This document shows, one piece after another, positions 1 to 30,400 of a stretch of 30,400 nt of DNA. The stretch is from an uncultured Gammaproteobacteria bacterium. GTDB lineage: Bacteria > Patescibacteriota > Microgenomatia > Daviesbacterales > UBA10151. The stretch covers positions 1-30,400 of the forward strand of contig CAYHYM010000009.1 in assembly GCA_964360965.1 (NCBI GenBank), written 5' to 3'. Both the position numbers and the translations under genes were made by a program. A model generated the notes under the pieces. The model made no database searches, was not told where the DNA came from, and saw only the letters and a program-made list of their open reading frames with translations. The stretch's first letter is position 1; the number at the start of each line of letters is the position of its first letter.

Positions 1-54
1 AACCTCCTGCTTTCCGGTCCCAAACCGGACGTTCTACCGATGAACTACACCCCG
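1..54 (-). tRNA. tRNA-Pro(UGG), 3' part cut off by window edge
   Basis: Reverse complement starts CGGGGTG-TA-GTTC..GAAC. Anticodon stem TCCGG/CCGGA with loop TT-TGG-GA. The T arm runs out of the window. Confidence 0.7.
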
Positions 55-88
55 TGTGCTTGCGCTGAGCAAGCGAAGCTCGCCAAAG

Positions 89-170
89 TGCTGGTGGTGG
101 GACTCGAACCCACACGGGTTTTGCCCACTCGCTCTTAAGGCGAGCGCGTATACCATTCCGCCACACCAGC
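89..170 (-). tRNA. tRNA-Leu(UAA) with long variable arm
   Basis: Reverse complement folds with acceptor GCTGGTG/CACCAGC, anticodon stem CTCGC/GCGAG, loop CT-TAA-GA, variable arm TGGGCAAAACCCGT and T arm GTGGG-TTCGAGT-CCCAC. No encoded CCA. Confidence 0.85.
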
Positions 171-233
171 CCATTTTATATATTTTAGCAAATTTCAGCT
201 ATAATTGGAATTACTGATGAAACATAACCTTAT

Positions 234-242
234 TGATATAAT
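234..242 (+). promoter_or_regulatory. candidate extended -10 promoter (TGaTATAAT) for tRNA-Gly
   Basis: TGATATAAT at 234-242, about 20 nt upstream of the tRNA start at 264. No good -35. Confidence 0.35.
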
Positions 243-263
243 TAGGTCTGGTGTTTATATTAC

Positions 264-334
264 GCGGGATTAGTTAAACGGCTTAACATCTGCTTTCCAA
301 GCAGAGAAAAGGGGTTCGACTCCCCTATCCCGCT
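264..334 (+). tRNA. tRNA-Gly(UCC)
   Basis: Acceptor GCGGGAT/ATCCCGC, anticodon stem TCTGC/GCAGA with loop TT-TCC-AA, T arm AGGGG-TTCGACT-CCCCT. Confidence 0.85.
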
Positions 335-352
335 CTTTTGACTTTGTCAAAA

Positions 353-384
353 GAGCGAGGTTCGCCCAAAGGGCGACCCGCTCA
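353..384. repeat. GC-rich compound hairpin (CGCC-AAAGG-CG family)
   Basis: GAGCG-AGGT-TCGCCC-AAA-GGGCGA-CC-CGCTC. Related cores CTCGCCAAAG at 79-88 and CTCGCCAAAGGCGGAC (reverse strand) within 10499-10563. Confidence 0.5.
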
Positions 385-422
385 TCGCCGCCAAGAAAAA
401 TTCCACTTCGGATGTGGATTAA

Positions 423-737
423 TTATAGGATTTGAAGGTCTTTATCAACTTCTGAAAATTCTTTTTCCAAATCACCCAGATCCATGGCTTCAACCTCACT
501 GCTCAAAGAATCCAAATCAGTTTTAGTTTGAGTAACTTTTGCTGAATCCTGGGCAGTATCTGGAGTTAATTGTTCTCTTAAATACCAGGCTCCGGTTAAA
601 ATAAAAATTAGCAAAAGAGCAAGTCCCACAATCCACATCCATTTATTAGCGCCTTGCCGGGCCGTATTATTTTCATTCTCCGTATTGGGAGTTTCCTGAT
701 TTTCTACCGGTTGATTTACTACTTCTTTATTTTCCAT
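423..737 (-). CDS. hypothetical small membrane-anchored protein
   Basis: 104-aa ORF with a polar N-terminus, one hydrophobic span (WMWIVGLALLLIFILTGAWY) and an acidic C-terminal tail. No family recognised. Confidence 0.5.
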   Translation of the reverse strand: MENKEVVNQPVENQETPNTENENNTARQGANKWMWIVGLALLLIFILTGAWYLREQLTPDTAQDSAKVTQTKTDLDSLSSEVEAMDLGDLEKEFSEVDKDLQIL

Positions 738-1356
738 TTTTTACTCCTTGCAGGGTGGAGGCAGTTGTCCTTATGGCTCCAGAAACTGCTTTTCTTGCCT
801 CCGTTACCTGATCATGAACTGCTTTTAAATCAGTATGAAGAGCATCCCTTGAGGTTTTGGCATCATCTTTGATTTTGCTTTCCGTTGTAACTGTAATAGT
901 GTAATCCTTTTGAGCCTGGGTTGACACTGCTGCTTTGGCAGATTCAACTTTTCCTTTGGCCTCTCTTAGTGCGGCAGTTGCGGAAGAGGTATCATGACCT
1001 AATTTTGCTGCCTCAGTGATCCTGGTTTCCAGCCTTTTGAGCATTTGGCTCATCTGATCCAGGTGATGAGACATGTTTTGGGTTTTCCTGTCATTGATTT
1101 TGTTTAAATTTTGATTTATTCTCTCTGCGGTTTGAGCTTTTTTCTGATCTTTAAACTTGGCAAGTTTTTCTTTTAAGGCAGCCTCACGGGTGGCCACCTG
1201 ATCTTTCCGCGCCTCTTTCCTTTGCTCCACCCTCTCTTTTTTGGTAGTGGCAGGGGTGGTAGCATCCTGGGCAATTATTGGATAAGCTGCAAAAAGAAGC
1301 AGACATAAAAGAATTAAGATAGCTGACAACTGAGAAAGAGCAATGGTGGTAATCAT
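727..1356 (-). CDS. hypothetical secreted/anchored coiled-coil protein
   Basis: Start moved to ATG at 1356 (MITTIALSQLSAILILL...), which gives a signal/anchor peptide. The longer ORF-track start at 1434 would overlap the tRNA at 1427-1499. The rest is Lys/Glu/Ala-rich coiled coil. Confidence 0.55.
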   Translation of the reverse strand: MITTIALSQLSAILILLCLLLFAAYPIIAQDATTPATTKKERVEQRKEARKDQVATREAALKEKLAKFKDQKKAQTAERINQNLNKINDRKTQNMSHHLDQMSQMLKRLETRITEAAKLGHDTSSATAALREAKGKVESAKAAVSTQAQKDYTITVTTESKIKDDAKTSRDALHTDLKAVHDQVTEARKAVSGAIRTTASTLQGVKNGK

Positions 1357-1426
1357 CGGGTTAAACCATACTATAATATGTGATTGTTTGTCAACTGACC
1401 TGCCAACTGGTAAAATTGGATCAGTT

Positions 1427-1499
1427 GCCCCCATAGCTCAGTAGATAGAGCAGGGCGGTTCTAACGCCAAGGTCGAGGGTGCGAATCCTTCTGGGGGCG
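1427..1499 (+). tRNA. tRNA-Arg(UCU)
   Basis: Acceptor GCCCCCA/TGGGGGC, D arm GCTC-AGTAGATA-GAGC, anticodon loop GT-TCT-AA, T arm GAGGG-TGCGAAT-CCTTC. One A/G mismatch closes the anticodon stem. Confidence 0.75.
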
Positions 1500-1500
1500 C

Positions 1501-2304
1501 ATGGAATATAAAGAAATTAAGGGTGTAAAAATTCCTTTGATAGGGCTGGGAACTTCCGGATTTGGAGGAGGATGGATGTTTAAAGACAGTTCTCATGATA
1601 GTCAGGCCACAGAGGCCATCCAGTATGCCATTGAGCTGGGGATGACCCATATTGACACTGCTGAGGCTTATGCCAATGGTCATGCGGAAGAACTGGTAGG
1701 TTTGGCCATCAAAGACTTTCCCAGAAAAAATCTTTTTATCACCACCAAAGTTTATCCGGGACATCTTAGCAGGGACAAGACGCTAAAGGCCTGCCAAGCT
1801 TCTTTAAAAAGACTGGCTACAGATTATATAGATTTGTATCTGATCCACTGGCCAGACCCCCATGTTCCCCTATCTGAAACCATGCCTGCCATGGATCAGC
1901 TGGTAAAACAAGGTTTAACCCGCTTTATTGGGGTATCTAATTTTGATGTTGGGTTACTGAGGGAGGCTCAGAGTTTATCAGAAAATGGAATTTTTACCAA
2001 TCAAGTGGAATACTCTCTGGTTGAGAGAGGGCCTGAGAAGGGACTGTTGCCTTACTGTCAAAAACAAAATATCTTACTCACTGCATATAGTCCCTTAAAA
2101 AAAGTTCCACTGGATCATCTTGAACAGATGGCCCAAAAATATGGTAAAACTCCGGCCCAAATTGCCCTGAATTATTTAATTTCTCAAGATAATGTGATAG
2201 CTATTCCTAAAGCTTCTAGTAAGGAACATATTAAGGAAAACGCAGAAGCTGCTGATTTTAAGTTAGATCCGGAAGATTTGGAACTTTTAAAGCAGAAATC
2301 TTAA
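1501..2304 (+). CDS. aldo/keto reductase family oxidoreductase
   Basis: AKR hallmarks: GLGTSGFGGG, HIDTAEAYANGHAEELVG, DLYLIHWPD, IGVSNF, IPKASSKEHIKEN. Confidence 0.85.
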   Translation: MEYKEIKGVKIPLIGLGTSGFGGGWMFKDSSHDSQATEAIQYAIELGMTHIDTAEAYANGHAEELVGLAIKDFPRKNLFITTKVYPGHLSRDKTLKACQASLKRLATDYIDLYLIHWPDPHVPLSETMPAMDQLVKQGLTRFIGVSNFDVGLLREAQSLSENGIFTNQVEYSLVERGPEKGLLPYCQKQNILLTAYSPLKKVPLDHLEQMAQKYGKTPAQIALNYLISQDNVIAIPKASSKEHIKENAEAADFKLDPEDLELLKQKS

Positions 2305-2347
2305 TCCTATAGTTGTAATTTATCCAATTTAAATGTATAATTAGTAT

Positions 2348-3055
2348 ATGGCTTTGGAAGTAGAAACAGCAGTTTCATTAGAGGACTTAAAAACTCGGGT
2401 GCACCTAGACTCTCAGCTTGTTTGTGCAATTTTAGCGGGTCAAGAGTCTAGTTATGGGTTACCATATGAATTTGTTTTTAGTAAATTTCCTACTGGCTTC
2501 TTTTTAAGAATAGACTCACTCACCAAAGAAGAGTTTCAAAAAATGGTTACGGAAGAACAAGCAGAAGAAAATATTAAGTCTTTAGCCAACAGAATCAGGG
2601 AAATCACTGGGGGTTATTATGATATTCACCCTTTTATGGGAGCATTATGGAATTCCGACAATAATCCTATTATTCCTGGTTTTGGAGAAGGGTCTCACAT
2701 TGATAGACTTTGTATGATAATTCATCTAAGAGATGATGGGGATGACTTTGATATGCAAGAAATGTTTACACAAGTTGCTTTAAATGCTGATACCTGGATT
2801 AAAGGTGATGATGTAATGACCTTTTTCCAGAGTATAGAGAGATCAGATAAAGTAAATCCAAATGGCTCTAATAGAGATCAAGCTATAGCTAATGATTTAG
2901 GGATGTTATGGGACCAGGAGTTTCATAGGTATAATGATGGGCCTAAACCAACTGCTATGCAAATCACCCACAGTAGCTTATACACTTTTGCAGATAAACT
3001 TACTGAACTTAGTATCAGAAATTTAACACTTAAGGGACTAACTTACGAAAAATAA
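2348..3055 (+). CDS. hypothetical protein
   Basis: 235-aa ORF with normal AT-rich codon texture. No motif recognised. Convergent with dinB with a 2-nt gap. Confidence 0.5.
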   Translation: MALEVETAVSLEDLKTRVHLDSQLVCAILAGQESSYGLPYEFVFSKFPTGFFLRIDSLTKEEFQKMVTEEQAEENIKSLANRIREITGGYYDIHPFMGALWNSDNNPIIPGFGEGSHIDRLCMIIHLRDDGDDFDMQEMFTQVALNADTWIKGDDVMTFFQSIERSDKVNPNGSNRDQAIANDLGMLWDQEFHRYNDGPKPTAMQITHSSLYTFADKLTELSIRNLTLKGLTYEK

Positions 3056-3057
3056 TC

Positions 3058-4446
3058 TTAAAGTTTGAATCTTCTATCCGCTAAAAAAGGGTTGGGTTTT
3101 CTTTTCATCTCTCCTGTACCCAAAAGTATACCTCTTTGCAAAGTAAATTCACCATATTTGTTGTTAATTTGATCTATAGCTTGAATAATTTTTTCTTGAA
3201 CAGCTGATTCTGGTAATAAAGACAGATTTTGGGGAGTTTCACTCTTTAAATTAGAGATAGAAACTCCCACCGTTCTAATTTTATCTCCATTCCAGATAGT
3301 ATGAAATATCTTCCAGGTAGCTTTAAAAATTTCTAGACCATCACAAGTATATGGGATAGTTACTTGCATCCCATCACCATGGAACACACCTCCGAGGTGT
3401 AACTGCATTTCTTCACCTCGGAGGTGGAAGCTATATCTAAACCAGCAGTGGACAGTTCTACCAACTAATTTTTTAGCTCTCAACCTTCTAGCTACTAACT
3501 CTGTCAGTTTTAATAAAAGCTGTTTGATCTCCTCTAGGTTATTAGTATCATGAGAAGTAGTGTGCCTATGCCCAATACTCTTAACCTCTTCTTTCTCATA
3601 AAAAGGGATAATAGGAGCATGATTTATTCCACGACTGCAATCATATAAAAATTGCCCATAGCTTTTAAAATAAAAAATTAAAATATCAAGAGTTGCCTCT
3701 CTTAGCTGTTTAAAATTAAAAATTCCCAGTTTATTCAGCCTATTTTTAATCCCTGGACCTATTCCACAAACAGCATCAAGTTCCAGTTTATCCAAAACCT
3801 TAATTGCCTCTTTCTGATTGGCAATAATCACCAACCCATCTGGCTTTTGTAAAGATCCAGCAAGCTTTGCCAAAAGCTTGTTATATGAAATGCCTATGGA
3901 ACAAGTTATCCACTCACCAATTTCAGTTTTGATTCTTTTTTTAATGCTTTTAGCAATTTCTAATATGTCATCCCCGCGTAGGCGGGGATCCAATAAACTG
4001 TTAGCGCTATTATTTAATTGGATTCCTGCATTCGCAGGAATGACAGAAGTAGGTATCTCTAAAAACACTTCATCTATTGAAAACACCTCCAGATAGGGAG
4101 AATAATCTTTTAGAATATTTAAAAACTTTTTTGTTGTCTCCAAATATTTATCAGAATCCCCTGGGACAATTGTAATTTGCGGACAAAGCTTTTTGGCTTC
4201 CCAAATTTGCATGCCGGTTTTAACTCCGAACTTTTTAGCCTCTACAGAGGCTGCCCCAATCACTGTCCGTTCCCCGCCTCGACTCGCTCGCTCGTCGGGC
4301 GAGGCGGGCATCCTATCTCCACCAGTAACCCCAATTGGTTTTCCTCTCAGCCTGGGATTAGCCTGCTGCTCCACAGTAGCAAAGTAGCTATTAAAATCAA
4401 CATGTAAAATAGTTCTTATTCTTCTTCTACCATCTCCAGAAACCAT
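3058..4446 (-). CDS. dinB: Y-family DNA polymerase IV
   Basis: ILHVDFNSYFATVEQ, KPIGVTGG, SIDEVFLE, SIGISYNKLLAKLAGSLQKPDG, GIGPGIKNRLNKLGI. The ORF is interrupted in frame by three GC-rich elements. Confidence 0.9.
   Translation of the reverse strand: MVSGDGRRRIRTILHVDFNSYFATVEQQANPRLRGKPIGVTGGDRMPASPDERASRGGERTVIGAASVEAKKFGVKTGMQIWEAKKLCPQITIVPGDSDKYLETTKKFLNILKDYSPYLEVFSIDEVFLEIPTSVIPANAGIQLNNSANSLLDPRLRGDDILEIAKSIKKRIKTEIGEWITCSIGISYNKLLAKLAGSLQKPDGLVIIANQKEAIKVLDKLELDAVCGIGPGIKNRLNKLGIFNFKQLREATLDILIFYFKSYGQFLYDCSRGINHAPIIPFYEKEEVKSIGHRHTTSHDTNNLEEIKQLLLKLTELVARRLRAKKLVGRTVHCWFRYSFHLRGEEMQLHLGGVFHGDGMQVTIPYTCDGLEIFKATWKIFHTIWNGDKIRTVGVSISNLKSETPQNLSLLPESAVQEKIIQAIDQINNKYGEFTLQRGILLGTGEMKRKPNPFLADRRFKL
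3386..3426. repeat. pair of inverted REP-like hairpins inside dinB
   Basis: ACACCTCCGAGGTGT (3386-3400) and CACCTCGGAGGTG (3414-3426) are mutual reverse complements. Translated in frame as HLRGEEMQLHLGGV. Confidence 0.7.
3967..4044. mobile_element. 78-nt MITE-like element with terminal inverted repeats, in frame in dinB
   Basis: Left end GTCATCCCCGCGTAGGCGGGGATCCAAT. Right end ATTGGATTCCTGCATTCGCAGGAATGAC, the reverse complement of GTCATTCCTGCGAATGCAGGAATCCAAT. Encodes VIPANAGIQLNNSANSLLDPRLRGDD (26 codons). Confidence 0.75.
4266..4310. repeat. GC-rich hairpin insertion inside dinB
   Basis: CCCGCCTCG (4273-4281) pairs with CGAGGCGGG (4300-4308). Encodes PASPDERASRGGE between the conserved blocks KPIGVTGG and VIGAASVEAKKFGV. 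Confidence 0.65.
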
Positions 4447-4688
4447 TTCATTCTGCCTACATCAAATTTAAGTCTGTAAAAATTACCTCCGGAAGAGCAG
4501 GAAAAATGATAAAAAATATGGCTGCCATCTTTACTGGTATGGACCAGATTTATTTTTTCTATTTTAATTTTTCTGCCATGCCAGAAAAAAATATGAGGTT
4601 TAATAGAGGCTTTTTCAAAAAATACCCAAACACTCACGGGTTCTTGGATTTCTAGCATATCTACTAATATAACCCTAAGGAAACCCAA
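4416..4688 (-). CDS. hypothetical small protein overlapping the dinB start
   Basis: 90-aa ORF from TTG at 4688, preceded by GAAGGG 7 nt upstream. An alternative ATG lies at 4658. Its 3' end overlaps the dinB start by 31 nt. No family recognised. Confidence 0.45.
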   Translation of the reverse strand: MGFLRVILVDMLEIQEPVSVWVFFEKASIKPHIFFWHGRKIKIEKINLVHTSKDGSHIFYHFSCSSGGNFYRLKFDVGRMKWFLEMVEEE

Positions 4689-4690
4689 AT

Positions 4691-4720
4691 ATCAACCCTT
4701 CAATTTCATTCAGGGTTGAT
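4691..4720. promoter_or_regulatory. 9-bp-arm palindrome covering the putative SD of the dinB-operon first ORF
   Basis: ATCAACCCT-N12-AGGGTTGAT. On the minus strand the GAAGGG SD-like motif lies in the 3' arm. Confidence 0.35.
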
Positions 4721-4820
4721 ACTGAGCGTAGCCGAATGTATCAATGGGGAAATTTATGTAGAGGATCTTCATTACCAAGAAATTCTGTATTTCTTTCAGC
4801 CGACATATTGACGTGTATTA

Positions 4821-4850
4821 TACAATAGCTGAAACAGTATGGCTATTGTA
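4821..4850. promoter_or_regulatory. 9-bp-arm palindrome overlapping a minus-strand TATAAT (candidate operator of the dinB operon)
   Basis: TACAATAGC-N12-GCTATTGTA. The minus-strand TATAAT occupies 4817-4822. Confidence 0.35.
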
Positions 4851-4903
4851 GCAAGTTTTGGTGCAGGCTTATTTGCTTCCGTATCTGTTGTCCAACTCAA
4901 TTC

Positions 4904-6397
4904 ATGAAGATATTTGTTATAACGCTATTTCTCCTCTCATTTTTTTTAGTATTCAACTCCCCAGTCAAAGCCATAGTTGATCCCCTCTCTGTTCCTAACA
5001 ATAAATTTGGCATTCATATTATTCAAGCTACTCCTGATGAATCATCTCCGGCGGCCCAACTAGTCAACACCAACGGTGACTGGGGCTATATTACTTTTTT
5101 AATAGAATCCAAGGATAGAAATGAAAGTAAATGGCAGGAGTTTTTTAATGATCTAAGAAGAAAACATCTAATTCCGATTGTTAGGTTAGCCACCAAACCA
5201 GTTAATACTCACTGGGAAAGACCTTATGAAAAAGAGGGTGAAGCTTGGGCCCACTTTTTAGACAAATTAGTCTGGCCTACCAAAAACAGGTATATCATTA
5301 TCTATAATGAGCCAAATCATGCTCAAGAATGGGGAAATTTTACAGATCCTATTTCTTATGCCCATATTTTAAATGACACCATAGATACTCTAAAGAAAAA
5401 GTCTCCGGATTTTTATGTCTTAAATGCCGGTTTTGATGCTTCAGCCCCTCATCAACCACCTAGATTTTTTGATGAAGTAGTTTTTTTACAGGAAATGGAA
5501 AAGGCAGTACCGGGAATTTTTGAAAAATTAGATGGGTGGGTGTCACATTCCTATCCAAATCCGGAATTTTCCGGTTCTCCGGATGCTTTGGGGCGAGGCA
5601 CTGTTCGAACCTACGTTTGGGAACTACAGCAACTGCGTAATTTGGGTGTTTCGAAAAATTTGCCTGTTTTTATCACAGAAACCGGCTGGAAACATGCTGA
5701 AGGATTAACTTTTGAGCCTAGATTCCCTGCAGCAGATACTGTGGCCAGATATTACCAACAGGCTTTTGAAAATGCCTGGAACAGTTCCAGGATCATCGCC
5801 GTGACTCCATTTTTATTAAGCTATCAAGAGCCTTTATTTGCCCATTTTTCCTTTAAAGGACCCACCAATTCCGGACTATATTATCCTCAATATGACACCA
5901 TCAAAAACATGCCTAAAATTTCCGGCCAACCCATCCAGGAAAACAAGGCTACTTTAATCAAAGGTGAGGTCTTTTCATCCATTGTTTCAGGAGAAACTTA
6001 TACCATTTTTCTAACTTTCAAAAATAGCGGCCAATCAATCTGGAATGATGGCTCGCCTCGCTCCTCGCCTCGCGGCGAAGCGGGCGCGGGCGGAGCGGGG
6101 AAAAGGGTGGCTTTGGTGCCAATTGAAAGTGGCAGAGAATTGGGCATAGAACAGATATCCATTCCAGATGGGGTGCAAATTGAACCGGGCAAAGAATATA
6201 CCTTCCAAATTCAACTGAAAGCTCCGCTGAAGGGTATTTTTAAGGTTAGTTTGAATCTGTTTACCGGCAGCCACCCGTTTGATTCAAAACCACCGGTTAT
6301 TTTGCGCCTTTTAACTAAATTAAAATGGAGAAATTCTCCGGCCGGAGAATATATTTTAAGAACTATCGGCACCATAGGTGAATCTACTCAATTATAA
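4904..6397 (+). CDS. secreted clan GH-A-like glycoside hydrolase with C-terminal Ig-like domain
   Basis: Signal peptide MKIFVITLFLLSFFLVFNSPVKA. IIIYNEPNH (acid/base-type NEP motif) and VFITETGW (nucleophile-type TE motif). C-terminal beta-rich region carries a GC-rich insert. Confidence 0.5.
   Translation: MKIFVITLFLLSFFLVFNSPVKAIVDPLSVPNNKFGIHIIQATPDESSPAAQLVNTNGDWGYITFLIESKDRNESKWQEFFNDLRRKHLIPIVRLATKPVNTHWERPYEKEGEAWAHFLDKLVWPTKNRYIIIYNEPNHAQEWGNFTDPISYAHILNDTIDTLKKKSPDFYVLNAGFDASAPHQPPRFFDEVVFLQEMEKAVPGIFEKLDGWVSHSYPNPEFSGSPDALGRGTVRTYVWELQQLRNLGVSKNLPVFITETGWKHAEGLTFEPRFPAADTVARYYQQAFENAWNSSRIIAVTPFLLSYQEPLFAHFSFKGPTNSGLYYPQYDTIKNMPKISGQPIQENKATLIKGEVFSSIVSGETYTIFLTFKNSGQSIWNDGSPRSSPRGEAGAGGAGKRVALVPIESGRELGIEQISIPDGVQIEPGKEYTFQIQLKAPLKGIFKVSLNLFTGSHPFDSKPPVILRLLTKLKWRNSPAGEYILRTIGTIGESTQL
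6051..6100. repeat. GC-rich element (SPRSSPR..GEAGAGGAG family) in frame in the hydrolase gene
   Basis: GCTCGCCTCGCTCCTCGCCTCGCG+GCGAAGCGGGCGCGGGCGGAGCGGGG. Both blocks recur exactly in uvrA at 20723-20793 on the other strand. Confidence 0.8.
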
Positions 6398-6470
6398 AGT
6401 AAAAACTATTACTAAAAAGCTAAACATTGGATATTGAAAATATCTGACTAATCAGTATATACTTTAATCC

Positions 6471-6758
6471 ATGAATGATACCCAAAAAATGCTTCAGGCT
6501 ATTATTAATGGGCAAAGTTCCATTAAACAAGAGTTGTCAGGTAAAATTGATAAAGTTGATCAAAAAGTAGAGAAATTAGCTGGAACAGTAGCAGGACTGG
6601 ATGGGAAAATTGATAAAGTGGAAAAAAGATTGACAGAAAGACTAGATAAAATTGGCAAACAACTCGCATATCTTGAGGATGACACTCCAACTAGAGAAGA
6701 GTATGACGAACTAGAAGAGAGGGTAGATAAAATGAGCGAAGCTCCTGCTTCGCAGTAG
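6471..6758 (+). CDS. hypothetical small coiled-coil protein
   Basis: 95-aa ORF with heptad-like KIDKV repeats and an acidic tail. Confidence 0.5.
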   Translation: MNDTQKMLQAIINGQSSIKQELSGKIDKVDQKVEKLAGTVAGLDGKIDKVEKRLTERLDKIGKQLAYLEDDTPTREEYDELEERVDKMSEAPASQ

Positions 6759-6816
6759 AACAAAAAGTTGCTTCAGTATAAATTGTTGTCAAGGGATAAT
6801 TGCCAAAATTGGGGTA

Positions 6817-6919
6817 TTGACAAGTAATAAATAGTATGGTTAAATATACTTACTTGTTAACCGAAAGGTTTACAAGTTCTCGAAGAAAGCCCCGCAAGGG
6901 GTTTTTTTCGTGGTAAAAT
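6817..6919 (+). repeat. 103-nt promoter-hairpin-terminator module, copy 1
   Basis: 102/103 identical to 8352-8454. Contains TTGACA-N17-TTAAAT, a 10-bp hairpin with GAAA loop, an intrinsic terminator, then TGgTAAAAT. Confidence 0.85.
6852..6908 (+). ncRNA. candidate ~55-nt small RNA (copy 1)
   Basis: Predicted start about 7 nt after TTAAAT (6840-6845). Hairpin CTTGTTAACC-GAAA-GGTTTACAAG (6853-6876). Terminator GCCCC-GCAA-GGGGT plus T-run (6886-6908). Confidence 0.35.
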
Positions 6920-7002
6920 ATATGAGTTGAGAATCTTATCTGGCTCTGTCATAATTGTTATTACCTGATTCATCACGACAGAGCAGAGGACAAAGTACTT
7001 AT

Positions 7003-7074
7003 GGAGACGTTGGTGTAACGGTAGCACAACAGATTGTGGATCTGTTAGCGGGGGTTCAACTCCCCTACGCCTCC
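7003..7074 (+). tRNA. tRNA-His(GUG) with encoded G-1
   Basis: G-1 at 7003 pairs with C73. Acceptor GAGACGT/ACGCCTC (one A/C mismatch), D arm GTGT-AACGGTA-GCAC, anticodon loop TT-GTG-GA, T arm GGGGG-TTCAACT-CCCCT. Confidence 0.8.
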
Positions 7075-7086
7075 CACGTATGTTTT

Positions 7087-7116
7087 TCGCGGGTTCAAAT
7101 CCCGTCGACCACCCCA
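7087..7116 (+). pseudogene. orphan tRNA 3' fragment (T arm + acceptor 3' strand + CCA)
   Basis: TCGCGGGTTCAAATCCCGTCGACCACCCCA. No matching 5' acceptor strand (GTGGTCG) anywhere nearby. Confidence 0.55.
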
Positions 7117-7177
7117 AGGATTTTAGCTTCATTTTTTACTACCACTGATGGGATTATTGAACCCATAAGCTGGGGAC

Positions 7178-7681
7178 TTATTTCAATAGGTTTTCAATCT
7201 GATTTACTGTCTCCTCAGGAGTTTGGTTAGTATTGTCAATTTTGTGTTCATTAAGAAAACTTAACTCATCCCTTAATCTATGATTAAAACGAATAGACTC
7301 TTCGTAATCTCGGAAACCACTATCCCTAGATTCAGTTAAAATTCTTTGCTTCAGCACCTCATCATCGCTAAGAATTAACGTGATGACTATGTATTTGAAA
7401 TCTTTTAATTCTGTTAAGATTGCACCAATTTTTTCTTCTGTAAAACCACCGACAATTACATTTTTATAATCATGTTTTGTATAATTTTTTAAAAGAAACA
7501 ATAAGTTCTCAAAAGACATCTTTTCTTCTGAGTCACTAGTATTACTCCAACCTTTATTAAGATGGAAATCTCTAATCCAATCATAATCTAAATGCACAGA
7601 GTTTAGTTTCTTTTTAAGAAGTCTTGCTAGTGTCGTTTTACCAGATCCCTGTGCACCTAGAATAAATATAAAGTCGTACAT
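7178..7681 (-). CDS. P-loop NTPase / small-molecule-kinase-like protein
   Basis: Walker A GAQGSGKTT at the N-terminus. Size (167 aa) and layout resemble AAA_33/shikimate-kinase-like kinases. Confidence 0.6.
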   Translation of the reverse strand: MYDFIFILGAQGSGKTTLARLLKKKLNSVHLDYDWIRDFHLNKGWSNTSDSEEKMSFENLLFLLKNYTKHDYKNVIVGGFTEEKIGAILTELKDFKYIVITLILSDDEVLKQRILTESRDSGFRDYEESIRFNHRLRDELSFLNEHKIDNTNQTPEETVNQIENLLK

Positions 7682-7787
7682 ACCTGAAGTATATCAGGAG
7701 AAGTTAGGAATTGTAAGGATAGGCTTAAATGAGGTTATTTGGGTACAAACTGCATCCAGCCACCCACCCCTAATGTAAAATTAAAAT

Positions 7788-8033
7788 TTACTGAGGAATA
7801 TCTGGTATTATTGGCAAATCCAAGTGCTTTTTAATTTGATCAATCTCTCTTTTATCTCTTTGATGCCAAAGACCAATTTCATCATGCGTAGCTTTTACCT
7901 CTGATAGAACTTGCTCCATATCCCCTGATAAAGCTTCTAATCTTCTGGTATGATCTTCAAGGGTTTCTTTAATTGGGTCTACAGCTTTATTTACAACTTC
8001 TTCAACTATCGCCTTTAGCTTATTCTCATCCAT
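7788..8033 (-). CDS. hypothetical small coiled-coil protein
   Basis: 81-aa ORF, charged and helical, with no recognised motif. Confidence 0.45.
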   Translation of the reverse strand: MDENKLKAIVEEVVNKAVDPIKETLEDHTRRLEALSGDMEQVLSEVKATHDEIGLWHQRDKREIDQIKKHLDLPIIPDIPQ

Positions 8034-8152
8034 AAATTTATGTTAACTCCAAAAGCTGGAAAAAACAAGAGAGATTATCTAGATCATGTAATGAGTCACA
8101 AATTCCTTTTTGGTATGATAGAATTGTCTAAGAAAAAAGGAGGTGAAAAAGT

Positions 8153-8314
8153 ATGTGTTATAACTGTGGATGTGATATGCCGGATGATGACATGGGCAAT
8201 GCCAAAAATATTACCAATAAAACTATCGAGGAAGCTGCAGCTGCCTCAGGAGTGTCTGTAAAGCAGGCCAAGAAAAACATCTTAAAGCTGCTACAAAAAG
8301 CGCAGGAACAATAA
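8153..8314 (+). CDS. small Cys-rich protein (MCYNCGCDMPDDDMG...)
   Basis: 53-codon ORF below the ORF-track cutoff. Strong SD AAGGAGGTG 7 nt upstream of the ATG. N-terminal CxxCxC motif. Preferred over the overlapping 8040-8261 ORF, which has no SD. Confidence 0.6.
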   Translation: MCYNCGCDMPDDDMGNAKNITNKTIEEAAAASGVSVKQAKKNILKLLQKAQEQ

Positions 8315-8351
8315 GAATAAACTTGAGATATTCTGATCCTCTTTTACCCAC

Positions 8352-8454
8352 TTGACAAGTAATAAATAGTATGGTTAAATATACTTACTTGTTAACCGAA
8401 AGGTTTACAAGTTCTCGAAGAAAGCCCCGCAAGGGGCTTTTTTCGTGGTAAAAT
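8352..8454 (+). repeat. 103-nt promoter-hairpin-terminator module, copy 2
   Basis: 102/103 identical to 6817-6919. The only difference is C versus T in the terminator stem. Ends 9 nt before tRNA-Arg. Confidence 0.85.
8387..8443 (+). ncRNA. candidate ~55-nt small RNA (copy 2)
   Basis: Same architecture as 6852-6908. Terminator GCCCC-GCAA-GGGGC followed by TTTTTT. Confidence 0.35.
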
Positions 8455-8463
8455 TAAACATAT

Positions 8464-8536
8464 GCGCCCGTAGTTTAATGGATAGAACGTGTGGCTTCGG
8501 ACCATAAGGTTGGGGGTTCGACTCCCTCCGGGCGCG
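8464..8536 (+). tRNA. tRNA-Arg(UCG)
   Basis: Acceptor GCGCCCG/CGGGCGC, anticodon stem TGTGG/CCATA, loop CT-TCG-GA, T arm GGGGG-TTCGACT-CCCTC. Confidence 0.8.
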
Positions 8537-8546
8537 CACCCAAAAT

Positions 8547-8619
8547 GGGCCGGTAGCTCAACTGGTAGAGCAACTCCCTCTTAAGGAGTAGGTTCAGGGT
8601 TCAAATCCCTGCCGGCTCA
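8547..8619 (+). tRNA. tRNA-Lys(CUU)
   Basis: Acceptor GGGCCGG/CCGGCTC, D arm GCTC-AACTGGT-AGAGC, anticodon stem ACTCC/GGAGT, loop CT-CTT-AA, T arm CAGGG-TTCAAAT-CCCTG. Confidence 0.85.
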
Positions 8620-8621
8620 CT

Positions 8622-8673
8622 CTTCGACTCGCACAATATAATTGTGCTCGCTCAGAGTAAACTCGAGTCGAAG
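8622..8673. repeat. palindromic GC-rich mini-element (GAGTCGAAGG family)
   Basis: Arms CTTCGACTCG (8622-8631) and CGAGTCGAAG (8664-8673). Inner palindrome CACAAT-ATA-ATTGTG (8632-8646). The right end supplies GAAGGG 6 nt before the GIY-YIG ATG. Confidence 0.65.
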
Positions 8674-8681
8674 GGCATTTT

Positions 8682-8936
8682 ATGTCTTGGTATGTCTACA
8701 TTGCAAAAGCAAAAACAGGTAGATACTACACCGGTATCACCACAAATCCAAATAAAAGAATTATTAAACATAACTCAGGTAAAGGTTCAAGGTTTGCCAT
8801 AGAACAAGGTCCACTTGAACTGGTCTATATCTCCAAAGCATTTCCAGACAAATCAAAAGCAAGAAAACGGGAAATTCAAATCAAAGGTTGGTCAAGAGAA
8901 AAGAAATTAAAACTAATAAGCGGAGTGTGGAAGTAA
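8682..8936 (+). CDS. GIY-YIG nuclease superfamily protein (YhbQ/UPF0213-like)
   Basis: WYVYIAK..GRYYTGITTNPNKRIIKHN...KREIQIKGWSREKK, the typical stand-alone GIY-YIG layout (84 aa). Confidence 0.75.
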   Translation: MSWYVYIAKAKTGRYYTGITTNPNKRIIKHNSGKGSRFAIEQGPLELVYISKAFPDKSKARKREIQIKGWSREKKLKLISGVWK

Positions 8937-8943
8937 AGTTGAA

Positions 8944-8965
8944 GAGCCGAGCAGGATTCGAACTC
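8944..8965 (-). pseudogene. degenerate tRNA 3' fragment
   Basis: Reverse complement GAGTTCGAATCCTGCTCGGCTC resembles a T loop plus acceptor 3' strand and is close to the 3' end of tRNA-Lys(CUU). No 5' half is present. Confidence 0.4.
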
Positions 8966-9005
8966 ATGATTAGATTGTTATATCAACCTTCTTCATTTTT
9001 TAAAT

Positions 9006-9161
9006 CTATGTCTCTATGTCAATAATATCCTTTTCCCAGCCATTTCCATAAAAGTATTGCATTATTTCACAACACAAAAGATAAACCGACTCCTGTATTT
9101 GTTTTAGTTCCTCTTCCGATGCATTGGGAAAATACTCTTTAATAATATCCAATGGCAACAT
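9006..9161 (-). CDS. hypothetical 51-aa protein
   Basis: ORF below the track cutoff (MLPLDIIKEYFPNASEEELKQIQESV...). Strong SD GGAAGGTGGTGG upstream of the ATG at 9161. Confidence 0.4.
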   Translation of the reverse strand: MLPLDIIKEYFPNASEEELKQIQESVYLLCCEIMQYFYGNGWEKDIIDIET

Positions 9162-9287
9162 TTTTCACCACCACCTTCCTAACTTAAAAATTAGAACATT
9201 TTAGGTAAGAGATAAATTAATAGAGACCAGGGTAGACTAAATCCTGTAAATTTCGAAATTAAAACAACTCCATTACGGAAGTAGTAA

Positions 9288-10415
9288 TTAGGACCTTTTA
9301 GCGAGGGTTTTATTAAGATATTCTTCAAATTTATTTAGCGCTTCAGGCATATTTTCTCTACCAAATCCAATACGGAAATGCTTATTATCGTAATCATAAG
9401 CTGTAGAAGGTAGTAACATTATTCCAGCTTCTTGTACCACTCTTTGACAAAAATCAAAAGAATCTAAATCTCCTTCTATTTTTGGAAAAGCAATCGCTCC
9501 GGTCTTGGGCTTGACCCATGAAAATAAATTTTTGTATTTTTCAAAAAAGGTATCTAAAAGAGCAAGGTTTCTTTCTATCCTTTTAAGATGTTTTTCAATA
9601 ATCTTATCCTTTGCCCTTAGAGCTATTAAAGATAGAATTTCACTTGGAGCACTACTACAAATTGTGGTGTAATCTTTGAAAGTAGCCATTTTATTGTATA
9701 GCTCATTATCTTTAGTTACTAACCAACCTATACGAACACCAGCCATTCCAAAAGTTTTAGACATTCCAAATAAAACAACAGCTTTATCATAAATTTCGCA
9801 AGCAGAAGGTAATCTCTCTTCTGGGTTATATTCTAAAAAGCGATACATTTCATCTGAAAACACATAAAGGTTGTGTTGTTTTGCGAGATCAATAATCGCT
9901 TTAAAATCTTCTTTAGAAGGTAGATAACCAGTAGGGTTATGTGGAAAGTTTATGACTAATAATTTTGTATTGGGCTTAATGTTGTTTCGCAGAAAATCTA
10001 AATTGAATTGCCAACCTTTTGTTTCGTCGGGCTGCCATCTTGTAACTTCACAACCTATACCTTCTGCAATTTCATATAAAGATTGATAACCAGGAAATGT
10101 ACAGATAACATGATCTCCTTTTTCTAAAATGGAATTCAAACCAATAAATATTCCTTCTTCCGGTGCAGCTATAAGAACCTGATCTTGATTTATTCCCCGA
10201 TAAAGTTTTGCAACTTCAGCCCGCAGTAGCGGGTGGCCAAGTGATTCAGTATATCCTAAAGCTAAATCTTCCCATATTCTTTTTGTTTCATCGTCAGCAA
10301 GCTCTAAAACTTCTTTTTGTGAAAGCCCATCACAATCCGAACTTGAAAGCAGGTATTTAACAGAAAATTCATATTTTGCAAAATACCTCTCTAATTTAAA
10401 AGGTTGTAATTTCAT
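9288..10415 (-). CDS. class I/II PLP-dependent aminotransferase
   Basis: INFPHNPTG, FSDEMY, and SKTFGMAGVRIGW with the PLP lysine. Confidence 0.85.
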   Translation of the reverse strand: MKLQPFKLERYFAKYEFSVKYLLSSSDCDGLSQKEVLELADDETKRIWEDLALGYTESLGHPLLRAEVAKLYRGINQDQVLIAAPEEGIFIGLNSILEKGDHVICTFPGYQSLYEIAEGIGCEVTRWQPDETKGWQFNLDFLRNNIKPNTKLLVINFPHNPTGYLPSKEDFKAIIDLAKQHNLYVFSDEMYRFLEYNPEERLPSACEIYDKAVVLFGMSKTFGMAGVRIGWLVTKDNELYNKMATFKDYTTICSSAPSEILSLIALRAKDKIIEKHLKRIERNLALLDTFFEKYKNLFSWVKPKTGAIAFPKIEGDLDSFDFCQRVVQEAGIMLLPSTAYDYDNKHFRIGFGRENMPEALNKFEEYLNKTLAKRS

Positions 10416-10498
10416 ATCTAAAAAGCTTGATACTTATATTGTACAGCAAAAATTAACAGAGAGTTTGTGCTATACTTGATTTTACCGCATGGTCATTG

Positions 10499-10563
10499 TG
10501 CCGTCTAAAGACGAGCCTCGTCCGCCTTTGGCGAGACGGGTCGAGGCTGGCCACAAGGATCGA
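10499..10563. repeat. intergenic GC-rich compound hairpin (CGCC-AAAGG-CG family)
   Basis: GCCTCG...CGAGGC outer arms with CCGCCTTTGGCGAG core. The reverse complement resembles 353-384. Confidence 0.55.
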
Positions 10564-10585
10564 AAGTATATTCTCTCCTGATAAG

Positions 10586-10594
10586 TGCTAGAAT
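10586..10594 (+). promoter_or_regulatory. candidate extended -10 promoter (TGcTAGAAT) giving a leaderless NYN mRNA
   Basis: The hexamer ends at 10594 and the A of the ATG at 10601 is the 7th nt downstream. No SD is present. Confidence 0.35.
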
Positions 10595-10600
10595 AAATTC

Positions 10601-11209
10601 ATGTCTTTCAAAAAGAAAAGCCATCTTTATATTGACGGAACCAATTTATTTGCCGGACAGCATGAAATATTTGGCCCAAATAAACATTTATCTTTTAGCT
10701 TTCTTATCCAAGAAATTAAGAAATTAGTTCCAGTAGACGGAATCTTCTTTTACGCATCTTACATGAATCAGAAAAATAGAACAAAATTAACTGAGGACAG
10801 AAAAAAGCTAATTGCTGCCGAAGCACTGTTTTATCGAGAAGTAAGGAATACTAAAGGAGTTGAGTTTTACAGAGGACACCGCTCGCCTACTTCTGGAAAA
10901 GAAAAAGGAGTAGATGTGCATCTGTCAGTTGATATTGTTAAAGATATATTCTTAAGCAATTGCAGTCAAATCGTCATAATGACTGGCGATGCCGATCTTA
11001 TTTATCCTTTAGAAATAGTTAAAACTCTTAATATTCCCACGTTTGCTATTTTCTTGCCCAACAGATTTTCCCTGGAGATGGCATATAAAGTTGATAGGGC
11101 ATTTGTACTTAATTTCTCTAATAAATTTGATGTGGATAGAAAATTACCTAGACAGCTAAAGATTTTAAGCATAAAAAAGCCCCGTATGGTAAACATACGG
11201 GGTAGGTAA
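10601..11209 (+). CDS. NYN domain (LabA-like) protein
   Basis: LYIDGTNLF, KGVDVHLSVDIV and VIMTGDADLIYPLE match the NYN/PIN-like acidic-residue pattern. Confidence 0.7.
   Translation: MSFKKKSHLYIDGTNLFAGQHEIFGPNKHLSFSFLIQEIKKLVPVDGIFFYASYMNQKNRTKLTEDRKKLIAAEALFYREVRNTKGVEFYRGHRSPTSGKEKGVDVHLSVDIVKDIFLSNCSQIVIMTGDADLIYPLEIVKTLNIPTFAIFLPNRFSLEMAYKVDRAFVLNFSNKFDVDRKLPRQLKILSIKKPRMVNIRGR
11173..11202 (-). terminator. intrinsic terminator of the 16665->11295 minus-strand gene string
   Basis: On the minus strand, CCCCGTATG-TTTAC-CATACGGGG is followed by CTTTTTT. It overlaps the last codons of the plus-strand NYN ORF. Confidence 0.65.
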
Positions 11210-11294
11210 ATGTATTAAACCAAAAATGAGACCATTTGTCAATGACTCATAGTTAAAATTTGTTAGAAATTGCTTGTGTAAGATATCATCGGGG

Positions 11295-12707
11295 TTACTG
11301 ATACACAGGGCCAGGAAGCTGGAGGGGTAAAATTTTATTTAACATATCTTCTGCCTTTTTAAGATATAAAACATTATATTTGGGAAAGTATAAAAAGGTG
11401 GCAGGCGCATCCTCCAACAGTTCCTTTTGAAAATCCAGATATTTCTCTTTACGCTCAGCCTCATTTATAATCTTTCTGCCATCCTCCAAATCCTTATCCA
11501 CCCTGGCAAAAGAATAGCCTGTTAGGTTTGTTCTAGTCTGGGTAGAATGCCATAAAAAATACTGATCAGGATCAATGGGGATACTTTGGGTAATAAGTAA
11601 TACCTGGAAATTTTGGGGGATGCCGGATTCTATTCTGGTCAGCACATTTAGTCCTAAATTTTTCCAGGAAGAGACAATATTTTGGGCAACATTCTCCAGC
11701 TGTGGAGTAGATGTTAAGGTAATTGGTAAGGAAAGATCAGGAGAACCATTTTGGTTTTTTAACCTTTCCAGAGCAGTTTTGGCCTGATCAGGATTAGATA
11801 AATAGTTTTTTACAGGTTCACTGCTGGCCCATGACCAGGGCTGGATGGAATTTTTCGCCTCTTTCTCCCCTGCTGCCTTGGGAGCTGCGAAAGACAATGC
11901 CTGTCGTAAATATTTATGTGACAGCATTTTGTCTTTGGTTGAAAAAAGAATGGTGACAATTTTGCCATAATCGGTTTTTTGTAAAAATTTAACCGGGCTG
12001 GTCGATGTTTGGGTTAAGCGCTGATTTACTCCCAAAAGTACCTGTACCTCCCCCAGTTCAAATCCGCTCATGGCAGTTTTTTCATTGGGATAAAATCTGA
12101 TGATTACCTCAGGCAGATCCTGTTTTGGGGTAGTAAGGATCATTTTGGTGATAAAAATCCTGCTCTTTTCAACGCTTTTTATTGAGTAGGGACCGAGGCC
12201 TGTTAAGGTACCTTTTTTAAAAATTGGTTTTATCAAAAGCGAGGAAAAAGGAGAATAAGGTTCTTTTAGTTTAAAATTAATGGTTGATTGATCCGGGTAT
12301 GTTATTTCCGTATTGGGGATATTAAATTCCAGATCTTCTGATGAGAGATTTGTTCCGTCAGACCAGACAAGATCTTTTTTAAGTTTAAATTTAAAAGAGG
12401 TGGCATCATTATTTGTTTCCCAGCCAAGGGCGATATTTGGTTTGGCCCTGCCGGAGGAATCCCAGCTGATCAGTCCATGGGACATGAGGTTACTGACTTC
12501 CGAAGGCAGATCATGCTCCTGGTAAGTGCCGACCAGACCTAAGGATATGGAATTTGCATAAAGGTTAATAAGACTCAATTTAAAAAGTAAAAACAATAAA
12601 GCGCACCCTAAGAGAAAAATTCCCAAAAGCATTCTCCATTTTCTTTTTAAATACTGGACAGTTAAAAGATAGGCAAATCTTAAAATTTCTAAAAATTTTG
12701 GGTTCAT
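11295..12707 (-). CDS. membrane-anchored family-5 (peptide/nickel type) solute-binding-protein-like
   Basis: N-terminal TM span. WDSSGRAKPNIALGWETNNDATSFKFKLKKDLVWSDG resembles the SBP_bac_5 N-lobe. The start shares one base with the secG stop (TAATG). Confidence 0.5.
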   Translation of the reverse strand: MNPKFLEILRFAYLLTVQYLKRKWRMLLGIFLLGCALLFLLFKLSLINLYANSISLGLVGTYQEHDLPSEVSNLMSHGLISWDSSGRAKPNIALGWETNNDATSFKFKLKKDLVWSDGTNLSSEDLEFNIPNTEITYPDQSTINFKLKEPYSPFSSLLIKPIFKKGTLTGLGPYSIKSVEKSRIFITKMILTTPKQDLPEVIIRFYPNEKTAMSGFELGEVQVLLGVNQRLTQTSTSPVKFLQKTDYGKIVTILFSTKDKMLSHKYLRQALSFAAPKAAGEKEAKNSIQPWSWASSEPVKNYLSNPDQAKTALERLKNQNGSPDLSLPITLTSTPQLENVAQNIVSSWKNLGLNVLTRIESGIPQNFQVLLITQSIPIDPDQYFLWHSTQTRTNLTGYSFARVDKDLEDGRKIINEAERKEKYLDFQKELLEDAPATFLYFPKYNVLYLKKAEDMLNKILPLQLPGPVYQ

Positions 12708-12922
12708 TAAGCAATAAGACCAATAATTGAAGATAGAATGAAAAGCAAAGATAAAGCAATGGTTATGTAAAAGAGCATTTTTTCAGCTCCTCTTTTGGTG
12801 CGATAAAAAGATAAATCTCCCCCAAATGCAGTTCCCAACCCGGATCCTTTTTGTTGGATGATGATTACCAGAATAAGTAAAACAGCCAAAATTATTTGAA
12901 TAAGGTAAATTGAAGCTTTCAT
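12707..12922 (-). CDS. secG: preprotein translocase subunit SecG
   Basis: 71 aa with two TM spans flanking IIQQKGSGLGTAFGG. Confidence 0.8.
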   Translation of the reverse strand: MKASIYLIQIILAVLLILVIIIQQKGSGLGTAFGGDLSFYRTKRGAEKMLFYITIALSLLFILSSIIGLIA

Positions 12923-12939
12923 ATCTGCCTATTATATCA

Positions 12940-13341
12940 TTAGTTAATCAGCCAGTGGAGAAAATGAGTGACTGCCCCTATTAAAAATGATGCTACCACA
13001 GCCACCCAAAAAGCTGATAATAGATGAGGGGGGATGGTAAACCCTTCATACTTAAAGCCCGGGAAATAATATGGGACCAGAGTAAATTTAGGTAAGATGG
13101 TGGTTAAGGCGTAAAGGGCCAGCACATTGGTCAGCCAGGAAAAAAGCCCCAAAGTTATAAGATTTAAGGGTAAAAGTAGAATCTTAAGTAGAGGAACCAG
13201 CATAAAGTTTATTAAAGCAAAAACCAAGGCCCCCAAAGCCAAAGTTTCCCATCCCCCGCTATACCTTACGCCTTTGACCAGCTCAATTGTAGTCCACAAA
13301 GAAACAAAATTTATTAAGAAATATCGCAAGATGGTCTTCAT
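12940..13341 (-). CDS. DUF360 / phage-holin-4-like membrane protein (YvlD-like)
   Basis: 133 aa with four hydrophobic spans. NFMLVPLLKILLLPLNLITLGLFSWLTNVLALYA matches the DUF360 core pattern. Confidence 0.6.
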   Translation of the reverse strand: MKTILRYFLINFVSLWTTIELVKGVRYSGGWETLALGALVFALINFMLVPLLKILLLPLNLITLGLFSWLTNVLALYALTTILPKFTLVPYYFPGFKYEGFTIPPHLLSAFWVAVVASFLIGAVTHFLHWLIN

Positions 13342-13354
13342 AGATATAATGATA

Positions 13355-14671
13355 TCATAGTAGCGCTTCCTTATTCCTTAGTTTTCTATGGAAAGTTAAG
13401 GCAAACCTGTGAGCTTCATCACGCAATTTTTGCAAAAGCTGCAAACTTAAGGATTTTTTGGAAAGTTTTATAATTCGAGCCTTGCGAGAATTACTCAGCG
13501 AAATTCGAGCCTTGCGAGAATTACTCAGTGAAGCGCTAATTTCTCCCTCCGGGGGATAGAGCCATTCCCTTCTTTTGGCCAGACCGAAGATGGGTAGATT
13601 GTGATTAGTAGTTTGTAGTTCGTAGTTTACCGCATTAACTTGTCCCTTGCCACCATCTACTATTATCAGATTAGGGATAGGCCAATCTTTGTGTTTTAAC
13701 CTTCTTCTGATCACTTCTCTCATCATTGCTACATCATTAGGTTTGCCGCTGAGGCGAATCTTAAATTTTCTATACTGTGATTTATCAATATCTCCCTCAT
13801 TTAAAACCACCATTGAACCTGTGGCATTTTTCCCTCCAATATTGGAGATATCATATCCTTCTATTCTTAAAGGTAAAGTTTTTAGATTTAAAACTTTTTT
13901 CAGCTCCTGCAGGGCCAAATTTTTTTGATCTTCGAAAAAATTAGAATTCTCCAAATAAGCCTGGACATTGTTTGGTTGAGTGAGATAATTTATTCCGTCT
14001 ATGATTTTTTTAAGTTTACTTGCTTCTTCAAACTTCTCTCTCTCTGATAGCTTTAACATATCCATTGTCAGTTCCTCAATTAATTTATCCTTTTTCCCGT
14101 CCATAAATTTTGAGAATCGGTTGATTATTTTGTTATAGTCTTCCTTGGAAATTAGCCCAACACAAACTCCTGGACATAATCCCAGATGATGATAAAAACA
14201 TGCTCGACGGGTTCGCAAGGCCAGGCCTTGCGAGGCTGAACACCAAGGGAAGACTTTCCTGAGTAGTTTGAGGGTGTTCCTAACAGTTCTAGCTGAAGGA
14301 AAAGGGCCAAAGAATTTTTTTACCCTTCTCAAATCTTGTTTTCTAAGAGTAATAACTTTGGGAAATTCTTCTTTGGTGATACCAATATATAAATAATCCT
14401 TATCATCTGTTAGTCTGACATTATATTTTGGCAAGTATTTTTTAATAAGACTCGCCTCTAAGATAAGCGCTTCCAACTCTGATGCAACAACAATAGTTTC
14501 AACTGAAGATATTGCAGAAGATAACATGGCTGTCTTTGCGCTCAGACCGAATCGGTTGCTGCGTGAAAAATATGAAGATATCCGATGGTATAAATTTATG
14601 GCTTTACCCACATAAATTACCTGACCATCTTTATTTTTAAAAATATATACCCCGGGTTTTTTGGGAAACAT
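13355..14671 (-). CDS. uvrC: excinuclease ABC subunit C, short form without (HhH)2 domain
   Basis: N-terminal GIY-YIG (PGVYIFKNKDGQVIYVGKA..LYHRISSYF), a UVR-like helix pair (EREKFEEASKLKKIIDGI), IEGYDISNIGG and RDEAHRFAL. The ORF stops about 20 aa after the last motif. Confidence 0.85.
   Translation of the reverse strand: MFPKKPGVYIFKNKDGQVIYVGKAINLYHRISSYFSRSNRFGLSAKTAMLSSAISSVETIVVASELEALILEASLIKKYLPKYNVRLTDDKDYLYIGITKEEFPKVITLRKQDLRRVKKFFGPFPSARTVRNTLKLLRKVFPWCSASQGLALRTRRACFYHHLGLCPGVCVGLISKEDYNKIINRFSKFMDGKKDKLIEELTMDMLKLSEREKFEEASKLKKIIDGINYLTQPNNVQAYLENSNFFEDQKNLALQELKKVLNLKTLPLRIEGYDISNIGGKNATGSMVVLNEGDIDKSQYRKFKIRLSGKPNDVAMMREVIRRRLKHKDWPIPNLIIVDGGKGQVNAVNYELQTTNHNLPIFGLAKRREWLYPPEGEISASLSNSRKARISLSNSRKARIIKLSKKSLSLQLLQKLRDEAHRFALTFHRKLRNKEALL
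13472..13531. repeat. 2 x 30-nt tandem duplication inside uvrC
   Basis: AATTCGAGCCTTGCGAGAATTACTCAG(C/T)GA twice, 29/30 identical. Encodes SLSNSRKARI twice. Confidence 0.85.
14203..14238. repeat. GC-rich palindrome inside uvrC
   Basis: CGCAAGGCC-A-GGCCTTGCG (14214-14232). Shares the GCCTTGCGAG core with the tandem unit at 13472-13531. Encodes ASQGLALRTR. Confidence 0.6.
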
Positions 14672-14673
14672 AA

Positions 14674-16665
14674 TTATTTATTCGAAGCAGGTTTTGCAAA
14701 ACGCCTTCTGTAGATAAGTGTTCCTAAAATGGCAAAGTATAAAACTGCCACCACTGCCACGAGTCCCAATGCAATCCAGGGAAAATTCTGTAGGATGAAA
14801 AATGGCCTGACCTTTATCTCATGTCGTTCCTTTATTCCTGCCACCTGAATCTCAATAACATCATCAAAGCTATCCAAAAGAGATTTAGTTCTGAGTTCAA
14901 ATTCAAACTGGGCAAATCCAAAGGAAGGTATTGGACCAGATTGGACAGCAGCCCCATTTAAAATGTTGACCTGTCCGGCATTGACAGATAAGTTTGATGA
15001 CGGAAGAGCGGCATTTCCCAAATTTTCTATTTTTATATTAATTTTATGGGGAAATCCTGCCAAAATTTGCTTTTTTACATCAATGATTAAATTGGGCTGC
15101 GGCTTTCCCAAAAAATCACTTTGTGATAGCTCCACTTTGACATCATGGCTGTCCATCCCGCTCAATTTATATGAGCCGGCAGGAACAGGCTGCTCTGATG
15201 ATGAACCTTTGATAACAAATACAAAATGATTTAAATCCAGCTTATTAAAATAATCAACTCCACCAGTGGTGTTTTGCCAGGTTGGATCAACCATTACCCA
15301 ACCTCGATTATCATCCCAATACTCAGGCCAGGCATGTAAAATGTCGCGAGACAAAGACAGCGGCCGCAACGCAAGATTGGTGGTATAGGCAAATCCGTCC
15401 AGCTCCCTGGCAGGGATCCCGGCAGCCCGGGTTAAGCTGATAAAAAGATCGGTAAATTCCATACAAACAGCAGAGGTTGGGTTATTTAAGGCTGTAACAG
15501 CGCCCAACCTTTCAATATTTTCATTGGAGAGCCTGGAAGTATCATATTGTAAAGTAGATATCACACTCTGATAAATTAGTTTTACCTTTTGCTCTGTTGA
15601 AGAGGGCTGATTAGTACTTAAGATTTCACTTAGTTTACTTTTAACTGTCGGGTGATCTTTTTCCCAATATTTTTGAGTGGTAGTATATTTTTGATAAAGA
15701 CCGGTCGGTAAGACTGGGTTTTTCACTTTTGTTAAGATATAAAGCTTGGCTGATCCGGTGGCCTTAACAGATAACTTTTGGGCTCTTTTCAGTTTATACC
15801 AGGCAAGATAATTACCATCCTCATCTAAAGTCACATTAATCGGCTTTGGCTCAATTCGCTGATAAATCACCTCCTGATAGGCTGTATCCGGAGGCAGGGC
15901 AATATTGGTGAGAACCGGTACCAGATTGGGATTTTCCAAATTATATGTCAAATTAAAATCATAAACTTGAAAACTGCCAAAAGTGGCGGAAACACCTGAT
16001 AATATCAACTGGTCTTTGTCAAATATTAAAAAGGTCCTGCCGGATGAGGTACTCTGTCGTTTTGGGGTGGGACTGATAATGGAAGGCGGACCAAAGCTTT
16101 GAGGAGTGGAAATTGTCAAATTATAACTTTGAAGACCGGGCGCTGATTGAATTTTGGGAGCGGATATTTCCCAGATTTTACCTAAATGCTGGGCAAAATC
16201 AGATGATTTAAAACTAAGGGTAAAAGGCTGCTCTTTTCCTACTCCCGCTATCTGCTGGTTAAACTTAACTGTGATAGAAGTTGAGGTATCTTTTTGCTCT
16301 GATGTCACCTCCATTAAGCCTCCTTGGTCTGAGGCTTTGATATCGGTAATTTGGGTGGCTCCAATAATAAGTTTAAACTGGCTGGCAAAATATTGACTGG
16401 TTAGATTCCTGAGGGTAATTTTTTCAGTAACTGAAGTTATTCCACTTAAGTCTATATCATAAGTTACATCATATGAGGTGGCAAAATCTTGTCCTGAGCT
16501 AGCTTGCCCTGAGCCTGTCGTACTTCGATTCCACTCAGTACGACCCTGAGTGTTAATCGAATGGGTCGAAGGGGTCGAAGGATCTTCGGCAGCAAAGACA
16601 GCAGTCAGTGAAAAGTAAAAAGTAAAAATTGAAAATATAACAGCCAGGAAAATTTTCTTGATCAT
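14674..16665 (-). CDS. transglutaminase-like cysteine-protease-fold surface protein
   Basis: Cys-His-Asp pattern: AVCMEFTDLF, ILHAWPEYW, WVMVDPTW. N-terminal signal peptide MIKKIFLAVIFSIFTFYFSLTAVFA and a C-terminal TM span. The ORF-track start at 16695 is possible but adds 10 non-signal residues. Confidence 0.75.
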   Translation of the reverse strand: MIKKIFLAVIFSIFTFYFSLTAVFAAEDPSTPSTHSINTQGRTEWNRSTTGSGQASSGQDFATSYDVTYDIDLSGITSVTEKITLRNLTSQYFASQFKLIIGATQITDIKASDQGGLMEVTSEQKDTSTSITVKFNQQIAGVGKEQPFTLSFKSSDFAQHLGKIWEISAPKIQSAPGLQSYNLTISTPQSFGPPSIISPTPKRQSTSSGRTFLIFDKDQLILSGVSATFGSFQVYDFNLTYNLENPNLVPVLTNIALPPDTAYQEVIYQRIEPKPINVTLDEDGNYLAWYKLKRAQKLSVKATGSAKLYILTKVKNPVLPTGLYQKYTTTQKYWEKDHPTVKSKLSEILSTNQPSSTEQKVKLIYQSVISTLQYDTSRLSNENIERLGAVTALNNPTSAVCMEFTDLFISLTRAAGIPARELDGFAYTTNLALRPLSLSRDILHAWPEYWDDNRGWVMVDPTWQNTTGGVDYFNKLDLNHFVFVIKGSSSEQPVPAGSYKLSGMDSHDVKVELSQSDFLGKPQPNLIIDVKKQILAGFPHKINIKIENLGNAALPSSNLSVNAGQVNILNGAAVQSGPIPSFGFAQFEFELRTKSLLDSFDDVIEIQVAGIKERHEIKVRPFFILQNFPWIALGLVAVVAVLYFAILGTLIYRRRFAKPASNK
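16491..16590. repeat. GC-rich composite element (CCTGAGC / GGTCGAAGG family) in frame near the N-terminus of the transglutaminase-like gene
   Basis: Contains CCTGAGC x3, GGGTCGAAGGGGTCGAAGG and the hairpin GTCGTAC-N14-GTACGAC. Encodes PSTPSTHSINTQGRTEWNRSTTGSGQASSGQD. Confidence 0.6.
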
Positions 16666-16749
16666 AATGTCATCCCAGAGAATACCGGGATCCATAAATA
16701 TTGTAGCAATTTTATTATGTCATTGCTAGCGAATGATGGAAAGCTAAAA

Positions 16750-16782
16750 TTTAGCTTGACACCTGAGAGGTGTAAACGTAAA
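16750..16782 (+). repeat. REP-like element upstream of the RAYT ORF
   Basis: TTTAGCTTGACACCTGAGAGGTGTAAACGTAAA with hairpin ACACCT-GAG-AGGTGT at 16759-16773. Exact inverted copy at 26126-26158. Confidence 0.85.
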
Positions 16783-16791
16783 ATAAATTTA

Positions 16792-17448
16792 ATGCCTGGA
16801 AGAAAAACTGTTTTTGAGAATGGATATTTTTATCATGTCTATAACCGGGGCTCTGAAAAAAGGGATATTTTTATAAAACCGCAAAATTATCAAAGATTCA
16901 TAAAAACTATGTACTATTATCAGTACGAGGGACCAAAACTAAGGCTTTCCCTACTAAATCAGGACGGATTCCAAAATTTTAAACCGGATCCCAGTAAGAA
17001 ATTAGTTGAAATTATCTGTTATTGCTTAATGCCTAACCACTTTCACATTCTAATAAAACAACTCAAAGAAAATGGAATTTCTAAATTTATTAGTCAATTA
17101 AGTAATAGCTACACCAAATATTTTAATACCAAATATAAACGTGTAGGAGCTTTATTCCAGGGTGTATTTCAGGCAGTTATTATTGAATCCGATGAACAGT
17201 TCATTCATACCTCCAGATATATTCATTTAAACCCGTCAGTATCAACCTTGGTAGAGAACCCTGCCAATTGGCCTTGGTCCTCTTATACCGAGTATGTTGA
17301 TAAGAAAAAGGGTATTTGTGTTAAAGAACCAATAATGAGTCATTTTCCTTCTGTGGAAGCTTACAAAAAATTTGTCTTGGATCAGCTTGATTACGGGAGG
17401 ATTCTCGAAATCTTAAAACACGGAGCCATTGATTATGATTACACCTGA
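16792..17448 (+). CDS. IS200/IS605-type Y1 (HUH) transposase, REP-associated tyrosine transposase (RAYT)-like
   Basis: YHVYNRG, the HUH motif MPNHFHILIK, and the catalytic-Tyr motif SRYIHLNP. Start set to ATG 16792, because the upstream TTG extension is made of REP sequence. The TGA stop lies inside a REP hairpin. Confidence 0.8.
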   Translation: MPGRKTVFENGYFYHVYNRGSEKRDIFIKPQNYQRFIKTMYYYQYEGPKLRLSLLNQDGFQNFKPDPSKKLVEIICYCLMPNHFHILIKQLKENGISKFISQLSNSYTKYFNTKYKRVGALFQGVFQAVIIESDEQFIHTSRYIHLNPSVSTLVENPANWPWSSYTEYVDKKKGICVKEPIMSHFPSVEAYKKFVLDQLDYGRILEILKHGAIDYDYT

Positions 17449-17457
17449 GAGGTGTAA
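17441..17457 (+). repeat. REP-like hairpin overlapping the RAYT stop codon
   Basis: ACACCTGAGAGGTGTAA is identical over 17 nt to 16759-16775 and in the same orientation. Confidence 0.8.
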
Positions 17458-17560
17458 GCCTCACACAAACTACTTCCGATCGAAAACAACTTGTCATGCG
17501 TACAGGCACATAAGGTCTCACCTTAGTTCAACGGTCGTGTTAACAATGTGATAAGTCCGT

Positions 17561-17579
17561 GCTGACACCTGAAAGATGG
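17561..17579 (+). repeat. degenerate REP-like copy
   Basis: GCTGACACCTGAAAGATGG compared with GCTTGACACCTGAGAGGTG. The second arm is decayed. Confidence 0.4.
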
Positions 17580-17589
17580 AAAGGTAAAT

Positions 17590-18177
17590 TTACCTTCTGA
17601 TTTTTTTTAGAATATGTGAAGCTAATCGAGTTAAGTCTCCAGCCAATAAGAATGCATGAATTCTAAGAACTTCTGCTAAGGTAGGTGTGAGTTCCTTTCT
17701 ATTCTCTCCCAACATTTCACCTAGTAGTTCGCTATCATAATAATACTGCTCACTGCGTACTCTTTCATAATCCACTCCATAGCCCGCTGCCTCCATTAAA
17801 TCAATAATCAGCAGACCTGGTAAGGGTAAACTTTCTGCCCAAGTATTAATAACCTCTTTGGGTGGAATAGTTTCAGTTTCACCATTTGCTCCCATTAAAT
17901 TCCATAACAACTCCAACTTTCCCTCTCCAATTCTTCTATCATGTTCTGCCAGAAATTCTTGATGTAATCCCCATATGGTAAGAACCGCCTCTTTAAAAAA
18001 GTCGGGAGTACCTATACTTGCCGCCAAAGAAGGATCACTCACTCTTCCTATTAAATAACGTTCCTTTACTTCTTCTGGAAATATTGAATGTTCAATTGAA
18101 TAAATAAATATTCGGTTGTGAAGTTCTATATATTTATCCCTAGCCAGCTGAAGCTGTTTAGAAATTTGTTCTTTCAT
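17590..18177 (-). CDS. hypothetical protein, apparently co-transcribed with uvrA
   Basis: 195-aa ORF whose ATG (18177) lies 2 nt after the uvrA stop (18180-18182). Helical and acidic, with no motif recognised. Confidence 0.5.
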   Translation of the reverse strand: MKEQISKQLQLARDKYIELHNRIFIYSIEHSIFPEEVKERYLIGRVSDPSLAASIGTPDFFKEAVLTIWGLHQEFLAEHDRRIGEGKLELLWNLMGANGETETIPPKEVINTWAESLPLPGLLIIDLMEAAGYGVDYERVRSEQYYYDSELLGEMLGENRKELTPTLAEVLRIHAFLLAGDLTRLASHILKKIRR

Positions 18178-18179
18178 AT

Positions 18180-21100
18180 TTATAGTATCTTTGCCAAATA
18201 TTGCCCTGTATAGGAGGATTTGATTTTGGATATATCTTTGGGGGTGCCTTCTGCAATAACTTGTCCGCCTTTATCCCCACCTTCCGGGCCTAAATCTATT
18301 ACCCAATCGGTATTTTTAATCACATCAAGATTGTGCTCTATAATCACCACAGTATTTCCATAGTTTACCAGCTTCCTTAAGATGGTTAATAACCTTTCTA
18401 TATCAGCAAAATGTAAACCGGTGGTGGGTTCGTCCAAAATATAAAGAGTGTGACCAGTTGGACGCTTAGATAATTCAGCAGAAAGTTTAATCCTTTGTGC
18501 CTCTCCACCAGACAGCGTGGGAGCTGGTTGGCCCAATTTTATATATCCCAATCCCACATCATTTAGTACTTGCAGTTTATTTTTGATATTGGGAATATTT
18601 TCAAAAAACTTTAAAGCTTCCTCAACAGTCATGTCCAAAACTTCAGAAATATTTTTATCCTTAAAGTGAATTTCCAAAGCCTCCCTGTTGTAGCGGGCAC
18701 CGTTGCAAGCCTCACAAGTCACATAAACATCCGGCAAAAACTGCATTTCAATTTTGAGCTGCCCTTCCCCTTCACAAACCTCACACCTTCCACCTTTGAC
18801 ATTAAAGGAAAACCTGCCTGGTCCATAACCCCTAATTTTAGCTTCAGTACTTTGGGCAAATAGGTCTCTGACAAAGGTAAAGGCTTCTGTATAGGTGGCC
18901 GGATTTGAGCGGGGAGTCCGGCCTATTGGTGATTGGTCTACCAAAACCACTTTATCCACATACTCTACCCCCTCCAGTTCTTTAAAAGCCCCTGGTCTTT
19001 CCTTGGATCTATAAATTTTTTGAGCTAACGCCTTATATAAGATGTCGTGAATTAAAGTAGATTTTCCGGATCCTGAAACCCCTGATATGGCTATAAACTG
19101 CCCTAAAGGAAAATCCACATTGATATTTTTTAAATTGTGTTGAGAAGCACCAAGAACCTTCAAAACATGATTGTCATTCCCGCGCAGGTCATCGACTCCG
19201 AGGTCGCTCAGACTCGAGGAGCGGGAATCTATTTTAATATTATTTATGGATCCCGTATCCCTTCGGCCTCGCTCAGGGCGGGCAAGTTCAGGATGACCGT
19301 GAACAGTCACTTTTTTCTTACCTGATAAATACTGTCCAGTTAAAGATGTAGTACTTTTTTTAATCTGATCCGGAGTGCCTGTGGTTACTATCTCCCCACC
19401 ATGTTCACCAGCTCCTGGCCCAATTTCAATTAATAGATCTGCATTCTCCATCATCTCTGCATCATGCTCATTAACTATCACTGTATTTCCCAAATCTCTT
19501 AATTTTTTTAAAGTTTCAATTAATCTTGAGTTATCTCTTTGGTGTAAACCAATAGAAGGCTCATCTAAAACATACAAAACTCCGGATAAACCCGAACCAA
19601 TTTGGGAGGCCAGCCTGATTCTTTGTGATTCTCCCCCGGCTAAGGTCATAGCAGCGCGATCCAGCGTTAAATAATCCAAACCAACATCAATTAAGAACTT
19701 AACTCTGGCTTGGATTTCTTTTAAAATAGGTTTGGCAATTTGAGTTTCACGATCATTTAAAATAGATTCTATCACTTCACTACGTTTCGCTCCAGAATGA
19801 CTATTCCCCAATCTTTTAATCCATTCCAAAGCCTCTTTAATAGATTGTGTCACCACTTCTGCAATATTTAATCCATCAATGGTTATTGACAAGGCTTCAT
19901 CTTTAAGTCTTGCTCCATGACACTTAGGACAAATCTCTTTAACCATATATTTTTCTATTTCCCTTTTCACATAATCAGATTCGGATTCTTGATATCTTTG
20001 TTTTAGGTATGAAACCAAACCTTGAAAGCTAGATTTAAAATGAGTCCATCTTCCCTCTCTGTTTCTTCCTTCCACTCTAAATTCTTCGTCCCCAGCACCA
20101 TTAAGTAGCACATTTCTGGCTTTCTCAGATAATTCACCCAGTCTGGTATTTAAATCAAAACCGTAAACTTTGCCTACTGACTGAATAAGTCTTGAGAACC
20201 AGGTTTCATGAGTGGCTAACTTTTGCCATGGTAAAATTCCACCTTCTGCAATAGATAAAATGGGGTTTAAAACCATTTCCGGATCAATTTCCAAAAGTGA
20301 TCCTAAACCATGGCAGGTAGGACAAGCTCCATGAGGAGAATTAAAAGAAAATAGTCTTGGTTCCACCTCGGATAAGGCAATATTGTCAACCGGACAGGCA
20401 AATCTTTCAGAATAAAGATGATCGTCCATTTTCTTGGGATTTTGGGGAAATTCTAAAGAAGCGTCCAGGACTTCAGAAACAATCACGGATCCTTCACCTA
20501 ATTTGAGCGCTGTCTCGATGGATTGGGAGAGCCTGTTTATAATGTCATTCCCGCGCATGCGGGAATCCAATTCCGAACGTGACTTTGTTAATTGGATCCT
20601 CCTCGAGTCTGAGCGACCTCGGAGTCGAAGACCTGCCTTCGCAGGGATAACAGACTTATCCAATATGAGTCTGTCCACTACTGCATCGATAGTATGCTTA
20701 TTAGTTTTAATCAACACTAAATCCCCCGCTCCGCCCGCGCCCGCTTCGCCGCGCCCTGCGTCGCCGGAGGCGCGAGGCGAGGAGCGAGGCGAGTCTGTTA
20801 AGTCTCTAATTTGTCCATCAACCCTAACCTTTGAAAAACCTTTTTTCCTCAAATCTTCAAAAAGTTGGAAATATTCTCCTTTTCTGTCTTTAACCACAGG
20901 AGCCAAAATCATTATTCTTCTCGAAGACCCTGAGCGAGACTTCGACGGTGAGTCTTTCGACCCTGAGCTCAAGACCGAAGGGCTCAGTCGAACCGCGTAG
21001 CGAGTCGAAGGGTTCCCTACCACTTGTTCCACAATTTGTTCTACTGACATTCTACTAATCTCCCTTCCACAAATTGGACAATGGGGATGGCCAACCCTGG

Positions 21101-21443
21101 CAAATAAAAGCCTTAAATAATCATAGACCTCAGTAGTTGTTCCCACAGTAGAACGTGGATTATGTGAAACACCTTTTTGGTCAATAGAGATGGCCGGGGA
21201 TAAACCCTCAATATAATCAACATCAGGCTTGTCCATTACCCCTAAAAACTGCCTGGCATAAGCAGATAAAGATTCCACATATCTTCTTTGACCTTCTGCA
21301 TAAAGGGTATCAAAAGATAAAGAAGACTTGCCGGAACCGGAAATCCCCGTTAAAACCACCAACTTGTTCTTGGGAATTTCCAGATCAATATTCTTGAGGT
21401 TATGCTCTCTCGCCCCTTTTATAATAATCTTATCTATAGCCAT
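18180..21443 (-). CDS. uvrA: excinuclease ABC subunit A, expanded by in-frame insertions
   Basis: GISGSGKSSL and GVSGSGKSTL Walker A motifs. Two LSGGE signatures (LAGGESQRIRLA, LSGGEAQRIKLS). Zinc modules CPxC...CxxCxG. 1087 aa. Confidence 0.95.
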   Translation of the reverse strand: MAIDKIIIKGAREHNLKNIDLEIPKNKLVVLTGISGSGKSSLSFDTLYAEGQRRYVESLSAYARQFLGVMDKPDVDYIEGLSPAISIDQKGVSHNPRSTVGTTTEVYDYLRLLFARVGHPHCPICGREISRMSVEQIVEQVVGNPSTRYAVRLSPSVLSSGSKDSPSKSRSGSSRRIMILAPVVKDRKGEYFQLFEDLRKKGFSKVRVDGQIRDLTDSPRSSPRASGDAGRGEAGAGGAGDLVLIKTNKHTIDAVVDRLILDKSVIPAKAGLRLRGRSDSRRIQLTKSRSELDSRMRGNDIINRLSQSIETALKLGEGSVIVSEVLDASLEFPQNPKKMDDHLYSERFACPVDNIALSEVEPRLFSFNSPHGACPTCHGLGSLLEIDPEMVLNPILSIAEGGILPWQKLATHETWFSRLIQSVGKVYGFDLNTRLGELSEKARNVLLNGAGDEEFRVEGRNREGRWTHFKSSFQGLVSYLKQRYQESESDYVKREIEKYMVKEICPKCHGARLKDEALSITIDGLNIAEVVTQSIKEALEWIKRLGNSHSGAKRSEVIESILNDRETQIAKPILKEIQARVKFLIDVGLDYLTLDRAAMTLAGGESQRIRLASQIGSGLSGVLYVLDEPSIGLHQRDNSRLIETLKKLRDLGNTVIVNEHDAEMMENADLLIEIGPGAGEHGGEIVTTGTPDQIKKSTTSLTGQYLSGKKKVTVHGHPELARPERGRRDTGSINNIKIDSRSSSLSDLGVDDLRGNDNHVLKVLGASQHNLKNINVDFPLGQFIAISGVSGSGKSTLIHDILYKALAQKIYRSKERPGAFKELEGVEYVDKVVLVDQSPIGRTPRSNPATYTEAFTFVRDLFAQSTEAKIRGYGPGRFSFNVKGGRCEVCEGEGQLKIEMQFLPDVYVTCEACNGARYNREALEIHFKDKNISEVLDMTVEEALKFFENIPNIKNKLQVLNDVGLGYIKLGQPAPTLSGGEAQRIKLSAELSKRPTGHTLYILDEPTTGLHFADIERLLTILRKLVNYGNTVVIIEHNLDVIKNTDWVIDLGPEGGDKGGQVIAEGTPKDISKIKSSYTGQYLAKIL
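19173..19297. mobile_element. TIR MITE-like element in uvrA with nested insertions
   Basis: The GTCATTCCCGCGCAG..GCGGGAATC end is split by a 33-nt element at 19188-19220. The GGATCC..TCAGGATGAC end contains a CTGAGCG/CCGAAGG-type segment at about 19254-19287. Confidence 0.65.
20544..20651. mobile_element. TIR MITE-like element in uvrA with one nested 33-nt insertion
   Basis: Intact end GTCATTCCCGCGCATGCGGGAATCCAATT. The other end, ATTGGATCC|CTGCCTTCGCAGGGATAAC, is split by TCCTCGAGTCTGAGCGACCTCGGAGTCGAAGAC (20600-20632). 108 nt, 36 codons. Confidence 0.75.
20723..20793. repeat. GC-rich element (SPRSSPR..GEAGAGGAG family) in frame in uvrA
   Basis: Reverse complement is CTCGCCTCGCTCCTCGCCTCGCG + 21 extra nt + GCGAAGCGGGCGCGGGCGGAGCGGGGG. 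The 23-nt and 26-nt blocks are identical to 6052-6100. Confidence 0.8.
20920..21013. repeat. GC-rich composite element (CCTGAGC / GTCGAAGG family) in frame in uvrA
   Basis: Contains CCCTGAGCGAGAC, CCCTGAGCTCAAGACCGAAGGGCTCAG and GCGAGTCGAAGGG. Encodes about 30 residues (STRYAVRLSPSVLSSGSKDSPSKSRSGSS) where canonical UvrA has a short linker. Confidence 0.65.
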
Positions 21444-21461
21444 AGTTTATAATCCCTTCGG

Positions 21462-21571
21462 GTCCGAGCTCTTCGAGTCCGAGCTCTTCGAGTCCGAGCC
21501 TCAGAGTCGAGGACCTCAGAGTCGAGGACCTCAGGGTCGAAGACCTGAGCGACCGAAGGGAGTCGAAGGAC
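21462..21571. repeat. GC-rich ~15-nt-period tandem array in the uvrA 5' region
   Basis: Units all start GTC(C)GA: GTCCGAGCTCTTCGA x2, GTCCGAGCCTCAGA, GTCGAGGACCTCAGA, GTCGAGGACCTCAGG, GTCGAAGACCTGAGCGACCGAAGGGA, GTCGAAGGAC. Confidence 0.8.
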
Positions 21572-21682
21572 ACTAAAATTACCGCACTATTGTAAACCAT
21601 TTTGCAAGATTTTTAAAGGATTAATATGTTAAAATCTGTTCAAAATGAAGATAGAACAATATTTACTACAGAATCCAATACT

Positions 21683-21724
21683 TTAAATACTTAATTCCTT
21701 AATCTGATCTCTTAATCTGGCCGC
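21683..21724 (-). pseudogene. recoded duplicate of the uvrB 3' end (13 codons + stop)
   Basis: Encodes AARLRDQIKELSI*, identical to the uvrB C-terminus at 21759-21800. It has 9 nucleotide differences, all synonymous. It is out of frame with uvrB and lies behind stop codons. Confidence 0.7.
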
Positions 21725-21758
21725 CCAACGGGCGAGCCTCGCCTTAGATTAGCTACTT

Positions 21759-23771
21759 TTAAATACTTAACTCTTTTATTTGATCTCTAAGGCGGGCTGC
21801 TTCTTCAAAATCTAATATTTCTGCTGCTTGGTGCATTTGTTCCTCTAAATTTCCGATCATTTTCTGCCTCTCATTAACTGGTATATCTTCTATAGTTAAT
21901 TCTTTTTTACCCAATTTTTCCTCTATTTCTTCAACTTTCTCAATAAGTCTTTCCCTCAAAGCTTTTTCAATGCTTCTGGGTTTTATGTTATGCTTTTTAT
22001 TATATTCCATCTGGTACTTTCTTCTTCTGTCTACCTCCTCAATTGCTGACTTCATAGATTTGGTCATATTATCTGCATACATAATTACTTGCCCCTTAAC
22101 ATGTCTGGCAGCCCTGCCCATGGTTTGGATCAAAGAAGTTTTGCTTCTTAAAAAACCCTCTTTATCCGCATCCAAAATAATTACCAAAGTTACTTCAGGC
22201 AAATCCAATCCTTCCCTTAAAAGATTAATTCCCACAATCACATCATATTCACCTAATCTTAAAGACTGGAGAATATCAGATCTTTTTAAAGTTTCTATAT
22301 CAGAATGTAAGTAATTTACTTTAATGCCTCTCTCTTTTAGATAATCAGTCAAATCTTCTGCCATTCTTTTGGTAAGTGTAATAATTAGCACCCGTTCTCT
22401 ACGTTCCACCCTTTTTTCCACCTCAGAAATGATATCCTGAATCTGTCCTTGTGTAGGTCTGACAGAAACTTGAGGATCAAAAATGCCTGTAGGTCTGATA
22501 AGCTGCTCTGCTATCCCACACCCGGTGTGGGTTTGAGTTGACACACCGGGTGTGTGTCCTGAACAGGCCAAACTTATCTCATACTCATCCGGAGTTGCTG
22601 AAGCATAAATTACCTGATTAATTTTTCTCTGAAACTCATCAAATCTTAAGGGTCTATTATCCAAAGCAGAAGGAAGCCTGAAACCAAACTCAATCAAAGT
22701 TTCTTTTCTGGAACGGTCTCCGTTGTACATCCCACGCAGTTGGGGCAAAGTGATGTGGGACTCATCAATAATCAATAAAAAATCTTCAGGAAAATATTCC
22801 ATTAAAGTATACGGAGGGTCACCTTCTTTTCTGCCTTCAAAATATCTGGAATAATTTTCTATCCCATTACAATAACCGAATTCCTTAATCATCTCCAGAT
22901 CATAATAAGTTCTTTGTTCCAGTCTCTGAGCTTCTACTAATTTGCCTTGTTTTCTTAAATCTTTAATCCTAAATCTTAAATCTTCTTCTATTTGTTTTAT
23001 AGCAGGCAACATTCTGGACTCCGGAGTAATATAGTGTTTGGCAGGATAGATGGTTAAGGTTTGAGGGGTTGGGGTAGCAACACCAGTCAAAGGATCCAAG
23101 TGCGAAATTCTCTCTATCTTATCTCCTAAAAATTCTACTCTGACAGCTTGTTCCAAATAAGCAGGGAAAATATCTATAGTGTCTCCCTTAACTCTGTAGG
23201 TAGATCTTTTAAAATCCAAGTCATTTCTTGAATAAAACATCTTTTGAAGCATTTTAAGAATCGTCTGGAAACCTGTTCTTACCCCCATCTTTAGCTCTAA
23301 AATTGCCCCGCCATATTCAGCGGGAGATCCCAAATTGTAGATACAAGAAACTGAGGCGACCACTATCACATCTTTTCTGGTCATTAAAGAAGTCGTTGCA
23401 GAAAGGCGCAATTTTTCTATCTCTTCATTAATATTGGTCTCTTTTTCAATATATGTATCTGATTGGGGTACATAAGCCTCAGGCTGATAATAATCATAAT
23501 AAGATACAAAATACTCGCAAGCATTTTTGGGAAATAAAGACCTAAATTCTTGAGCTAGCTGTCCTGCTAAAGTTTTATTGTGGGAAATAACCAAAGTGGG
23601 TCTTTGCACTTTCTGGATCACATTGGCCATGGTAAAGGTTTTACCGGATCCAGTCACACCCAGTAGTACCTGATGTTCTTGTCCAGAATTAAGCCCGGAA
23701 ACAAGCTTCTCAATAGCTTGAGGTTGGTCACCTGTAGGTTTGAATTCAGAAATAATCTTAAATTTTGCCAT
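21759..23771 (-). CDS. uvrB: excinuclease ABC subunit B
   Basis: FKPTGDQPQAI, Walker A GVTGSGKTFT, DESH box (IIDESHITLPQ), helicase motifs, and a C-terminal UVR domain (LDFEEAARLRDQIKEL). Start set to ATG 23771 (MAKFKIISEFKP). The track start at 23780 is a TTG. Confidence 0.95.
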   Translation of the reverse strand: MAKFKIISEFKPTGDQPQAIEKLVSGLNSGQEHQVLLGVTGSGKTFTMANVIQKVQRPTLVISHNKTLAGQLAQEFRSLFPKNACEYFVSYYDYYQPEAYVPQSDTYIEKETNINEEIEKLRLSATTSLMTRKDVIVVASVSCIYNLGSPAEYGGAILELKMGVRTGFQTILKMLQKMFYSRNDLDFKRSTYRVKGDTIDIFPAYLEQAVRVEFLGDKIERISHLDPLTGVATPTPQTLTIYPAKHYITPESRMLPAIKQIEEDLRFRIKDLRKQGKLVEAQRLEQRTYYDLEMIKEFGYCNGIENYSRYFEGRKEGDPPYTLMEYFPEDFLLIIDESHITLPQLRGMYNGDRSRKETLIEFGFRLPSALDNRPLRFDEFQRKINQVIYASATPDEYEISLACSGHTPGVSTQTHTGCGIAEQLIRPTGIFDPQVSVRPTQGQIQDIISEVEKRVERRERVLIITLTKRMAEDLTDYLKERGIKVNYLHSDIETLKRSDILQSLRLGEYDVIVGINLLREGLDLPEVTLVIILDADKEGFLRSKTSLIQTMGRAARHVKGQVIMYADNMTKSMKSAIEEVDRRRKYQMEYNKKHNIKPRSIEKALRERLIEKVEEIEEKLGKKELTIEDIPVNERQKMIGNLEEQMHQAAEILDFEEAARLRDQIKELSI
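22515..22558. repeat. pair of REP-like hairpins inside uvrB
   Basis: CCCACAC-CCG-GTGTGGG (22515-22531) and TTGACACAC-CGG-GTGTGTGTC (22538-22558). Encodes SGHTPGVSTQTHTGCG in frame. Confidence 0.7.
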
Positions 23772-23779
23772 GACAGCCA

Positions 23780-23788
23780 ATTATATCA
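23780..23788 (-). promoter_or_regulatory. candidate extended -10 promoter of uvrB (TGaTATAAT), near-leaderless
   Basis: On the minus strand TGATATAAT ends at 23780 and the ATG at 23771 starts 9 nt after the hexamer. No SD is present. Confidence 0.4.
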
Positions 23789-23809
23789 CCATGATCTAGT
23801 TTGTCCTAC

Positions 23810-23839
23810 TTGACATCTTCGGGTTGTGTTTGGTAATGT
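23810..23839 (+). promoter_or_regulatory. candidate lexA promoter
   Basis: TTGACA (23810-23815), an 18-nt spacer ending in TGg, then TAATGT (23834-23839). Confidence 0.4.
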
Positions 23840-23874
23840 TTAAGGTATGGTTCGACTTCGCTCACCATTATAAT

Positions 23875-24492
23875 ATGCCAGTTACCCTTTACAGAAGACA
23901 AAAACAGATTTTAGATTTTATCAAACAATATGTTGATAAATATGGTTATTCCCCTACTTTAAGCGAGATTGCGAAATCAATCGGAGTTTCTTCTTTGGCC
24001 ACAGTTCACGAACATTTAGGAGCTTTATCTAAAAAAGGAGTCATTAAGAGATTCGAAGGGGCTGTTAGGGGAATTGAGGTTTTAGATCAACAGATATCGC
24101 AGGCTTTAAGAGGGGTAGAACTGCCCATTTTGGGCTTTATTGCAGCAGGCGCTCCCATCATGCCCTATACAGACCCTGATGCATTATTAAATATCCCACC
24201 GTCTATGATAACAGGCAAGAGAAGGTCATATGTACTGCAAGTTAAGGGTGATTCTATGATTGAGGATGGAATTTTGGATGGGGATTTCGTCATTATTGAG
24301 GAACAGACAGAGGCCCGTGACGGTGATATCGTGGTGGCGCTTTTGGAAAATGGCCTGGCCACTTTAAAAAGATTCTTCCGTGAAGCAGGCAGGATCAGGC
24401 TGGAACCTGCCAATGCCGCCATGAATCCAATTTATACAGTAGATGTAAAAATCCAGGGCAAATGTGTAGGGGTAATTAGAAGGTTCAATTAA
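23875..24492 (+). CDS. lexA: LexA repressor (S24 peptidase)
   Basis: N-terminal wHTH (LYRRQKQILDFIKQYVDKYGYSPTLSEIAKSIGV), Ala-Gly cleavage site (FIAAGAP), catalytic Ser (VKGDSM) and Lys (ATLKRF). Start at ATG 23875 gives a canonical N-terminus. Confidence 0.9.
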   Translation: MPVTLYRRQKQILDFIKQYVDKYGYSPTLSEIAKSIGVSSLATVHEHLGALSKKGVIKRFEGAVRGIEVLDQQISQALRGVELPILGFIAAGAPIMPYTDPDALLNIPPSMITGKRRSYVLQVKGDSMIEDGILDGDFVIIEEQTEARDGDIVVALLENGLATLKRFFREAGRIRLEPANAAMNPIYTVDVKIQGKCVGVIRRFN

Positions 24493-24710
24493 TCTTGATA
24501 TAAGACTTTGAAGCGTTCGATATATTCAGGAGTTAGGTCTTGCCAGAGGGCATTTTGGCCAGAAGTGGCCTGATGTAGCTCATCATTTGGATTCCTGGGT
24601 TTTAGATGCCAGTGAACATGGTCTACCTTGACCCTACTTTCTGGAATAAAAGGTCTGTATCTTGACAGAGATTCTACTAAGAGAGCTAAAATTAAATATG
24701 GTAGAACCAA
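24489..24710 (-). pseudogene. HIT-family C-terminal fragment
   Basis: Histidine-triad motif HVHWHLKPR. Only about 70 codons from a TTG, and the N-terminal half of a normal HIT protein is absent. Confidence 0.4.
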
Positions 24711-25024
24711 TAGCAGAAGCTGAAACAGCTACTGAAGCTCTGAAAGAATCCAAAGCCATTTCTGTAAAATTAGCCCCAGATGAGGAAGAGAGAATGATTG
24801 CAGCAGTTAATGAGCTTGTTTCACCTTATGGATTAGGTGCAGAATTCTTAGGTCAAGTTATGACTGTTGGTGTAGTAGGAGACTTCAGAGCTTATACCAG
24901 GGTAATTAATTTAACTGGTTTACCTATTCATCATAAAGTACTCGCATGTTTGGCTAATGATATTTGTAACACATTCCCTATTACAAGAATAACTTTTGAA
25001 CCTCTATTTGAACTATCACAATAG
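24698..25024 (+). pseudogene. stand-alone GMP synthase C-terminal (dimerisation) domain-like remnant
   Basis: QVMTVGVVGDFRAYTRVINLTG and ANDICNTFPITRITFEP resemble the GuaA C-terminal VGVMGDxRTY...NRVVYDI blocks. No GATase or ATP-PPase domain is present. Confidence 0.4.
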
Positions 25025-25060
25025 CTTTCTAAAAAACATATCTGCTATACTACTTTAGAT

Positions 25061-25687
25061 ATGCCACACTTTGATATAGCTGAACTGATTAGAGCTGTTG
25101 GATATTTAGGGGTTTTTGGAATTGTTTTTTTAGAATCAGGGCTTTTGATTGGGTTCTTCTTTCCAGGAGACAGCCTTCTGTTCACTGCAGGTTTTTTGGC
25201 TTCCCAAGGTTTTTTGGATATTAAAATTTTAATTGCGGGATGTTTTATTTTTGCTGTTCTAGGGGACAGTATAGGTTATTATATTGGTCACAAACTTGGT
25301 CCTAAAATCTTCAAAAAGGAAGATTCAATTATTTTTCACAAAAAACATTTAGATCGGGCTCAAAGATTCTATGACAAACACGGTGGCAAAACCATAATTT
25401 TGGCAAGATTTATCCCGGTAATTAGGGCTTTTGCACCGGTTGTGGCAGGAGCAGGCAAGATGGATTATAAAAGATTTGTTTTTTTTAATTTTTTCGGAGG
25501 GGTGCTTTGGGCAATAGGTGTAACCTTAGCAGGATATTATTTGGGTAGTTTGATCCCGGATGTAGATAAATATTTACTGCCAATAGTAGGACTTATTATC
25601 GTAGCTTCCATCTTACCTTTTCTCCATCATGTTTTAACTGACGCAGAAATAAGGACTAGTATAATAAAGAGATTCAAGAGAAAATGA
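25061..25687 (+). CDS. DedA family membrane protein
   Basis: FLESGLLIGFFFPGDSLLFTAG, ILARFIPVIRAFAPVVAGAGKM. Confidence 0.85.
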   Translation: MPHFDIAELIRAVGYLGVFGIVFLESGLLIGFFFPGDSLLFTAGFLASQGFLDIKILIAGCFIFAVLGDSIGYYIGHKLGPKIFKKEDSIIFHKKHLDRAQRFYDKHGGKTIILARFIPVIRAFAPVVAGAGKMDYKRFVFFNFFGGVLWAIGVTLAGYYLGSLIPDVDKYLLPIVGLIIVASILPFLHHVLTDAEIRTSIIKRFKRK

Positions 25688-25688
25688 A

Positions 25689-26366
25689 ATGCTATACATT
25701 ATTCCCACTCCCATAGGTAATTTAAAAGATATCACTTTAAGAGCACTTGAAGTTTTAAAAGAGGTGGATTCTATAATTTGTGAAGACACCAGAAGAACTG
25801 GATTACTTCTTAATCATTACCAGATTAAAAAGCCTCTTTTGGTATTGAACGATTACAACGAAGCAAAAATCCTGGATTCCACTATAGAGCGGCTCAGAGC
25901 TGGAGAGAATCTTGCTTTAGTGTCTGATGCAGGTACCCCACTTATTTCTGATCCAGGATATAAACTGGTCAGAGAGTGTTTCCACCAGGGGATTCCGGTT
26001 GATTCCCTCCCGGGTCCTTCTTCTGTTATCACAGCTTTAACACTTTCCGGTCTTCCTCCTGATAAATTTTTATTTCTAGGATATTTACCGGAAAAGCTTG
26101 GTCACAGAAAAACTTTACTAGAAACTTTACGTTTACACCTCTCAGGTGTCAAGCTAAACCCAACTTATATTTTATATATAGCTCCCCATAAACTGATCAA
26201 AACTCTCGCTGAGATGAAAGAAGTTTTTGGGGATATTGAAGTAGTTTTAGCCCATGAATTAACTAAAATCCATCAAAGTGTGGAAAAGAAAAAAATAAGT
26301 GAATGGCTGGAAACATTAAAAAATCCAAAGGGAGAGTATATATTACTATTCAACAAGGGGTGGTAA
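25689..26366 (+). CDS. rsmI: 16S rRNA (cytidine1402-2'-O)-methyltransferase
   Basis: LYIIPTPIGNLKDITLRALEVL, IICEDTRRTG, VSDAGTPLISDPG. Carries a 33-nt REP insertion in frame. Confidence 0.85.
   Translation: MLYIIPTPIGNLKDITLRALEVLKEVDSIICEDTRRTGLLLNHYQIKKPLLVLNDYNEAKILDSTIERLRAGENLALVSDAGTPLISDPGYKLVRECFHQGIPVDSLPGPSSVITALTLSGLPPDKFLFLGYLPEKLGHRKTLLETLRLHLSGVKLNPTYILYIAPHKLIKTLAEMKEVFGDIEVVLAHELTKIHQSVEKKKISEWLETLKNPKGEYILLFNKGW
26126..26158 (-). repeat. REP-like element, 11 in-frame codons inside rsmI
   Basis: TTTACGTTTACACCTCTCAGGTGTCAAGCTAAA is the exact reverse complement of 16750-16782 (33/33). Confidence 0.9.
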
Positions 26367-26666
26367 AACCTTTCCCCAGTAAATTCCCTCCCATTCTTCC
26401 TCACTTAATTCTCTGCGTGCTTTTTCGAAATCTTCAGAGAACTTACGTTTTTCCTCAGAATCTGGAGAAGATATCCCACTATCTAGAGGACCTACAGCTA
26501 AAACGCGCTCATCTCCTATAACAACAGTTCTGCCAGTGTACCTGGGGTCACCTAAAATCTGCTCTTGAAAAAAACCTTCGTTTTTACTGTAAGCTGCAAT
26601 GGCAGCTCTACTCCTAGCAGCACTGGGATTTTCTGGGGACAATCTTTTTATTTCTACTTTACTCAT
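26346..26666 (-). CDS. hypothetical protein
   Basis: 106-aa ORF that overlaps the upstream PEP-enzyme-like gene stop by 4 nt. Its 3' end overlaps the rsmI 3' end by 21 nt, convergently. Confidence 0.45.
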   Translation of the reverse strand: MSKVEIKRLSPENPSAARSRAAIAAYSKNEGFFQEQILGDPRYTGRTVVIGDERVLAVGPLDSGISSPDSEEKRKFSEDFEKARRELSEEEWEGIYWGKVLPPLVE

Positions 26667-28195
26667 ATACTTTTCCTTAGTATAACTCTATTTTCTGCAT
26701 TATACAACAAATCTTTTGCACTATTTGCCTCATATCTTTCCACCACCACCCCATAAACTCCCCTCTCCACCAAAAATTCCAACACTTCAGGATATAAAGC
26801 CAAACTTCCATAAGTTATAAACGGTATCTTAGATTTATGTAATAGTTTTAACCCATCCTCCATAAATTTTAATAAACCACTCACTTCGTTTTTGTAAAAC
26901 ATCAAATCCTCCTGTGTGGTGTCGAATCCATTTAAATGAGCTATCAGTTCATCCAGGTTTAACACCACTCCATCCAAACCAGCTACCAGATAATCCTCCA
27001 AATTAACAATATTTTCCGGTACAGCTACTTCCAGCCAAAGCTGTAAGGAGTTTTTTCTGGACAACTTTTTAACAGCCAGTTCTCTTTTAATTTGTAAAAA
27101 CTCCCCAACTCCTCTAACAAACGGAATAACTATGTGAATATTATTTATGCCTTTTTTAAGACTGCCATCTGGCAGTCGCAATTTATGCTTATGCCTTATA
27201 AAATCAGCTGCATCCACCATGGGCTGGAAAAGACTCTGTTGATGCAAAAGCCTTAATGTCCCCCTGACTTTACCCATCCCCTCTGATTTATCAGCCAGTT
27301 TAAATAAAATGGGAGAACTTGGAAAAGTTGCGGCAGATTCCACCAATCTAAAAACCAAATCCTCAAAAGAATCTCTTACGTTATTTAGATCAAATATTTT
27401 CTCAGAAGCAATATAGATTCCATCAACTGCCCTTTCCACTACCAATCCCGTAGATAAATCCAAAAAGACTTTCACGGCACTTAATACCTTAGGTGTCCTA
27501 TCTGGACCACCTCCCAGGTGTATGTCCACACCGGGTGTGTGGTAGCTTGACACCCCGGGGTGGGTATAGGGCTTAATTCCAACAATTTTAACTCCCCTAT
27601 CAACAATCCATTCATACTGATGAGGTATAAACAACTTTTTATTAGCTTCTCTGACTATCTCATCCAATTTTTTCAAATCATTAGGAGCAAGTTTCCCCCA
27701 TTTGACATTAATCACAGTATCATCCAGTATGGGATCAAAATAAGCTAACCCTAAGCTCCCTACCTTTTTTACAAAAGTTACCACCTGAGGCTCCAAATTC
27801 TCTGTAATGCCCTGATAAAAACCCTCTTTCCAAAGTCTAGCTTTAGTCTGTTCCAGCCATAACTCAAGAAGCGTAAGCCAAAGATTTTTGATGGATTTAA
27901 TCTGTACTCCATTTAATAAGAAATGGTTGTGGTTGCCAACCTCTTTTTTCAAAATTACAGGGATAGGTGTGGAATTTATTTCTTTTTTTACCAGGGTTAA
28001 GCTTTGCTCAAAAATTTCCTTTGATCCAAAATCGTAATGCTCAAGGATTGTTTTAAGATGTAAATCAGGCGGGGTAACCACTATTCCTGCTCCCACCGGC
28101 AAGATTGTCCGTGCCAGTTTCCCCAAAGCCACATTTAACTGGCCAAAAATTGGGAAATCTTCATCCAGTAAAACTTTTATGGGCAGAATCTCCAT
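26663..28195 (-). CDS. PEP-utilising-enzyme (PpsA/PPDK TIM-barrel)-like protein
   Basis: HIVIPFVRGVGEFLQIKREL and LWLEVAVPENI...AGLDGVVLNLDELIAHLNGFD resemble the PEP-utilising TIM-barrel blocks. Carries a cluster of three REP-like hairpins in frame. Confidence 0.45.
   Translation of the reverse strand: MEILPIKVLLDEDFPIFGQLNVALGKLARTILPVGAGIVVTPPDLHLKTILEHYDFGSKEIFEQSLTLVKKEINSTPIPVILKKEVGNHNHFLLNGVQIKSIKNLWLTLLELWLEQTKARLWKEGFYQGITENLEPQVVTFVKKVGSLGLAYFDPILDDTVINVKWGKLAPNDLKKLDEIVREANKKLFIPHQYEWIVDRGVKIVGIKPYTHPGVSSYHTPGVDIHLGGGPDRTPKVLSAVKVFLDLSTGLVVERAVDGIYIASEKIFDLNNVRDSFEDLVFRLVESAATFPSSPILFKLADKSEGMGKVRGTLRLLHQQSLFQPMVDAADFIRHKHKLRLPDGSLKKGINNIHIVIPFVRGVGEFLQIKRELAVKKLSRKNSLQLWLEVAVPENIVNLEDYLVAGLDGVVLNLDELIAHLNGFDTTQEDLMFYKNEVSGLLKFMEDGLKLLHKSKIPFITYGSLALYPEVLEFLVERGVYGVVVERYEANSAKDLLYNAENRVILRKSI
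27508..27562. repeat. cluster of three REP-like hairpins inside the PEP-enzyme-like gene
   Basis: CACCT-CCC-AGGTG (27508-27520), CACAC-CGG-GTGTG (27527-27539), and GCTTGA-CACCCCGGGGTG (27545-27562). Encodes HPGVSSYHTPGVDIHLGGG. Confidence 0.7.
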
Positions 28196-28674
28196 TATTC
28201 TATCTTAATTTTATCACCAACTTTGATCTCATATGTATCAGCAAAACCGGCATTTAATTCCAATACTGAATCTATTGGTTCTTTGGGTCGATAAATTGGC
28301 AAATTTTGATCTTCCTGTCCTATATTTGGAATTGGCACATTTTTTGTAATATCAATTACCAGCTTATCTTTTATCCAGATAAAATCAAGCGGGAACTTTA
28401 CTCCTTTCATCCAAAAAGTGTATTTTTTAGCTTCAGGAAAAATAAAAAGCATGCCCGAGTCTGAAGCTAAAAATTCTCTGTCACCCAAACCAAGTTTTCT
28501 TTTTTCAGCAGTGTCTGCTACCTCAGCTTTAAGCTTGACGCTTCCAATACTGATTTCTTTTATTGGCTGATTTTGAGATGTGGAAATAGGAAGATGTATC
28601 CTGGAGGTATAAAGAGCCAGCGCAGTTATTATGATAGTCACTAAAACAGTTGCCTGGATAACAAACTTTTTCAT
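28195..28674 (-). CDS. DUF192 domain protein
   Basis: GLGDREFLASDSGMLFIF...FWMKGVKFPLDFIWI...VLELNAG. Start set to ATG 28674 (MKKFVIQATVLV, signal anchor), which removes the overlap with the SNase gene. Confidence 0.7.
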   Translation of the reverse strand: MKKFVIQATVLVTIIITALALYTSRIHLPISTSQNQPIKEISIGSVKLKAEVADTAEKRKLGLGDREFLASDSGMLFIFPEAKKYTFWMKGVKFPLDFIWIKDKLVIDITKNVPIPNIGQEDQNLPIYRPKEPIDSVLELNAGFADTYEIKVGDKIKIE

Positions 28675-28687
28675 TATTACAACTATA

Positions 28688-29251
28688 TTAACATGTTTTC
28701 CAAAGTCCTCGTTTTTCCAACCTGGCTTGTTTTTGAGCCTCCAAAAGCTGATTGGCATACTTTACATCAGGAGGAATGGTTAATAGTTTGGCAAAACCGG
28801 ACCTGATCAGATAATCATTGACAAATAATAATTCTCCATCCGCAGTATCAATGAAAACATAACGTAAAAGTCTCCTATATTTATCTTTATCAGTGATATC
28901 TTTTTCCAAAACAATAAATTTTCCCTCCACCAGTTTTTTATTTTCTGCTTTTGCCTGCTTGCCAAAACATTCAACACTCTTTCTGGGATCAACTGTTTCC
29001 GGTGTATCAACGCCCAGATATCTTACTCTTATCTTCCCTTCAATTTCTATGGTATCCCCATCAATCACCCTGGTAACCAAAACTTTCTCCCCTTCTACTC
29101 CAACGACCTCAGGTTGAGCGGATGCTGTGGCTATTGGTTGAGGAGCTGATGATGGCTCACTGGTAATTTGTAACCCAAACCAAAGAAAGCCAACACCTAA
29201 AAATATTACCAAAATGCAAAGAGGGACTAAAAATTTTGCATATCTATCCAT
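28688..29251 (-). CDS. secreted thermonuclease (SNase-like)
   Basis: VIDGDTIEI...VRYLGVDTPE...RLLRYVF...LIRSGFA...EAQKQARLEKRGLW, after an N-terminal TM anchor. Confidence 0.8.
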   Translation of the reverse strand: MDRYAKFLVPLCILVIFLGVGFLWFGLQITSEPSSAPQPIATASAQPEVVGVEGEKVLVTRVIDGDTIEIEGKIRVRYLGVDTPETVDPRKSVECFGKQAKAENKKLVEGKFIVLEKDITDKDKYRRLLRYVFIDTADGELLFVNDYLIRSGFAKLLTIPPDVKYANQLLEAQKQARLEKRGLWKTC

Positions 29252-29266
29252 AATAGAGATCCTTTG

Positions 29267-30238
29267 TCAGTTGCTAAAAACCTGGGTAAACATTTTGCCA
29301 TAGGTTCCCCCATCAATTACCCCAATTCCCACTTTTCCAAAATCTTCCGATAAAATATTGGCCCTGTGTCCCTCTGAATTCATCAAACCCTGGTGGGCCA
29401 GTTCCAAACCGGGAGCATAGGCCAAATTCTCACCAATTACCAAAAAATCTACTCCTGATTTTATTGACCTATCTGCCACATTTTCACCCTCTGGTGAATA
29501 GTGAGAAAAATAACCTCTTTTTAACATATCTTGACTGTGCAGCCTGGCCACTCCCTGCAAATTTGGGTCAAAAATTAAATCTTTCAGTCCTGCAGTGATC
29601 CTTTCGTTATTAATAAGGTCAAACATCTCCTTTTCACTTGTCTCATCCGCTGTTAACTCAAGAGAATGGAAACCAAGATTAACTCTTTCAGAAGTTTGCG
29701 GCTTGATGGTTAAAAATGTCAACGAATCCTCAGATACACCACCAAACACATTTTTGACTGGTTGCTCCAGTCCATAAGTCCTCTTTAGTAAAAATGAGCC
29801 AATTTTTGAATCCTGTACTGACTTTTTGATTTGGGGTTGGATGGGAAAAGTGGCCGCTAAGACCAAAAATAAAGATATAAAAATCACACCTTTAAGAAGA
29901 GATGGAATGATAGCCAAAAAATTTTGCCCCCAAATTTTAATAATGGGTATTTTGGCCCAAAAAATGCGCACCACAGCAAAAAAGGTAGCCTCTACTAAAA
30001 ACCAAACGGACATAAATCCCAACACCAAAGATAACCCATGAGGAATGTCAAATTGGGTTTGATAAAAATTTGCCGGAAAATTATAATAGTTAAAAGATAC
30101 AAAAAAGGCTATTAAAAATGAGAAAAAATCCAAAATTTCAGAAGTTAAGGTCCTGCTATAACCTTCAAAGGCAAAGAATAGTAAGACAGCAAGAATAACT
30201 AAATCTACCCAGTTTAAACCTAAATCCATACCCTGCAT
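29267..30238 (-). CDS. CvpA-family membrane domain fused to CAP/SCP (YkwD-like) domain
   Basis: N-terminus NWVDLVILAVLLFFAFEGY plus about 4 TM spans. C-terminus NNERITAGL...HSQDMLKRGYFSH...GENLAY...MNSEGHRANIL. Confidence 0.7.
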   Translation of the reverse strand: MQGMDLGLNWVDLVILAVLLFFAFEGYSRTLTSEILDFFSFLIAFFVSFNYYNFPANFYQTQFDIPHGLSLVLGFMSVWFLVEATFFAVVRIFWAKIPIIKIWGQNFLAIIPSLLKGVIFISLFLVLAATFPIQPQIKKSVQDSKIGSFLLKRTYGLEQPVKNVFGGVSEDSLTFLTIKPQTSERVNLGFHSLELTADETSEKEMFDLINNERITAGLKDLIFDPNLQGVARLHSQDMLKRGYFSHYSPEGENVADRSIKSGVDFLVIGENLAYAPGLELAHQGLMNSEGHRANILSEDFGKVGIGVIDGGTYGKMFTQVFSN

Positions 30239-30275
30239 GACAATATCATATCAAATTTCGTATAATATTAAAGCT

Positions 30276-30348
30276 GGCCCGCTAGCTCAATGGTTAGAGC
30301 ACCTGCCTTTTAAGCAGGGTGTTCTGGGTTCGAGTCCCAGGCGGGTCA
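30276..30348 (+). tRNA. tRNA-Lys(UUU)
   Basis: Acceptor GGCCCGC/GCGGGTC, D arm GCTC-AATGGTT-AGAGC, anticodon stem CCTGC/GCAGG, loop CT-TTT-AA, T arm CTGGG-TTCGAGT-CCCAG. Confidence 0.85.
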
Positions 30349-30400
30349 CAAGTTAACAATAGTTAACAATAAGTGAAAGAAGTTAATAGAAACTTAATAC

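Follow-up and report, generated by a model that had tools for sequence, protein, structure and literature searches.

How does a palindromic element come to be read as part of a DNA polymerase, and from what is it derived? The question is raised by the window (the whole 30,400-nt stretch of DNA analysed here, from a Candidatus Daviesbacteria genome), where a 78-nt dimer of two inverted hairpins (3967-4044) lies in frame inside dinB. A previous sequence-only reading had described this element, with its coordinates and its imperfect terminal inverted repeats of about 28 nt, each forming a hairpin, and all of these were recovered as described. Very probably, the element in dinB is an internally deleted, non-autonomous derivative of a hairpin–ssn–hairpin unit, in which a gene for a GIY-YIG nuclease is flanked by the same two hairpins.

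Architecture of the element in dinB

The features identified in the window are listed in Table 1. When the conserved flanking T and A are counted, the dimer extends from 3966 to 4045. The 28-nt arms differ at six positions; two of these are in the loop, and the other four make up two compensatory pairs in the stem. Between the hairpins there is a spacer of 26 nt, or of 32 nt with the tails included, whose base composition agrees with the AT-rich core reported before; part of it (AATAGCGCTAA) is conserved in the orthologous dinB element of a related locus (L122). The 12-mer GTCATYCCYGCG occurs five times in the window, against 0.11 occurrences expected, and five or more were obtained in none of 100 shuffles. 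The 92-nt stretch at the element folds with -20 kcal/mol as DNA (z = -6.0) and with -33.9 kcal/mol as RNA (z = -5.0).

Table 1. Coordinates of the hairpin elements and of the dinB host gene in the window
Feature	Position	Strand	Description
dinB (DNA polymerase IV, Y family)	3058..4446	-	insert = residues 134-159, directly after the SIDE catalytic motif
Full dimer, head-to-head, tags outside	3967..4044	-	two CGTC-1-type hairpins; 26 codons of dinB
"Right-end" type hairpin	3967..3992	+	GTC tag, 8-bp stem ATCCCCGC/GCGGGGAT, loop GTAG, tail CCA; T at 3966 precedes
AT-rich spacer	3993..4018		26 nt, 23% G+C
"Left-end" type hairpin	4019..4044	-	GTC tag, stem ATTCCTGC/GCAGGAAT, loop GAAT, tail CCA then ATTA; A at 4045 follows
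Degenerate fourth hairpin	16669..16694	+	7-bp stem, 6-nt loop, 1 mismatch
Single CGTC-1 hairpin in uvrA	19173..19229	+	split by the same 33-nt insert as the second full dimer (19189-19221); reading IDSR...LRGND
Second full dimer, in uvrA (18180-21443, - strand)	20544..20651		75 nt + nested 33-nt insert at 20599-20631

Insertion into a variable loop of DinB

The product of the host gene matches the Pfam models IMS (5.5e-40) and IMS_C (7e-22), and NCBIfam DNA polymerase IV models at up to 2.4e-80, under the curated cut-offs of these models. The element is read as VIPANAGIQLNNSANSLLDPRLRGDD, which, as had been stated, corresponds to exactly 26 in-frame codons. Orthologues often possess 5-10 residues at the insert site, and by predicted translation the DinB of the window has 26 extra ones. 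The loop is short or empty in 52 of 120 Daviesbacteria homologues and in some others is filled by other repeat types, while in the solved Pol IV structure 7yll eight residues face query residues 132-162, a section of 31 residues in the window protein. Both comparisons bear out the earlier placement of the insert in a loop of Pol IV. In the AF2 model the insert is a coil with pLDDT below 50, in a model that is poor overall (24 sequences, mean pLDDT 61, pTM 0.31). The nearest orthologue with an empty site is only about 70% identical, and the insertion junctions are therefore approximate.

An element at the same dinB site, in diverged form, is common to several orthologues, so that the window copy may be old and no longer mobile. 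The stems at this site nevertheless stay paired, with GCG/CGC in the window, GTC/GAC in L122 and CTC/GAG in a further related locus, L121. Across different Daviesbacteria, at least three different tagged-palindrome families have been found in this one DinB loop, beginning at the same codon.

At the level of sequence, the element appears to behave as a Rickettsia-type palindromic element, since it is an in-frame palindrome located in a loop of a conserved gene and missing from orthologues. The Rickettsia palindromic elements (RPE-1 and relatives) were reportedly described by Ogata et al. in 2000; RPE-1 is about 100-150 nt long, and we know of no encoded enzyme tied to RPEs. The features in common are palindromes lying in frame in housekeeping genes, their translation as loop residues, and a small, AT-rich genome of a host-dependent organism. 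RPE-1 is, however, longer and unrelated in sequence, and among the RPEs only RPE-6 has the hairpin found here.

Relationship to the CGTC-1 REP and NTS/SRM families

The CGTC-1 REPs, which correspond to dRS3 of Neisseria and to RPE-6 of R. conorii, have been described by Di Nocera, De Gregorio and Rocco (2013, PMC3733652). Their characteristic features are: (i) an unpaired CGTC tag, with TGTC and CCTC as variants; (ii) an 8-bp stem starting with AT; (iii) a 4-nt loop; (iv) a CCA tail; and (v) the formation of head-to-head (HH) dimers with the tags outside and with spacers of 20-100 bp (PMC3733652). Intragenic dimers of this family are read in frame as 20-30 residues, and uvrA, uvrB and genes for error-prone polymerases stand out among their hosts; no association with a transposase or other enzyme gene emerged from the 2013 survey (PMC3733652). 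The window element carries TGTC at both ends, its hairpins have the structure ATCCCCGC-GTAG-GCGGGGAT-CCA and ATTCCTGC-GAAT-GCAGGAAT-CCA, and it is an HH dimer with outer tags and a 26-nt spacer.

The 26-nt motif has been located at no fewer than 120 genome loci from many phyla. The HH arrangement recurs in 62 of the 168 pan-bacterial matches listed, and in 75 dimers elsewhere. GTC is preceded by C in 110 and by T in 49 of these 168 listed matches. Covariation is seen at two pairs of stem positions: 6/21 is T-A in 137 matches, C-G in 28 and something else in 3, and 9/18 is C-G in 145, T-A in 19 and something else in 4.

The NTS/SRM motif is bound and cut as single-stranded DNA (ssDNA) by SsnA, a GIY-YIG nuclease (Chenal et al. 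2025, PMC11893778). The GTC located 5' of the palindrome and the C located 3' of it matter most for cutting and binding (PMC11893778), and both are kept in the window hairpins. A reimplemented SRM pattern matched none of the hairpins of the window, the failure being confined to the last base (a CCAA tail where B is required), and by our own count 5 of the 28 positions of the hairpin at 3966-3993 deviate from the strict NTS consensus of Neisseria, CGTCATTCCCGCGMAVGCGGGAATCYRG.

Judged by these motifs, the window hairpin is a member of the CGTC-1 REP family and very close to NTS/SRM, and this family has already been described. Tag (CGTC/TGTC), stem, loop, tail, HH dimers and intragenic dimers in uvrA and an error-prone polymerase gene are all shared. 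The RPE-like behaviour claimed for the element by the sequence-only reading is upheld by the in-frame loop insertion and by the equivalence with RPE-6 (PMC3733652). What is new is the occurrence of a CGTC-1 hairpin in a CPR bacterium, a group outside the 2013 survey, and the end-for-end match of the dimer to an ssn unit, whereas no enzyme gene was reported in 2013; the tag is here mostly TGTC. A literature search with the peptides VIPAKAGIQ, LDSRLRGND and WIPAFAGMT gave no match, NCBIfam contained no model for the inserted peptides, and Rfam at gathering thresholds returned tRNAs only.

Hairpin–ssn–hairpin units

Ssn proteins are of the cd10448 type, with about 94 amino acids and a single GIY-YIG domain (Chenal et al. 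2025, PMC11893778). It had been suggested to look for an autonomous partner with matching ends, and an autonomous-looking one has been found in another Daviesbacteria genome (L126), where a 348-nt hairpin–ssn–hairpin unit encodes a 94-aa GIY-YIG protein. This unit and the window element share an identical 32-nt prefix and 29-nt suffix, and 61 of the 80 nt of the window element are identical to the ends of this intergenic unit. The right-end hairpin (3967-3992) recurs unchanged behind the stop codon of ssn in L126, the left-end hairpin (4019-4044) recurs unchanged 6 nt upstream of the ssn ATG, and the central 19 nt of the spacer occupy the place of the ssn part of about 287 nt. The full unit measures about 350 nt: a pair of inverted CGTC-1 REP hairpins encloses a gene for a single-domain GIY-YIG (Ssn-type) nuclease of 94-96 aa. 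Of such a unit, the window element keeps only the two ends.

The same layout, which is that of NTS-ssnA-NTS, is present in L121, L127/L128 and L129, and also in L040 and L101; in five cases an ssn gene has exactly these hairpins on both sides, and two ssn copies were found within one assembly. In L121 the unit lies beside dinB, at a place where the window has none, and 38 of 40 nt are shared between the dinB dimer of that locus and the right end of this unit, which lies about 350 nt upstream of the dimer. The 96-aa protein encoded in L121 is 61% identical to the hairpin-flanked 94-aa protein of Methylotenera (L040); at those positions that were mutated in SsnA it has Y6, Y17 and E64 (PMC11893778). 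The Ssn-like proteins of the related loci match Pfam GIY-YIG, with Y6, Y17 and E64 in register. In addition to the layout, the hairpin core, the GTC and the C are common to these loci and to the NTS/SRM–SsnA system; the window differs from that system in the absence of an Ssn-type gene from its 30.4 kb, in the five NTS mismatches and in the last base of the SRM pattern.

The only small GIY-YIG gene of the window (8682-8936) is of another kind; it was considered as the cognate nuclease and rejected. Its product is UPF0213-like (PDB 1zg2, 4e-16) and 32-35% identical to the Ssn-like proteins, and no CGTC hairpins adjoin the gene.

Copies in other genes

Scanning of metagenomes with the window spacer as the query found nothing, and with the ends of the element alone 16 loci were obtained. 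In these AT-rich, CPR-like genomes, same-ended copies lie in frame in the genes for Pol I, Rho, ThyA, a polyprenyl synthetase, a methyltransferase, a signal peptidase and others, so that the suggested check for further copies has turned up copies in many other genes and, for the motif, in many phyla. These copies show that proteins of a CPR lineage are commonly decorated in the manner of RPEs. Most of the copies found here are in frame in genes, in contrast to N. meningitidis, in which 2% of NTS are intragenic (PMC11893778).

The length of the same-ended copies is a multiple of three at 15 of 15 distinct sites; the element length is 3n, or 3n+2 if the invariant T (-1) and A (+1) belong to it. 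The lengths of the dimers across phyla, unsorted by location, are distributed as 33, 22 and 20 over the three residue classes (mod 3). In the 75-nt family only two of the six frames are stop-free, and most genic copies read VIP...GDD, with SSP...AGMT at two sites; as the independent events are too few, no firm claim of a frame bias is made. In high-G+C genomes, most of the long ORFs that run across hairpins were regarded as spurious, and these ORFs were left out.

Proposed mobilisation and alternative explanations

The best explanation overall, and a likely one, is that the dinB element is a derivative of the hairpin–ssn–hairpin unit that has spread via ssDNA by means of Ssn. As to the single point of Ssn being the mobilising enzyme, we regard the chances as even. 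Unit and dimers would spread through single-stranded DNA; Ssn would recognise the folded hairpin and make its cut a few bases to the 5' side of the GTC tag, a reaction that has been demonstrated for the SsnA of Neisseria and Wolbachia (PMC11893778). The published evidence on Ssn is of ssDNA cleavage only, and an analogy with insertion sequences has been raised as a hypothesis (PMC11893778). Copies inserted into genes would survive only if they are 3n long, stop-free in the host frame and located in a tolerant surface loop, and would then be translated as a loop extension, by analogy with the Rickettsia RPEs. That the unit is a genuine transposon of a new class, driven by a GIY-YIG ssDNA nuclease, with 3n, stop-free, "coding-compatible" derivatives that colonise loops and with resident hairpins serving as landing pads, is conceivable and rather doubtful; landing pads would explain why several tagged-palindrome families start at the same codon of the DinB loop.

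Another enzyme that might move such REPIN-like dimers is the RAYT-like Y1 (IS200-type) tyrosine transposase encoded at about 16794-17448, which matches Pfam Y1_Tnp (1.9e-9) and the NCBIfam REP-associated tyrosine transposase model (4e-16, 59 bits against a cut-off of 80). Immediately upstream of this gene there are two hairpins, the degenerate CGTC one at 16669-16694 and a GTCATTGC hairpin at about 16720-16739, and paired hairpins without target-site duplications are compatible with Y1 transposases too. The REPIN/RAYT and IS200/IS605 (Y1 HUH) systems resemble the present one in their paired inverted hairpins, 5' tetranucleotide tag, lack of target-site duplications, presumed ssDNA chemistry and enzyme gene flanked by its own hairpins. 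REPIN/RAYT nevertheless combines a GTAG tag with an HUH tyrosine transposase, whereas the dimers described here combine a CGTC tag (GTC(A) in the window) with a GIY-YIG nuclease. The RAYT-like gene is itself bracketed by a palindrome of another sequence, ACACCTGAGAGGTGT, at 16759 and 17441; a further copy, inverted, lies at 26135. This palindrome lacks both the GTC tag and the CGTC-1 stem, and it has an in-frame dinB copy of its own. A RAYT homologue near the hairpins was present in none of the 129 fetched loci, as against the five bracketed ssn genes, and CGTC REPs showed no transposase association in the survey of Di Nocera et al. (PMC3733652). Mobilisation by the RAYT-like enzyme is for these reasons judged quite unlikely. 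Far less probable still is a classical MITE, that is, a deletion derivative of a DDE insertion sequence that is moved in trans and duplicates its target site. The MITE-like architecture claimed by the sequence-only reading is real as regards the terminal inverted repeats, the small size, the AT-rich core and the many copies. The search for target-site duplications that had been proposed, however, gave no direct repeats flanking 74 dimers above the shuffled flank pairs used as control (offsets 0-4), no DDE transposase was detected by Pfam among the 33 window ORFs scanned, and the full-length partner encodes a GIY-YIG nuclease; the absence of duplications and the nature of the partner speak against a classical MITE.

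The derivation from an ssn unit has also to be set against two further readings. Since loop length is variable in all Y-family polymerases, the insert might be an ancestral, fast-evolving DinB loop that is palindromic by chance; this reading has a negligible probability and is refuted by the identity of the element to the ends of an unrelated intergenic unit, by the same sequence in unrelated genes and by the motif across phyla. Host use deserves more weight, although we consider it unlikely: the hairpins would be kept mainly as ssDNA targets through which Ssn modulates recombination or transformation near repair genes, as mRNA structures adjusting expression or as peptide inserts altering the activity of DinB and UvrA, and not merely be tolerated as selfish DNA. 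Compensatory changes keep the stems paired, even among copies at one dinB site, and dinB and uvrA hold all three intragenic sites of the window. In the view of Di Nocera et al., chance is an unlikely explanation for the over-representation of REPs in the genes of UvrABCD, RecBCD, Pol I and error-prone polymerase (PMC3733652), and in Neisseria transformation is modulated by NTS/SsnA. On the other hand, the same-ended family is not confined to repair genes, as it also occurs in Rho, ThyA and the other non-repair genes named above; many orthologues have nothing in the DinB loop, and others carry other repeat types there; and the insert is modelled, in a poor model, as a low-confidence coil. Copying from master units could also keep stems paired, the ends of the window copy being identical to those of the L126 unit.

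Significance

The multiplication of CGTC REPs, dRS3 and RPE-6 has been an open question since their first description. The 348-nt unit and its 80-nt derivative with identical ends, together with the presence or absence of one unit beside dinB, form a compact pair for a direct test of mobilisation. That REPs recur in uvrA and in genes for error-prone polymerases is a pattern extended here to a distant phylum. Loops and length differences in CPR proteins can be repeat-derived, which matters for the annotation and modelling of these proteins.

Other hairpins in the window

Two copies in uvrA had been claimed to be read in the same frame as the dinB element. This holds for the full dimer at 20544-20651, which is read as VIPAKAG[LRLRGRSDSRR]IQLTKSRSELDSRMRGND, its right-hand hairpin being split by the nested 33-nt insert, and whose core AAGTCACGTTCGGAA is the core of the 75-nt family in the metagenomes. 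The copy at 19173-19229, on the other hand, is a single interrupted hairpin, and its possible partner at 19247-19297 is degraded and in another frame (GHPELA...). The degenerate hairpin at 16669-16694 is situated at or just before the start of the transglutaminase-like ORF 14674-16695 (- strand), at its annotated 5' end, and probably lies upstream of the real start codon of this ORF.

Structure of the element and its host gene

The element in dinB consists of GTCATCCCCGCGTAGGCGGGGATCCA, a 26-nt AT-rich spacer and TGGATTCCTGCATTCGCAGGAATGAC, and reads VIPANAGIQLNNSANSLLDPRLRGDD in the dinB frame. At either end lies a hairpin with characteristic features: (i) a GTC tag; (ii) an 8-bp stem beginning with AT; (iii) a 4-nt loop; (iv) a CCA tail. 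Between the two 28-nt arms there are six differences, four of them accounted for by two compensatory stem pairs. The sequence-only reading, which proposed an in-frame 78-nt insertion with imperfect inverted ends, each a hairpin, around an AT-rich core, is borne out. For the 12-mer of tag and half-stem, five occurrences were counted in the window, where 0.11 would be expected. The element region folds at -20 kcal/mol as DNA (z = -6.0 against shuffles) and at -33.9 kcal/mol as RNA (z = -5.0 against shuffles). The host ORF also matches NCBIfam DNA polymerase IV models (up to 2.4e-80, under the curated cut-offs).

The annotated 5' end of dinB and the 3' end of the small ORF upstream of it (...KWFLEMVEEE*) share 31 nt (4416-4446). 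The start codon of the customary MRTILH is replaced by ATA; the N-terminal MVSGDGRRRI may thus represent translation of the ribosome-binding region. The genes lexA, uvrB, uvrA, uvrC and dinB occur together in the window.

Features located in the window
Feature	Positions	Strand	Remarks
dinB host ORF	3058-4446	minus	Pfam IMS 5.5e-40, IMS_C 7e-22
Dimer in dinB	3967-4044		78 nt
Second variable DinB loop	3382-3426		residues about 341-355, FHLRGEEMQLHLGGVF
Third insertion in dinB	about 4270-4310		residues 47-58, PASPDERASRGG; 12 residues, GC-rich
Small ORF upstream of dinB	4416-4688	minus	
Full dimer in uvrA	20544-20651		75 nt plus a GC-rich insert of 33 nt within one hairpin (20599-20631)
Single hairpin in uvrA	19173-19229		interrupted at 19189-19221 by the same 33-nt insert
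Degenerate hairpin	16669-16694		at annotated start of transglutaminase-like ORF
RAYT-like Y1 (IS200-type) transposase gene	16717-17448		probable start 16794
ACACCTGAGAGGTGT palindromes	16759-16773, 17441-17455, 17565-17579, 26135-26149		around and apart from the RAYT-like gene
33-nt stretch	16750-16782		inverted recurrence at 26126-26158, 100% complementary
UPF0213-like GIY-YIG gene	8682-8936		1zg2, 4e-16
String related to 33-nt insert	about 8620-8680		upstream of UPF0213-like gene
GC-rich element of about 50 nt	6052-6100, 20724-20793		ORF 4904-6397; uvrA
Further GC-rich coding islands	20973-21017, 14199-14244		uvrA; uvrC
Tandem 15-nt repeats	21497-21547		
103-nt direct repeat	6817-6919, 8352-8454		99% identity, spacing 1535 nt
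lexA	23824-24492		

The hairpin family

CGTC-tagged REPs were defined by Di Nocera et al. in 2013 (PMC3733652). Family 1, found chiefly as HH dimers and equated with Neisseria dRS3 and R. conorii RPE-6, has 8-bp stems beginning with AT, 4-nt loops, CCA tails and tag variants including TGTC (PMC3733652); every one of these features is present in the window hairpins. Intragenic dimers code for 20-30 residues, and recurrence in uvrA/B/C/D, recBCD, polA and error-prone polymerase genes was emphasised (PMC3733652). Chenal et al. (2025) redefined the oriented repeat as NTS (CGTCATTCCCGCGMAVGCGGGAATCYRG), with a looser form, SRM (PMC11893778), whose published pattern the window hairpins fail at the last base only. 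The motif typically lies on both sides of ssn genes, for which an insertion-sequence analogy was raised. SsnA, a 94-aa GIY-YIG protein, binds NTS exclusively as ssDNA, and cleavage takes place a few bases upstream (PMC11893778).

A pan-bacterial scan with GTCATYCCYGCGNNNGCRGGRATCCA, using one genome per species, returned at least 120 loci, whereas about 0.3 chance matches would be expected by our own arithmetic with equal base frequencies. The matches listed come from Proteobacteria, Bacteroidota, Nitrospirota, Chloroflexota, Planctomycetota, CPR groups, Neisseria and others. Among them, 62 of 168 hairpins have an inverted partner, giving elements of 58-137 nt with unrelated interiors. The two degenerate stem pairs covary almost perfectly in the same matches (T-A 137, C-G 28, other 3 for pair 1; C-G 145, T-A 19, other 4 for pair 2). 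Both the family and its in-frame occurrence in repair genes had been described before; the CPR host of the CGTC-1 repeat is new.

An ssn unit with matching ends

An autonomous-looking partner was found in another Daviesbacteria locus (L126). Its 348-nt unit, an Ssn-type gene between two inverted hairpins, is identical to window 3966-4045 over the initial 32 and the final 29 nt; 19 central bases of the window element stand in place of the 287-nt ssn part. This exact autonomous/non-autonomous pair, new here, is the decisive result. The unit is asymmetric, with an ATTCC stem plus the tail CCAATTA on the left and an ATCCC stem on the right; the dinB and uvrA dimers preserve this asymmetry. The window element thus very probably arose from an ssn unit by deletion and belongs to the CGTC-1 family, equated with dRS3 and RPE-6 and near NTS/SRM.

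In a second Daviesbacteria locus (L121), a segment at 9629-9995, consisting of a 96-aa GIY-YIG gene between inverted hairpins, immediately precedes a dimer-bearing dinB. The gene product has 61% identity to a hairpin-flanked 94-aa Methylotenera protein and carries Y6, Y17 and E64 where SsnA was mutated (PMC11893778). Between the right ends of that dinB dimer and the neighbouring unit, 38 of 40 nt agree, 12 subterminal bases among them. Alignment of the dinB upstream regions reveals the 367-nt unit in L121 and none at the orthologous window site, a filled/empty ssn site adjoining dinB that is also new. A protein search gave 7996 relatives at E <= 1e-5, the best 120 of them being of 90-114 aa, mostly 93-97. 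Four further ssn loci all have the hairpin-ssn-hairpin layout, and one assembly has two ssn copies.

The 30.4-kb window contains no Ssn-type gene. Its UPF0213-like gene, which encodes a single GIY-YIG domain and immediately follows two tRNA genes, is not of the Ssn type and is without adjacent CGTC hairpins. Small GIY-YIG genes also occur in L121 (7258-7503, yet another type) and in comparison locus L124 (5524-5787).

Same-ended copies in coding sequence

Scanning metagenomes for the two inner ends (GCAGGAATCCAATTA, 5-35 nt, TTGGATCCCCGC) added 16 loci of 39-45% G+C, with elements of 75, 78 or 81 nt; one 78-nt dimer lies at 6238-6315 of a 1,023,025-nt contig (L144, Ga0209514_10000005). In-frame hosts are polyprenyl synthetase, Rho, a HemK-like methyltransferase, a PEP-utilising enzyme, signal peptidase, thymidylate synthase (N-terminal part) and DNA polymerase I (between exonuclease and polymerase domains). 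Measured from GTCAT to ATGAC, the length is divisible by three, and the copy in frame, at all 15 distinct sites (metagenome loci, window, L121 and the comparison locus L122). Such a uniformly 3n family residing in coding sequence is new; cross-phylum dimers, unsorted by location, fall 33/22/20 over the three length residue classes.

By our own reading, only two of six frames of the 75-nt consensus are open. The 75-nt family mostly reads VIPANAGIQ...LDPRLRGDD, and SSPRRRGS...WIPAFAGMT at two sites. Its core is that of the uvrA dimer in the window. Two uvrA copies in the same frame had been proposed, which holds only in part: one is a full dimer, but the other is a single hairpin next to a degraded possible partner that is read in a different frame. 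More in-frame genic copies occur in Parcubacteria tgt, a DNA methylase and, in a different frame combination, Massilia murF.

DinB loops and alternative explanations

By its DinB homologues, the host belongs to Candidatus Daviesbacteria (Microgenomates, CPR). The element had been placed in a Pol IV loop, and the homologues agree. From FSIDExFLEL to the IAxxIKxRI helix, six of 24 aligned homologues have 5-10 residues, with others carrying the window-type element or different repeats; a census counts 52 short loops in 120. Solved Pol IV 7yll has only 8 residues opposite window residues 132-162. A poor AlphaFold model from the 24-sequence alignment (mean pLDDT 61) renders residues 134-159 as low-confidence coil between strand and helix, which is only consistent with loop insertion. 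In Daviesbacteria (120 homologues, L124 and a further locus, L125), at least three different tagged palindromes occupy this loop, beginning at one codon (S-V-I...): CGTC-1 in 7, the HLRG type in 4 and the GTCATTGC type (e.g. VIARSE..TKQS...LAMT) in 16, plus 7 possible remnants classed by end motifs only. The types are dispersed across a neighbour-joining tree, a pattern that may reflect repeated insertion, a hot spot or in situ replacement. P0118 is among the homologues with an empty loop. An ancestral loop, as opposed to an insertion, is contradicted.

MITE-like architecture with RPE-like behaviour was essentially right, given the equation with RPE-6 and the in-frame copies, but a classical MITE is contradicted: the check for target-site duplications found none at offsets 0-4 in 74 dimers, a result that speaks against a DDE-type MITE and is in keeping with chemistry on ssDNA. 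The RAYT-like transposase of the window is unlikely to drive the CGTC hairpins, since its gene, although present, is bracketed by its own, different palindrome, ACACCTGAGAGGTGT, which has a separate in-frame copy in dinB; gene and palindrome are a second hairpin/enzyme system, distinct from CGTC/Ssn. A host function has some support from compensatory stem maintenance and from the repeated presence in repair genes, which was remarked on in 2013 and is seen again here, but the many non-repair host genes and empty DinB loops weaken it.

For the ssn-derived element, the base 5' of GTCAT is T at 13 of 15 distinct sites and C at two, and that 3' of ATGAC is A at all 15 (window, L121, L122, L130-L145); this leaves two readings, conserved ends of the form YGTCAT...ATGACA or insertion between a T and an A. 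Ssn might mobilise the element by recognising the ssDNA hairpin, for which the chances seem about even. Judging from the survivors, persistence in genes would be limited to 3n, stop-free copies in tolerant loops, which would then be translated.

Other insertions and repeats

The second variable DinB loop holds two RAYT-type palindromes in frame, CACCTCCGAGGTG and ACACCTCGGAGGTGT; 'HLRGV...TSEV' loops of other Daviesbacteria DinB look like this repeat, and two homologues have VIPAKAGI elements in the second loop. The third dinB insertion was found neither in the 23 aligned homologues nor in solved Pol IV.

The 33-nt insert, TC(A/T)TCGACTCCGAGGTCGCTCAGACTCGAGGAG (11 codons), sits in two different CGTC hairpins of uvrA, immediately after GCAGG and in identical orientation relative to the hairpin. 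The transglutaminase-like ORF probably starts at a downstream ATG. The GC-rich element of about 50 nt (CTCGCCTCGCTCCTCGCCTCGCG...GCGAAGCGGGCGCGGGCGGAGCGGGG) is in frame in two unrelated genes, reading SPRSSPR..GEAGAGGAG, with about 20 additional central bases in uvrA. Between the copies of the 103-nt repeat lie a tRNA gene and several small ORFs.

Follow-up and report, generated by a model that had tools for sequence, protein, structure and literature searches.

A modular GC-rich hairpin read in frame in the uvrA and hydrolase genes of a Candidatus Daviesbacteria contig

Two unrelated genes share one element

The window, by which we mean the whole stretch of DNA analyzed, is an entire 30.4-kb contig with a GC content of 38.4%; following an end gene outward extended this DNA by just ~3.7 kb (L011). 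On its forward strand, positions 4904..6397 encode a secreted hydrolase of cellulase-like (TIM-barrel) type, with an Ig-like domain at its C terminus, and on its reverse strand lies uvrA (18180..21443). The homologues of both products belong to named Candidatus Daviesbacteria (Microgenomates, Candidate Phyla Radiation, CPR). The hydrolase homologues in Daviesbacteria are 550 to 620 aa long, some of them named as cellulase-family proteins; the version in the window lacks their C terminus, being ~75 aa shorter, and has a 9-aa deletion as well. The gene is truncated and may be decaying, which makes its reading frame a poor indicator of selection. The UvrA protein has 1087 aa, against ~965 aa in relatives, and contains at least five hairpin-derived insertions.

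These two genes share an exact match of 49 nt: positions 6052-6100 (+) of the hydrolase gene equal positions 20724-20793 (-) of uvrA, where the match is split by 21 nt. Thus, 6052-6074 is the exact reverse complement of 20771-20793, and 6075-6100 is that of 20724-20749. An earlier note on this DNA had described the two halves as identical between the genes, and this is borne out both by the exact match and by its rarity: each half occurs exactly twice in the window at up to 3 mismatches, and dinucleotide-preserving shuffles gave no match to either half with up to 3 mismatches allowed. The note had placed the uvrA copy at 20723-20793; the end at 20793 stands, and the other is to be moved by one base to 20724. 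The 21 additional nt (7 codons) that it had seen in the uvrA copy lie at 20750-20770, at the apex of the hairpin, and are bordered by a CGCG microhomology that makes their register ambiguous by 4 nt. Both translations agree with its description of one element in two unrelated genes, in sense orientation and at equal codon phase. The element is read as SPRSSPRGEAGAGGAG in the hydrolase (16 aa, residues 384-399) and as SPRSSPRASGDAGRGEAGAGGAG in UvrA (23 aa, residues 218-240).

The shared blocks measure 49 nt in the hydrolase gene and 70 nt in uvrA, and the true inserts 48 nt (6052-6099) and 69 nt (20725-20793). The block is 49 rather than 48 nt long because the final shared G belongs to the host codon that the insert splits, whose third base has been pushed to the far side (GG^G in the hydrolase gene, GA^G in uvrA). 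The sequences flanking the two copies have no homology to each other, and identity ends exactly at the element termini. This indicates copying of the unit itself rather than of some random piece of uvrA. Conversion of one gene by the other through homologous recombination was rejected because the flanks lack homology. Both copies recur in independent ENA assemblies of replicate Hainich groundwater samples (L001/L002 and L016), and they are therefore no artefact of assembly.

Empty and filled insertion sites

In the hydrolase, an alignment with 25 relatives, none of which has the insert, places it between WNDG and K(K/R)xxLV; more widely, the 16 aa are present in 0 of 119 other homologues. An AlphaFold model (pLDDT 77) shows residues 384-399 as a low-confidence loop of the C-terminal beta domain, between the strands 365-374 and 402-408. 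In UvrA, the insert interrupts the UvrB-interaction domain: the Pfam UvrA_inter match ends at residue 221, inside the insert, and the alignment to the Mycobacterium tuberculosis UvrA breaks there. None of the solved UvrA structures has the 23 aa, and their removal restores the length of the 110 of 120 Daviesbacteria UvrAs that lack an insert (DLxD/E | D(L/F)VLIK).

The closest UvrA relative (P0122, locus L106) has an empty site, GAG GAT. Placing the 69-nt element after the GA of this GAG reproduces the sequence of the window, including the final G of the GGG codon. Comparison of the empty with the filled site reveals no target-site duplication, and the four junctions (CAGA^G, ATGG^G, GCTC^C, and CTCG^C) have no clear motif in common. 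The codon before the insert is GAC (Asp) in all carriers, and the non-carriers have Asp in 56 cases and Glu in 54. Only one base of the insert varies, the N of the final GGN codon (G, C, C, A, T, G). An insertion falling after the GA of a host codon explains the GAC of the carriers, the variable last GGN base, and the 49-nt block.

A nested architecture built from discrete units

The element is composed of units that we term X, Y, and Z. X is a 27-nt unit, CTCGCCTCGCTCCGCGGGCGGAGCGGG, which stands alone in L102, and Y is a 21-nt unit, CTCGCCTCGCGGCGAAGCGGG, matching base for base the insert that stands alone in the uvrA of L100/L101. The hydrolase copy (6052..6099, +; 48 nt, 16 codons) splits a Gly codon behind its second base and has the form X[Y]: it is the X of L102 (27/27) with the exact Y of L100 (21/21) set in after position 12, with 27+21 = 48 nt. 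As delimited by comparison with the X of L102, its parts are the 5' arm of X, CTCGCCTCGCTC (6052..6063, +), then Y (6064..6084, +), and finally the 3' arm of X, CGCGGGCGGAGCGGG (6085..6099, +). The uvrA copy (20725..20793, -; 69 nt, 23 codons), which follows the GA of a Glu/Asp codon, equals the hydrolase copy with 21 nt added at the apex of Y, and hence has the form X[Y[Z]]. The apical unit Z, CCTCCGGCGACGCAGGGCGCG (20750..20770, -), is found only in uvrA among the copies in the window.

Variants from other genomes follow the same plan. L099 has a Y that carries a related 21-nt apical unit (Z'), resembling the Z of the window, and in L103/L059 the GCGGGC at the center of X is swapped for its reverse complement GCCCGC, relative to L102. 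All units share the termini 5'-CTCGCCTCGC ... GCGGG-3', their lengths are all multiples of three (Y, 21 nt; X, 27 nt), and none of the six frames of the element has a stop codon. On folding of all variants, each forms one hairpin. The element is thus a discrete modular hairpin with defined ends. One uvrA codon is known both with and without it, its units nest within each other, and a second gene in this genome has received a single copy.

A family found at one uvrA codon and in the hydrolase gene

Related inserts occupy exactly the same uvrA codon in 10 of 120 UvrA homologues. Their peptides include SPRGEAG (P0135, P0186, and P0223), SPRGGAG (P0209), SPRSAGGAG (P0137 and P0178), SPRSARGAG (P0149), SPRASVDARRGEVG (P0158), and a decayed SSGGAG (P0177). 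The insert DNA was compared for six carriers, and L099, L100/L101, L102, L103/L059, L104, and the decayed L105 all have it at one orthologous codon; X, Y, and Y[Z] each stand alone there in other Daviesbacteria. A neighbor-joining tree of UvrA, for which 947 well-occupied columns were used, disperses the ten carriers and gives each of them insert-free sisters, and the distribution of the X and Y types is discordant with the tree. This scatter points to repeated precise gain or loss: a single codon would have to have gained the insert about nine times, or exact losses would have to have been numerous.

At third codon positions within the element, 70 of 75 pairwise comparisons between species are identical (93%), against an identity of 30-45% at four-fold synonymous sites elsewhere in uvrA among the carrier species, a level that amounts to saturation. 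Therefore, the bases of the hairpin are either constrained or repeatedly renewed. In L105, the 5' arm has been lost and the codons have drifted to an AT-rich composition. Strong base conservation at one orthologous site also fits a functional, vertically inherited feature of uvrA.

In ~1.2-1.46 Mb of Microgenomates DNA, the family was found only at the uvrA codon and in the hydrolase gene of the window. This DNA comprises ~1.2 Mb around hydrolase homologues and the uvrA loci, ~125 kb of it from carrier genomes, and was searched for copies with up to three substitutions and, separately, by de novo clustering of GC-rich islands. The hydrolase copy is the sole ectopic one in this material, although a handful of copies per genome may be compatible with the ~125 kb sampled from carriers. 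Exact and gapped pattern scans did not recover the exact element from GTDB representative genomes, nor did JGI metagenomes match its inner pattern or IMG/VR the X and Y patterns. Two JGI matches to the pattern of the termini were dismissed as noise, lying on contigs of 69-70% GC, and the 18-mer matches in IMG/VR were also rejected as element copies, as they fall only on GC-rich phage contigs. A protein search with the six-frame peptides as a 136-aa concatenation scored 8000 low-complexity candidates, none with E <= 10. Rfam returned tRNAs only and no match at the element. Our search of the literature on in-frame palindromic repeats in CPR/Patescibacteria, and on typical peptides (VIPAKAGI etc.), found nothing relevant. 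The low copy number, and the absence of the exact element from GTDB, JGI, and IMG/VR, speak against a mobile hairpin.

Frame, orientation, and folding

Since all six frames are stop-free, the chance that the second copy would match the first in orientation and frame is 1/6. The independent genic sites are two, the uvrA codon and the hydrolase gene, with no third in the DNA searched. With just two such sites, the evidence does not show a constraint on orientation or frame. The agreement could be due to chance. Of the six peptides that the element can encode, however, the one read in the frame of the host genes is both the least basic and the least hydrophobic, so that a selective filter on the peptide frame is plausible. 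Sister families of hairpins in the window point both ways within a single gene: family B in uvrA (19184-19221 versus 20599-20636) and family C in dinB (3967-3991 versus 4020-4044).

The earlier note had further raised the prospect of G:U-rich RNA pairing on one strand only. The fold energies favor sense over antisense only slightly (-32.7 versus -30.4 and -45.9 versus -40.6 kcal/mol), with unremarkable z-scores, and this prospect was not upheld. A strand-specific RNA hairpin built on G:U pairs was discarded on these grounds.

Other hairpins and a RAYT-like gene in the window

Besides the two copies of the element, GC-rich hairpins are present in dinB (3967-3991, 4020-4044, and 4263-4320), in uvrC (14202-14238), in a transglutaminase gene (15395-15437), and at further places in uvrA (19179-19225, 19257-19289, 20544-20568, and 20599-20636). 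One of these, at 19179-19225, is a second case of nesting: a family C hairpin, GATTCCCGC[...]GCGGGAATGAC, contains a family B copy in its loop.

At a distance of 730 bp from uvrA lies a gene for a RAYT-like HUH/Y1 transposase (16792..17448, +; ORF as listed 16717-17448), assigned to the IS200-like Y1 transposases by Pfam PF01797 at 1.9e-9. Its best NCBIfam match is the REP-associated tyrosine transposase (4.2e-16), at 59 bits and thus below the cut-off of 80, and its best PDB match is 4ER8, the Escherichia coli TnpA-REP (E = 0.08), with the HUH and YIxxNP motifs aligned. Five relatives lack this gene between uvrA and the transglutaminase gene, and homologues are present at 8 of ~80 related loci. 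It is accompanied by REP-like hairpins: ACACCTGAGAGGTGT occurs just upstream of its start codon (16750..16782, +) and again at its stop codon (17441..17469, +), and a degenerate copy lies at 17565-17593. These hairpins are of another family than the X/Y/Z element, and because it is they that flank the gene, nothing ties the gene to that element. The RAYT-like gene is nonetheless a candidate for the enzyme that mobilizes hairpin repeats. The absence of a target-site duplication and of a common target motif, and the RAYT match below the NCBIfam cut-off, also speak against a mobile hairpin.

Comparison with known systems

Among described repeats, the Rickettsia palindromic elements (RPEs) are selfish palindromic repeats inserted in frame in unrelated protein genes, where the extra peptide seems compatible with the fold (PMC10969869). 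The Daviesbacteria element resembles them in being in frame in unrelated genes (those of the hydrolase and UvrA) with the same peptide frame. However, RPEs are ~100-150 bp long and are found at high copy number in Rickettsia, an alphaproteobacterial genus, whereas the Daviesbacteria element has units of 21-27 nt and composites of up to 69 nt, is nested, has a low observed copy number, and is very GC rich in a CPR genome of 38% GC. Sequence similarity to RPEs, judged by inspection only, is nil.

The likeness to REP/REPIN sequences lies in the short (20-40 nt), imperfect, GC-rich palindromes of the latter, to be compared with the element units of 21 and 27 nt that form single hairpins; in the RAYT-like Y1 transposase gene flanked by hairpins in the window; and in the target-site duplication, which is expected for neither. 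Classical REPs lie outside genes, usually in hundreds of copies, and have a conserved GTAG or CGTC head (PMC3733652). All known copies of our element, by contrast, lie inside ORFs and in frame, its termini (CTCGCC... and ...GCGGG) have no GTAG/CGTC head, and the RAYT-like gene is flanked by the ACACCTGAGAGGTGT hairpins, not by the X/Y/Z element. As regards REP-like dispersal, the two copies in 30.4 kb are accompanied by no other non-uvrA copy in ~125 kb of carrier DNA or ~1.2 Mb from relatives.

In the AT-rich genome of yeast mitochondria, the G+C clusters are palindromes that are short, GC-rich, and mobile, occasionally found in frame in the coding gene var1, with presence/absence polymorphisms. 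They differ from the element in being organellar and eukaryotic, of other sequence families, and mostly intergenic. Bacterial MITEs such as Correia, ERIC, and Nezha are small non-autonomous repeats that can nest and create in-frame fusions (PMC10969869). The element is likewise small, nesting, and in frame. However, MITEs have terminal inverted repeats matching those of an IS, target-site duplications, and usually a length of 100-400 bp, none of which applies to the element, the whole of which is one hairpin without a target-site duplication. The missing duplication is consistent with single-strand transposition of the IS200/IS605 type, and the four junctions are without a clear tetra- or pentanucleotide motif.

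Two other kinds of system were considered and set aside. A diversity-generating retroelement (DGR) with template and variable repeats does not fit, as the copies are identical, adenine-specific variation is lacking, and there is no reverse transcriptase; an intein or intron does not fit either, the element being far too short and read through in frame.

Origin of the two copies

With moderate confidence, we favor the view that both sites hold copies of a tiny modular GC-rich hairpin repeat native to Candidatus Daviesbacteria. The uvrA site has been occupied by the hairpin family across Daviesbacteria species, and on this account the hydrolase gene of the present genome would have received a copy of the composite with its ends exactly preserved. 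The copying would be very recent because 48/48 bases are identical; alternatively, a third, unseen copy could have been the source of both copies in the window. A unit can be placed precisely in the apex of another, as in the X[Y] of the hydrolase gene and the X[Y[Z]] of uvrA. Because the element has a length of 3n, follows the second base of a codon, and has no stop in any frame, it is read through as an extra peptide, which is rich in Ser, Pro, Arg, Gly, and Ala, probably disordered, and presumably tolerated by the protein in a surface loop. We infer that the element is selfish or neutral DNA of the REP or Rickettsia-palindromic-element kind and not a functional module. Most likely, it moves as single-stranded hairpin DNA on which a RAYT-type HUH Y1 transposase acts.

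The main competing account, to which we give a clearly lower though not negligible probability, holds that the hairpin is an old resident of uvrA, vertically inherited and under selection, either as a DNA or mRNA hairpin or as a protein loop, and modified where it stands through slippage and hairpin-templated repair; the copy in the hydrolase gene would then be a one-off ectopic event, for instance through templated repair synthesis. It would readily accommodate the restriction of every family member but the hydrolase copy to one orthologous uvrA codon, the conservation of the element far above the saturated synonymous background, and the GAC codon common to all carriers. The decayed, AT-shifted remnant in L105 is also what vertical descent would be expected to leave after loss of the hairpin, and the reverse-complementary X centers of L102 and L103 (GCGGGC and GCCCGC) fit template switching within a hairpin. 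However, with carriers so few (10/120) and scattered, this account requires dozens of exact losses, and the X and Y types conflict with the tree. It is also at odds with a hydrolase copy that has exact element ends and no uvrA flank. Moreover, X[Y] consists of X and an exact Y with equal ends, as is predicted by insertion or excision of a discrete unit.

Growth in place by replication slippage, with direct duplications in each arm, is improbable. In this scenario, the single copy in the hydrolase gene would be the only movement of a unit, and the likeness to X and Y elsewhere would reflect shared ancestry of a simple CTCGC/GCGGG-rich motif. Both arms do contain direct repeats (CTCGCCTCGC twice and GCGGGC twice), and CGCG microhomology borders the 21-nt difference; however, matching frame-keeping duplications would be needed in the two arms separately, and they would have to reproduce by coincidence the exact 21/21 Y and 27/27 X, both known as stand-alone units. 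The prospect of an artefact or of chance, such as a chimeric assembly of GC-rich reads or a low-complexity similarity, is still more remote. Coverage, as given by the contig names, is low (~4-5x), and the sequence is of low complexity; yet independent replicate assemblies have the copies in identical form, NCBI and ENA genomes from other sites contain relatives of the element, shuffled sequences gave no match at all, and both hosts keep their reading frames. Artefact and chance are thus effectively refuted.

Implications

If copies of a native hairpin repeat are what these sites hold, they would show with unusual clarity how selfish hairpin DNA can build protein loops in steps of 21-27 bases, with the empty, single, double, and triple states all visible among related genomes. 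The RPE phenomenon would then reach into the Candidate Phyla Radiation and include far smaller units, with a tentative link to RAYT transposases. Such a system would be open to experiment, with defined ends, a known empty site, and a nearby candidate enzyme. For annotation, it would explain why CPR proteins such as the UvrA of 1087 aa are unduly long and contain strange low-complexity peptides.

More speculatively, and in our estimate as a rather doubtful generalization, CPR bacteria would host REP-like hairpins, driven by their many RAYT-type Y1 transposases, that differ from classical REPs in colonizing genes in frame and grow by apical nesting. In that event, the near-perfect conservation of the uvrA hairpin among species whose synonymous sites are saturated would reflect homing-like site-specific re-insertion or, alternatively, selection or GC-biased self-correction acting on the hairpin. 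More generally, hairpin units would then be a general source of the lineage-specific loop insertions that are typical of CPR proteins.

Families of GC-rich hairpins within and beside genes

Further GC-rich hairpin families, distinct from the element built of units X, Y and Z, are found in the window. Family C follows the pattern GTCATYCCCGCG..GCGGGRATCC and is seen in dinB (3967-3991 and 4020-4044), in uvrA (20544-20568), and in the related loci L014 (3364-3438) and L099 (2433-2507). Its hairpins are arranged as inverted pairs spaced by about 25-30 nt, in the manner of REPINs, and a second Daviesbacteria species retains the dinB pair. A small census, in which many of the sites are orthologous, placed 11 of the 14 copies inside ORFs, and the sense copies are always read in one frame and the antisense copies in another; the peptide readings are VIPAKAGIQ ... 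LDSRxRGND.

Family B is a 38-nt repeat, GCAGGTCATCGACTCCGAGGTCGCTCAGACTCGAGGAG, with two copies in opposite orientations (19184-19221 and 20599-20636), both within uvrA, which reads them in frame as SSSLSDLGVDDLRG and AKAGLRLRGRSDSRR. A tandem array of 15-nt units related to this family occupies part of the uvrA-uvrB spacer (21497-21547). At 19179-19225, a family C hairpin carries a family B unit in its loop (GATTCCCGC[B]GCGGGAATGAC), a nesting that parallels that of the main hairpin element, X[Y] and X[Y[Z]]. At the centre of unit X, one species has the 6 nt GCGGGC where another has their reverse complement, GCCCGC (L102 10586-10611 versus L103 10592-10617, both related loci); the hairpin apex is thereby flipped, which suggests intra-strand template switching. 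A separate family of perfect palindromes, CCTGCCTGCCGGCAGGCAGG, is scattered across eight related Microgenomates loci (L023, L033, L044, L058, L063, L068, L077 and L098), and some UvrA homologues display it as PAGRQ/PACRQAG peptides.

A RAYT-like gene, tRNA-associated repeats and the hydrolase terminus

A RAYT-like Y1 transposase gene (ORF 16717-17448) is flanked by ACACCTGAGAGGTGT hairpins, which are found at 16750-16782, 17441-17469 and 17565-17593. An ORF for an RsmI-like methyltransferase (25689-26366) contains a perfect 33-nt inverted copy of this hairpin type (26126-26158), read as TLRLHLSGVKLN, which appears to be a further in-frame hairpin insertion. Relatives lack both the RAYT gene and a 195-aa ORF (17590-18177) at the corresponding position.

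Of the two copies of a 103-nt direct repeat, which are 99% identical, the one at 6817-6919 is located upstream of tRNA-His (7004-7075) and the one at 8352-8454 immediately upstream of tRNA-Arg (8464-8537). Close by is a small GIY-YIG ORF (8682-8936). In the uvrA-uvrB spacer, 22 nt (21546-21567) show 86% complementarity to the part of tRNA-Arg that comprises its T-arm and 3' end (8517-8538), and may be a tRNA-derived fragment.

In the region 6300-6470, the hydrolase gene stops about 75 aa short of every homologue; it also lacks the 9 aa VEFTTEVKE, and may be decaying. The ORF downstream (6471-6758) encodes a coiled-coil protein that is unrelated.

Hairpin load of the DNA-damage genes

In uvrC, 30 nt (10 codons) are tandemly duplicated at 13472-13531, with a perfect-to-97% match. 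The heaviest load of hairpin insertions in the window is borne by the DNA-damage genes dinB, uvrC and uvrA, which form a cluster together with uvrB and a LexA-like repressor (regions 3058-4446, 13355-14671, 18180-23780 and 23824-24492). This load could possibly represent coincidence, tolerance of insertions by these genes, or a link to single-stranded DNA.

Follow-up and report, generated by a model that had tools for sequence, protein, structure and literature searches.

A candidate small RNA gene with its own promoter and terminator, linked to tRNA-His in Candidatus Daviesbacteria/Microgenomates

The locus

The window analysed here is a contiguous stretch of 30,400 nucleotides from an uncultured bacterium. 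It carries a direct repeat of 103 nt at 6817-6919 and 8352-8454 (start-to-start distance 1535 nt), which a sequence-only reading had described as a near-identical module present twice with one base of difference. This is borne out, the sole mismatch being T6902 against C8437, at which a stem pair is kept (G-C becomes G.U). Every part listed for the module can also be found: the promoter, the GAAA hairpin, the stem of the GCAA terminator and TGGTAAAAT at the 3' edge. The features of the region are as follows.

6805-6816, plus strand: family-typical motif AAAATTGGGGTA, directly 5' of the -35 of copy 1 only
6817-6845, plus strand: predicted small RNA promoter, copy 1 (read from the sequence; same hexamer positions and spacing in all relatives)
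6852-6908, plus strand: predicted 57-nt small RNA, copy 1 (fold, covariance model R1, covariation)
6911-6919, plus strand: predicted extended -10 TGGTAAAAT of the adjacent tRNA promoter, copy 1 (lineage-wide enrichment; loci L061 and L075)
6920-7003, plus strand: remnant of an HNH-endonuclease gene, last ~28 codons (aligns to the 3' end of the HNH ORF at 3560-4054 of locus L058 and to locus L062)
7003-7075, plus strand: tRNA-His(GUG), cassette type GAGACGUUGG..., with G-1 encoded (ARAGORN and Rfam)
7089-7116, plus strand: orphan 3' tRNA fragment comprising T arm, acceptor 3' strand and CCA (matches native tRNA-His 3' ends in relatives)
7178-8314, both strands: segment between the copies (ORF list, Pfam AAA_18), with a P-loop kinase at 7178-7681 (minus), an 81-aa coiled-coil ORF at 7788-8033 (minus) and a 53-aa ORF at 8153-8314 (plus)
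8352-8380, plus strand: predicted small RNA promoter, copy 2, identical to copy 1
8387-8443, plus strand: predicted 57-nt small RNA, copy 2, in which C8437 restores the G-C pair (R1, fold)
8446-8454, plus strand: predicted extended -10 TGGTAAAAT, copy 2, ending 9 nt before tRNA-Arg(UCG) at 8464
8464-8620, plus strand: tRNA-Arg(UCG) at 8464-8537 and tRNA-Lys(CUU) at 8547-8620, the genes downstream of the copy-2 extended -10, their predicted driver

The edges of identity are sharp, running from the first T of TTGACA to the last T of TAAAAT. Outside the 103 nt the flanks are unrelated and fail to align, so the repeat is not part of a larger segmental duplication, the competing explanation that had been raised for it. 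Short-type relatives carry TTTGGGG(N1-2) directly before TTGACAAG; copy 1 retains the corresponding motif upstream of its -35, whereas copy 2 has unrelated sequence there. Neither hairpin sequence was found elsewhere in the window with up to 3 mismatches, and shuffled sequences lead one to expect none.

Predicted promoter, transcript and mechanism

In copy 1, the -35 TTGACA (6817-6822) is followed by a 17-nt spacer ending in TGG (6837-6839) and by the -10 TTAAAT (6840-6845). The -35 and spacer of both copies fit a sigma-70-type promoter (close to TTGACA, 16-18 nt). The -10 does not follow the sigma-70 pattern, having T in place of the canonical A at position 2, although the TGn extension is present; it was left unlisted by the consensus scanner because that A is missing. 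In relatives this position is occupied by TATAAA, TATAGT or TATTAT, and their -35 is TTGAC(A/T/G/C) with a spacer of 17-18 nt. Across these loci the hexamers are fixed in place, with exactly 6 nt from the -10 to A+1, while the spacer and discriminator are 55% identical. From this we infer that the small RNA promoter of the lineage is of sigma-70 type, with conserved hexamers and a drifting spacer. Since the usually essential A is missing at -10 position 2, expression in the window organism may be weaker than in its relatives.

The predicted RNA of copy 1 consists of a P1 hairpin at 6852-6877 (GAAA loop 6863-6866), the linker UCUCG at 6878-6882 and a terminator hairpin with its U-tract at 6883-6908 (GCAA loop 6894-6897). 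The first hairpin, ACUUGUUAACC-GAAA-GGUUUACAAGU at 6852-6877, had been given as 10 bp long; it does have 10 pairs, but its stem spans 11 positions including one U.U mismatch. The second, GCCCC-GCAA-GGGG(U/C), lies between an A-rich stretch on its 5' side and U6-7 on its 3' side, and becomes a 13-bp stem when the A/U tracts are counted. A GC-rich stem-loop with a U-tract directly after it is what is predicted of an intrinsic terminator; the consensus scanner overlooked it, probably because the stem is extended into the A/U tracts. When the 63-nt transcript region is compared with shuffles, copy 1 folds at -30.1 kcal/mol (z = -7.5) and copy 2 at -32.5 kcal/mol (z = -7.8). Model R1 scores the two at 86.6 and 89.4 bits, and the copy 2 RNA is identical to that of a relative (L063). 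The minus strand folds much worse (-23.5 vs -35 kcal/mol), and G.U and U.G pairs are kept, as in one G.U pair present in 24/24 sequences; both observations point to an RNA read from the plus strand.

Each module is probably a complete, compact gene for a stable ~57-nt small RNA, joined to the -10 element of the next tRNA. A sigma-70-type RNA polymerase would use TTGACA-N17-TGgTTAAAT and start at an A 6-7 nt downstream (6852 and 8387). The first 26 nt would fold immediately into a 5'-terminal hairpin with a GAAA loop, and after the 5-nt linker UCUCG the GCAA-capped, GC-rich hairpin and U6 would end transcription near 6908 and 8443. The product would be an RNA of ~57 nt with a hairpin protecting each end. 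Two bases further on, TGGTAAAAT would serve as an extended -10 promoter, lacking a -35, for the next tRNA. The resulting leader would be 2-3 nt long for tRNA-Arg/tRNA-Lys (copy 2) and ~80 nt for tRNA-His (copy 1), where it is made up of the remnant of a dead HNH gene.

Conservation across the lineage

The same architecture can be found in ~30 loci of Candidatus Daviesbacteria/Microgenomates, collected by a metagenome scan and from neighbour-gene loci. Reading 5' to 3', the family has TTGACA, a gap of 17-18 nt and a -10 resembling (TGn)TATAAA; after a constant 6 nt comes A(+1)CYUGU, then a closing stem whose variable top bears a GNRA cap, then ACARGU. The linker UYUCKAAGRA leads into a terminator with a GCAA cap, and U6 follows. 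The invariant core has three parts, namely the closing stem at its base (ACYUGU/ACARGU), the linker UYUCKAAGRA and the terminator with its GCAA cap. The 5' domain is variable at its top, with extremes of a single hairpin (57-nt RNA) and a three-way junction (93-nt RNA). Conservation in relatives, which the sequence-only reading had proposed as a test, is thus seen at ~30 loci, with a fixed promoter distance, covarying stems and a retained terminator. These comparative data support a self-contained RNA gene with its own promoter and terminator, for which a length of ~55 nt had been proposed and ~57 nt is now predicted.

Covariation can be followed in both stems. For the short type, 96.6% of cells are paired, 5 pairs are changed on both sides and 0/500 shuffles are as good. 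For 25 distinct members the figures are 97.1% paired (a percentage inflated by the fitting of that alignment to the model), 11 double-change pairs and again 0/500 shuffles, and the pairing collapses when partners are slid by one column. For instance, P1 pair C3-G60 becomes U-A in 4/10 long-type RNAs, and distant relatives have the compensatory terminator stems CCCGCC/GGUGGG and UCCCGC/GCGGGA. A covariance model had been suggested earlier; the model R1 recognizes both copies. The module is also conserved where the neighbouring protein of relatives is only 59-74% identical, which argues for selection.

The target of that selection bears on a second reading, in which the module acts at the level of DNA or transcription and its RNA product has no function of its own, for example as a bidirectional terminator/insulator or as a promoter 'relay' that re-initiates at the tRNA promoter 10 nt on. 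The terminator is indeed symmetric (A-tract, hairpin, T-tract), and at three loci (L058, L082 and L083) a minus-strand gene running towards it ends at a distance of 5-20 nt. The extended -10 of the tRNA starts, at short-type loci, 2 nt past the U-tract, as such a relay would have it. An insulator, however, requires neither a conserved promoter nor a 5' hairpin, and in 6 short-type loci hairpin 1 does not vary (100% identity), against only 55% identity in the promoter spacer and discriminator. Likewise, the ten long-type RNAs, with their three-way-junction domain, have a mean column identity of 96% while their promoter spacers visibly differ. These differences, together with the covariation of P1, indicate selection on RNA and not on DNA. 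The lineage's other tRNA genes have the extended -10 without the element, and the element persists far from any tRNA promoter. A purely DNA-level role is accordingly judged unlikely, and the small RNA gene remains the preferred reading.

Conservation of the linker may partly reflect terminator function. AAGAAAG pairs with the U-tract, and at an unrelated locus (L073) an almost identical linker and hairpin follow a protein gene as a plain terminator, a point in favour of the DNA-level reading.

The predicted RNA family is undescribed, and it is conserved across Candidatus Daviesbacteria/Microgenomates. In Rfam 15 no family reaches its gathering threshold for the window RNA, and only tRNAs pass; with gathering and E-value thresholds applied to the window and to short-type and long-type relatives, nothing rises above noise. 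The best sub-threshold match is RNAI (RF00106) at 29-31 bits against a gathering threshold of 47, other matches being weaker. SRP RNA, 6S RNA and RNase P RNA were considered and rejected; in the case of RNase P RNA, the likeness lies in GAAAGUCC, shared with region CR-I, which the short type does not conserve. A scan of the genome collection with the pattern CCGAAAGGN{18,28}GCCCCGCAAGGGG yielded nothing related, most matches coming from a Ktedonobacteraceae repeat. No account of small RNAs in bacteria of the candidate phyla radiation (CPR) turned up in literature searches.

tRNA promoters and linkage to tRNA-His

The proposal that TGgTAAAAT is an extended -10 for tRNA genes is supported by positional enrichment. 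When 40 distinct upstream regions of tRNA genes from the lineage were compared, 20 had TGnTAnAWT ending 7-13 nt before the gene, against 0.39% of random positions, an enrichment of ~130-fold. The same extended -10 is fused to the terminator in relatives L061 and L075, and L061 also has TGATAAAAT 10 nt before tRNA-Arg(UCG), where there is no copy of the small RNA. Other tRNA genes of the lineage use it in the same way, with no such element upstream. In copy 1, the distance of 83 nt given for TGGTAAAAT and tRNA-His is correct when counted to G-1 and becomes 84 nt when counted to the ARAGORN start. Within these 84 nt the consensus scan listed a promoter-like site for tRNA-His, TTGAGA-17-CATAAT (6927-6955), which was rejected as the primary one, this stretch being the coding tail of the dead HNH gene.

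The sequence-only reading placed the module upstream of tRNA genes. Both window copies do lie there, but the link of the family is specifically to tRNA-His and not to tRNAs in general: tRNA-His is the next same-strand tRNA in 21/23 copies with downstream DNA, and window copy 2, upstream of tRNA-Arg, is an exception. Comparison of the loci shows the predicted gene to have been ancestrally the immediate upstream neighbour of tRNA-His. This near-constant adjacency could reflect a role in cis.

One such role would be that of a leader or attenuator, in which a boxB-boxA (nut-like) RNA loads Nus factors (NusB/S10) and allows read-through into tRNA-His, the terminator stopping only unmodified polymerase; the output of tRNA-His would then be tied to the availability of Nus factors or ribosomal proteins. 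The position directly upstream of tRNA-His in 21/23 is in keeping with this, as is the order of hairpin and GUUCUCUAAGA, reminiscent of boxB followed by boxA in rRNA leaders. As the linker form seen most often, GUUCUCUAAGA fits the boxA consensus GYTCTTTAANA at 10/11 positions, the consensus being that of gamma-proteobacteria (PMC5725501). Its one mismatch, however, is T6C, and T6 is among the positions changed in the C4T/T6C double mutant that abolished the function of the E. coli suhB boxA (PMC5725501). The window form GTTCTCGAAGA and the long-type GTTTTCTAAGA fit at only 9/11, with positions 4, 6 and 7 differing. Set against GYUCUUUAANA, the window form is GUUCUCGAAGA, at the same 9/11, short of what a boxA calls for. 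The boxA reading was therefore set aside as a resemblance only. No alternative anti-terminator pairing is visible, and the conserved extended -10 promoter of tRNA-His itself sits between the terminator and the tRNA.

The spacing of the two genes also speaks against a leader. The small RNA gene is intact at nine loci with 198-1902 nt inserted before tRNA-His (L058, L048, L062, L063, L064, L066, L078, L082 and L083), and the interval, up to 1.9 kb, can contain convergent genes. Its survival with 0.2-1.9 kb of foreign DNA in between is an argument for an RNA acting alone, in trans, and we regard the cis leader as quite unlikely. For an RNA acting in trans, the conserved stem-base and linker region might contact a protein or a complementary RNA, a tentative suggestion to which we give somewhat less than even weight. 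Sites able to pair with the conserved linker, with up to 2 of 14 positions mismatched, were sought in ~250 kb of related DNA; the only returns were the antisense strands of the genes themselves and one match in a coding region (L074).

The tRNA-His cassette

Judged from alignment with relatives, the 84 nt between copy 1 and tRNA-His are what is left of a cassette of HNH endonuclease and tRNA-His. The cassette took the place of the native tRNA-His, which explains the orphan tRNA fragment. The HNH remnant is the present 5' leader of tRNA-His. The window tRNA-His is nearly identical to that of the cassette in L058, where the same arrangement with an orphan tRNA-His fragment is seen; the L058 ORF matches Pfam HNH_3 at 21.1 bits, under the cut-off of 24.8. 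Literature searches found nothing specific on HNH-tRNA cassettes. A partial parallel is the tRNA-gene region of phage T4, in which the gene of a free-standing homing endonuclease, SegB (GIY-YIG), lies among tRNA genes (PMC2330249). There the endonuclease gene moves with flanking tRNA sequence, as the putative endonuclease gene embedded among tRNA genes here would. Unlike SegB, the cassette would consist of a putative HNH ORF and its own replacement tRNA-His inside a split chromosomal tRNA-His, in a CPR bacterium.

History of the two copies

Second copies were seen only in contigs of one Hainich groundwater sample. Outside the window there is one copy per locus, except in L075, which has two diverged copies 1.2 kb apart; no second copy was found in L061, L085 or L086. 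In L070 the small RNA adjoins a homolog of the 81-aa ORF, which lies near window copy 2, and has a different promoter spacer. The identical tract ends where the homology of the module stops. The 99% identity of the window copies extends to the promoter spacer, which otherwise evolves fast; gene conversion or a very recent re-duplication is the best explanation. Recombination between the copies, as had been suggested, might delete or duplicate the 1.4-kb segment; a deletion would take out the only tRNA-His gene seen in the window. Exact-protein look-ups with both flanking genes for a recombinant contig returned the parental arrangement only, in two contigs each.

A pair of near-identical copies at a distance of 1.5 kb would also be expected of a selfish or mobile repeat of REP or MITE type, or of a recent neutral duplication resembling a gene. 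The element coincides with the break of several metagenomic contigs (L050, L053, L055, L070 and L075), and the window has a Y1-transposase (RAYT-like) gene and REP-like palindromes. Against this, the REP-like palindrome of the window, ACACCTGAGAGGTGT, differs in sequence from the module, and in nearly all relatives a locus holds one copy, while the 30 kb here hold two. The repeat ends carry neither terminal inverted repeats nor target duplications, and the element had no match in viral contigs, phage genomes or plasmid collections. The place of the element next to tRNA-His is conserved, and so is the element beside a protein of only 59-74% identity, a sign of selection. An origin as a mobile or neutral repeat is thus hardly credible, and we retain the reading of a small RNA gene.

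Comparison with known systems

In form, a comparison may be made with the Yfr1-type small RNAs of cyanobacteria, which are ~55-65 nt long with two stem-loops around a conserved unpaired motif. The predicted RNA is of similar size, with its own predicted promoter and intrinsic terminator, terminal hairpins, a short conserved middle and a lineage-wide distribution. There is no sequence or Rfam relationship, however, and part of the UYUCKAAGRA motif is paired with the U-tail; the 5' domain can be anything from a single hairpin to a three-way junction, the linkage to tRNA-His is tight and there are no predicted targets. With the NusB/NusE-bound boxB-boxA leader, the module has in common a hairpin with a U-rich motif directly after it and a place at the head of a stable-RNA transcription unit, but here a strong terminator follows directly, the downstream tRNA has its own promoter and boxA positions 4, 6 and 7 are mismatched. 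RNAI (RF00106) is likewise a short stem-loop RNA ending in an intrinsic terminator, a generic resemblance; unlike RNAI, the element has no plasmid context, no match in plasmid collections and a score of 29-31 bits against 47.

Implications

More speculatively, and in our view improbable as a specific function, the RNA could be something other than an ordinary regulator: a lineage-specific Microgenomates housekeeping RNA tied to tRNA-His, forming a protein-bound particle through its stem base, linker and GNRA loops, or else part of a Nus-factor or 'polymerase relay' device. In the relay version, polymerase would pass from the strong promoter, by way of the 57-nt transcript and the terminator, to the -35-less tRNA promoter 10 nt further on; if true, this would be a novel mode of stable-RNA transcription for very small genomes.

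Aside from its function, the module is a candidate for a new RNA family that is compact, delimited and covarying, with a fixed address upstream of tRNA-His and no Rfam counterpart. Its CPR hosts are uncultured and have tiny genomes, for which it can offer a handle on transcription signals: consensus -35/-10 elements, predicted extended -10 tRNA promoters with leaders of 2-5 nt, and GNRA-capped bidirectional terminators. A predicted HNH endonuclease carrying a replacement tRNA-His into the native gene would point to turnover of tRNA loci in CPR genomes. Should the RNA be abundant in metatranscriptomes, it would be among the few lineage-wide non-coding RNAs known in CPR bacteria.

A predicted sRNA gene in two copies, each with a probable tRNA promoter attached

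The window carries an sRNA gene, its product predicted, in two copies, each fused to a tRNA promoter:

6817-6919, plus strand: module copy 1, ahead of tRNA-His
8352-8454, plus strand: module copy 2, ahead of tRNA-Arg

As the sequence-only reading had proposed, these 103-nt copies are near-identical, and all of the parts it listed were found where it had placed them. The single difference (T6902 against C8437) changes a G-C pair to G.U. Identity runs sharply from the first T of TTGACA to the last T of TAAAAT, and neither the 77 nt of upstream flank nor the 91 nt of downstream flank can be aligned. The module is therefore not a visible piece of a larger duplication, a possibility raised by the same reading. 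Searching the window for further copies of either hairpin sequence with up to 3 mismatches returned none, and shuffles expect none. Hairpin 1, at the predicted start side, folds as ACUUGU.AACC-GAAA-GGUU.ACAAGU and hairpin 2 as a 13-bp stem, CGAAGAAAGCCCC-GCAA-GGGGCUUUUUUCG. Folding the stretch between predicted start and U-tract yields -30 to -32.5 kcal/mol, whereas shuffles give about -12 (z = -7.5 to -7.8), and the fold of the opposite strand is far poorer.

A predicted sRNA family in Daviesbacteria/Microgenomates

The proposal also depended on conservation of the module in related genomes, which is found. The terminator half is 92-97% identical in relatives' loci around the GH5-like gene, every match lying upstream of tRNA-His; DNA identity of the GH5-like gene itself at these loci is ~80% (L048/L049) and 73% (L051). 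A metagenome scan with the linker-terminator pattern yielded 23 loci, 22 of them with the full architecture. With a covariance model five loci were added, four from more distant Daviesbacteria/Microgenomates and one other. The family promoter consists of TTGAC(A), a spacer of 17-18 nt and a -10 such as TATAAA, TATAGT or TATTAT, frequently with TGn, and the gap between the -10 and the A of A-C-Y-U-G-U is exactly 6 nt in all loci. This motif opens P1, A-C-A-R-G-U closes it, and the interior is variable; then follow the linker U-Y-U-C-K-A-A-G-R-A, the GCAA-loop hairpin, U6 and (A/C)GUG. A single-hairpin interior defines the short type, a 57-nt RNA (both window copies, L053, L059, L060, L061, L063, L070 and L075, twice), and a three-way junction with GNRA-capped arms the long type, a 93-nt RNA (ten loci). 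Other interiors occur in L048, L051, L055, L065, L074, L078, L080, L082 and L083. Rfam 15 holds no family for the sRNA; the top non-tRNA match, RNAI, reaches 29-31 bits where 47 are required. What emerges is a real and well-delimited sRNA gene family of Daviesbacteria/Microgenomates that is apparently undescribed.

Selection on the RNA

Among six distinct short-type loci, the 26 nt of hairpin 1 are 100% identical, compared with 55% for promoter spacer plus discriminator. Long-type RNAs have a mean column identity of 96% (n=10), and their promoter spacers visibly differ. Pairing is likewise maintained. The short-type alignment has 96.6% of its cells paired and five pairs altered on both sides, a result that 0 of 500 shuffles equalled. 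A U-A/C-G switch at P1 position 3-60 is seen in 4 of 10 long-type sequences. For 25 distinct family members, 97.1% of cells are paired (a figure inflated by the fitting of this alignment to the model), double changes affect 11 of 22 pairs, and sliding the partners by one column lowers pairing to 57-69%. In distant relatives the terminator has compensatory changes and retains its GCAA loop. Since G.U and U.G pairs are conserved, the plus strand is the RNA strand.

Linkage to tRNA-His and the tRNA promoter

Linkage was counted over the 23 sRNA copies with at least 250 nt of downstream DNA. For 21 of these the next same-strand tRNA is tRNA-His; the other two are window copy 2, followed by tRNA-Arg, and L080, followed by a broken tRNA-His start. 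In compact loci 23-51 nt separate sRNA and tRNA-His; with other DNA inserted, the spacing is 79-1902 nt. Despite an intervening LytR-family gene, small ORFs, Y1-transposase or HNH cassette, the sRNA gene is intact with promoter and terminator, and it is chiefly this that argues for its acting independently of the tRNA. In L078, a Y1_Tnp gene (11925-12755) lies between sRNA and tRNA-His, with a palindrome ahead of it, ACACCTCGGGTGT, that resembles the window's REP-like ones. Arrays of tiny GNRA-type hairpins with alternate spacers AGTG / GCG also occur between sRNA terminator and tRNA-His promoter, directly 3' of the terminator:

L062 2389-2500: hairpin array
L064 12134-12260: hairpin array
L069, minus strand: hairpin array

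The motif TGnTAnAWT ends 7-13 nt before the ARAGORN tRNA start in 20 of 40 distinct upstream regions of the lineage versus 0.39% of random positions. TGGTAAAAT at the module's 3' edge, which had been read as an extended -10 promoter, is for this reason credibly a -35-less tRNA promoter giving leaders of few nucleotides. L061 and L075 are examples of short-type relatives in which the extended -10 is likewise joined directly to the terminator. The tRNA genes of the lineage generally have a -35-less TGnTAAAAT promoter whose last base lies 9-12 nt ahead of the mature 5' end (window 1408-1426, 8446-8463 and 30261-30275, and many loci), a placement implying tRNA precursor leaders of only 2-5 nt.

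An HNH cassette in tRNA-His

In some loci, an HNH-type endonuclease ORF with its own replacement tRNA-His has been inserted at the anticodon region of native tRNA-His, leaving native 5' and 3' fragments. Cassettes or remnants were found at:

L058 3445-4160: intact event
Window 6920-7116: remnant (ORF tail, cassette tRNA and native 3' fragment only)
L062 3230-3405: cassette or remnant
L066 1546-1954: cassette or remnant

In L058 the native promoter and 5' half come first, followed by an ORF that carries a canonical HNH motif (21.1 bits for Pfam HNH_3, below its cut-off, 24.8). A different tRNA-His (GAGACGUUGG...) overlaps the end of this ORF, and the native 3' fragment comes last. The unit looks like a homing cassette targeting tRNA-His. 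Window 6920-7003 aligns to the last ~28 codons of the L058 ORF; the cassette has supplied tRNA-His at 7003-7075, and the native gene's 3' fragment survives at 7089-7116. At the window junction, GGTAAAAT (the module -10) stands against GGCAAAAT in the HNH gene, which suggests that most of the HNH gene was lost, together with the native 5' half, in a microhomology deletion. This accounts for the orphan tRNA fragment. The promoter-like site at 6927-6955 proves to be HNH coding-sequence debris.

Origin of the second copy

In short-type L061, with the same tRNA-His ... tRNA-Arg(UCG)-tRNA-Lys(CUU) order, only TGATAAAAT precedes tRNA-Arg and the sRNA copy is absent there; a second copy is also absent from L085 and L086. 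Another organism of the window's aquifer sample, L075, carries a pair of copies separated by 1.2 kb, which share hairpin 1 exactly but differ in promoter and terminator. The 81-aa ORF near window copy 2 has a homolog in L070 (86% identical), and the sRNA copy adjoining it there has a different promoter spacer. Based on these two arrangements, the two-copy state exists in more than one organism of the Hainich sample. Because the window copies are 99% identical, spacer included, whereas spacers differ between copies elsewhere, comparison points to gene conversion or recent re-duplication. The identical tract stops where paralog homology stops, and the family's upstream motif TTGGGG is kept at copy 1 and missing at copy 2. 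A single tRNA-His gene is seen in the window, and deletion between the copies would take it out; no such recombinant arrangement is on record.

Genomic setting

Exact-protein matches assign the window to the 0.1 um filter fraction of a metagenome from the Hainich aquifer, well H51; two independent assemblies are recorded. Surrounding genes are ordinary chromosomal ones, encoding a DinB-type polymerase, aminotransferase, NYN-domain protein, SecG and UvrC. Homologs of the 497-aa GH5-like neighbour are nearly all from Candidatus Daviesbacteria/Microgenomates (nearest 74% identical). Its gene (4904-6397) lacks ~76 C-terminal residues present in homologs and is followed by a 95-aa coiled-coil ORF (6471-6758), homologs of which adjoin sRNA copies in L058 and L075. 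An in-frame GC-rich insert of ~50 nt (6052-6100) adds 18 residues relative to the 74%-identical homolog and recurs within a 1087-aa ORF (20724-20793) as two perfect inverted-repeat segments of 30 and 23 nt; it may be a small insertion element tolerated inside coding sequence. The UvrC-like gene contains a tandem 30-nt duplication, perfect to 97% (13472-13531). A Y1-transposase (RAYT-like) gene at 16717-17448 is flanked by REP-like palindromes ACACCTGAGAGGTGT (16759, 17441, 17565, 26135), and the palindromic unit ATGTCATCCC-hairpin-GGGATCCA occurs in at least 4 places (3957-3992, 4016-4045 inverted, 16659-16694, 20534-20569).

Proposed mechanism and function

Comparison across loci establishes the predicted gene's boundaries, structure, strand, family and synteny, and the tRNA-promoter motif. 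Transcription would start at A6852 and A8387 and terminate in the U-tract, producing a stable RNA of ~57 nt with a protective hairpin at each end. This RNA would act in trans via the invariant stem base and linker. The idea of the linker as seed is weakened by two observations: part of it pairs with the U-tail, and in L073 an almost identical linker and hairpin follow a protein gene and serve simply as a terminator. A search for complementary targets, over a limited amount of related DNA, gave none. The linker also resembles boxA, matching the gamma-proteobacterial consensus at 10/11 positions at best and 9/11 in the window. It differs at positions 4, 6 and 7, and a C4T/T6C double mutant abolished E. 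coli suhB boxA function (PMC5725501). The likeness is a lead, not membership. The design of promoter, structured RNA and terminator is unsurprising; what the predicted sRNA represents is an apparently new RNA family, from a lineage about which little is known.

Follow-up and report, generated by a model that had tools for sequence, protein, structure and literature searches.

The window, a stretch of 30,400 nucleotides from a small groundwater bacterium of the lineage Candidatus Daviesbacteria, probably carries a domesticated, vertically inherited gene for a RAYT-type HUH/Y1 enzyme of single-stranded DNA (ssDNA), set in a REPtron/TIRtron-like unit and bracketed by putative cognate palindromes. 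That a Y1 gene is bracketed here by its own hairpins had been proposed in a sequence-only reading, and this overall observation is confirmed. The gene, its flanking elements and the related elements of the window are as follows.

16750-16782, plus strand: 33-nt imperfect palindromic element 5′ of the gene (TTTAGCTTG-ACACCTGAGAGGTGT-AAACGTAAA), with its hairpin at 16759-16773
16792-17448, plus strand: RAYT-like HUH/Y1 ssDNA endonuclease/transposase gene (218 aa; NHFH at residues 82-85; Tyr143 in RYIHLNP)
17439-17457, plus strand: second hairpin copy (TTACACCTGAGAGGTGTAA, 8-bp stem), providing the final sense codon of the gene and its TGA stop (17446-17448)
17563-17595, plus strand: decayed copy of the 33-nt element, no longer folding, equivalent to the older downstream hairpin of the homologue loci L008, L009 and L106
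26126-26158, minus strand: exact repeat of the upstream element over all 33 nt, within rsmI and translated in frame as LRLHLSGVKLN
3386-3426, no strand assigned: inverted doublet of related hairpins (CACCTCCGAGGTG ... CACCTCGGAGGTG) in a dinB-like ORF
22517-22554, no strand assigned: inverted doublet (CACACCCGGTGTG ... CACACCGGGTGTG) in uvrB, encoding HTPGVSTQTHTGC
27508-27563, no strand assigned: cluster of related hairpins (CACCTCCCAGGTG, ACACCGGGTGT, TAGCTTGACACCCCGGGGTG) in an ORF resembling a PEP-utilising enzyme, in a segment that is variable among orthologues

Hairpin elements of the window

One copy of the hairpin ACACCT-GAG-AGGTGT precedes the ATG, and another spans the TGA stop. Exact copies of the 17-mer ACACCTGAGAGGTGTAA are at 16759-16775 (plus), 17441-17457 (plus) and 26133-26149 (minus), with a three-mismatch copy at 17565-17581 and a two-mismatch relative at 3386-3402. 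Matches of this type number 6 in the window, against 0.02 expected. The first copy had been located correctly in the sequence-only reading; its distance of 19 nt from the ATG required correction, as the last base of the hairpin proper (16759-16773) lies 18 nt 5′ of the start codon. The assignment of the stop codon to the second copy was borne out. The shorter core CACCT-N3-AGGTG is matched 7 times against 0.55 expected, and all four matches away from the enzyme gene are within ORFs, in agreement with the earlier claim of related hairpins inside coding sequences.

The upstream element is identical at 33 of 33 nt to the rsmI copy on the opposite strand. Both 33-mers were recovered in independent assemblies of three replicate samples, and an assembly artefact is therefore ruled out as their source. 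The decayed third copy that had been suspected downstream of the gene is real: positions 17563-17591 match the rsmI copy at 83% identity, and the element reaches as far as about 17595. A CGTGCGG sequence precedes the ancestral downstream hairpin of relatives, the counterpart of this decayed copy, and a remnant of the older downstream hairpin is found in L104, of a lineage in which the gene has been lost.

Stems are of 5-8 bp and loops of 3 nt. The bases 5′ of the stems are TTG or ATT, and GT[AG]G is absent from the 5′ foot of the hairpins. A TAGCTTG tag is conserved in some copies, its TAG triplet being 4 nt from the stem. As had been stated earlier, the flanking copies of the window share one orientation, being direct by loop sequence, with 23 direct and 15 inverted cases in the wider family; such calls are weak because the element is nearly palindromic. 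The inverted doublets fold as long hairpins, and as ssDNA the doublet at 3386-3426 is predicted to form one REPIN-like hairpin of 13 bp (-15.7 kcal/mol, z -5.9). An Rfam search gave tRNAs as the sole matches, and the reading of the hairpins as a known RNA family was rejected.

Relatives, dispersed copies and the regulatory alternative

The gene order Transglut_core/uvrC, enzyme gene, uvrA-uvrB-lexA-rsmI is common to L004-6, L007, L008, L009 and L106. Five other genome lineages of Daviesbacteria have orthologues at the same position (59-86% identity), and with a dS of about 0.93 between the two closest this indicates long vertical residence. The enzyme gene is vertically inherited in Daviesbacteria. 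The stems on both sides of the gene are ACACCT/AGGTGT in the window, L004 and L108, CCACCT/AGGTGG in L007 and CAACCT/AGGTTG in L008, L009 and L106. The flanking stems change together on both sides in a compensatory manner. The window and L004 share every base of a 35-nt upstream block (TAGCTTG...AAAATAA) despite the dS of 0.93, and the flanking elements are under strong constraint. A doubled 5′ element in L004 lies next to a stretch of N and was set aside as a scaffolding artefact.

Of 74 diverse homologue loci, 50 have hairpins with matching arms on either side of the gene, compared with 7.1% of cross-locus pairs and 0.1% of shuffles. The arm type follows protein identity (21/27 vs 4/23). The gene is thus bracketed by its own predicted cognate hairpins, tied to the protein by co-variation over dozens of loci. 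Taken together, the orthologues at a shared position, the co-varying stems and the 50 loci are therefore best read as a REPtron/TIRtron-like unit.

Further copies in Daviesbacteria are few; they are read in frame within genes for housekeeping and DNA repair, and many of them form inverted doublets. The rsmI insert LRLHLSGVKLN sits in a loop of variable length among orthologues. Across a wider orthologue set, the H-L-x-G-V-KLN segment of RsmI is present or absent, and it is widespread and inherited in many Daviesbacteria. A simple 33-nt insertion in rsmI was rejected, as the net change relative to L007 and L008 is just +2 aa in a loop that was already variable. Orthologues of rsmI at about 80% identity carry differing versions of the insert, and the uvrB insert HTPGVSTQTHTGC is missing from the orthologues of L007 and L008. 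Concerted evolution within a genome between flank and rsmI insert was considered as a rule. It holds in the window (33/33 nt) but fails in L106 (flank stem CAACCT, rsmI insert ACACCC) and in L108/L105 (flank stem ACACCT, rsmI insert AACCT); continuous homogenisation by the enzyme is therefore not general.

The copy number of the hairpin appears to be low. Over 458 kb of homologue loci, the density of cognate arms is 0.47 per 10 kb and that of non-cognate arms 0.085, an enrichment of ~5-fold in which copies are still sparse, and an extra cognate copy is absent from 24 of the 37 loci longer than 3 kb. As a check of over-representation beyond the window, called for in the sequence-only reading, an exact scan for the 17-mer in 185,579 species genomes, the source genome not being among them, gave 14 matches. 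The single related genome in the set (a MAG) has the 17-mer once, in the gene's own 5′ flank, and another match is an intergenic copy in a different Microgenomates genome. The remaining 12 are probably due to chance.

An alternative, judged unlikely, is that the hairpins are cis-regulatory parts of one gene and lack transposition-like dynamics. The 5′ copy would then be a promoter or operator and the 3′ copy an mRNA stabiliser or terminator, with the rsmI copy arising through ordinary gene conversion or representing an old conserved coding motif. A near-consensus promoter does overlap the upstream element (TTGACA at 16756-16761, a 17-nt spacer and TAAAAT at 16779-16784, matching the consensus at 11 of 12 positions), and its layout, with the hairpin inside the -35/-10 spacer, is conserved in L004, L007, L108 and L008. 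The confinement of T-G (U-G) wobble pairs to the coding strand in L008, L009 and L106, the scarcity of extra copies and the wide inheritance of the RsmI segment are also in keeping with a regulatory role. However, at most other homologue loci the hairpin is ~40-45 nt 5′ of the ATG and outside any promoter spacer. The stop-codon hairpin, which is kept in L004 (loop GAA) and L007 (stem CCACCT), is not followed by a terminator-like T-run. Regulation also leaves unexplained why hairpins match at both ends of so many divergent loci, with locus-specific sequences that track the protein, why inverted doublets occur at other sites, and why flank and rsmI insert are identical over 33 nt when the insert differs among rsmI orthologues of ~80% identity.

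The enzyme and the insertion-sequence alternative

The enzyme gene encodes 218 aa. Its HUH motif is NHFH at residues 82-85, and the predicted catalytic residue is Tyr143 within RYIHLNP. NHFH and the Y-x-x-x-N-P of RYIHLNP are invariant in an alignment of 20 homologues, and LFQG (FQG) and WSSY are further motifs of the protein. The signature set that had been recognised in the ORF (YHVYNRG, HUH as NHFHIL, tyrosine motif as SRYIHLNP) is present and conserved. The profile search that had been suggested gave a Y1_Tnp match (PF01797) of 38.4 bits against a gathering cut-off of 23. All homologues compared begin with MPGR, which places the true start at 16792 and rules out the longer ORF of 243 aa from 16717 in the public gene call. 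With a dN/dS of 0.086, the gene is under strong purifying selection. Proteins of this type form ~1,500 clusters at 50% identity in metagenomes.

The AF2 model of the protein has a pLDDT of 82.5. The top Foldseek match of the model in the PDB is 4ER8, E. coli TnpAREP bound to a REP hairpin (E 1.1e-6, TMt 0.67). The C-terminal tail of ~70 aa is modelled as helical, and Pfam returned no Bac_DnaA_C, HTH_23 or HTH_28 domain there at E up to 1. The RAYT equivalog model of NCBIfam (NF047646, REP_Tyr_transpos) scores 59.5 bits, below its cut-off of 80. By its Y1_Tnp score, YIHLNP motif and 4ER8 fold, the product is an HUH/Y1 enzyme of the RAYT type, belonging to TnpAY1 class 2 (RAYTs in the broad sense), and not of the IS200 type.

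It is accordingly very unlikely that the locus is an autonomous IS200/IS605-type insertion sequence fixed at this site, with the hairpins as its left-end and right-end subterminal structures. The HUH/Y1 fold, the Y1_Tnp assignment and a presumed ssDNA mechanism are shared with the TnpA proteins of IS200, IS608 and ISDra2, the last two being the next-best fold matches behind TnpAREP. Both hairpins are on the same strand near the gene ends, and their loops give them one orientation, as in IS608. Against this, the tyrosine motif is the class 2 Y-x-x-x-N-P rather than the Y-x-x-x-Q of IS200, and the position of the gene is kept over the deep divergence described above (59-86% identity, dS about 0.93). 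A tnpB-like ORF is absent from the vicinity of the gene. There is no multi-copy signature: one copy is present per locus, and near-identical paralogues are lacking among the homologue matches. It is hardly credible that the palindromes serve LexA or another host regulator as operators (SOS boxes), an idea prompted by their occurrence in and near uvrA, uvrB and dinB and in the uvrC-uvrA interval. Although they cluster in an excision-repair/SOS neighbourhood (the window has uvrC, uvrA, uvrB, lexA and dinB), a hairpin of the ACACCT-N3-AGGTGT type is absent upstream of lexA, most copies are mid-coding-region and read in frame, and the hairpin sequence varies by locus with the Y1 protein rather than with a conserved regulator.

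For the domesticated RAYT-type unit, a mechanism may be proposed on the model of E. coli TnpAREP and IS608 TnpA, whereby the enzyme would bind the hairpin on ssDNA, such as the lagging-strand template or repair gaps, and would cut and rejoin beside it. This activity could keep the flanking copies matched to the enzyme and now and then seed or convert copies elsewhere, the 33/33-nt identity of 5′ flank and rsmI insert being a candidate trace of such an event. In the Daviesbacteria clade the upstream element would also bear the promoter of the gene, with the hairpin between the -35 and -10 hexamers. The ATG starts 7 nt past the -10 hexamer, which would imply a leaderless mRNA and possible autoregulation. 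The downstream element furnishes the stop codon of the enzyme gene. Mobilisation of the hairpins by the enzyme is inferred from these analogues.

Comparison with known systems and significance

Canonical RAYT/REP systems comprise subclasses 2.2 and 2.5 (Groups 2 and 3), in which the cognate repeat is extragenic and exceeds about 100 copies per genome. The unit resembles E. coli TnpAREP and its REPtron (Nunvar 2010; Ton-Hoang 2012; Messing 2012, 4ER8) in its HUH/Y1 and Y-x-x-x-N-P motifs, its single copy (here per locus), its flanking by hairpins (here predicted to be cognate), its vertical inheritance and its REPIN-like inverted doublets. It differs in the sub-threshold score with the RAYT equivalog model, the lack of the GT[AG]G foot and the shorter stems (5-8 bp, closed by 3-nt loops). 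By their loops, the flanking copies of the Daviesbacteria clade are direct, whereas those of the classical REPtron are inverted. Copy number is apparently low, and extra copies lie within genes in Daviesbacteria, in contrast to extragenic REPs. The hairpins do not constitute a canonical REP family, because the GT[AG]G tag is missing and NF047646 is below its cut-off. The arrangement had been described in the sequence-only reading as the defining one of RAYT and REP; flanking of the gene by its own hairpin holds, and assignment to the canonical pair does not, given the 59.5 bits against 80, the missing GT[AG]G and the motifs of subclass 2.1.

Subclass 2.1 of TnpAY1 has the signature NH[YF]H, FQ, Y[IV]HLNP and an SS tail (Table 1 of PMC6006769; Quentin et al. 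2018). It is equivalent to RAYT Group 1 (Bertels et al. 2017) and to most TIRYTs, the proteins of TIRtrons (Di Nocera et al. 2013). This is the largest RAYT group, and it has been reported to lack REP-like hairpins nearby. By its motifs alone (NHFH, FQG, YIHLNP, WSSY), the enzyme matches subclass 2.1/Group 1, and low copy number is a further shared feature. TIRtrons likewise have their own flanking repeats, some of them self-complementary, and their dispersed families are moderately abundant or absent. In contrast, the flanks here are short xACCY-N3-RGGTx hairpins without the GGGGWSAS shared by TIRYT terminal repeats, a DnaA_C/HTH-type C-terminal domain is not found by Pfam, and the protein, at 218 aa, is shorter than the median of 238. 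The host, whose genome is very small, is moreover of a lineage in the Candidate Phyla Radiation (CPR), outside the sampling of the subclass 2.1 surveys, and non-IS Y1 genes are reported to favour large genomes.

Intragenic REPs and the Rickettsia palindromic elements (Ogata 2000; Di Nocera 2013) offer another parallel. There, too, palindromes and dimers are read in frame in housekeeping genes, notably uvrA and uvrB, and elements give stop codons to neighbouring ORFs. The Rickettsia elements and the CGTC REPs differ in their repeat family and in having no dedicated transposase. In the window, unlike the Rickettsia case, a candidate cognate enzyme gene is within the same 30 kb, with the same element at both ends.

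RAYT/REPIN systems provide the principal case of a transposase retained by its host for millions of years, and most descriptions of them come from large-genome Proteobacteria. Among the papers searched, there was no report of a RAYT or REP in CPR/Patescibacteria. The known RAYT/hairpin system is extended here to a lineage, Candidatus Daviesbacteria, and to an enzyme subclass from which it had not previously been reported: a protein of the subclass 2.1 type is linked to its own hairpins and kept at one position next to excision-repair genes in organisms whose genomes are very small.

A broader and tentative proposal, considered doubtful, is that a domesticated subclass 2.1 RAYT maintains low-copy cognate palindromes across much of the CPR. 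These would persist mainly as in-frame loop insertions in RsmI, UvrA, UvrB and DinB because there is almost no intergenic space, and over the long term the enzyme would generate variation in protein length. The element would supply the gene's own promoter and stop codon, making a self-contained, autoregulated unit within a nucleotide-excision-repair/SOS cluster.

If the enzyme acts on the hairpins, the 218-aa protein and the 33-nt element would form a compact enzyme-substrate pair that is directly testable. The REPIN-RAYT idea would then reach the CPR, and part of the short in-frame insertions by which conserved proteins are enlarged in these organisms would have a possible explanation.

The Y1 gene and its inheritance

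The open reading frame at 16792-17448 had been read from sequence as a Y1 transposase, and a profile search agrees, with 38.4 bits against Pfam Y1_Tnp (threshold 23). The NCBIfam equivalog model for canonical RAYTs gives 59.5 bits, below its cut-off of 80. The homologues number thousands, are approximately 217 aa long and all start with MPGR. This conserved beginning argues that the gene starts at 16792 and rules out the longer ORF from 16717 of the public gene call. The homologues show little or no variation in NHFH (the HuH motif), LFQG, RYIHLNP (with catalytic Tyr143) and WSSY. The AlphaFold model (pLDDT 82.5) most resembles E. coli TnpAREP in complex with a REP hairpin (4ER8, E 1e-6); the IS608 and ISDra2 transposases come next. 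The protein's motif set equals that published for TnpAY1 subclass 2.1 (NH[YF]H / FQ / Y[IV]HLNP / SS), the counterpart of Bertels' Group 1 and of most 'TIRYT' proteins. By motif match, as distinct from phylogenetic placement, the protein would belong to this subclass; Pfam detected no HTH-like C-terminal domain of the subclass in it. A dN/dS of 0.086 at dS 0.93 against the closest orthologue indicates that the gene is functional.

The window is an entire 30.4-kb contig of a metagenome-assembled genome from Hainich groundwater (well H51). The closest named relatives of its proteins are Candidatus Daviesbacteria (Microgenomates, Candidate Phyla Radiation, CPR), and the Y1 gene lies in a DNA-repair neighbourhood.

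3058-4446: dinB
13355-14671: uvrC
14674-16695: transglutaminase-core protein
16792-17448, forward strand: Y1 gene
between the Y1 gene and uvrA: 195-aa ORF
18180-21443: uvrA
21759-23780: uvrB
between uvrB and rsmI: lexA
25689-26366: rsmI

Among related Daviesbacteria loci, L004-L006 have an 86% identical orthologue with the transglutaminase/uvrC block on one side and uvrA on the other. The same site is occupied in L007 (64%), L008 (62%), L009 (60%) and L106 (59%), and L108 carries an orthologue nearby, after rearrangement. In L104, whose RsmI is closest to that of the window (81%), the usual position lacks the gene, and a decayed hairpin remnant, GTGCGGACACCTGGAAGATG, is all that is left at the site (1384-1860); its RsmI retains an H-L-E-G-A-KLN insert. 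Each locus compared has one copy. The inheritance pattern is that of a domesticated gene and not of an active insertion sequence. One related MAG (L005/L010; GCA_964362265.1, CAYIDT010000015.1) is titled 'uncultured Gammaproteobacteria bacterium'; it is probably mislabelled, as the contig has gene order in common with the Daviesbacteria loci and an 86% identical orthologue.

Hairpins at the gene flanks

A search of the window with the 17-mer ACACCTGAGAGGTGTAA gave 6 matches against 0.02 expected, and the looser core CACCT-N3-AGGTG gave 7 against 0.55. The sequence-only reading had placed this hairpin upstream of the ORF and again around its stop, with a decayed third copy beyond; all three were recovered.

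16750-16782: 33-nt imperfect palindrome including the upstream copy of ACACCTGAGAGGTGTAA (exact, 16759, forward strand)
17441, forward strand: exact copy of ACACCTGAGAGGTGTAA, enclosing the TGA stop (17446-17448)
17563-17591: degenerate copy of the whole 33-nt unit, 83% identity (17-mer at 17565); the element reaches ~17595 and its folding is lost
3386: degenerate copy of the 17-mer
26126-26158, inside rsmI: perfect reverse complement of 16750-16782 (exact 17-mer at 26133, reverse strand)

Both 33-mers are present in three independently assembled replicate samples, which rules out an assembly artefact as the origin of the repeats.

Every orthologue has a hairpin 10-45 nt upstream of its ATG and a second overlapping the stop or within ~20 nt after it. 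Both stems match within each genome and differ between genomes: ACACCT/AGGTGT in the window, L004 and L108, CCACCT/AGGTGG in L007, and CAACCT/AGGTTG in L008, L009 and L106. The differences are compensatory changes on both sides of the gene. The 35-nt upstream block is identical in the window and L004 despite synonymous sites near saturation.

A distant set of 80 more homologue loci was taken from metagenomes (35-59% identity); with the window, L007, L008 and L009, it supplied 74 loci with both flanks. An identical 5-nt hairpin arm occurs on both sides in 50 of the 74, as against 7.1% of cross-locus pairings and 0.1% of shuffled flanks. Together with the covarying stems, this upholds the view that the gene is bracketed by its own hairpins. 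Arm sequence tracks protein similarity: among matched loci, xACCY/CACC-type arms account for 21 of the 27 with ≥43% identity and for 4 of the 23 with lower identity, and more distant proteins have GAGGT, AGGGT, CAAGG, AGAAGC and others. Orientation, judged by the loop, is a soft feature because the elements are near-palindromes. The direct arrangement first described holds in the window's clade and not family-wide (23 direct, 15 inverted, 6 both, 8 ambiguous).

TTGACA and TAAAAT, separated by a 17-nt spacer, also occur in the upstream element (11 of 12 consensus matches). The hairpin lies within this promoter-like spacer and the ATG begins 7 nt past the -10 hexamer, a layout recurring in L004, L007, L108 and L008. 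The Y1 transcript would thus be leaderless, and the element may be an autoregulatory site. The rsmI copy, on the minus strand of the window, has TTGACA, a 17-nt spacer and TAAAGT, and could serve as a promoter antisense to rsmI.

Dispersed copies and other repeats

Only part of the REP-family picture appears to hold for these hairpins. A collection of 185,579 species genomes, which excludes the source genome, has 14 exact matches to the 17-mer, one at the flank of the Y1 gene itself in the related MAG and one intergenic in another Microgenomates genome. Across 458 kb around homologues, the density of off-gene cognate hairpins is 0.47 per 10 kb for each arm versus 0.085 for non-cognate ones, and most loci have no extra copy. 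Extra copies are often inverted doublets folding into one long hairpin, as in REPINs. For the Daviesbacteria, three genomes were checked (window, L009, L106), and in each of them every extra copy lies inside a coding region, in frame, where CAC-CTN-NNA-GGT-G translates as H-L-x-G-V. Related hairpins within other genes of the window, noted at the outset, are indeed present.

rsmI: loop copy reading LRLHLSGVKLN
uvrB: insertion that L007 and L008 lack and that L009 has in another form
dinB: doublet
PEP-utilising-enzyme-like protein: segment with related copies

Among 120 RsmI orthologues, H-L-x-G-V-KLN is present in many, absent in many and sometimes doubled or tripled. The uvrA genes of L009 (~9296-9335) and L106 (~5000-5040) carry doublets at the same site with loops CCG/CGG and GGG/CCC, respectively; these changes are complementary within each doublet and preserve the long hairpin. 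Intragenic REPs in uvrA/uvrB and stop-codon-supplying REPs are already known from other phyla.

Other repeats also occur in the window.

3957-3992 and 4016-4045 (dinB), 16659-16694 (5' end of ORF 14674-16695), 20534-20572 (uvrA): second GC-rich palindromic family, TGTCATTCCCGCGCATGCGGGAATCCA
6052-6100 (ORF 4904-6397), 20724-20793 (uvrA): third GC-rich repeat, CGCGGCGAAGCGGGCGCGGGCGGAGCGGGG + CTCGCCTCGCTCCTCGCCTCGCG
19184-19221 and 20599-20636 (uvrA): 38-nt inverted pair of the fourth family, GACCTCGGAGTCGAAGACCTG
21460-21570 (uvrA-uvrB intergenic, upstream of uvrA): tandem 15-nt units of the fourth family
6817-6919 and 8352-8454: 103-nt direct repeat, 99% identity, upstream of tRNA-His (7004) and tRNA-Arg (8464), one copy each
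13472-13531 (uvrC): tandem 30-nt duplication, encoding SLSNSRKARI twice

The second family is unrelated in sequence to the Y1 hairpins, encodes VIPANAGIQ / SFPRMRES-type peptides in frame and accounts for a ~30-aa insertion in DinB relative to solved structures. The third recurs without change, inverted, in two unrelated genes, where it encodes low-complexity peptides of SPRSSPRGEAGAGGAG type. UvrA has 1087 aa versus 970-993 aa in five related genomes, an excess corresponding to several repeat-encoded low-complexity inserts.

Relation to RAYT/REP systems

Two large surveys described subclass 2.1 as being without REP-like hairpins, with only modest flanking 16-mer frequencies. They used complete genomes with no CPR representatives, and non-IS Y1 genes were mostly in large genomes. 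Among the papers searched, none links RAYT or REP to the CPR. Of the defining RAYT/REP arrangement first proposed, the gene's own flanking hairpins stand; the canonical GTAG foot and a score above the NCBIfam cut-off are missing here, the flanks are direct by loop sequence in this clade instead of inverted, and in place of a high extragenic copy number the count appears low.

The main rival, that the hairpins do nothing but regulate the Y1 gene, is unlikely, as it leaves unexplained why they co-vary on both sides in a locus-specific way and why there are dispersed doublets. An autonomous IS200-like element is less credible still, since the position is conserved, the type of motif contradicts it and tnpB is absent. 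That the hairpins are LexA boxes is highly improbable, with no hairpin at lexA and hairpin sequences that are locus-specific.

The best-supported reading, and a fairly probable one as a whole, is a RAYT-type enzyme gene that has been domesticated and sits in a REPtron/TIRtron-like unit, combining hairpin recognition on single-stranded DNA with occasional copying or conversion elsewhere. By analogy with the biochemistry of TnpAREP and IS608, the enzyme would recognise its flanking hairpins in single-stranded DNA and may sometimes copy or convert them at other sites. The Y1 gene and its hairpins would then work like a RAYT/REP pair.

Follow-up and report, generated by a model that had tools for sequence, protein, structure and literature searches.

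We analysed a stretch of 30,400 nt (the window; contig CAYHYM010000009.1 of assembly GCA_964360965.1, positions 1 to 30,400) from an uncultured CPR bacterium, Candidatus Daviesbacteria, which contains a cluster of DNA-repair genes. One of them, uvrA, is an intact ORF of 1087 aa. The Pfam families UvrA_inter and UvrA_DNA-bind match the protein, UvrA entries of the PDB were hit with E = 0, and the Walker and Zn-binding residues are invariant in the alignment of orthologues. The following features of uvrA and its surroundings are referred to below (hs, hotspot; families A to D are the repeat families defined in this study):

18180-21443 (minus strand): uvrA, carrying five inserts
20920-21012 (minus strand): hs1, a composite (PSTRYAVRLSPSVLSSGSKDSPSKSRSGSS) with an outer shell CCTTCGACTCGCTA..CGCTCAGGGTCTTCGAG, a family-D element nested inside it, and a further filler of about 30 nt nested inside that
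20724-20792 (minus strand): hs2, a 69-nt GC-rich family-C hairpin (SPRSSPRASGDAGRGEAGAGGAG) with a 20-nt filler at its centre
20544-20651 (minus strand): hs3, an inverted pair of NTS/dRS3-like hairpins (family A), with module B nested in one of the hairpins
20599-20632 (minus strand): module B copy 1 (34 nt, read as LRLRGRSDSRR; nhmmer E = 1e-14)
19761-19805 (minus strand): hs4, a 45-nt AT-richer insert (NSHSGAKRSEVIESI), probably a decayed GTCATTCTGGAGCGAA..GATAGAATC hairpin
19173-19297 (minus strand): hs5, a family-A composite with module B in one hairpin loop and another filler in the other (HPELARPERGRRDTGSINNIKIDSRSSSLSDLGVDDLRGND)
19188-19221 (plus strand): module B copy 2 (34 nt, read on the gene strand as SSSLSDLGVDD; nhmmer E = 3e-14)
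21450-21572 (no strand assigned): intergenic B-like palindromic array of 15-nt tandem units directly upstream of the uvrA start codon (E = 0.006)

In-frame insertions in uvrA

The original prediction stated that uvrA carries about five in-frame, GC-rich repeat insertions, and it had named alignment to orthologues and mapping onto UvrA structures as the way to test this. A codon alignment with the closest orthologues, found at loci L001 (80% identity) and L002 and L003 (both 78%) of other assemblies, revealed five net insertions in the gene of the window, of 57 nt (hs1), 69 nt (hs2), 90 nt (hs3), 45 nt (hs4) and 99 nt (hs5). This amounts to 360 nt or 120 aa, and all five are multiples of three and free of stop codons. 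The observation is therefore real, and the positions proposed for the segments were correct to within 1-2 nt. The GC content of hs1 to hs5 is 0.60, 0.84, 0.55, 0.36 and 0.54, respectively, compared to 0.39 for the rest of the gene. Thus four segments are GC-rich, while hs4, which had been considered the weakest, is a true insertion but is not GC-rich. L001 has no insertion at hs1 and a different element at the same codon as hs3, whereas the outer shell of hs1 is also present in L002 and L003. Insertion at hs2 is clean.

To localize the inserts in the protein, we compared the insertion points to solved UvrA structures. Hs1 lies between residues 166 and 168 of Mtb UvrA, hs2 between residues 211 and 214 and hs3 between residues 232 and 235 of solved UvrA (9gxk series), and hs5 lies in the linker between Mtb UvrA residues 636 and 647. 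Hs1 to hs3 are in three turns of the UvrB-binding domain, hs4 in a variable loop, and hs5 in the linker between the two ATPase modules. The original prediction that the segments lie where canonical UvrA has short linkers is supported, as solved UvrA structures have turns of 2-3 residues or a linker at these positions. In the AlphaFold model the inserts are coil with the lowest pLDDT, but this model is poor overall (mean pLDDT 55), and these data leave it undecided whether the positions are at the surface or otherwise permissive. Ser, Arg and Gly together make up 48% of the insert residues, against 21% in the rest of the protein.

Considering that the sequence stems from a metagenome, repeats could have misled the assembler and produced chimeras, and an assembly artefact had been named in advance as an observation that would speak against the prediction. 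The uvrA contig occurs once in the protein database, and uvrA itself was seen in only one assembly. However, an independent assembly reproduces positions 1503-7765 of the window, including three inserts, at 99.97% identity over 6.3 kb. L002 and L003, which are from two different assemblies, carry the same hs1 element, every insert preserves the frame, and the same kind of insert is seen in hundreds of orthologues from many projects. We therefore regard an artefact as very improbable.

Insertions in other genes of the window

In agreement with the original prediction, dinB, uvrB and uvrC also carry inserts. The following inserts were found in other genes:

3957-4047 (minus strand): dinB insert 1, a family-A inverted hairpin pair (SVIPANAGIQ...LDPRLRGDD), about 23 extra aa compared to DinB of the PDB; confirmed in the independent assembly
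4273-4308 (minus strand): dinB insert 2, a GC-rich hairpin (PASPDERASRGG; GC 0.81)
6052-6100 (plus strand): family-C copy in frame in ORF 4904-6397, which encodes a secreted protein (SPRSSPRGEAGAGGAG); confirmed in the independent assembly
22515-22553 (minus strand): uvrB insert, a pair of ACACC..GGTGT hairpins (HTPGVSTQTHTGC), +39 nt compared to L002
13475-13540 (minus strand): uvrC insert, 66 nt made of a 30-nt tandem duplication and not a dispersed repeat
16489-16584 (minus strand): insert of 96 nt with TTCGAC/GCTCAGG motifs in a transglutaminase-like gene
27158-27190 (minus strand): insert of 33 nt, a hairpin, in the gene for a PEP-utilising enzyme; a second small indel (about +18 nt net) lies at about 27497-27526

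The idea that the inserts are particularly linked to DNA-repair or TLS genes is not supported. The window is simply a repair-gene cluster, and non-repair genes within it are hit as well. In other genomes module B is found in TopA, PolA, QueA, PBP2, a pseudouridine synthase and an oxidoreductase. The phenomenon is also not confined to CPR bacteria, since a MutS2 of Zixibacteria carries the same kind of insert, while orthologues with 92% identity lack it.

Most uvrA inserts are copies of dispersed repeats

In order to test whether the segments are repeated, which had been specified beforehand as a condition for the prediction to hold, we compared them to the rest of the window and to other genomes. 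Hs2 matches 6052-6100 (30 nt and 23 nt at 100%). Hs3 and hs5 share a 38-nt stretch at 97%, and hs3 matches dinB at 4016-4045 (E values from 1e-14 to 1e-5). Hs1 has only matches of 10-12 nt inside the window, but clear relatives in other genomes (L002, L078; copies also in L103 and L108). A 62-nt composite of family A and module B in L036 is 98% identical to hs5. Hs4 shares both termini with a hairpin in a Curtissbacteria locus (L032), which is weaker support. The claim that each segment belongs to a family seen elsewhere in the window thus holds for three of the five only, but membership in a dispersed repeat family is supported for hs1, hs2, hs3 and hs5.

An alternative view is that the segments are lineage-specific loops that grew locally by replication slippage or duplication of GC-rich sequence. 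The uvrC insert is a plain 30-nt tandem duplication for which no other copy was found, hs4 has no strong dispersed relative, hs1 and hs2 fold no better than shuffled sequence, and a 15-nt tandem array lies upstream of uvrA. Against this stand identical stretches of 30-38 nt at unlinked loci, the wide distribution of module B, the 62-nt composite in another genome, and the clean empty sites in close orthologues. The dispersed copies refute local growth for hs1, hs2, hs3 and hs5, and as an overall explanation we consider it unlikely.

Module B has sharp edges and a per-position identity of 96-100% over 113 copies. It was found in more than 116 stretches in genomes labelled as many CPR lineages, Zixibacteria and TA06. 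It lies in frame inside TopA, DinB, PolA, QueA, PBP2 and others, in five of its six frames; the sixth frame contains TGA. No transposase recurs near module B copies. A rule that module B inserts at the apex of a hairpin holds for only about 10% of copies and fails a general folding test.

Elements are often nested. The empty NTS-like hairpin has 20 nt, while filled versions have 47, 50, 50, 53 and 53 nt. Family C in uvrA equals the copy at 6052-6100 plus 20 nt at its centre, and family D in the window equals the L078 copy plus about 30 nt.

To test whether the inserts are palindromic, we compared their folding to that of shuffled sequences. Family A in dinB (insert 1) and the uvrB pair both gave z = -5.3, the intergenic array -3.2, hs5 -2.7, the transglutaminase insert -2.6 and hs3 -2.4, while hs1, hs2 and hs4 were not significant, so that the inserts taken as a group are not settled as palindromic by this criterion. 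Family A has terminal inverted repeats with arms of about 29 nt in dinB and in hs3. No target-site duplications flank the family-A copies in dinB, hs3 or hs5, and no clear insertion signature was seen at family-A sites.

The insertion sites are hotspots

We next examined the five sites in 120 UvrA orthologues. They are occupied in 10, 10, 37, 18 and 18 sequences for hs1 to hs5, respectively, by different peptides. At hs2, shorter SPRGEAG-type versions were found in 9 orthologues, and at hs4 18-21 orthologues carry other elements. The number of parsimony changes is about the number of occupied taxa, as in shuffled data, and hence there is no phylogenetic signal. DinB shows the same pattern, with the site of insert 1 being a hotspot in 27 of 120 orthologues.

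These data bear on the possibility that the embedded hairpins are kept for a function and are not merely tolerated, e.g., as recognition sites for Ssn-like ssDNA nucleases that shape recombination of incoming DNA within core genes, or as modulators of the UvrA-UvrB contact. Family A matches the NTS, which controls integration of transforming DNA in Neisseria (PMC11893778), and three inserts lie in the UvrB-binding domain. CPR bacteria are thought to rely on DNA uptake. However, inserts at a given site differ in sequence and are absent in most orthologues, and the host genes are functionally diverse. A comparison of genic and intergenic positions, which had been suggested as a check, showed that module B copies are depleted in ORFs (31% against 63% for random positions), the pattern expected of mildly harmful passengers. 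We consider a retained function unlikely.

Association with small nuclease and transposase genes

Two further genes of the window are candidates for an involvement in the spread of the repeats:

8682-8936 (plus strand): gene for an 84-aa single-domain GIY-YIG nuclease, a candidate partner of the TTCGACTCGC-type repeats
8618-8681 (plus strand): palindromic element between tRNA-Lys and the GIY-YIG gene (CTCTTCGACTCGCAC..GCTCGCTCAGAGTAAACTCGAGTCGAAGGG)
16717-17448 (plus strand): RAYT-like Y1 transposase gene (true start probably near 16793), with ACACCTGAGAGGTGT hairpins at 16750-16782, 17441-17469 and 17565-17593, and a further copy at 26126-26158

The sequence at 20543-20570 in hs3 matches 25 of 28 positions of the published Neisseria NTS consensus (CGTCATTCCCGCGMAVGCGGGAATCYRG), with 0 such matches expected by chance, and an exact dRS3 is located at 20547-20566. 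Such hairpins were shown to be cognate sites of Ssn ssDNA nucleases (PMC11893778). We found no mention of in-frame copies in coding sequences in a text search of that paper.

The small nuclease matches Pfam GIY-YIG with E = 3e-18, and its closest PDB entry is the UPF0213 protein 1ZG2 (E = 4e-16); a search of NCBIfam gave no hit, and 295 relatives were found in metagenomes. The protein is thus UPF0213-like; its assignment to the Ssn clade or to cd10448 (GIY-YIG_unchar_3) was not examined, nuclease activity is not known for it, and cleavage of ssDNA near the hairpin was not assayed. Near homologous genes, the TTCGACTCG motif occurs at 3.9 per kb upstream against 0.11 per kb elsewhere, a 35-fold enrichment. 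The 24-mer of the hs1 element as it stands in L002 and L003 (CTTCGACTCGCTAYGCTCGCTCAG) lies next to small GIY-YIG genes in 31 of 80 related loci, and a related copy, whose core motif recurs in hs1, is found upstream of the gene in this window. This element is family D-like and not NTS-like. The motif is enriched on the upstream side only, so it could be a gene-specific leader, and the data do not decide whether the gene is flanked by a cognate repeat as in the Ssn system.

The RAYT-like gene was recognized by Y1_Tnp (E = 2e-9), and its best match is REP-associated tyrosine transposase, but the NCBIfam model REP_Tyr_transpos scores only 59 bits, below the cut-off of 80. ACACCTGAGAGGTGT hairpins lie on both sides of the gene, which is syntenic in L002; the question of a genuine RAYT gene flanked by its REPs is left undecided. 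The hairpin family (ACACC..GGTGT) explains only the uvrB and PEP-utilising-enzyme inserts. Neither gene, nor the nesting, the hotspots or the NTS/dRS3 identity of family A, was part of the original prediction.

Discussion

Our data support the view that uvrA is a working gene into which short, non-autonomous, hairpin-forming repeats have been inserted at the DNA level, often one inside another. At least four families are involved: family A, an NTS/dRS3-like hairpin pair; module B of 34 nt; family C, a GC-rich hairpin; and family D, the CTTCGACTCGC...GCTCAG element. The interpretation given in the original prediction is partly supported: the segments are copies of dispersed mini-repeats and not lineage-specific domains, they maintain the reading frame, the host is a CPR bacterium and the analogy to Rickettsia is apt, but the preference for repair genes is not supported.

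In this view most insertions in a gene-dense genome would land in genes, and the only ones to persist would be those that add a multiple of three nucleotides, carry no stop codon in the host frame, and fall in permissive surface turns or linkers. The survivors are most likely read through by the ribosome and appear as Ser/Arg/Gly-rich, probably disordered loops. Existing elements may themselves attract new ones, so that a few sites become hotspots that turn over quickly between lineages. The most likely agents of spread are enzymes acting on single-stranded DNA whose genes are flanked by the same kinds of hairpin: Ssn-type GIY-YIG nucleases for the NTS-like family, a UPF0213-like GIY-YIG gene for family D and a RAYT-like gene for the ACACC..GGTGT family. 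While the insertions, their repeat nature, nesting and frame preservation, the hotspots, the broad distribution and the association of genes with repeats rest on direct observation, translation of the inserts, their tolerance as loops, and above all the enzyme and mechanism of insertion are inferred. We hold this explanation with good confidence.

The inserts could instead be present in the DNA but absent from the mature protein, by removal from the mRNA or bypassing by the ribosome. Several inserts can form stable hairpins, and as no expression data exist, translation is inferred only from frame preservation. However, removal would leave length and stop codons unconstrained, yet all of the 10 inserts measured by codon alignment in this window are multiples of three and open in the host frame; by chance the length alone would occur with a probability of about (1/3)^10. 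No Rfam family, including introns and ribozymes, matches at any insert, and with 15-43 aa the segments are too small for inteins or group I/II introns. We consider removal or bypass unlikely.

REP/REPIN sequences with their RAYT (Y1) transposases are likewise short GC-rich hairpins that occur as inverted pairs. REPs are extragenic by definition, however, whereas the copies considered here are inside ORFs, and the conserved 5' GTAG/GTGG of classical REPs is not present. Intragenic MITEs (Coxiella QMITE1/2, enterobacterial RU/ERIC; PMC5896051, PMC2759123) are also non-autonomous repeats with terminal inverted repeats that can fuse in frame with host ORFs, and QMITE2 is shared between distant taxa and is itself a target for further insertion (by IS1111). 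The elements described here are smaller and modular, no target-site duplications were seen, and no cognate IS was identified.

The closest parallel are the Rickettsia palindromic elements (RPEs; Ogata et al. 2000, as reviewed in PMC10969869), which are dispersed palindromic repeats compatible with the fold of the host protein. Like the repeats described here, they are inserted in frame into unrelated housekeeping genes of a small-genome, host-dependent bacterium; for the inserts described here, compatibility with the fold is inferred, and only some of them fold better than shuffled sequence. The modules described here are much shorter (21-108 nt against about 100-150 bp; sequence homology to RPE-1 to RPE-10 was not examined), belong to several unrelated families that nest inside one another, and reach a very high density, with five in one gene and at least 13 intragenic inserts in 30 kb. 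Furthermore, the same sites are re-used by different families in orthologues, and one module is shared across many CPR lineages and Zixibacteria. Our data suggest that such selfish repeats, as RPE-like in-frame elements that are probably translated as disordered loops, build protein loops in many genes and phyla, and not only in Rickettsia.

The Daviesbacteria uvrA Gene Carries Five In-Frame Insertions

The complete 30.4-kb contig has a GC content of 38%. Its uvrA gene (18180-21443, minus strand) is an intact ORF that encodes a UvrA protein of 1087 aa and matches Pfam UvrA_inter, UvrA_DNA-bind and ABC_tran. Solved UvrA structures match at E = 0, but each alignment breaks into four blocks. The 120 best homologues are Candidatus Daviesbacteria or Microgenomates proteins, and most of these are about 961-970 aa long, with a tail up to 1038 aa. 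The neighbourhood (uvrB, uvrA, transglutaminase-like gene, uvrC, holin, solute-binding protein) is syntenic with two relatives, the loci L001 and L002/L003, which carry the closest orthologues.

The original prediction had proposed that GC-rich segments interrupt this gene in frame at about five positions, and had named an alignment to orthologues as the way to verify this. A codon alignment with the closest orthologues (80% and 78% identity) revealed five net insertions of 57, 69, 90, 45 and 99 nt, 120 codons in all. The predicted insertions are therefore real, and the coordinates proposed for them are accurate. Four segments are GC-rich (0.54-0.84, against 0.39 for the rest of the gene), while the fourth (hotspot 4, 19761-19805) is a real insertion with a GC content of only 0.36. 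Ser, Arg and Gly make up 48% of the inserted residues, against 21% elsewhere in the protein. Eleven per cent of this UvrA is repeat-derived.

The Insertions Are Dispersed and Often Nested Repeats

The absence of further copies had been stated beforehand as a finding that would refute the repeat nature of the segments. We searched for copies in the contig and in other genomes. The features needed to follow the comparison are:

20724-20792, hotspot 2 in uvrA
6052-6100, matching copy inside the unrelated ORF 4904-6397
20543-20570, family-A hairpin in uvrA
19761-19805, hotspot 4 in uvrA

Hotspot 2 matches 6052-6100 over 30 nt and 23 nt at 100%, both copies are read in the same frame (SPRSSPR..GEAGAGGAG), and the uvrA copy has 20 extra nt at the centre of the hairpin. 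Hotspots 3 and 5 are inverted pairs of a hairpin, TGTCATTCCCGCG-N-CGCGGGAATCCA (family A), which also occurs as a clean 81-nt pair in dinB with a folding z-score of -5.3. Each of the two uvrA family-A copies carries a 34-nt module (module B) in one hairpin loop, and the two B copies are 97% identical over 38 nt. Hotspot 1 has three layers. The outer shell is also present in uvrA of L002/L003 and is absent from L001; inside it is an element with copies in L078, a locus of another genome, and inside that is a further piece of about 30 nt with copies in the loci L103 and L108. Hotspot 4 shares both termini with a short hairpin in a Curtissbacteria locus, which is weaker evidence.

Empty family-A hairpins are 20 nt long, while filled ones, in this window and in four other genomes (L025 5695-5744, L078 6694-6740, L096 5945-5994 and L036 6188-6240), are 47, 50, 50, 53 and 53 nt long. 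The fillers thus add 27, 30, 30, 33 and 33 nt, all multiples of three, even where no long ORF covers them. This may mean that frame-neutral length is intrinsic to the modules, but the sample is too small to conclude. Our first impression was that module B always sits in the loop of a host hairpin. Perfect adjacent stems were, however, found in only about 10% of the copies (2% in controls), and a folding test of the rejoined flanks showed no enrichment of hairpin-loop junctions, so that this was rejected as a general rule, although it does hold for both uvrA copies.

Module B Is Present in Many Lineages

The central 20-mer of module B hits more than 116 stretches of species-representative genomes, a number that is a minimum. 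The records are labelled as many CPR lineages (Saccharibacteria, Peribacteria/Peregrinibacteria, Curtiss-, Woese-, Davies-, Levyi-, Berkel-, Uhr-, Kuenen-, Moran- and Wildermuthbacteria, and CPR2), as several Zixibacteria MAGs from different projects, and as TA06 and others. Some of these labels are unreliable. The MAG GCA_964396715.1 (L003 and L078) is labelled 'uncultured Gammaproteobacteria' but is plainly a Daviesbacteria: it encodes the same UvrA protein as the Daviesbacteria-type locus L002 and shares its synteny. Several such third-party-assembly labels among the module B hits are probably wrong.

Over 113 copies the unit GTC[T/A]TCGACTCCGAGGTCGCTCAGACTCGAGGAG has sharp edges, and the 14 positions not fixed by the search are 81-99% identical (all but one at 96% or more). 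A comparison of genic with intergenic copies had been asked for in advance; for module B, about a third of the copies lie inside long ORFs, against 63% of random positions. The copies use five of the six frames, and the sixth contains TGA. Pfam confirms hosts such as TopA, DinB, PolA, QueA, PBP2, a pseudouridine synthase, an oxidoreductase and a succinyl-CoA-synthetase-like protein. To look for an autonomous partner, we clustered the ORFs from 116 loci with B copies, but found only housekeeping families and no recurrent transposase. The 20-mer is absent from 2.9 million viral contigs, and there is thus no support for a phage vector.

Insertions Are Not Restricted to Repair Genes or to CPR Bacteria

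The original prediction also emphasized the density of the elements in DNA-repair genes and the CPR-like host. Its interpretation is only partly supported: the segments are copies of dispersed repeats that keep the frame, but specificity for repair genes is rejected and the elements are not confined to CPR bacteria. In this window, in-frame inserts also occur in the following genes:

uvrB, +39 nt, a pair of ACACC..GGTGT hairpins
uvrC, +66 nt, a tandem duplication
dinB, two inserts
a transglutaminase-like gene, +96 nt
a PEP-utilising enzyme
ORF 4904-6397

The perfect-frame tandem duplication of 30 nt in uvrC (13472-13531; SLSNSRKARI, twice) has no other copy anywhere; it is a local duplication, not a dispersed element. 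L002 has its own, different GC-rich inserts in uvrB and in the PEP-utilising enzyme. A second peculiarity of uvrB is seen at 21682-21800, where the last 13 codons (AARLRDQIKELSI, stop) occur twice, 76 nt apart and 79% identical, separated by a GC-rich hairpin (GGCGAGGCTCGCCCGTTGGGCGGCC). It looks as if an insertion near the 3' end displaced or duplicated the end of the gene, and L002 has a similar orphan UVR fragment after a Y1 gene. Outside CPR bacteria, a Zixibacteria MutS2 (locus L066, position 5324) carries a 35-aa in-frame composite (PFDKL.., module B, ..VEGS). Among the orthologous proteins compared (P0241-P0250), those at 92% identity lack it, and one at 80% identity has a different element at the same site.

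The Same Sites Are Occupied by Different Elements in UvrA Orthologues

In 120 UvrA orthologues, the same five sites carry at least 5 extra residues in 10, 10, 37, 18 and 18 sequences. The peptides fall into several unrelated repeat types: VIPAKAGIQ..RGND, VIASEAKQS..IASS..PRND, VILSAAKNIYPSAWPQDDRK, HTPGVS.., SPRGEAG and HPELV... On a neighbour-joining tree of the core alignment, the number of parsimony changes is about equal to the number of occupied taxa, as in shuffled data. Occupancy is therefore recent and lineage-specific, or turns over fast. DinB shows the same behaviour. Empty-site alleles at the population level were not searched for, because the closest UvrA among 5.8 billion database proteins is only 80% identical.

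Mapping of the insertion points on solved structures, also suggested at the outset, placed the sites between Mtb UvrA residues 166 and 168, and residues 211/214 and 232/235 of the 9gxk-series structures (all in the UvrB-binding domain), and in the linker between residues 636 and 647. An AlphaFold2 model from a 36-sequence alignment was poor (mean pLDDT 55) and was used only to note that the inserts are predicted as coil, with pLDDT 25-32; no fold search was run on it. Whether these positions lie at the surface is not decided by the model.

Assembly Artefacts and Excision

Assembly artefacts had been named as a result that would invalidate the observation. An independent ENA assembly is 99.97% identical to window 1503-7765 and reproduces both dinB inserts and the insert in ORF 4904-6397. 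L002 and L003, from two different assemblies, share the hotspot-1 element. The inserts could also be present in the DNA but removed from the RNA or bypassed during translation. However, all of the 10 inserts measured by codon alignment in the window are multiples of three and open in frame, which would be unnecessary in that case, and no Rfam family matches them. An Rfam E-value scan of the window found only tRNAs. Translation, for example into peptides such as ...SRSGSSRRIMILAPVVK or ...LRGNDNHVLK that cross the junctions, is therefore the favoured reading, but it rests on inference.

 A 103-nt unit is present twice at 99% identity (6817-6919 and 8352-8454), one copy upstream of tRNA-His and one upstream of tRNA-Arg. 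It contains a TTGACA-type promoter-like site, a hairpin, and a GC hairpin followed by a T-run that looks like a terminator, and represents a candidate small RNA gene in two copies. Rfam gives only a weak, sub-threshold RNAI-like hit for it.

Repeat Families Are Associated with Small Nuclease and Transposase Genes

In order to get an idea of the enzymes that might act on these repeats, we compared them with known hairpin families. Family A at 20543-20570 matches the published Neisseria NTS consensus at 25/28 positions, with none expected by chance, and contains an exact dRS3. NTS-type hairpins are the cognate sites of Ssn nucleases, single-domain GIY-YIG ssDNA nucleases whose genes are flanked by such repeats, and the repeats are most abundant in symbionts (PMC11893778). 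The candidate genes in the window are:

8682-8936, 84-aa single-domain GIY-YIG protein
16717-17448, RAYT-like Y1 transposase gene

The closest solved relative of the GIY-YIG protein is the UPF0213 protein 1ZG2, and the metagenome collection holds 295 relatives of its gene. A palindromic element, CTCTTCGACTCGC...GCTCGCTCAGAGTAAACTCGAGTCGAAGGG, lies directly upstream of it. In 80 metagenomic loci with homologues of this gene (L121-L200), the 9-mer TTCGACTCG/CGAGTCGAA occurs at 3.9 per kb in the 130 nt upstream, against 0.11 per kb in the rest of the loci. The 24-mer CTTCGACTCGCTAYGCTCGCTCAG lies next to the gene in 31 loci; it is the hotspot-1 element as it stands in L002/L003 uvrA, and its left and right ends flank the nested layers in the window gene. 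The arrangement tRNA, palindromic element, 84-aa GIY-YIG gene (window 8547-8936) is conserved, and in several homologous loci (for example L125, L159, L160) the element starts right after a tRNA 3' end. Module B shares sub-motifs with this element, but its profile gives no significant hit there, so that B is not shown to be the repeat of this gene. No nuclease activity is known for the GIY-YIG protein.

The RAYT-like Y1 gene is flanked by ACACCTGAGAGGTGT hairpins (16717-17593) and accounts for a third hairpin family, the one seen in uvrB. A 33-nt perfect inverted copy of the hairpin lies 9.3 kb away (26126-26158). The gene sits at the same position in L002, which also has a second Y1 gene next to uvrB (L002 13732-14397 and 7385-8059).

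Discussion

Our data demonstrate insertion of dispersed, nested repeats at the DNA level, which keep the frame at recurrent, probably permissive sites, and an association of two repeat families with small nuclease genes and of one with a Y1 gene. What we infer from this is a selection filter for length (3n), absence of stops and loop position, translation into disordered loops, attraction of further elements by existing ones, so that hotspots sustain themselves, and mobilisation by enzymes that act on ssDNA hairpins. A classical MITE model is not favoured, since no target-site duplication was seen.

In-frame palindromic repeats are known from Rickettsia (RPEs), and intragenic MITEs from Coxiella and the enterobacteria (PMC10969869, PMC5896051, PMC2759123). 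In the literature searched, we found no report of them in CPR bacteria, and searches for the peptide motifs, for the DNA sequences, and for CPR together with MITEs or palindromic elements gave nothing relevant. A text search of the Ssn paper (PMC11893778) also found no mention of in-frame copies. New are the host range, the density, the nesting, the hotspot turnover, the 34-nt module found across many lineages, and the pairing of one family with a UPF0213-like GIY-YIG gene.

A more far-reaching view, which our data do not rule out but which we consider unlikely, is that the inserts are the recognition hairpins of small enzymes acting on single-stranded DNA (Ssn-like or UPF0213-like GIY-YIG nucleases, and RAYTs), which have colonised the coding sequences of core genes in CPR bacteria and in unrelated sediment and groundwater phyla. 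They would include a minimal module (34 nt conserved, 33 nt net) that is frame-neutral and shared across phyla. Such modules would drive variation in protein loops, and they might let the nucleases cut incoming or replicating single-stranded DNA inside core genes, including repair genes, which would make them a previously unrecognised layer of control over recombination.

The inserts also have consequences for annotation. They inflate protein lengths, break domain models (Pfam UvrA_inter is split here), and can mislead annotation and homology searches in CPR genomes. The GC-rich inserts create a spurious 188-aa antisense ORF inside uvrA (20434-21000, plus strand), and hairpin elements supply false N-terminal extensions to the transglutaminase ORF (16659-16716; MDPGILWDDI) and to the Y1 ORF (16717-16791).

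The finding extends the RPE phenomenon of selfish repeats inside protein-coding genes from Rickettsia to CPR bacteria and to Zixibacteria, and at far higher density. It also gives a concrete candidate agent, since the inserted repeats include an NTS-like hairpin, the known substrate class of the Ssn ssDNA nucleases described in 2025, as well as the repeat that sits next to a different small GIY-YIG gene. The recurrent hotspots mark probably permissive loops in UvrA and DinB, and offer a natural system for asking how new disordered protein segments arise.

What the first reader, a model, noticed from the sequence alone, without database searches (positions are those of the whole stretch)
20544..20651. 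TIR mini-element in uvrA carrying a nested 33-nt insertion of another element
One end is intact (GTCATTCCCGCGCATGCGGGAATCCAATT). The other end should read ATTGGATCCCTGCCTTCGCAGGGATAAC. Instead it is split after ATTGGATCC by TCCTCGAGTCTGAGCGACCTCGGAGTCGAAGAC (20600-20632). The composite is 108 nt, or 36 codons, and stays open. A 32/33-identical copy of the nested piece lies in the other uvrA mini-element, in the opposite orientation (19188-19220). Element-in-element insertion, with both layers multiples of three, suggests repeated colonisation with selection only against frame disruption.
Basis: seen in the sequence. Interest (0 to 1): 0.7.

Follow-up and report, generated by a model that had tools for sequence, protein, structure and literature searches.

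The report
Nested mini-insertions inside a uvrA gene
A DNA-repair gene of an uncultivated groundwater bacterium carries, in frame, a small hairpin-ended selfish element that was itself invaded by a 33-base insertion, and that 33-base piece occurs with the same sequence in genomes labelled as many different bacterial phyla.

Summary
The window comes from a Candidatus Daviesbacteria (CPR) genome. Its uvrA is 1087 aa, against about 965 aa in relatives.

The outer 75-nt element (108 nt with the insert) ends in two inverted hairpins. These closely match the NTS/SRM repeats recognised by Ssn GIY-YIG single-strand nucleases. Another Daviesbacteria uvrA carries the same element at the same codon without the 33 nt, giving an exact empty site.

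The 33-mer is TC[T/A]TCGACTCCGAGGTCGCTCAGACTCGAGGAG. It is a discrete unit:
- It was found in at least 114 genome stretches labelled as many phyla.
- Conservation stops sharply at both ends.
- It has no target duplication and almost always follows a G.
- Five of its six frames are stop-free.
- It is a clean 33-nt or 11-codon insertion in two further native genes, rluD and PBP2.

It resembles the 5' leader of tRNA-linked single-domain GIY-YIG genes, one of which lies in this window. How it moves is not shown; a GIY-YIG or single-strand route is inferred. In-frame palindromic elements are a known kind. The 33-mer family appears undescribed.

The parts
18180..21443 (-). uvrA ORF, 1087 aa, host of at least five GC-rich in-frame inserts.
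   Evidence: ORF list and translation. It is 72-80% identical to Daviesbacteria UvrA proteins of about 961-1038 aa. The PDB alignment to UvrA breaks into four blocks exactly at the insert regions.
20544..20651 (-). Composite 108-nt segment: a 75-nt outer hairpin-ended element plus the nested 33-mer. It encodes VIPAKAGLRLRGRSDSRRIQLTKSRSELDSRMRGND.
   Evidence: With the 33 nt removed it folds as three hairpins (-20.5 kcal/mol, z -5.4), as does the intact 78-nt copy.
20543..20572 (+). Intact end of the outer element: the NTS/SRM-like hairpin TGTCATTCCCGCGCATGCGGGAATCCAATT.
   Evidence: 3 mismatches in 28 to the Neisseria NTS consensus CGTCATTCCCGCGMAVGCGGGAATCYRG (consensus from PMC11893778).
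20633..20652 (-). Outer part of the interrupted end. On the - strand it reads TGTTATCCCTGCGAAGGCAG, and it continues as GGATCCAATT at 20590-20599.
   Evidence: Joining the two parts gives TGTTATCCCTGCGAAGGCAGGGATCCAATT, which equals the P0010 copy at the junction.
20599..20632 (-). Nested 33-mer, copy A, shown as the 34-nt conserved block GTCTTCGACTCCGAGGTCGCTCAGACTCGAGGAG. The net insertion is 33 nt and the boundary is ambiguous by one G.
19173..19297 (+). Second hairpin-ended element in uvrA, carrying two nested pieces.
   Evidence: The orthologous uninterrupted 59-nt copy in P0012 (L003) is GTCATCCCGCACTTGATGCGGGATCCATAAATATAGATTCCCGCTTTCGCGGGAATGAC. With the 33-mer removed, its left end matches the published SRM pattern and differs from NTS at 2 of 28 positions.
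19188..19221 (+). Nested 33-mer, copy B (GTCATCGA variant), in the loop of the NTS-like hairpin ATTCCCGC-GCAG^-GCGGGAAT.
   Evidence: The T/A variant position is the main polymorphism of the family, with 97 T and 18 A.
19259..19278 (-). Second nested piece: the hairpin module CCCTGAGCGAGGCCGAAGGG inside the other end of the second element.
   Evidence: It is absent from the P0012 copy. The same module is nested in GTCATTGCGAG hairpins of other genomes, L022 and L070. It is also the hairpin found just 5' of GIY-YIG genes.
3967..4044 (+). Uninterrupted 78-nt member of the outer-element family, in frame inside ORF 3058-4446 (-).
8682..8936 (+). 84-aa single-domain GIY-YIG nuclease gene, directly downstream of tRNA-Arg and tRNA-Lys. 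It is a candidate trans-acting factor (inferred).
   Evidence: Pfam PF01541, E 3e-18. The closest solved structure is the UPF0213 protein 1zg2, E 4e-16. tRNAs at 8464-8619.
8620..8678 (+). Leader hairpin of the GIY-YIG gene: TCTTCGACTC-(17 nt)-TCGCTCAGA-GTAAA-CTCGAG-TCGAAGGGC. It shares 10+9+6 nt blocks, in the same order, with the 33-mer.
   Evidence: TCTTCGACTC occurs only here and in the 33-mer in the whole window. Fold -13.9 kcal/mol, z -5.5. Alignment scores against shuffles.
21460..21570 (-). Intergenic array of related 15-nt GC-rich modules upstream of uvrA. It includes TTCGACTCCCTTCGGTCGCTCAG|GTCTTCGAC.
   Evidence: (D4).

Best explanation
The segment consists of two layers of non-autonomous, GC-rich selfish DNA in an AT-rich CPR genome, tolerated because both layers keep uvrA in frame.

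**Layer 1, the outer element.** It is 75 nt: two inverted NTS/SRM-type hairpins (GTCAT-ATTCCCGCG-loop-CGCGGGAAT-CC) around a short central hairpin. It resembles a gene-less version of the SRM-GIY-YIG-SRM units seen in other genomes. It sits at a hot-spot loop of UvrA and was there before layer 2 arrived.

**Layer 2, the 33-mer.** Its sequence is TC[T/A]TCGACTCCGAGGTCGCTCAGACTCGAGGAG. It is a discrete 33-nt insertion unit that entered both uvrA elements separately, one copy of each common sequence variant. Both times it landed on the GTCAT strand just after GCAG, without target duplication. It is 11 codons long and stop-free in five frames, so it is translated as an 11-residue loop.

**Inferred, not shown.** The 33-mer is a contracted derivative of the leader hairpin of tRNA-linked single-domain GIY-YIG (Ssn-like) nuclease genes. 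It would be moved in trans through single-stranded DNA cut near hairpins, followed by host ligation or repair.

I put about 0.9 on the nested-insertion anatomy and about 0.35 on the GIY-YIG/single-strand mechanism.
For: **Empty sites**
- P0010 for the 33-mer, and P0012 for both nested pieces of the second element.
- L006 against L118: a clean 33-nt gap in rluD, with the flanks about 91% identical (273/299 aligned bases).
- PBP2: an 11-aa insert absent from 9 homologues, including one 80% identical.

**The 33-mer is a discrete unit**
- Among 117 occurrences, information content is about 2 bits across 34 nt and falls to near 0 outside.
- A G precedes it in 113 of 116 cases. The left tetranucleotide is CCTG 37 times, CAGG 25 and CCCG 12.
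- Where it lies in GTCAT hairpins it is co-oriented with them in all of about 13 genuine cases (19 pattern hits, of which five are non-hairpin repeats and one a script artefact), with none clearly anti-oriented.
- 41 of 117 occurrences lie in long ORFs, using all five open frames.

**Breadth and reliability**
- At least 114 genome stretches, labelled as CPR lineages, Zixibacteria, Ignavibacteria, TA06, Gammaproteobacteria and Bdellovibrionales.
- An independent assembly has an identical sequence.

**The outer ends are NTS/SRM-like**. SRM-GIY-YIG-SRM units occur in L062 and L063.

**The link to GIY-YIG genes**
- The window has a GIY-YIG gene whose leader shares ordered blocks with the 33-mer.
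- 23% of 60 leaders score above the 99th percentile of shuffles, and the best come from the subclade closest to the window's protein.
- In L108 the 33-mer lies directly 5' of a GIY-YIG ORF.
Against: **Against the mechanism**
- No enzyme activity is shown.
- GIY-YIG nucleases are not known to join DNA.
- The window's protein is closest to UPF0213, not demonstrably to the Ssn clade.
- The 33-mer is absent from 198 kb around 80 GIY-YIG loci. GIY-YIG genes are not clearly enriched near 33-mers: 6 of 117 loci.
- The 33-mer folds weakly on its own (-3.4 kcal/mol, z +1.3), so it is a poor hairpin substrate.

**Against parts of the anatomy**
- The exact boundary differs by 1 nt between the uvrA and rluD empty sites unless a synonymous change is assumed.
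- The P0010 UvrA protein is 76% identical to the window's (uvrA DNA segments 71-78%) while the element is 88% identical. Independent insertion at a hot spot, rather than orthology, cannot be excluded.
- Phylum labels are those of the MAG records and were not checked independently.
Confidence: 0.85

Rival explanations
1. The 33-mer spreads by templated copying rather than transposition. This would be replication template switching or gene conversion between dispersed GC-rich repeats, primed by microhomology (…CAGG / …GGAG-AGC).
For: - The left junction C-N-N-G|TCTTCGAC mimics the unit junctions of tandem module arrays, such as ..GCTCAGG|TCTTCGAC.. upstream of uvrA.
- Many copies sit at the same position of the same hairpin family, CCTG^AGC.
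- Junctions carry 1-2 nt ambiguities.
- Within single genomes the 33-mer sits in one composite repeat that has itself multiplied.
Against: - Insertions into AT-rich native coding sequence (rluD, PBP2) have no repeat homology.
- The length is always exactly 33 nt with sharp ends.
- Identity across phylum labels is hard to explain by local copying alone.
Confidence: 0.25
2. The P0010-type allele is a secondary deletion. The 33 nt would then be an original part of this TIR element variant and was lost elsewhere.
For: Polarity cannot be read from a single filled/empty pair.
Against: - Three uninterrupted copies exist at or near the site or within the family: P0010, P0038 and window 3967-4044.
- The 33 nt splits an 8-bp stem into 5 bp.
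- The same 33 nt occurs in unrelated contexts and is absent from 9 PBP2 homologues and from all other rluD homologues of about 314 aa.
Confidence: 0.03
3. It is an assembly or library artefact, with a synthetic or chimeric sequence inserted into contigs.
For: The 33-mer contains type IIS and XhoI-like sites (GTCTTC, CTCGAG, GAGGAG). It was found only in metagenome-assembled genomes, not in phage, plasmid or viral collections.
Against: - Two independent assemblies agree.
- The flanks are contiguous and in frame.
- The copies come from many unrelated studies and assemblers.
- Target and orientation biases are consistent.
- Related native modules lie next to GIY-YIG genes.
Confidence: 0.02
4. The inserts are adaptive additions to UvrA, such as functional linker peptides, rather than selfish DNA.
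For: 32 of 120 homologues carry extra residues at the same loop. All catalytic motifs of UvrA are intact.
Against: - The inserted peptides differ between lineages and derive from several repeat families.
- The same DNA occurs in intergenic regions and in unrelated genes, in five reading frames.
- The inserted regions do not align to any solved UvrA.
Confidence: 0.04

Closest known systems
NTS / Ssn-related motifs (SRM) and the Ssn GIY-YIG single-strand nucleases (Neisseria dRS3/NTS; PMC11893778)
   Same: - The ends of both uvrA elements are GTCAT + ATTCCCGCG-loop-CGCGGGAAT + C hairpins. They lie 2-3 mismatches from the 28-nt Neisseria NTS.
- One end fits the published SRM pattern once the 33-mer is removed.
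- Gene units flanked by inverted SRMs occur in related loci.
- The paper shows that the hairpin loop tolerates extensions, which fits the loop-inserted copy.
   Different: - Here two inverted hairpins form a 57-78-nt gene-less unit that sits in frame inside essential genes of a CPR bacterium.
- No SRM-flanked ssn gene was seen in the window.
- Mobility of NTS/SRM is only a hypothesis in that paper.
- The 33-mer itself is not an SRM.
Rickettsia palindromic elements (RPE; own knowledge of Ogata et al. 2000, and the MITE review PMC10969869 listed)
   Same: Short palindromic repeats are inserted in frame in protein-coding genes of a reduced, AT-rich genome. They are translated as extra surface loops.
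   Different: Sequence family, host phylum and size differ. An element nested within an element, and the 33-nt inner unit, are not RPE features that I know of. Homology to RPE was not tested.
Neisseria intergenic mosaic elements / BIMEs (mosaics of short repeats)
   Same: A combinatorial mosaic of short GC-rich modules around dRS3-type hairpins.
   Different: Those are intergenic. Here the mosaic is built inside ORFs and the nesting is resolved by empty sites.
IS200/IS605-type single-strand transposition and its miniature derivatives (PATEs), REP/RAYT
   Same: There is no target duplication. Insertion lies 3' of a short motif. It is strand-biased and associated with hairpins in single-stranded DNA.
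   Different: - At 33 nt there is no room for two subterminal hairpins.
- The left motif is loose (C-N-N-G).
- No Y1 transposase was seen in the flanks.
- The sequence is identical across phylum labels, unlike REPs.
Mobile GC clusters of yeast mitochondrial DNA (own knowledge)
   Same: Very small GC-rich elements in an AT-rich genome. Some lie in frame in a coding gene (var1), some are nested, and their mechanism is unknown.
   Different: They are organellar, their sequences are unrelated, and they often have short target duplications.

Membership tests
NTS/SRM hairpin repeats (Ssn-associated) | Sequence motif HGTCWY..hairpin..RNCYNB, or the NTS 28-mer CGTCATTCCCGCGMAVGCGGGAATCYRG. | tested here: met
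   The end at 19172 matches the SRM pattern after in-silico removal of the 33-mer. Shuffled controls average 0.03 matches. Mismatches to NTS are 2/28 and 3/28 for two ends and 5-7/28 for the others, with compensatory stem changes.
NTS/SRM hairpin repeats (Ssn-associated) | Co-occurrence with an ssnA-type single-domain GIY-YIG gene flanked by the same hairpins. | tested here: inconclusive
   The window has one 84-aa GIY-YIG gene, but it is flanked by a different hairpin family. SRM-GIY-YIG-SRM units were seen only in other genomes, L062 and L063. The rest of this genome was not available.
NTS/SRM hairpin repeats (Ssn-associated) | Strand-specific single-strand cleavage by the cognate Ssn a few nucleotides upstream of the hairpin. 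| not testable with these tools
   This needs biochemistry.
MITE (outer element) | Terminal inverted repeats and small size. | tested here: met
   About 28-30-nt inverted ends, 90% complementary between copies (I4). Sizes are 59-78 nt.
MITE (outer element) | Target-site duplication. | tested here: not met
   No direct repeat flanks the three window copies or the P0010/P0012 copies. The insertions are old, so loss of a duplication cannot be excluded.
MITE (outer element) | An autonomous partner with the same ends. | tested here: inconclusive
   GIY-YIG genes flanked by GTCATTGCGAG-type inverted hairpins exist. None with ATTCCCGCG-type ends was recovered.
Rickettsia palindromic elements | A palindromic repeat inserted in frame in ORFs and translated. 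| tested here: met
Rickettsia palindromic elements | Sequence homology to RPE families. | not tested
   No RPE reference set was compared.
IS200/IS605-like miniature element (33-mer) | No target duplication; insertion 3' of a fixed tetra- or pentanucleotide. | tested here: inconclusive
   There is no duplication beyond one ambiguous G. G precedes in 113/116 cases and C is at -4 in 94/116, but the tetranucleotide varies between CCTG, CAGG, CCCG and TTGG.
IS200/IS605-like miniature element (33-mer) | Subterminal hairpins at both ends, recognised by a Y1 transposase. | tested here: not met
   There is a single weak imperfect hairpin (-3.4 kcal/mol, z +1.3). No shared transposase was found in the 8-kb flanks of 114 loci.
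Ssn nuclease family (window ORF 8682-8936) | Single-domain GIY-YIG protein of about 90 aa belonging to the cd10448 clade. | tested here: inconclusive
   It is a single GIY-YIG domain of 84 aa. Y6 and E64 coincide with the catalytic residues named for SsnA. The nearest solved proteins are UPF0213. No cd10448 model or SsnA sequence was available.

The most novel reading that the evidence does not exclude
The 33-mer would be the smallest mobile DNA unit yet described. It is a 33-nt insertion without target duplication, frame-neutral, and kept identical across genomes labelled as many bacterial phyla. On this reading it derives from, and is mobilised in trans by, a hitherto undescribed class of tRNA-3'-end-linked single-domain GIY-YIG (Ssn-like) nuclease cassettes. 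That would be the first evidence that such single-strand nucleases drive DNA mobility and remodel essential proteins in CPR bacteria.
Probability: 0.3. Interest if true: 0.85.

Novelty: new variant of a known kind. Interest (0 to 1): 0.65.

Why it matters
- **Protein evolution.** Essential proteins of CPR bacteria are being lengthened by layers of tiny selfish elements. uvrA alone gained about 120 residues at recurrent hot-spot loops.
- **A lead for the Ssn field.** The work ties the recently described NTS/SRM-Ssn hairpin system to in-frame gene colonisation. It offers natural substrates, with exact empty and filled sites, for testing whether single-domain GIY-YIG single-strand nucleases mobilise DNA.
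- **An open question.** The 33-mer is identical in genomes labelled as many phyla. This asks either for a very broad horizontal vector or for a strong sequence constraint imposed by a conserved enzyme.
- **Practical consequence.** These modules create spurious "hypothetical proteins" and inflate gene lengths in metagenome annotation.

Tried and rejected
- **Known RNA family.** Rfam found only tRNAs at gathering threshold and nothing credible at E<=10 across 19100-21650.
- **tRNA-derived fragment.** The 33-mer contains TTCGACTCC-5 nt-7 nt-A, like a T-loop plus acceptor end. However, the best of 44 tRNAs in the loci differs at 5 of 20 positions. Dropped.
- **Phage or plasmid vector.** There were 0 hits in IMG/VR and only chance GC-rich hits in PLSDB and INPHARED.
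- **A transposase near the copies.** Clustering 2132 ORFs from 114 loci gave only housekeeping families.
- **Diverged copies or longer elements with the same ends.** In 868 kb there were no intermediate copies with 4-7 mismatches. The only solo half-sites were related modules.
- **Insertion always inside a hairpin.** Flank complementarity was only slightly above the mismatched-flank control: 31% against 22% with runs of at least 6 nt. The AT-rich native gene targets also argue against it.
- **Enrichment of the 33-mer next to GIY-YIG genes.** None was found in 198 kb around 80 loci.
- **Literature.** No paper contains the sequence. I found no description of in-frame repeats in CPR or of tRNA-linked GIY-YIG cassettes.
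- **Strain-level empty allele of this organism.** The nearest UvrA in the protein collection is only 80% identical.
Full report
**Source and host gene.** The window encodes a 1087-aa UvrA on the minus strand, 18180-21443. The same protein is on a Hainich groundwater contig. Its closest relatives, 72-80% identical, are UvrA of Candidatus Daviesbacteria (CPR/Patescibacteria), mostly 961-990 aa long. Aligning 120 homologues shows the extra ~120 residues as discrete inserts at a few loops, where other homologues carry different inserts. HMMER alignment to solved UvrA structures splits the query into four blocks exactly at these places. All Walker, signature and zinc-finger motifs are present in the translation.

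**Checking the observation.**
- The 33-nt piece occurs twice, at 19188-19220 (+) and 20600-20632 (-). The match is 32/33, with none expected by chance.
- An uninterrupted 78-nt member of the outer family lies at 3967-4044, in frame in another ORF.
- A separately assembled 6.9-kb contig is 99.96% identical, without gaps, over the whole uvrA.

**Empty sites.** On the coding strand the window reads GTTATCCCTGCGAAGGCAG[GTCTTCGACTCCGAGGTCGCTCAGACTCGAGGA]GGATCCAATTAAC...GGGAATGAC.
- The uvrA of P0010 has, at the same codon, GTCATCCCTGCGAAGGCAGGGATCCAATCAAAT...GGGAATGAC. That is 75 nt and 88% identical to the window element minus the 33 nt.
- P0038 has the element uninterrupted as well.
- The second element has an orthologous 59-nt copy in P0012. 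That copy lacks both the 33-mer and a second nested hairpin, CCCTGAGCGAGGCCGAAGGG.
- In both window copies the 33-mer lies on the GTCAT strand, after GCAG and before G. One copy is in the hairpin loop and one is in the 3' stem. Neither has a target duplication beyond one ambiguous G.
- As single-stranded DNA the restored 75-nt element and the intact 78-nt copy fold into three hairpins (z -5.4 and -4.4). The insertion cuts one stem from 8 to 5 bp.

**The 33-mer is a unit of its own.**
- A 24-nt core was found exactly in at least 114 stretches of GTDB representative genomes. These are labelled as many CPR lineages and as Zixibacteria, Ignavibacteria, TA06, Gammaproteobacteria and Bdellovibrionales.
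- Outside the searched core, conservation extends to a 34-nt block, G|TC[T/A]TCGA-core-AG, and then collapses.
- The base before the unit is G in 113 of 116 cases. The preceding tetranucleotide is mostly CCTG, CAGG or CCCG, and the following triplet is AGC in 46 cases.
- Hosts include the CCCTG^AGC..GTCGAAGGG hairpin, GCTCAGG^ module ends, the CCTGCCTGCCGG^CAGGCAGG palindrome, GTCAT hairpins (about 13 genuine cases, all co-oriented) and plain AT-rich coding sequence.
- About a third of copies lie in long ORFs, in all five stop-free frames.
- Two further exact tests were made. A Saccharibacteria rluD-like gene (L006) differs from a relative whose flanks are about 91% identical (L118) by a clean 33-nt gap. 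A PBP2 gene (L017) has an 11-residue insert absent from nine homologues.
- The two window copies differ at the family's main polymorphic site (T 97, A 18). This suggests two separate insertions.

**What the outer element is.** Its ends match the Neisseria Transformation Sequence CGTCATTCCCGCGMAVGCGGGAATCYRG at 25-26 of 28 positions. One end fits the published Ssn-related motif once the 33-mer is removed. That paper (PMC11893778) shows three relevant things:
- These hairpins are bound as single-stranded DNA by small GIY-YIG nucleases, which cut a few nucleotides upstream.
- The loop can be extended without loss of cleavage.
- NTS-ssnA-NTS units look like insertion sequences.

In loci L062 and L063 I see such units, with GTCATTGCGAG-type hairpins in inverted orientation on both sides of a ~90-aa GIY-YIG gene. 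The uvrA elements therefore look like gene-less pairs of such ends. The uvrA site is a hot spot. 32 of 120 homologues carry at least 8 extra residues there. Most of those inserts begin (S/T)VI and end ND, which is GTCAT...ATGAC, and they come from several hairpin families.

**A lead on the 33-mer.**
- The window encodes an 84-aa single-domain GIY-YIG protein at 8682-8936 (nearest structures are UPF0213), immediately after two tRNA genes.
- Its 5' leader, TCTTCGACTC-(17)-TCGCTCAGA-GTAAA-CTCGAG-TCGAAGGGC, shares three ordered blocks with the 33-mer. TCTTCGACTC occurs nowhere else in the window.
- Among 60 non-identical metagenomic loci encoding relatives of this protein, 41 have a tRNA of one of ten isotypes ending exactly where the leader starts (..CCA|TTCGACTCG..).
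- 33 of the 60 have the TTCGACTCG..CTCANNGYAAAC module, against 0 of 828 control windows. 49 of the 60 have a YTGAGY..YCGAAG hairpin just before the start codon, against 6 of 828.
- 23% of the leaders align to the 33-mer above the 99th percentile of shuffles. The best are those nearest to the window's gene.
- The hairpin nested in the second uvrA element, which is also the commonest host of the 33-mer, is this same pre-ATG hairpin.
- In L108 the 33-mer lies inside that hairpin, directly 5' of a GIY-YIG ORF.

**Limits.**
- The link to GIY-YIG nucleases rests on sequence resemblance and a shared left terminus only.
- The 33-mer was not found in 198 kb around 80 GIY-YIG loci. No enzyme family is enriched in its flanks. 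It folds weakly alone.
- Templated copying between repeats remains a serious rival for how it spreads.
- Taxon labels are as deposited.
- No strain-level empty allele of this organism was available.

**Verdict.** The outer element belongs to a recently described hairpin family and behaves like the in-frame palindromic elements of Rickettsia. The nested 33-mer, its breadth, its rules of insertion and the tRNA-linked GIY-YIG cassettes appear undescribed in the searched literature.

Noticed in passing
window 8464-8936; loci L119-L198: Small GIY-YIG genes related to ORF 8682-8936 sit immediately 3' of tRNA genes of ten isotypes in 41 of 60 loci. A conserved leader (TTCGACTCG..CTCGCTCAGNGTAAAC, then a CTGAGC..TCGAAGGGC hairpin) starts at the tRNA end. 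Some loci repeat the tRNA 3' end downstream of the gene (L125, L129). This looks like a mobile cassette that targets tRNA 3' ends.
   Followed up: partly
window 20715-20795 and 6052-6100: A very GC-rich insert in uvrA (SPRSSPRASGDAGRGEAGAGGAG) has 30/30 and 23/23-nt inverted matches inside ORF 4904-6397 (..SPRSSPRGEAGAGGAG..). Ten other UvrA homologues have SPRGEAG-like inserts at the same site.
   Followed up: partly
window 20930-21010: A further in-frame uvrA insert (TRYAVRLSPSVLSSGSKDSPS...) is made of a mosaic of TTCGACTCG and CTGAGC..CGAAGG modules related to the GIY-YIG leader.
   Followed up: partly
uvrA residues about 262-300 and homologues P0002-P0120: The loop between DRLxLD and RLSQSIE is an insertion hot spot. 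32 of 120 Daviesbacteria UvrA proteins carry at least 8 extra residues there, from several GTCAT...ATGAC hairpin families (VIPAKAGIQ, VIASEAKQS, VILSAAKN, VIPSERSSRGN).
   Followed up: partly
L062 4666-5070 and L063 2352-2708: GIY-YIG genes of about 90 aa are flanked on both sides by inverted GTCATTGCGAG..GCAATC hairpins. This is the NTS-ssnA-NTS architecture, seen in records labelled Berkelbacteria and Gammaproteobacteria.
   Followed up: partly
window 6817-6919 and 8352-8454: A 103-nt direct repeat, 99% identical and 1.5 kb apart, brackets a tRNA and several small ORFs upstream of the tRNA/GIY-YIG region.
   Followed up: no
window 16750-16782 and 26126-26158 (also 17441, 17565): A perfect 33-nt inverted repeat, TTTAGCTTGACACCTGAGAGGTGTAAACGTAAA, contains the palindrome ACACCT-N3-AGGTGT next to TTGACA. 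It could be a shared promoter or operator.
   Followed up: no
window 13472-13531: A tandem 30-nt duplication (97%) lies inside ORF 13355-14671.
   Followed up: no
window 21460-21570: The region upstream of uvrA holds a tandem array of 15-nt GC-rich units (GTCCGAGCTCTTCGA x2, GTCGAGGACCTCAGA x2...) related to the 33-mer halves.
   Followed up: partly

Follow-up and report, generated by a model that had tools for sequence, protein, structure and literature searches.

The element that lies within uvrA in the window (the whole 30,400-nt stretch of DNA analysed here) is probably selfish repeat DNA and not a designed part of UvrA, viz. an in-frame dimer of CGTC-type REP hairpins that was loaded, by copying, with two nested modules of 24 nt (M24) and 33 nt (M33). 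The comparison of orthologous sites shows that the dimer occupied its codon before the lineage of the window split from those of two relatives (L002 and L003), and that both of its hairpins in the window were turned into long-loop forms by the nested modules, M24 being in the loop of one hairpin (REP-a) and M33 at the junction between loop and arm of the other (REP-b). The host element is of a known kind and the loop modules appear to be undescribed.

The REP dimer within uvrA

The open reading frame at 18180-21443 on the minus strand is uvrA, as its product matches solved UvrA structures (E=0, structure comparison), and the host of the gene is a Candidatus Daviesbacteria (Patescibacteria), known from a groundwater genome. 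The frame is intact at 1087 aa, against ~961-989 aa in the closest UvrAs (all Daviesbacteria proteins), and all UvrA domains align, with the alignment to the solved structures gapped at query residues ~716-759, which is the position of the element. An identical 1087-aa protein is encoded on an independent Hainich groundwater contig, and thus two separate assemblies agree. The element is read in frame as UvrA residues ~716-757 (HGHPELARPERGRRDTGSINNIKIDSRSSSLSDLGVDDLRGNDNH), in the linker that joins the two ATPase halves, and the stretch of the predicted peptide that covers the insert is ...IDSRSSSLSDLGVDDLRGNDNH... The features of this element, and of a partner element in the same gene, are as follows.

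19172-19298, minus strand: entire host element, two CGTC-type REP hairpins paired head-to-head with their tags outward
19172-19187, plus strand: first part of REP-b, with tag TGTC (19172-19175), arm ATTCCCGC (19176-19183) and loop GCAG (19184-19187)
19188-19220, minus strand: module M33 (TCCTCGAGTCTGAGCGACCTCGGAGTCGATGAC on the minus strand), minority T variant, encoding SSSLSDLGVDD
19221-19231, plus strand: second arm of REP-b, GCGGGAAT (19221-19228), and tail CTA
19232-19246, no strand: A+T-rich spacer separating the REPs, longer by 9 nt than that of L002 and L003, adding N-I-K
19247-19258, minus strand: distal part of REP-a, with loop base A, arm TACGGGAT and tail CCA
19259-19282, minus strand: module M24 (CCCGCCCTGAGCGAGGCCGAAGGG on the minus strand), within the 5-nt loop CTTG^A of REP-a, encoding ARPERGRR
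19283-19298, minus strand: proximal part of REP-a, with tag GGTC, arm ATCCTGAA and loop CTTG
20543-20652, minus strand: partner element in uvrA, a CGTC-1 head-to-head pair encoding VIPAKAGLRLRGRSDSRRIQLTKSRSELDSRMRGND
20600-20632, plus strand: second copy of M33 (majority A variant), within one arm (ATCC^CTGC) of the partner element's second REP

An earlier sequence-only reading of this region had proposed a mini-element with terminal inverted repeats in uvrA, carrying nested pieces in both end hairpins, and this is borne out, since L002 and L003 have the element without either piece. As was also claimed, the first hairpin is interrupted by 33 nt: the plus strand of 19172-19231 reads TGTC ATTCCCGC GCAG (GTCATCGACTCCGAGGTCGCTCAGACTCGAGGA) GCGGGAAT CTA, a perfect 8-bp hairpin in which the addition is exactly 19188-19220 and sits between the loop and the second arm, and its first part, with an 8-bp stem beginning AT and a 4-nt loop, fits the description of CGTC-1 (PMC3733652). 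For the opposite end (GGATCC...TTCAGGATGAC) a CTGAGCG/CCGAAGG-type piece is indeed present, but it does not replace a hairpin core at 19254-19287 as had been thought; it is a clean 24-nt addition to the loop (CCCTTCGGCCTCGCTCAGGGCGGG, 19259-19282), and both arms (ATCCCGTA, 19250-19257, and TTCAGGAT, 19287-19294) are kept. The idea that the reading frame is restored after this insert has to be given up, as both additions are multiples of three and the frame is therefore neither shifted nor restored by either of them; the un-nested orthologue in L002 has the same two frames (HPAL...DSRFRGND), and the reading of GHPE in place of VIPA is due to the spacer length of a different type of dimer and not to the insert.

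At the same codon L002 reads GTC ATCCCGCA CTTGA TGCGGGAT CCA TAAATATA G ATTCCCGC TTTC GCGGGAAT GACA, and the REP-a of L003 is identical to it in make. M24 is missing from the same loop position in both of these genomes and M33 is missing from the orthologous hairpin of L002, so that within the hairpins the window differs from L002 by exactly +24 and +33 nt. As the two relatives carry the pair at the same codon with normal loops of 4-5 nt, the 33-nt and 24-nt pieces are nested additions, and when they are taken out the loops of the window become 4 nt (GCAG) and 5 nt (CTTG+A). A different hairpin, of 21 nt, lies within the same REP-a in L239. The converse, viz. that the long-loop form is ancestral and that 24 and 33 nt were precisely deleted in the relatives, or that the window is an assembly chimera, we regard as very improbable. 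Palindromes are prone to deletion and repeats can mislead assemblers, but the short loops found in L002 and L003 have the length, 4-5 nt, that is canonical for this family in other phyla, as far as it is characterised in PMC3733652; further, the junctions lack direct repeats that could drive a precise deletion, hundreds of unrelated contexts hold the modules, and the same intact frame of 1087 aa is obtained from the two assemblies. No target-site duplication is seen at the edges of the dimer, M33 or M24 when they are compared with empty or un-nested sites, and the element thus has the inverted ends of a classical MITE without its target-site duplication. Among near-identical genomes no presence/absence difference was seen, and recent mobility is accordingly inferred and not observed.

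The 33-mer was said to be the reverse orientation of 20600-20632, and the two are reverse complements with 1 mismatch; a repeat search links them through a 38-nt arm pair of 97% identity. Both orientations are read on the uvrA strand, as SSSLSDLGVDD and LRLRGRSDSRR. The partner element has the layout TGTC ATTCCCGC GCAT GCGGGAAT CCA ... TGG ATCC(M33)CTGC CTTC GCAGGGAT AACA, and an element of its type is present un-nested, with the same spacer, at a different uvrA site in L240. The window has no further copy of the 33-mer with <=3 mismatches, and 100 shuffles gave 0. Dimers with their tags outward lie at 3967-4044, 19172-19298 and 20543-20652 of the window, and three more are present in the 10 kb of L002. 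Strict un-nested REP copies number 3 in the window as compared with 0.15 expected from shuffles; this strict scan alone was used, since a permissive scan for long-loop hairpins gave no more matches in the window than in shuffles.

According to Di Nocera, De Gregorio and Rocco (2013, PMC3733652), whose general description of the superfamily is followed here, CGTC REPs have the tag CGTC (TGTC and CCTC being accepted), a stem of 8-9 bp in which A-T are complementary in the first two positions, a loop of 4 nt in family 1 and of 5 nt in families 2-4, and a tail that is mostly CCA; in that description they are multi-copy and predominantly head-to-head dimers, no transposase gene is flanked by them, and the superfamily takes in dRS3 of Neisseria as well as RPE-6 (CGTC-1) and RPE-4 (CGTC-4) of Rickettsia conorii. 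Judged by their sequences, the hairpins of the host element appear to fit these REPs (PMC3733652), which the earlier reading had not recognised. The tag TGTC is found at 19172-19175, 20543-20546, 3966-3969 and 4045-4042 (minus strand), and the tag of REP-a is GGTC (window and L002) or AGTC (L003), GTC alone being constant. The motif ATTCCC-N8-GGGAAT we take to be dRS3. The stems ATTCCCGC/GCGGGAAT, ATCCCCGC/GCGGGGAT, ATTCCTGC/GCAGGAAT and ATCCCGCA/TGCGGGAT fit the description, and REP-a of the window has 2 mismatches. In un-nested copies the loops are GCAT, GTAG, GAAT and TTTC (4 nt) and CTTGA (5 nt), and CCA is the tail in 5 of the 7 listed copies from the window and its orthologues, that of REP-b being CTA.

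The M33 and M24 module families

By exact match to its core, M33 was found in species-representative genomes from many phyla (more than 115 stretches), and M24 in metagenome contigs whose GC ranges from 31 to 72% (more than 119 contigs). Among the matches listed, sharp edges are seen for 114 copies of the M33 family block (CTCCTCGAGTCTGAGCGACCTCGGAGTCGAWGAC) and for 115 metagenome copies of the M24 family block (GCCYGCCCTGAGCGAGGCCGAAGGG), and the conservation of M33 is 97-100% within the block versus 40-60% outside of it, although the near-invariance of the modules is read from copies selected in both censuses by an exact core match. Confinement of the 33-mer to its two places in uvrA would have counted against the earlier reading; it is clearly not confined to them, and is a reusable piece with reproducible boundaries. 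The taxa with M33 or M24 include Patescibacteria lineages, Zixibacteria, Ignavibacteria, TA06, Bdellovibrionales and MAGs labelled Gammaproteobacteria. The modules lie mostly within other small palindromes and are at times read through in essential genes; for M33, in-frame read-through is predicted in TopA, PolA, MutS2, DinB, NusA, QueA and PBP genes, and 72 of the 115 copies listed are outside long open frames. It had further been suggested that the absence of stop codons from all six frames of the 33-mer would be a sign of selection. This is not the case, as the 33-mer is open in five of the six frames (one has TGA) and the window copy at 19188-19220 in four, its GATGAC (T) variant adding a second frame with a stop; by our own estimate ~70% of the frames of a 33-mer of 60% GC are open by chance, and the count is about at this level.

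M33 and M24 have a common build, stem-T/GAGCGA...CGA/A-stem with C-GAA-G mini-hairpins, and each is predicted to fold as a hairpin of its own. Composites of REP-a with M24 at the identical loop position are present in about 10 of the contigs listed, in four stem variants that keep perfect pairing, and REP-b together with the T variant of M33 is found also in L033. Loci selected by M33 were without M24 and those selected by M24 were without M33. Diverged copies with 3-7 mismatches were not found in loci chosen by exact module match, and that M33 represents the fused ends of a longer element was rejected, as 1.5 Mb of module loci contain no copies with a half-site only. When 'healed' flanks were folded for loop targeting, controls folded across the junction nearly as often, and the contexts were then counted by sequence. 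The covariance models of Rfam match only tRNAs at gathering score in the window and nothing relevant at E<=5 in 18900-21700, and no known RNA family was found for the modules. Neither module is present in IMG/VR or PLSDB, and M33 is absent from INPHARED; a phage, virus or plasmid vector is therefore unsupported by these collections (M33 alone in the case of INPHARED). The modules were not found to be described in the literature, which was searched by sequence strings, encoded peptides and keywords. We tentatively suggest that M33 and M24 may be ultra-short mobile hairpin modules of an undescribed class, near-invariant, cross-phylum and gene-less, which colonise the loops of other palindromic repeats. 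Their shared build, as a feature of sequence, points to a putative single DNA-level machinery or a broad horizontal vector.

Proposed loading and persistence of the dimer

If the element is selfish DNA, its survival within the gene would be limited to additions that are multiples of three and stop-free in the used frame, and the 44 encoded residues would be tolerated by UvrA as an unstructured surface linker. AlphaFold models residues 716-757 as coil with pLDDT <50, and the other three UvrA inserts likewise, but as the model is mediocre overall (mean pLDDT 60) the low confidence of the insert is weak support. A contrary interpretation is that the insert is kept for a function, viz. that a longer or charged linker tunes UvrA dimerisation or UvrB loading, or that structure in mRNA or DNA regulates uvrA. 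In keeping with this, REP-type inserts recur at the same 3-4 UvrA hot spots across many Daviesbacteria and are present also in uvrA and uvrB of other phyla (PMC3733652), and the predicted fold is strong (~-43 kcal/mol for the 127-nt element on either strand). It has been speculated that mutator states are promoted by REPs inserted in repair genes. However, L004 and other close relatives lack any element at this site and have a native linker of 13 residues, and the encoded peptides are wholly different between lineages. Unrelated proteins contain these modules in five different reading frames, most copies of the modules do not code for protein, and the segment is predicted to be disordered, and we therefore hold a function of the insert to be improbable.

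The modules of the selfish dimer may have been copied into its hairpins from a REP of the same type that already carried them, by a short gene-conversion or replication template-switch patch for which the REP arms would provide homology; the jumping in of a bare 24- or 33-mer is less likely. Copying of such a patch is supported by the mosaic make of REP-a in the window, whose two arms have 2 mismatches: its first arm with M24 (CCCG variant) is the commonest composite found elsewhere, ATCCTGAA-CTTG-M24, and its second arm is the resident TACGGGAT, as in L003 and L139, the basis for this being two arm positions and one variant position.

A possible but rather doubtful alternative is that M33 and M24 are tiny non-autonomous transposons, i.e. 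single-stranded DNA hairpins that are cut and pasted in trans by an HUH/Y1 enzyme (RAYT or IS200-like) or a similar one into loops, with site and orientation specificity and without target duplication. Such a process would agree with the sharp blocks, which are one base longer than the net additions (34 vs 33 and 25 vs 24), as if a target base were required. M33 has C as its 5' neighbour in 99% of the copies listed, and GCT precedes this base in ~60% of them; when features of the IS200/IS605 type were looked at, GCTC was found before 45 of the 114 M33 copies listed, with no duplication. The position after CTTG is identical in all REP-a+M24 composites listed, the orientation of M33 relative to the hairpin tag is constant in 10/10 GTCAT-tagged contexts listed, and a composite that contains M33 in L073 is without it at window 20925-21017. 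Each module folding as its own hairpin and the presence of Y1 genes in these genomes also favour it. However, the constant orientation could equally result from the spread of whole composites, the two M33 copies of the window differ structurally in place (loop junction vs mid-arm), the mosaic of REP-a includes a donor-type arm that is not predicted by clean insertion, and no Y1 gene is flanked by the modules or enriched near them.

With regard to this last point, a RAYT-like Y1 transposase gene lies at 16792-17448 of the window, 0.7 kb from uvrA (NCBIfam REP_Tyr_transpos score 59.5, cut-off 80), and such genes lie near the uvr cluster in three Daviesbacteria (window, L003 and L240). The REP that flanks the gene in the window is GACACCTGAGAGGTGTAA, which differs from that of the element, and in the window, L003, L240 and L149 the RAYT-like genes each have their own unrelated flanking hairpins and never the CGTC REP, M33 or M24. 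Y1/RAYT genes are present at 2 of 234 module loci, with no enrichment. Due to these separate flanking REPs and this lack of enrichment, a Y1/RAYT link to the modules was dropped.

We know of no enzyme that mobilises CGTC REPs, and the modules, with their sharp edges, fixed orientation and recurrent targets, could serve as concrete substrates for finding it. REPs inserted in frame into repair genes had been known from Proteobacteria and Verrucomicrobia; the present case extends this to Patescibacteria with their reduced genomes, uvrA, uvrB, uvrC and a Y-family polymerase gene all carrying such inserts in one 30-kb window, and it exposes a layer beneath the REP, viz. modules of 24 and 33 nt that are cross-phylum, occur over a wide G+C range, are nested in REP loops and are predicted to be translated in essential proteins. 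Such modules lengthen proteins and give rise to spurious 'hypothetical proteins', and they could mislead analyses of homology, binning and horizontal transfer in metagenome-assembled genomes.

Relationship to known repeat systems

The element shares with CGTC REPs their tag, stem, loop, tail and dimer features, a cross-phylum sequence type and a position within genes. It differs in the GGTC/AGTC tag of REP-a and in loops that hold nested 24- and 33-nt modules, and its class is assigned from the text description of these REPs. The listing of hosts in PMC3733652 covers five phyla, Patescibacteria not being among them, whereas the host here belongs to the Patescibacteria; the same source reports REP dimers within uvrA, uvrB and other repair genes, units within polymerase genes, some REP families nested inside palindromes and, for a few species, loops of unusual length. 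Rickettsia palindromic elements (RPE-1; Ogata et al., cited in PMC3733652) are similar, as in the account given there, in being in-frame palindromes in functional genes of a small A+T-rich genome that add surface peptides, and in this broad sense the present insertion, in frame and with the ORF open through the element in the predicted translation, is of their type. However, RPE-1 is longer (>100 nt) and confined to one genus, whereas the REP dimers and modules seen here are common to many phyla.

In REPIN/RAYT systems (GTAG REPs; Bertels and Rainey; Nunvar et al.; modelled in PMC8049555) two inverted REPs likewise form a mobile doublet, but the elements here lack the GTAG tag, the modules are at low copy per genome, and the RAYT gene is not flanked by the dispersed REP type as in a REPIN/REPtron. 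The GC clusters of yeast mitochondria (PMC4478555) and the hairpin elements of sponges (PMC2800124) are also short G+C-rich hairpins that have spread in an A+T-rich genome. These mitochondrial elements are organellar and lineage-specific and have no sequence relationship to those described here, so that they compare in how they work. Mobile GC clusters of mitochondria also insert into each other and into coding regions. Lastly, REP hairpins are the landing site of insertion sequences such as ISPpu9 (PMC8450116). As in the present case, another mobile element is received there by a REP hairpin. IS1397/ISKpn1 and ISPpu10 also target REP hairpins. However, these are full insertion sequences with transposase genes, whereas M33 and M24 are of 24-34 nt and encode nothing.

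The UvrA linker and its paired hairpins

The window (38% G+C) harbours a nucleotide-excision-repair/SOS cluster comprising uvrC, uvrA, uvrB, lexA and a Y-family polymerase gene. Its main features are as follows.

18180-21443, minus strand: uvrA ORF, whose product, a UvrA of 1087 aa, aligns with solved UvrA structures at E=0
19172-19231, plus strand: REP-b with the 33-nt module M33, TGTC ATTCCCGC GCAG [33 nt] GCGGGAAT CTA
16792-17448, plus strand: RAYT-like Y1 (IS200-type) transposase gene, 0.7 kb from uvrA

Against the solved structures, this UvrA forms four aligned blocks (query 4-149, 175-223, 303-715 and 760-1086), outside of which lie extra segments at residues ~150-174, 224-302 and 716-759. 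Its closest homologues, which are from Candidatus Daviesbacteria (Patescibacteria), share at most 80% identity with it and are typically 961-989 aa long, and an identical 1087-aa protein is encoded by a separate contig of a Hainich groundwater assembly. The 125 nt of the element account for ~44 added residues, where the solved UvrAs have a ~10-residue connection (query 715-760). AlphaFold modelling with 60 homologues gave a structure of only moderate overall quality (mean pLDDT 60, pTM 0.47), in which residues 716-757 and the three other inserts are coil with pLDDT <50. Only additions that are in frame and free of stops can persist at this linker. Elsewhere in uvrA, G+C content reaches as much as 83% in a block at 20724-20793 (residues ~218-240). 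Segments 100% complementary to it, 30 and 23 nt long, lie at 6052-6100 in an unrelated ORF (4904-6397), and shorter forms of the block occur at the same site in the homologues P0017, P0029 and P0058.

In an alignment of 120 UvrAs, repeat-derived peptides are present at exactly this linker in several Daviesbacteria and absent in the nearest relatives, of which P0002, for example, has a 13-residue native linker, NGELKREAVDAGY. In L002, a related Daviesbacteria contig (UvrA P0012, 78% identity), the sequence found at this same codon is GTC ATCCCGCA CTTGA TGCGGGAT CCA TAAATATA G ATTCCCGC TTTC GCGGGAAT GACA, and the first hairpin of contig L003, the same as that of L002, is ATCCCGTA CTTGA TACGGGAT. 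The corresponding REP-a and REP-b of the window read GTC ATCCTGAA CTTG [CCCGCCCTGAGCGAGGCCGAAGGG] A TACGGGAT CCA TAAATAATATTAAAATA G ATTCCCGC [TCCTCGAG...GATGAC] CTGC GCGGGAAT GACA. Relative to L002 and L003 they show two clean additions, viz. 24 nt (M24, 19259-19282) in the 5-nt loop of REP-a and 33 nt (M33, 19188-19220) in the 4-nt loop of REP-b. The presence of the host hairpins at the orthologous site in L002 and L003 shows that the host element is older than the split of these lineages from that of the window. In a third relative, L239, the same first REP contains a different 21-nt hairpin, and the linker in L240 carries an un-nested copy, with the same spacer, of the second uvrA dimer of the window (20543-20652); thus, the dimers move as units. 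L002 also contains three head-to-head dimers of REP-a/REP-b type in 10 kb (3581-3644, 5572-5630 and 8898-8953), one of them directly upstream of the uvrA start.

The sequence-only reading had described a 33-nt piece splitting a hairpin of this element in reverse orientation to that at 20600-20632, and this observation is real: the piece, at 19188-19220, is the reverse complement of 20600-20632 with one mismatch, and no further copy (<=3 mismatches) is found in the window or in 100 shuffles. The peptides which it gave, SSSLSDLGVDD (19188-19220) and LRLRGRSDSRR (20600-20632), are those obtained by translating the uvrA strand, the extra G+C-rich piece it noted at the far end of the 19172-19298 element is present, and its nested interpretation is borne out by the orthologous sites of L002 and L003, which lack both additions. 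However, it will be incorrect to interpret the frame as being shifted and then restored by an insert, as was also proposed, because both additions are multiples of three and the un-nested L002 element uses the same reading frames (HPAL...DSRFRGND). A 33-mer without stops in all six frames had been suggested as a signature of selection, but TGA occurs in one frame of M33 and in two frames of the window's variant; as this is about the chance level, it gives no indication that readability in all six frames is under selection.

Distribution of the loop modules M33 and M24

Exact matching of a 24-nt core in species-representative genomes identified M33 in >115 stretches, and all of the matches listed are from MAGs. 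The hosts among them are Saccharibacteria, several Microgenomates and Parcubacteria lineages, Peregrinibacteria/Peribacteria, Berkelbacteria, Altimarinota, Zixibacteria, Ignavibacteria (a 1.4-Mb contig), TA06, Bdellovibrionales and bins labelled Gammaproteobacteria. In the 114 copies aligned from these listed matches, the block, CTCCTCGAGTCTGAGCGACCTCGGAGTCGAWGAC, is 97-100% conserved, with conservation of 40-60% directly beyond its edges; one position is variable (A in 95 listed copies, T in 14). The block forms a hairpin of its own (-14.6 kcal/mol). Its recurring contexts among the matches listed are ...TTCGACnnGCTC^AGGG (21 copies), CTGAG(C) directly 3' of the module (17 copies), GTCAT-tagged hairpins, where its orientation relative to the tag is constant (10 copies), and CCTGCCTGC^CGGCAGGCAGG (8 copies). 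Open frames of >=600 nt enclose 43 of the 115 listed copies, in five different frame/orientation classes, and the host genes confirmed by Pfam are those for TopA, MutS2, PolA, PBP, a DinB-type polymerase (in L092), NusA, QueA and a flavoprotein.

In the stretch L089, M33 lies inside a hairpin of ACACC...GGTGT type. Between uvrA and uvrB of the window (21452-21576), tandem 15-nt units, GACCTCAGAGTCGAG, similar to the 3' half of M33, are followed by CTGAGCGACCGAAGGGAGTCGAAGG. The third uvrA insert (20925-21017; residues ~147-173) consists of CTGAGC/GTCGAAGG modules in a row, and it represents the 'empty' form, since a near-identical composite in L073 (a MAG labelled Gammaproteobacteria) contains M33 between ...CCGCGGAGC and GAGTCGAAGGG.

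The 20-nt core of M24 is present in >119 metagenome contigs of 31-72% G+C. Among the matches listed, its block, GCCYGCCCTGAGCGAGGCCGAAGGG, has sharp edges, and in ~10 contigs it lies at one and the same point (CTTG^) within this REP-a hairpin. REP-a with M24 occurs with four arm variants, all keeping perfect pairing: ATCCTGAA/TTCAGGAT, ATCCCGTA/TACGGGAT, ATGCTGAA/TTCAGCAT and ATCCCGAA/TTCGGGAT. Neither module has a match in IMG/VR, M33 has none in INPHARED, and M33 and an M24-bearing composite hairpin have none in PLSDB; an Rfam search and a literature search for the module sequences or encoded peptides likewise gave no match. These loop modules, which are invariant across phyla, are apparently undescribed and constitute the part meriting further pursuit.

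Arrival of the modules and the Y1 transposase gene

The REP-a of the window has a mosaic structure. The first arm, together with an M24 of the CCCG variant, is identical to the composite seen most often (in L123, which comes from the same Hainich sample, and also in L191 and L205), while the second arm is of the resident type seen in L003 and L139, leaving two mismatches in the stem. The minority T variant of M33 is found in the window REP-b and in the same REP-b context in L033, whereas the 20600 copy has A at this position. This pattern, which involves few positions, suggests that M33 and M24 were copied from hairpins of the same type that already carried them, which may have occurred via a short conversion or template-switch patch. 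The alternative, in which a bare module is transposed as a single strand directly into the loops, is supported by the sharp module edges, the lack of a target duplication, the constant base preceding the block and the fixed module orientation; of the two, copying from a loaded hairpin is preferred.

RAYT-like Y1 transposase genes are present in only 2 of 234 module loci, and the Y1 genes near the uvr cluster are flanked by their own unrelated REPs; no enzyme was found to be linked to the modules. The Y1 gene of the window looks REPtron-like, because a REP particular to it, GACACCTGAGAGGTGTAA, lies on its flanks (hairpins at 16750-16787, 17441-17469, 17565-17593 and 26126-26158). In L003 and L240, similar genes also lie around the uvr cluster, at differing positions and with a different flanking REP each time. 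Related to the Y1-flanking REP are ACACC...GGTGT hairpin pairs within open frames, at 22501-22575 (inside uvrB) and 27504-27583 (inside ORF 26663-28195).

Other repeats of the window include a 103-nt direct repeat (6817-6919 and 8352-8454; 99% identical), with one copy ~90 nt upstream of tRNA-His and the other immediately upstream of tRNA-Arg, a 30-nt tandem duplication in uvrC (13472-13531), perfect but for one position, and a further G+C-rich palindrome at 14197-14255.

Relationship of the host element to CGTC-tagged REPs

The polymerase IV-like (Y-family) ORF 3058-4446 contains, in frame, an un-nested CGTC head-to-head dimer (3967-4044) and a second G+C-rich palindrome (4265-4310). Each host hairpin consists of a (T/G)GTC tag, a stem of 8 bp whose first bases are AT, a loop of 4 or 5 nt and a CCA/CTA tail, and the hairpins occur in head-to-head pairs, in agreement with what Di Nocera et al. 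(PMC3733652) describe for CGTC-tagged REPs; strict un-nested copies of this type number 3 in the window versus 0.15 in shuffles. The superfamily described there includes dRS3 of Neisseria and RPE-4/RPE-6 of Rickettsia, is reported from five phyla, and frequently lies within replication/repair genes, among them the uvrA genes of Thioalkalivibrio and Opitutus and the R. conorii uvrB gene; its members are described as being without a dedicated transposase, and some REP families as lying inside other palindromes (PMC3733652). Based on these shared hairpin features and the excess of copies over shuffles, the host element is, as judged from its sequence, a REP dimer of known type, in a phylum absent from the list in that paper.
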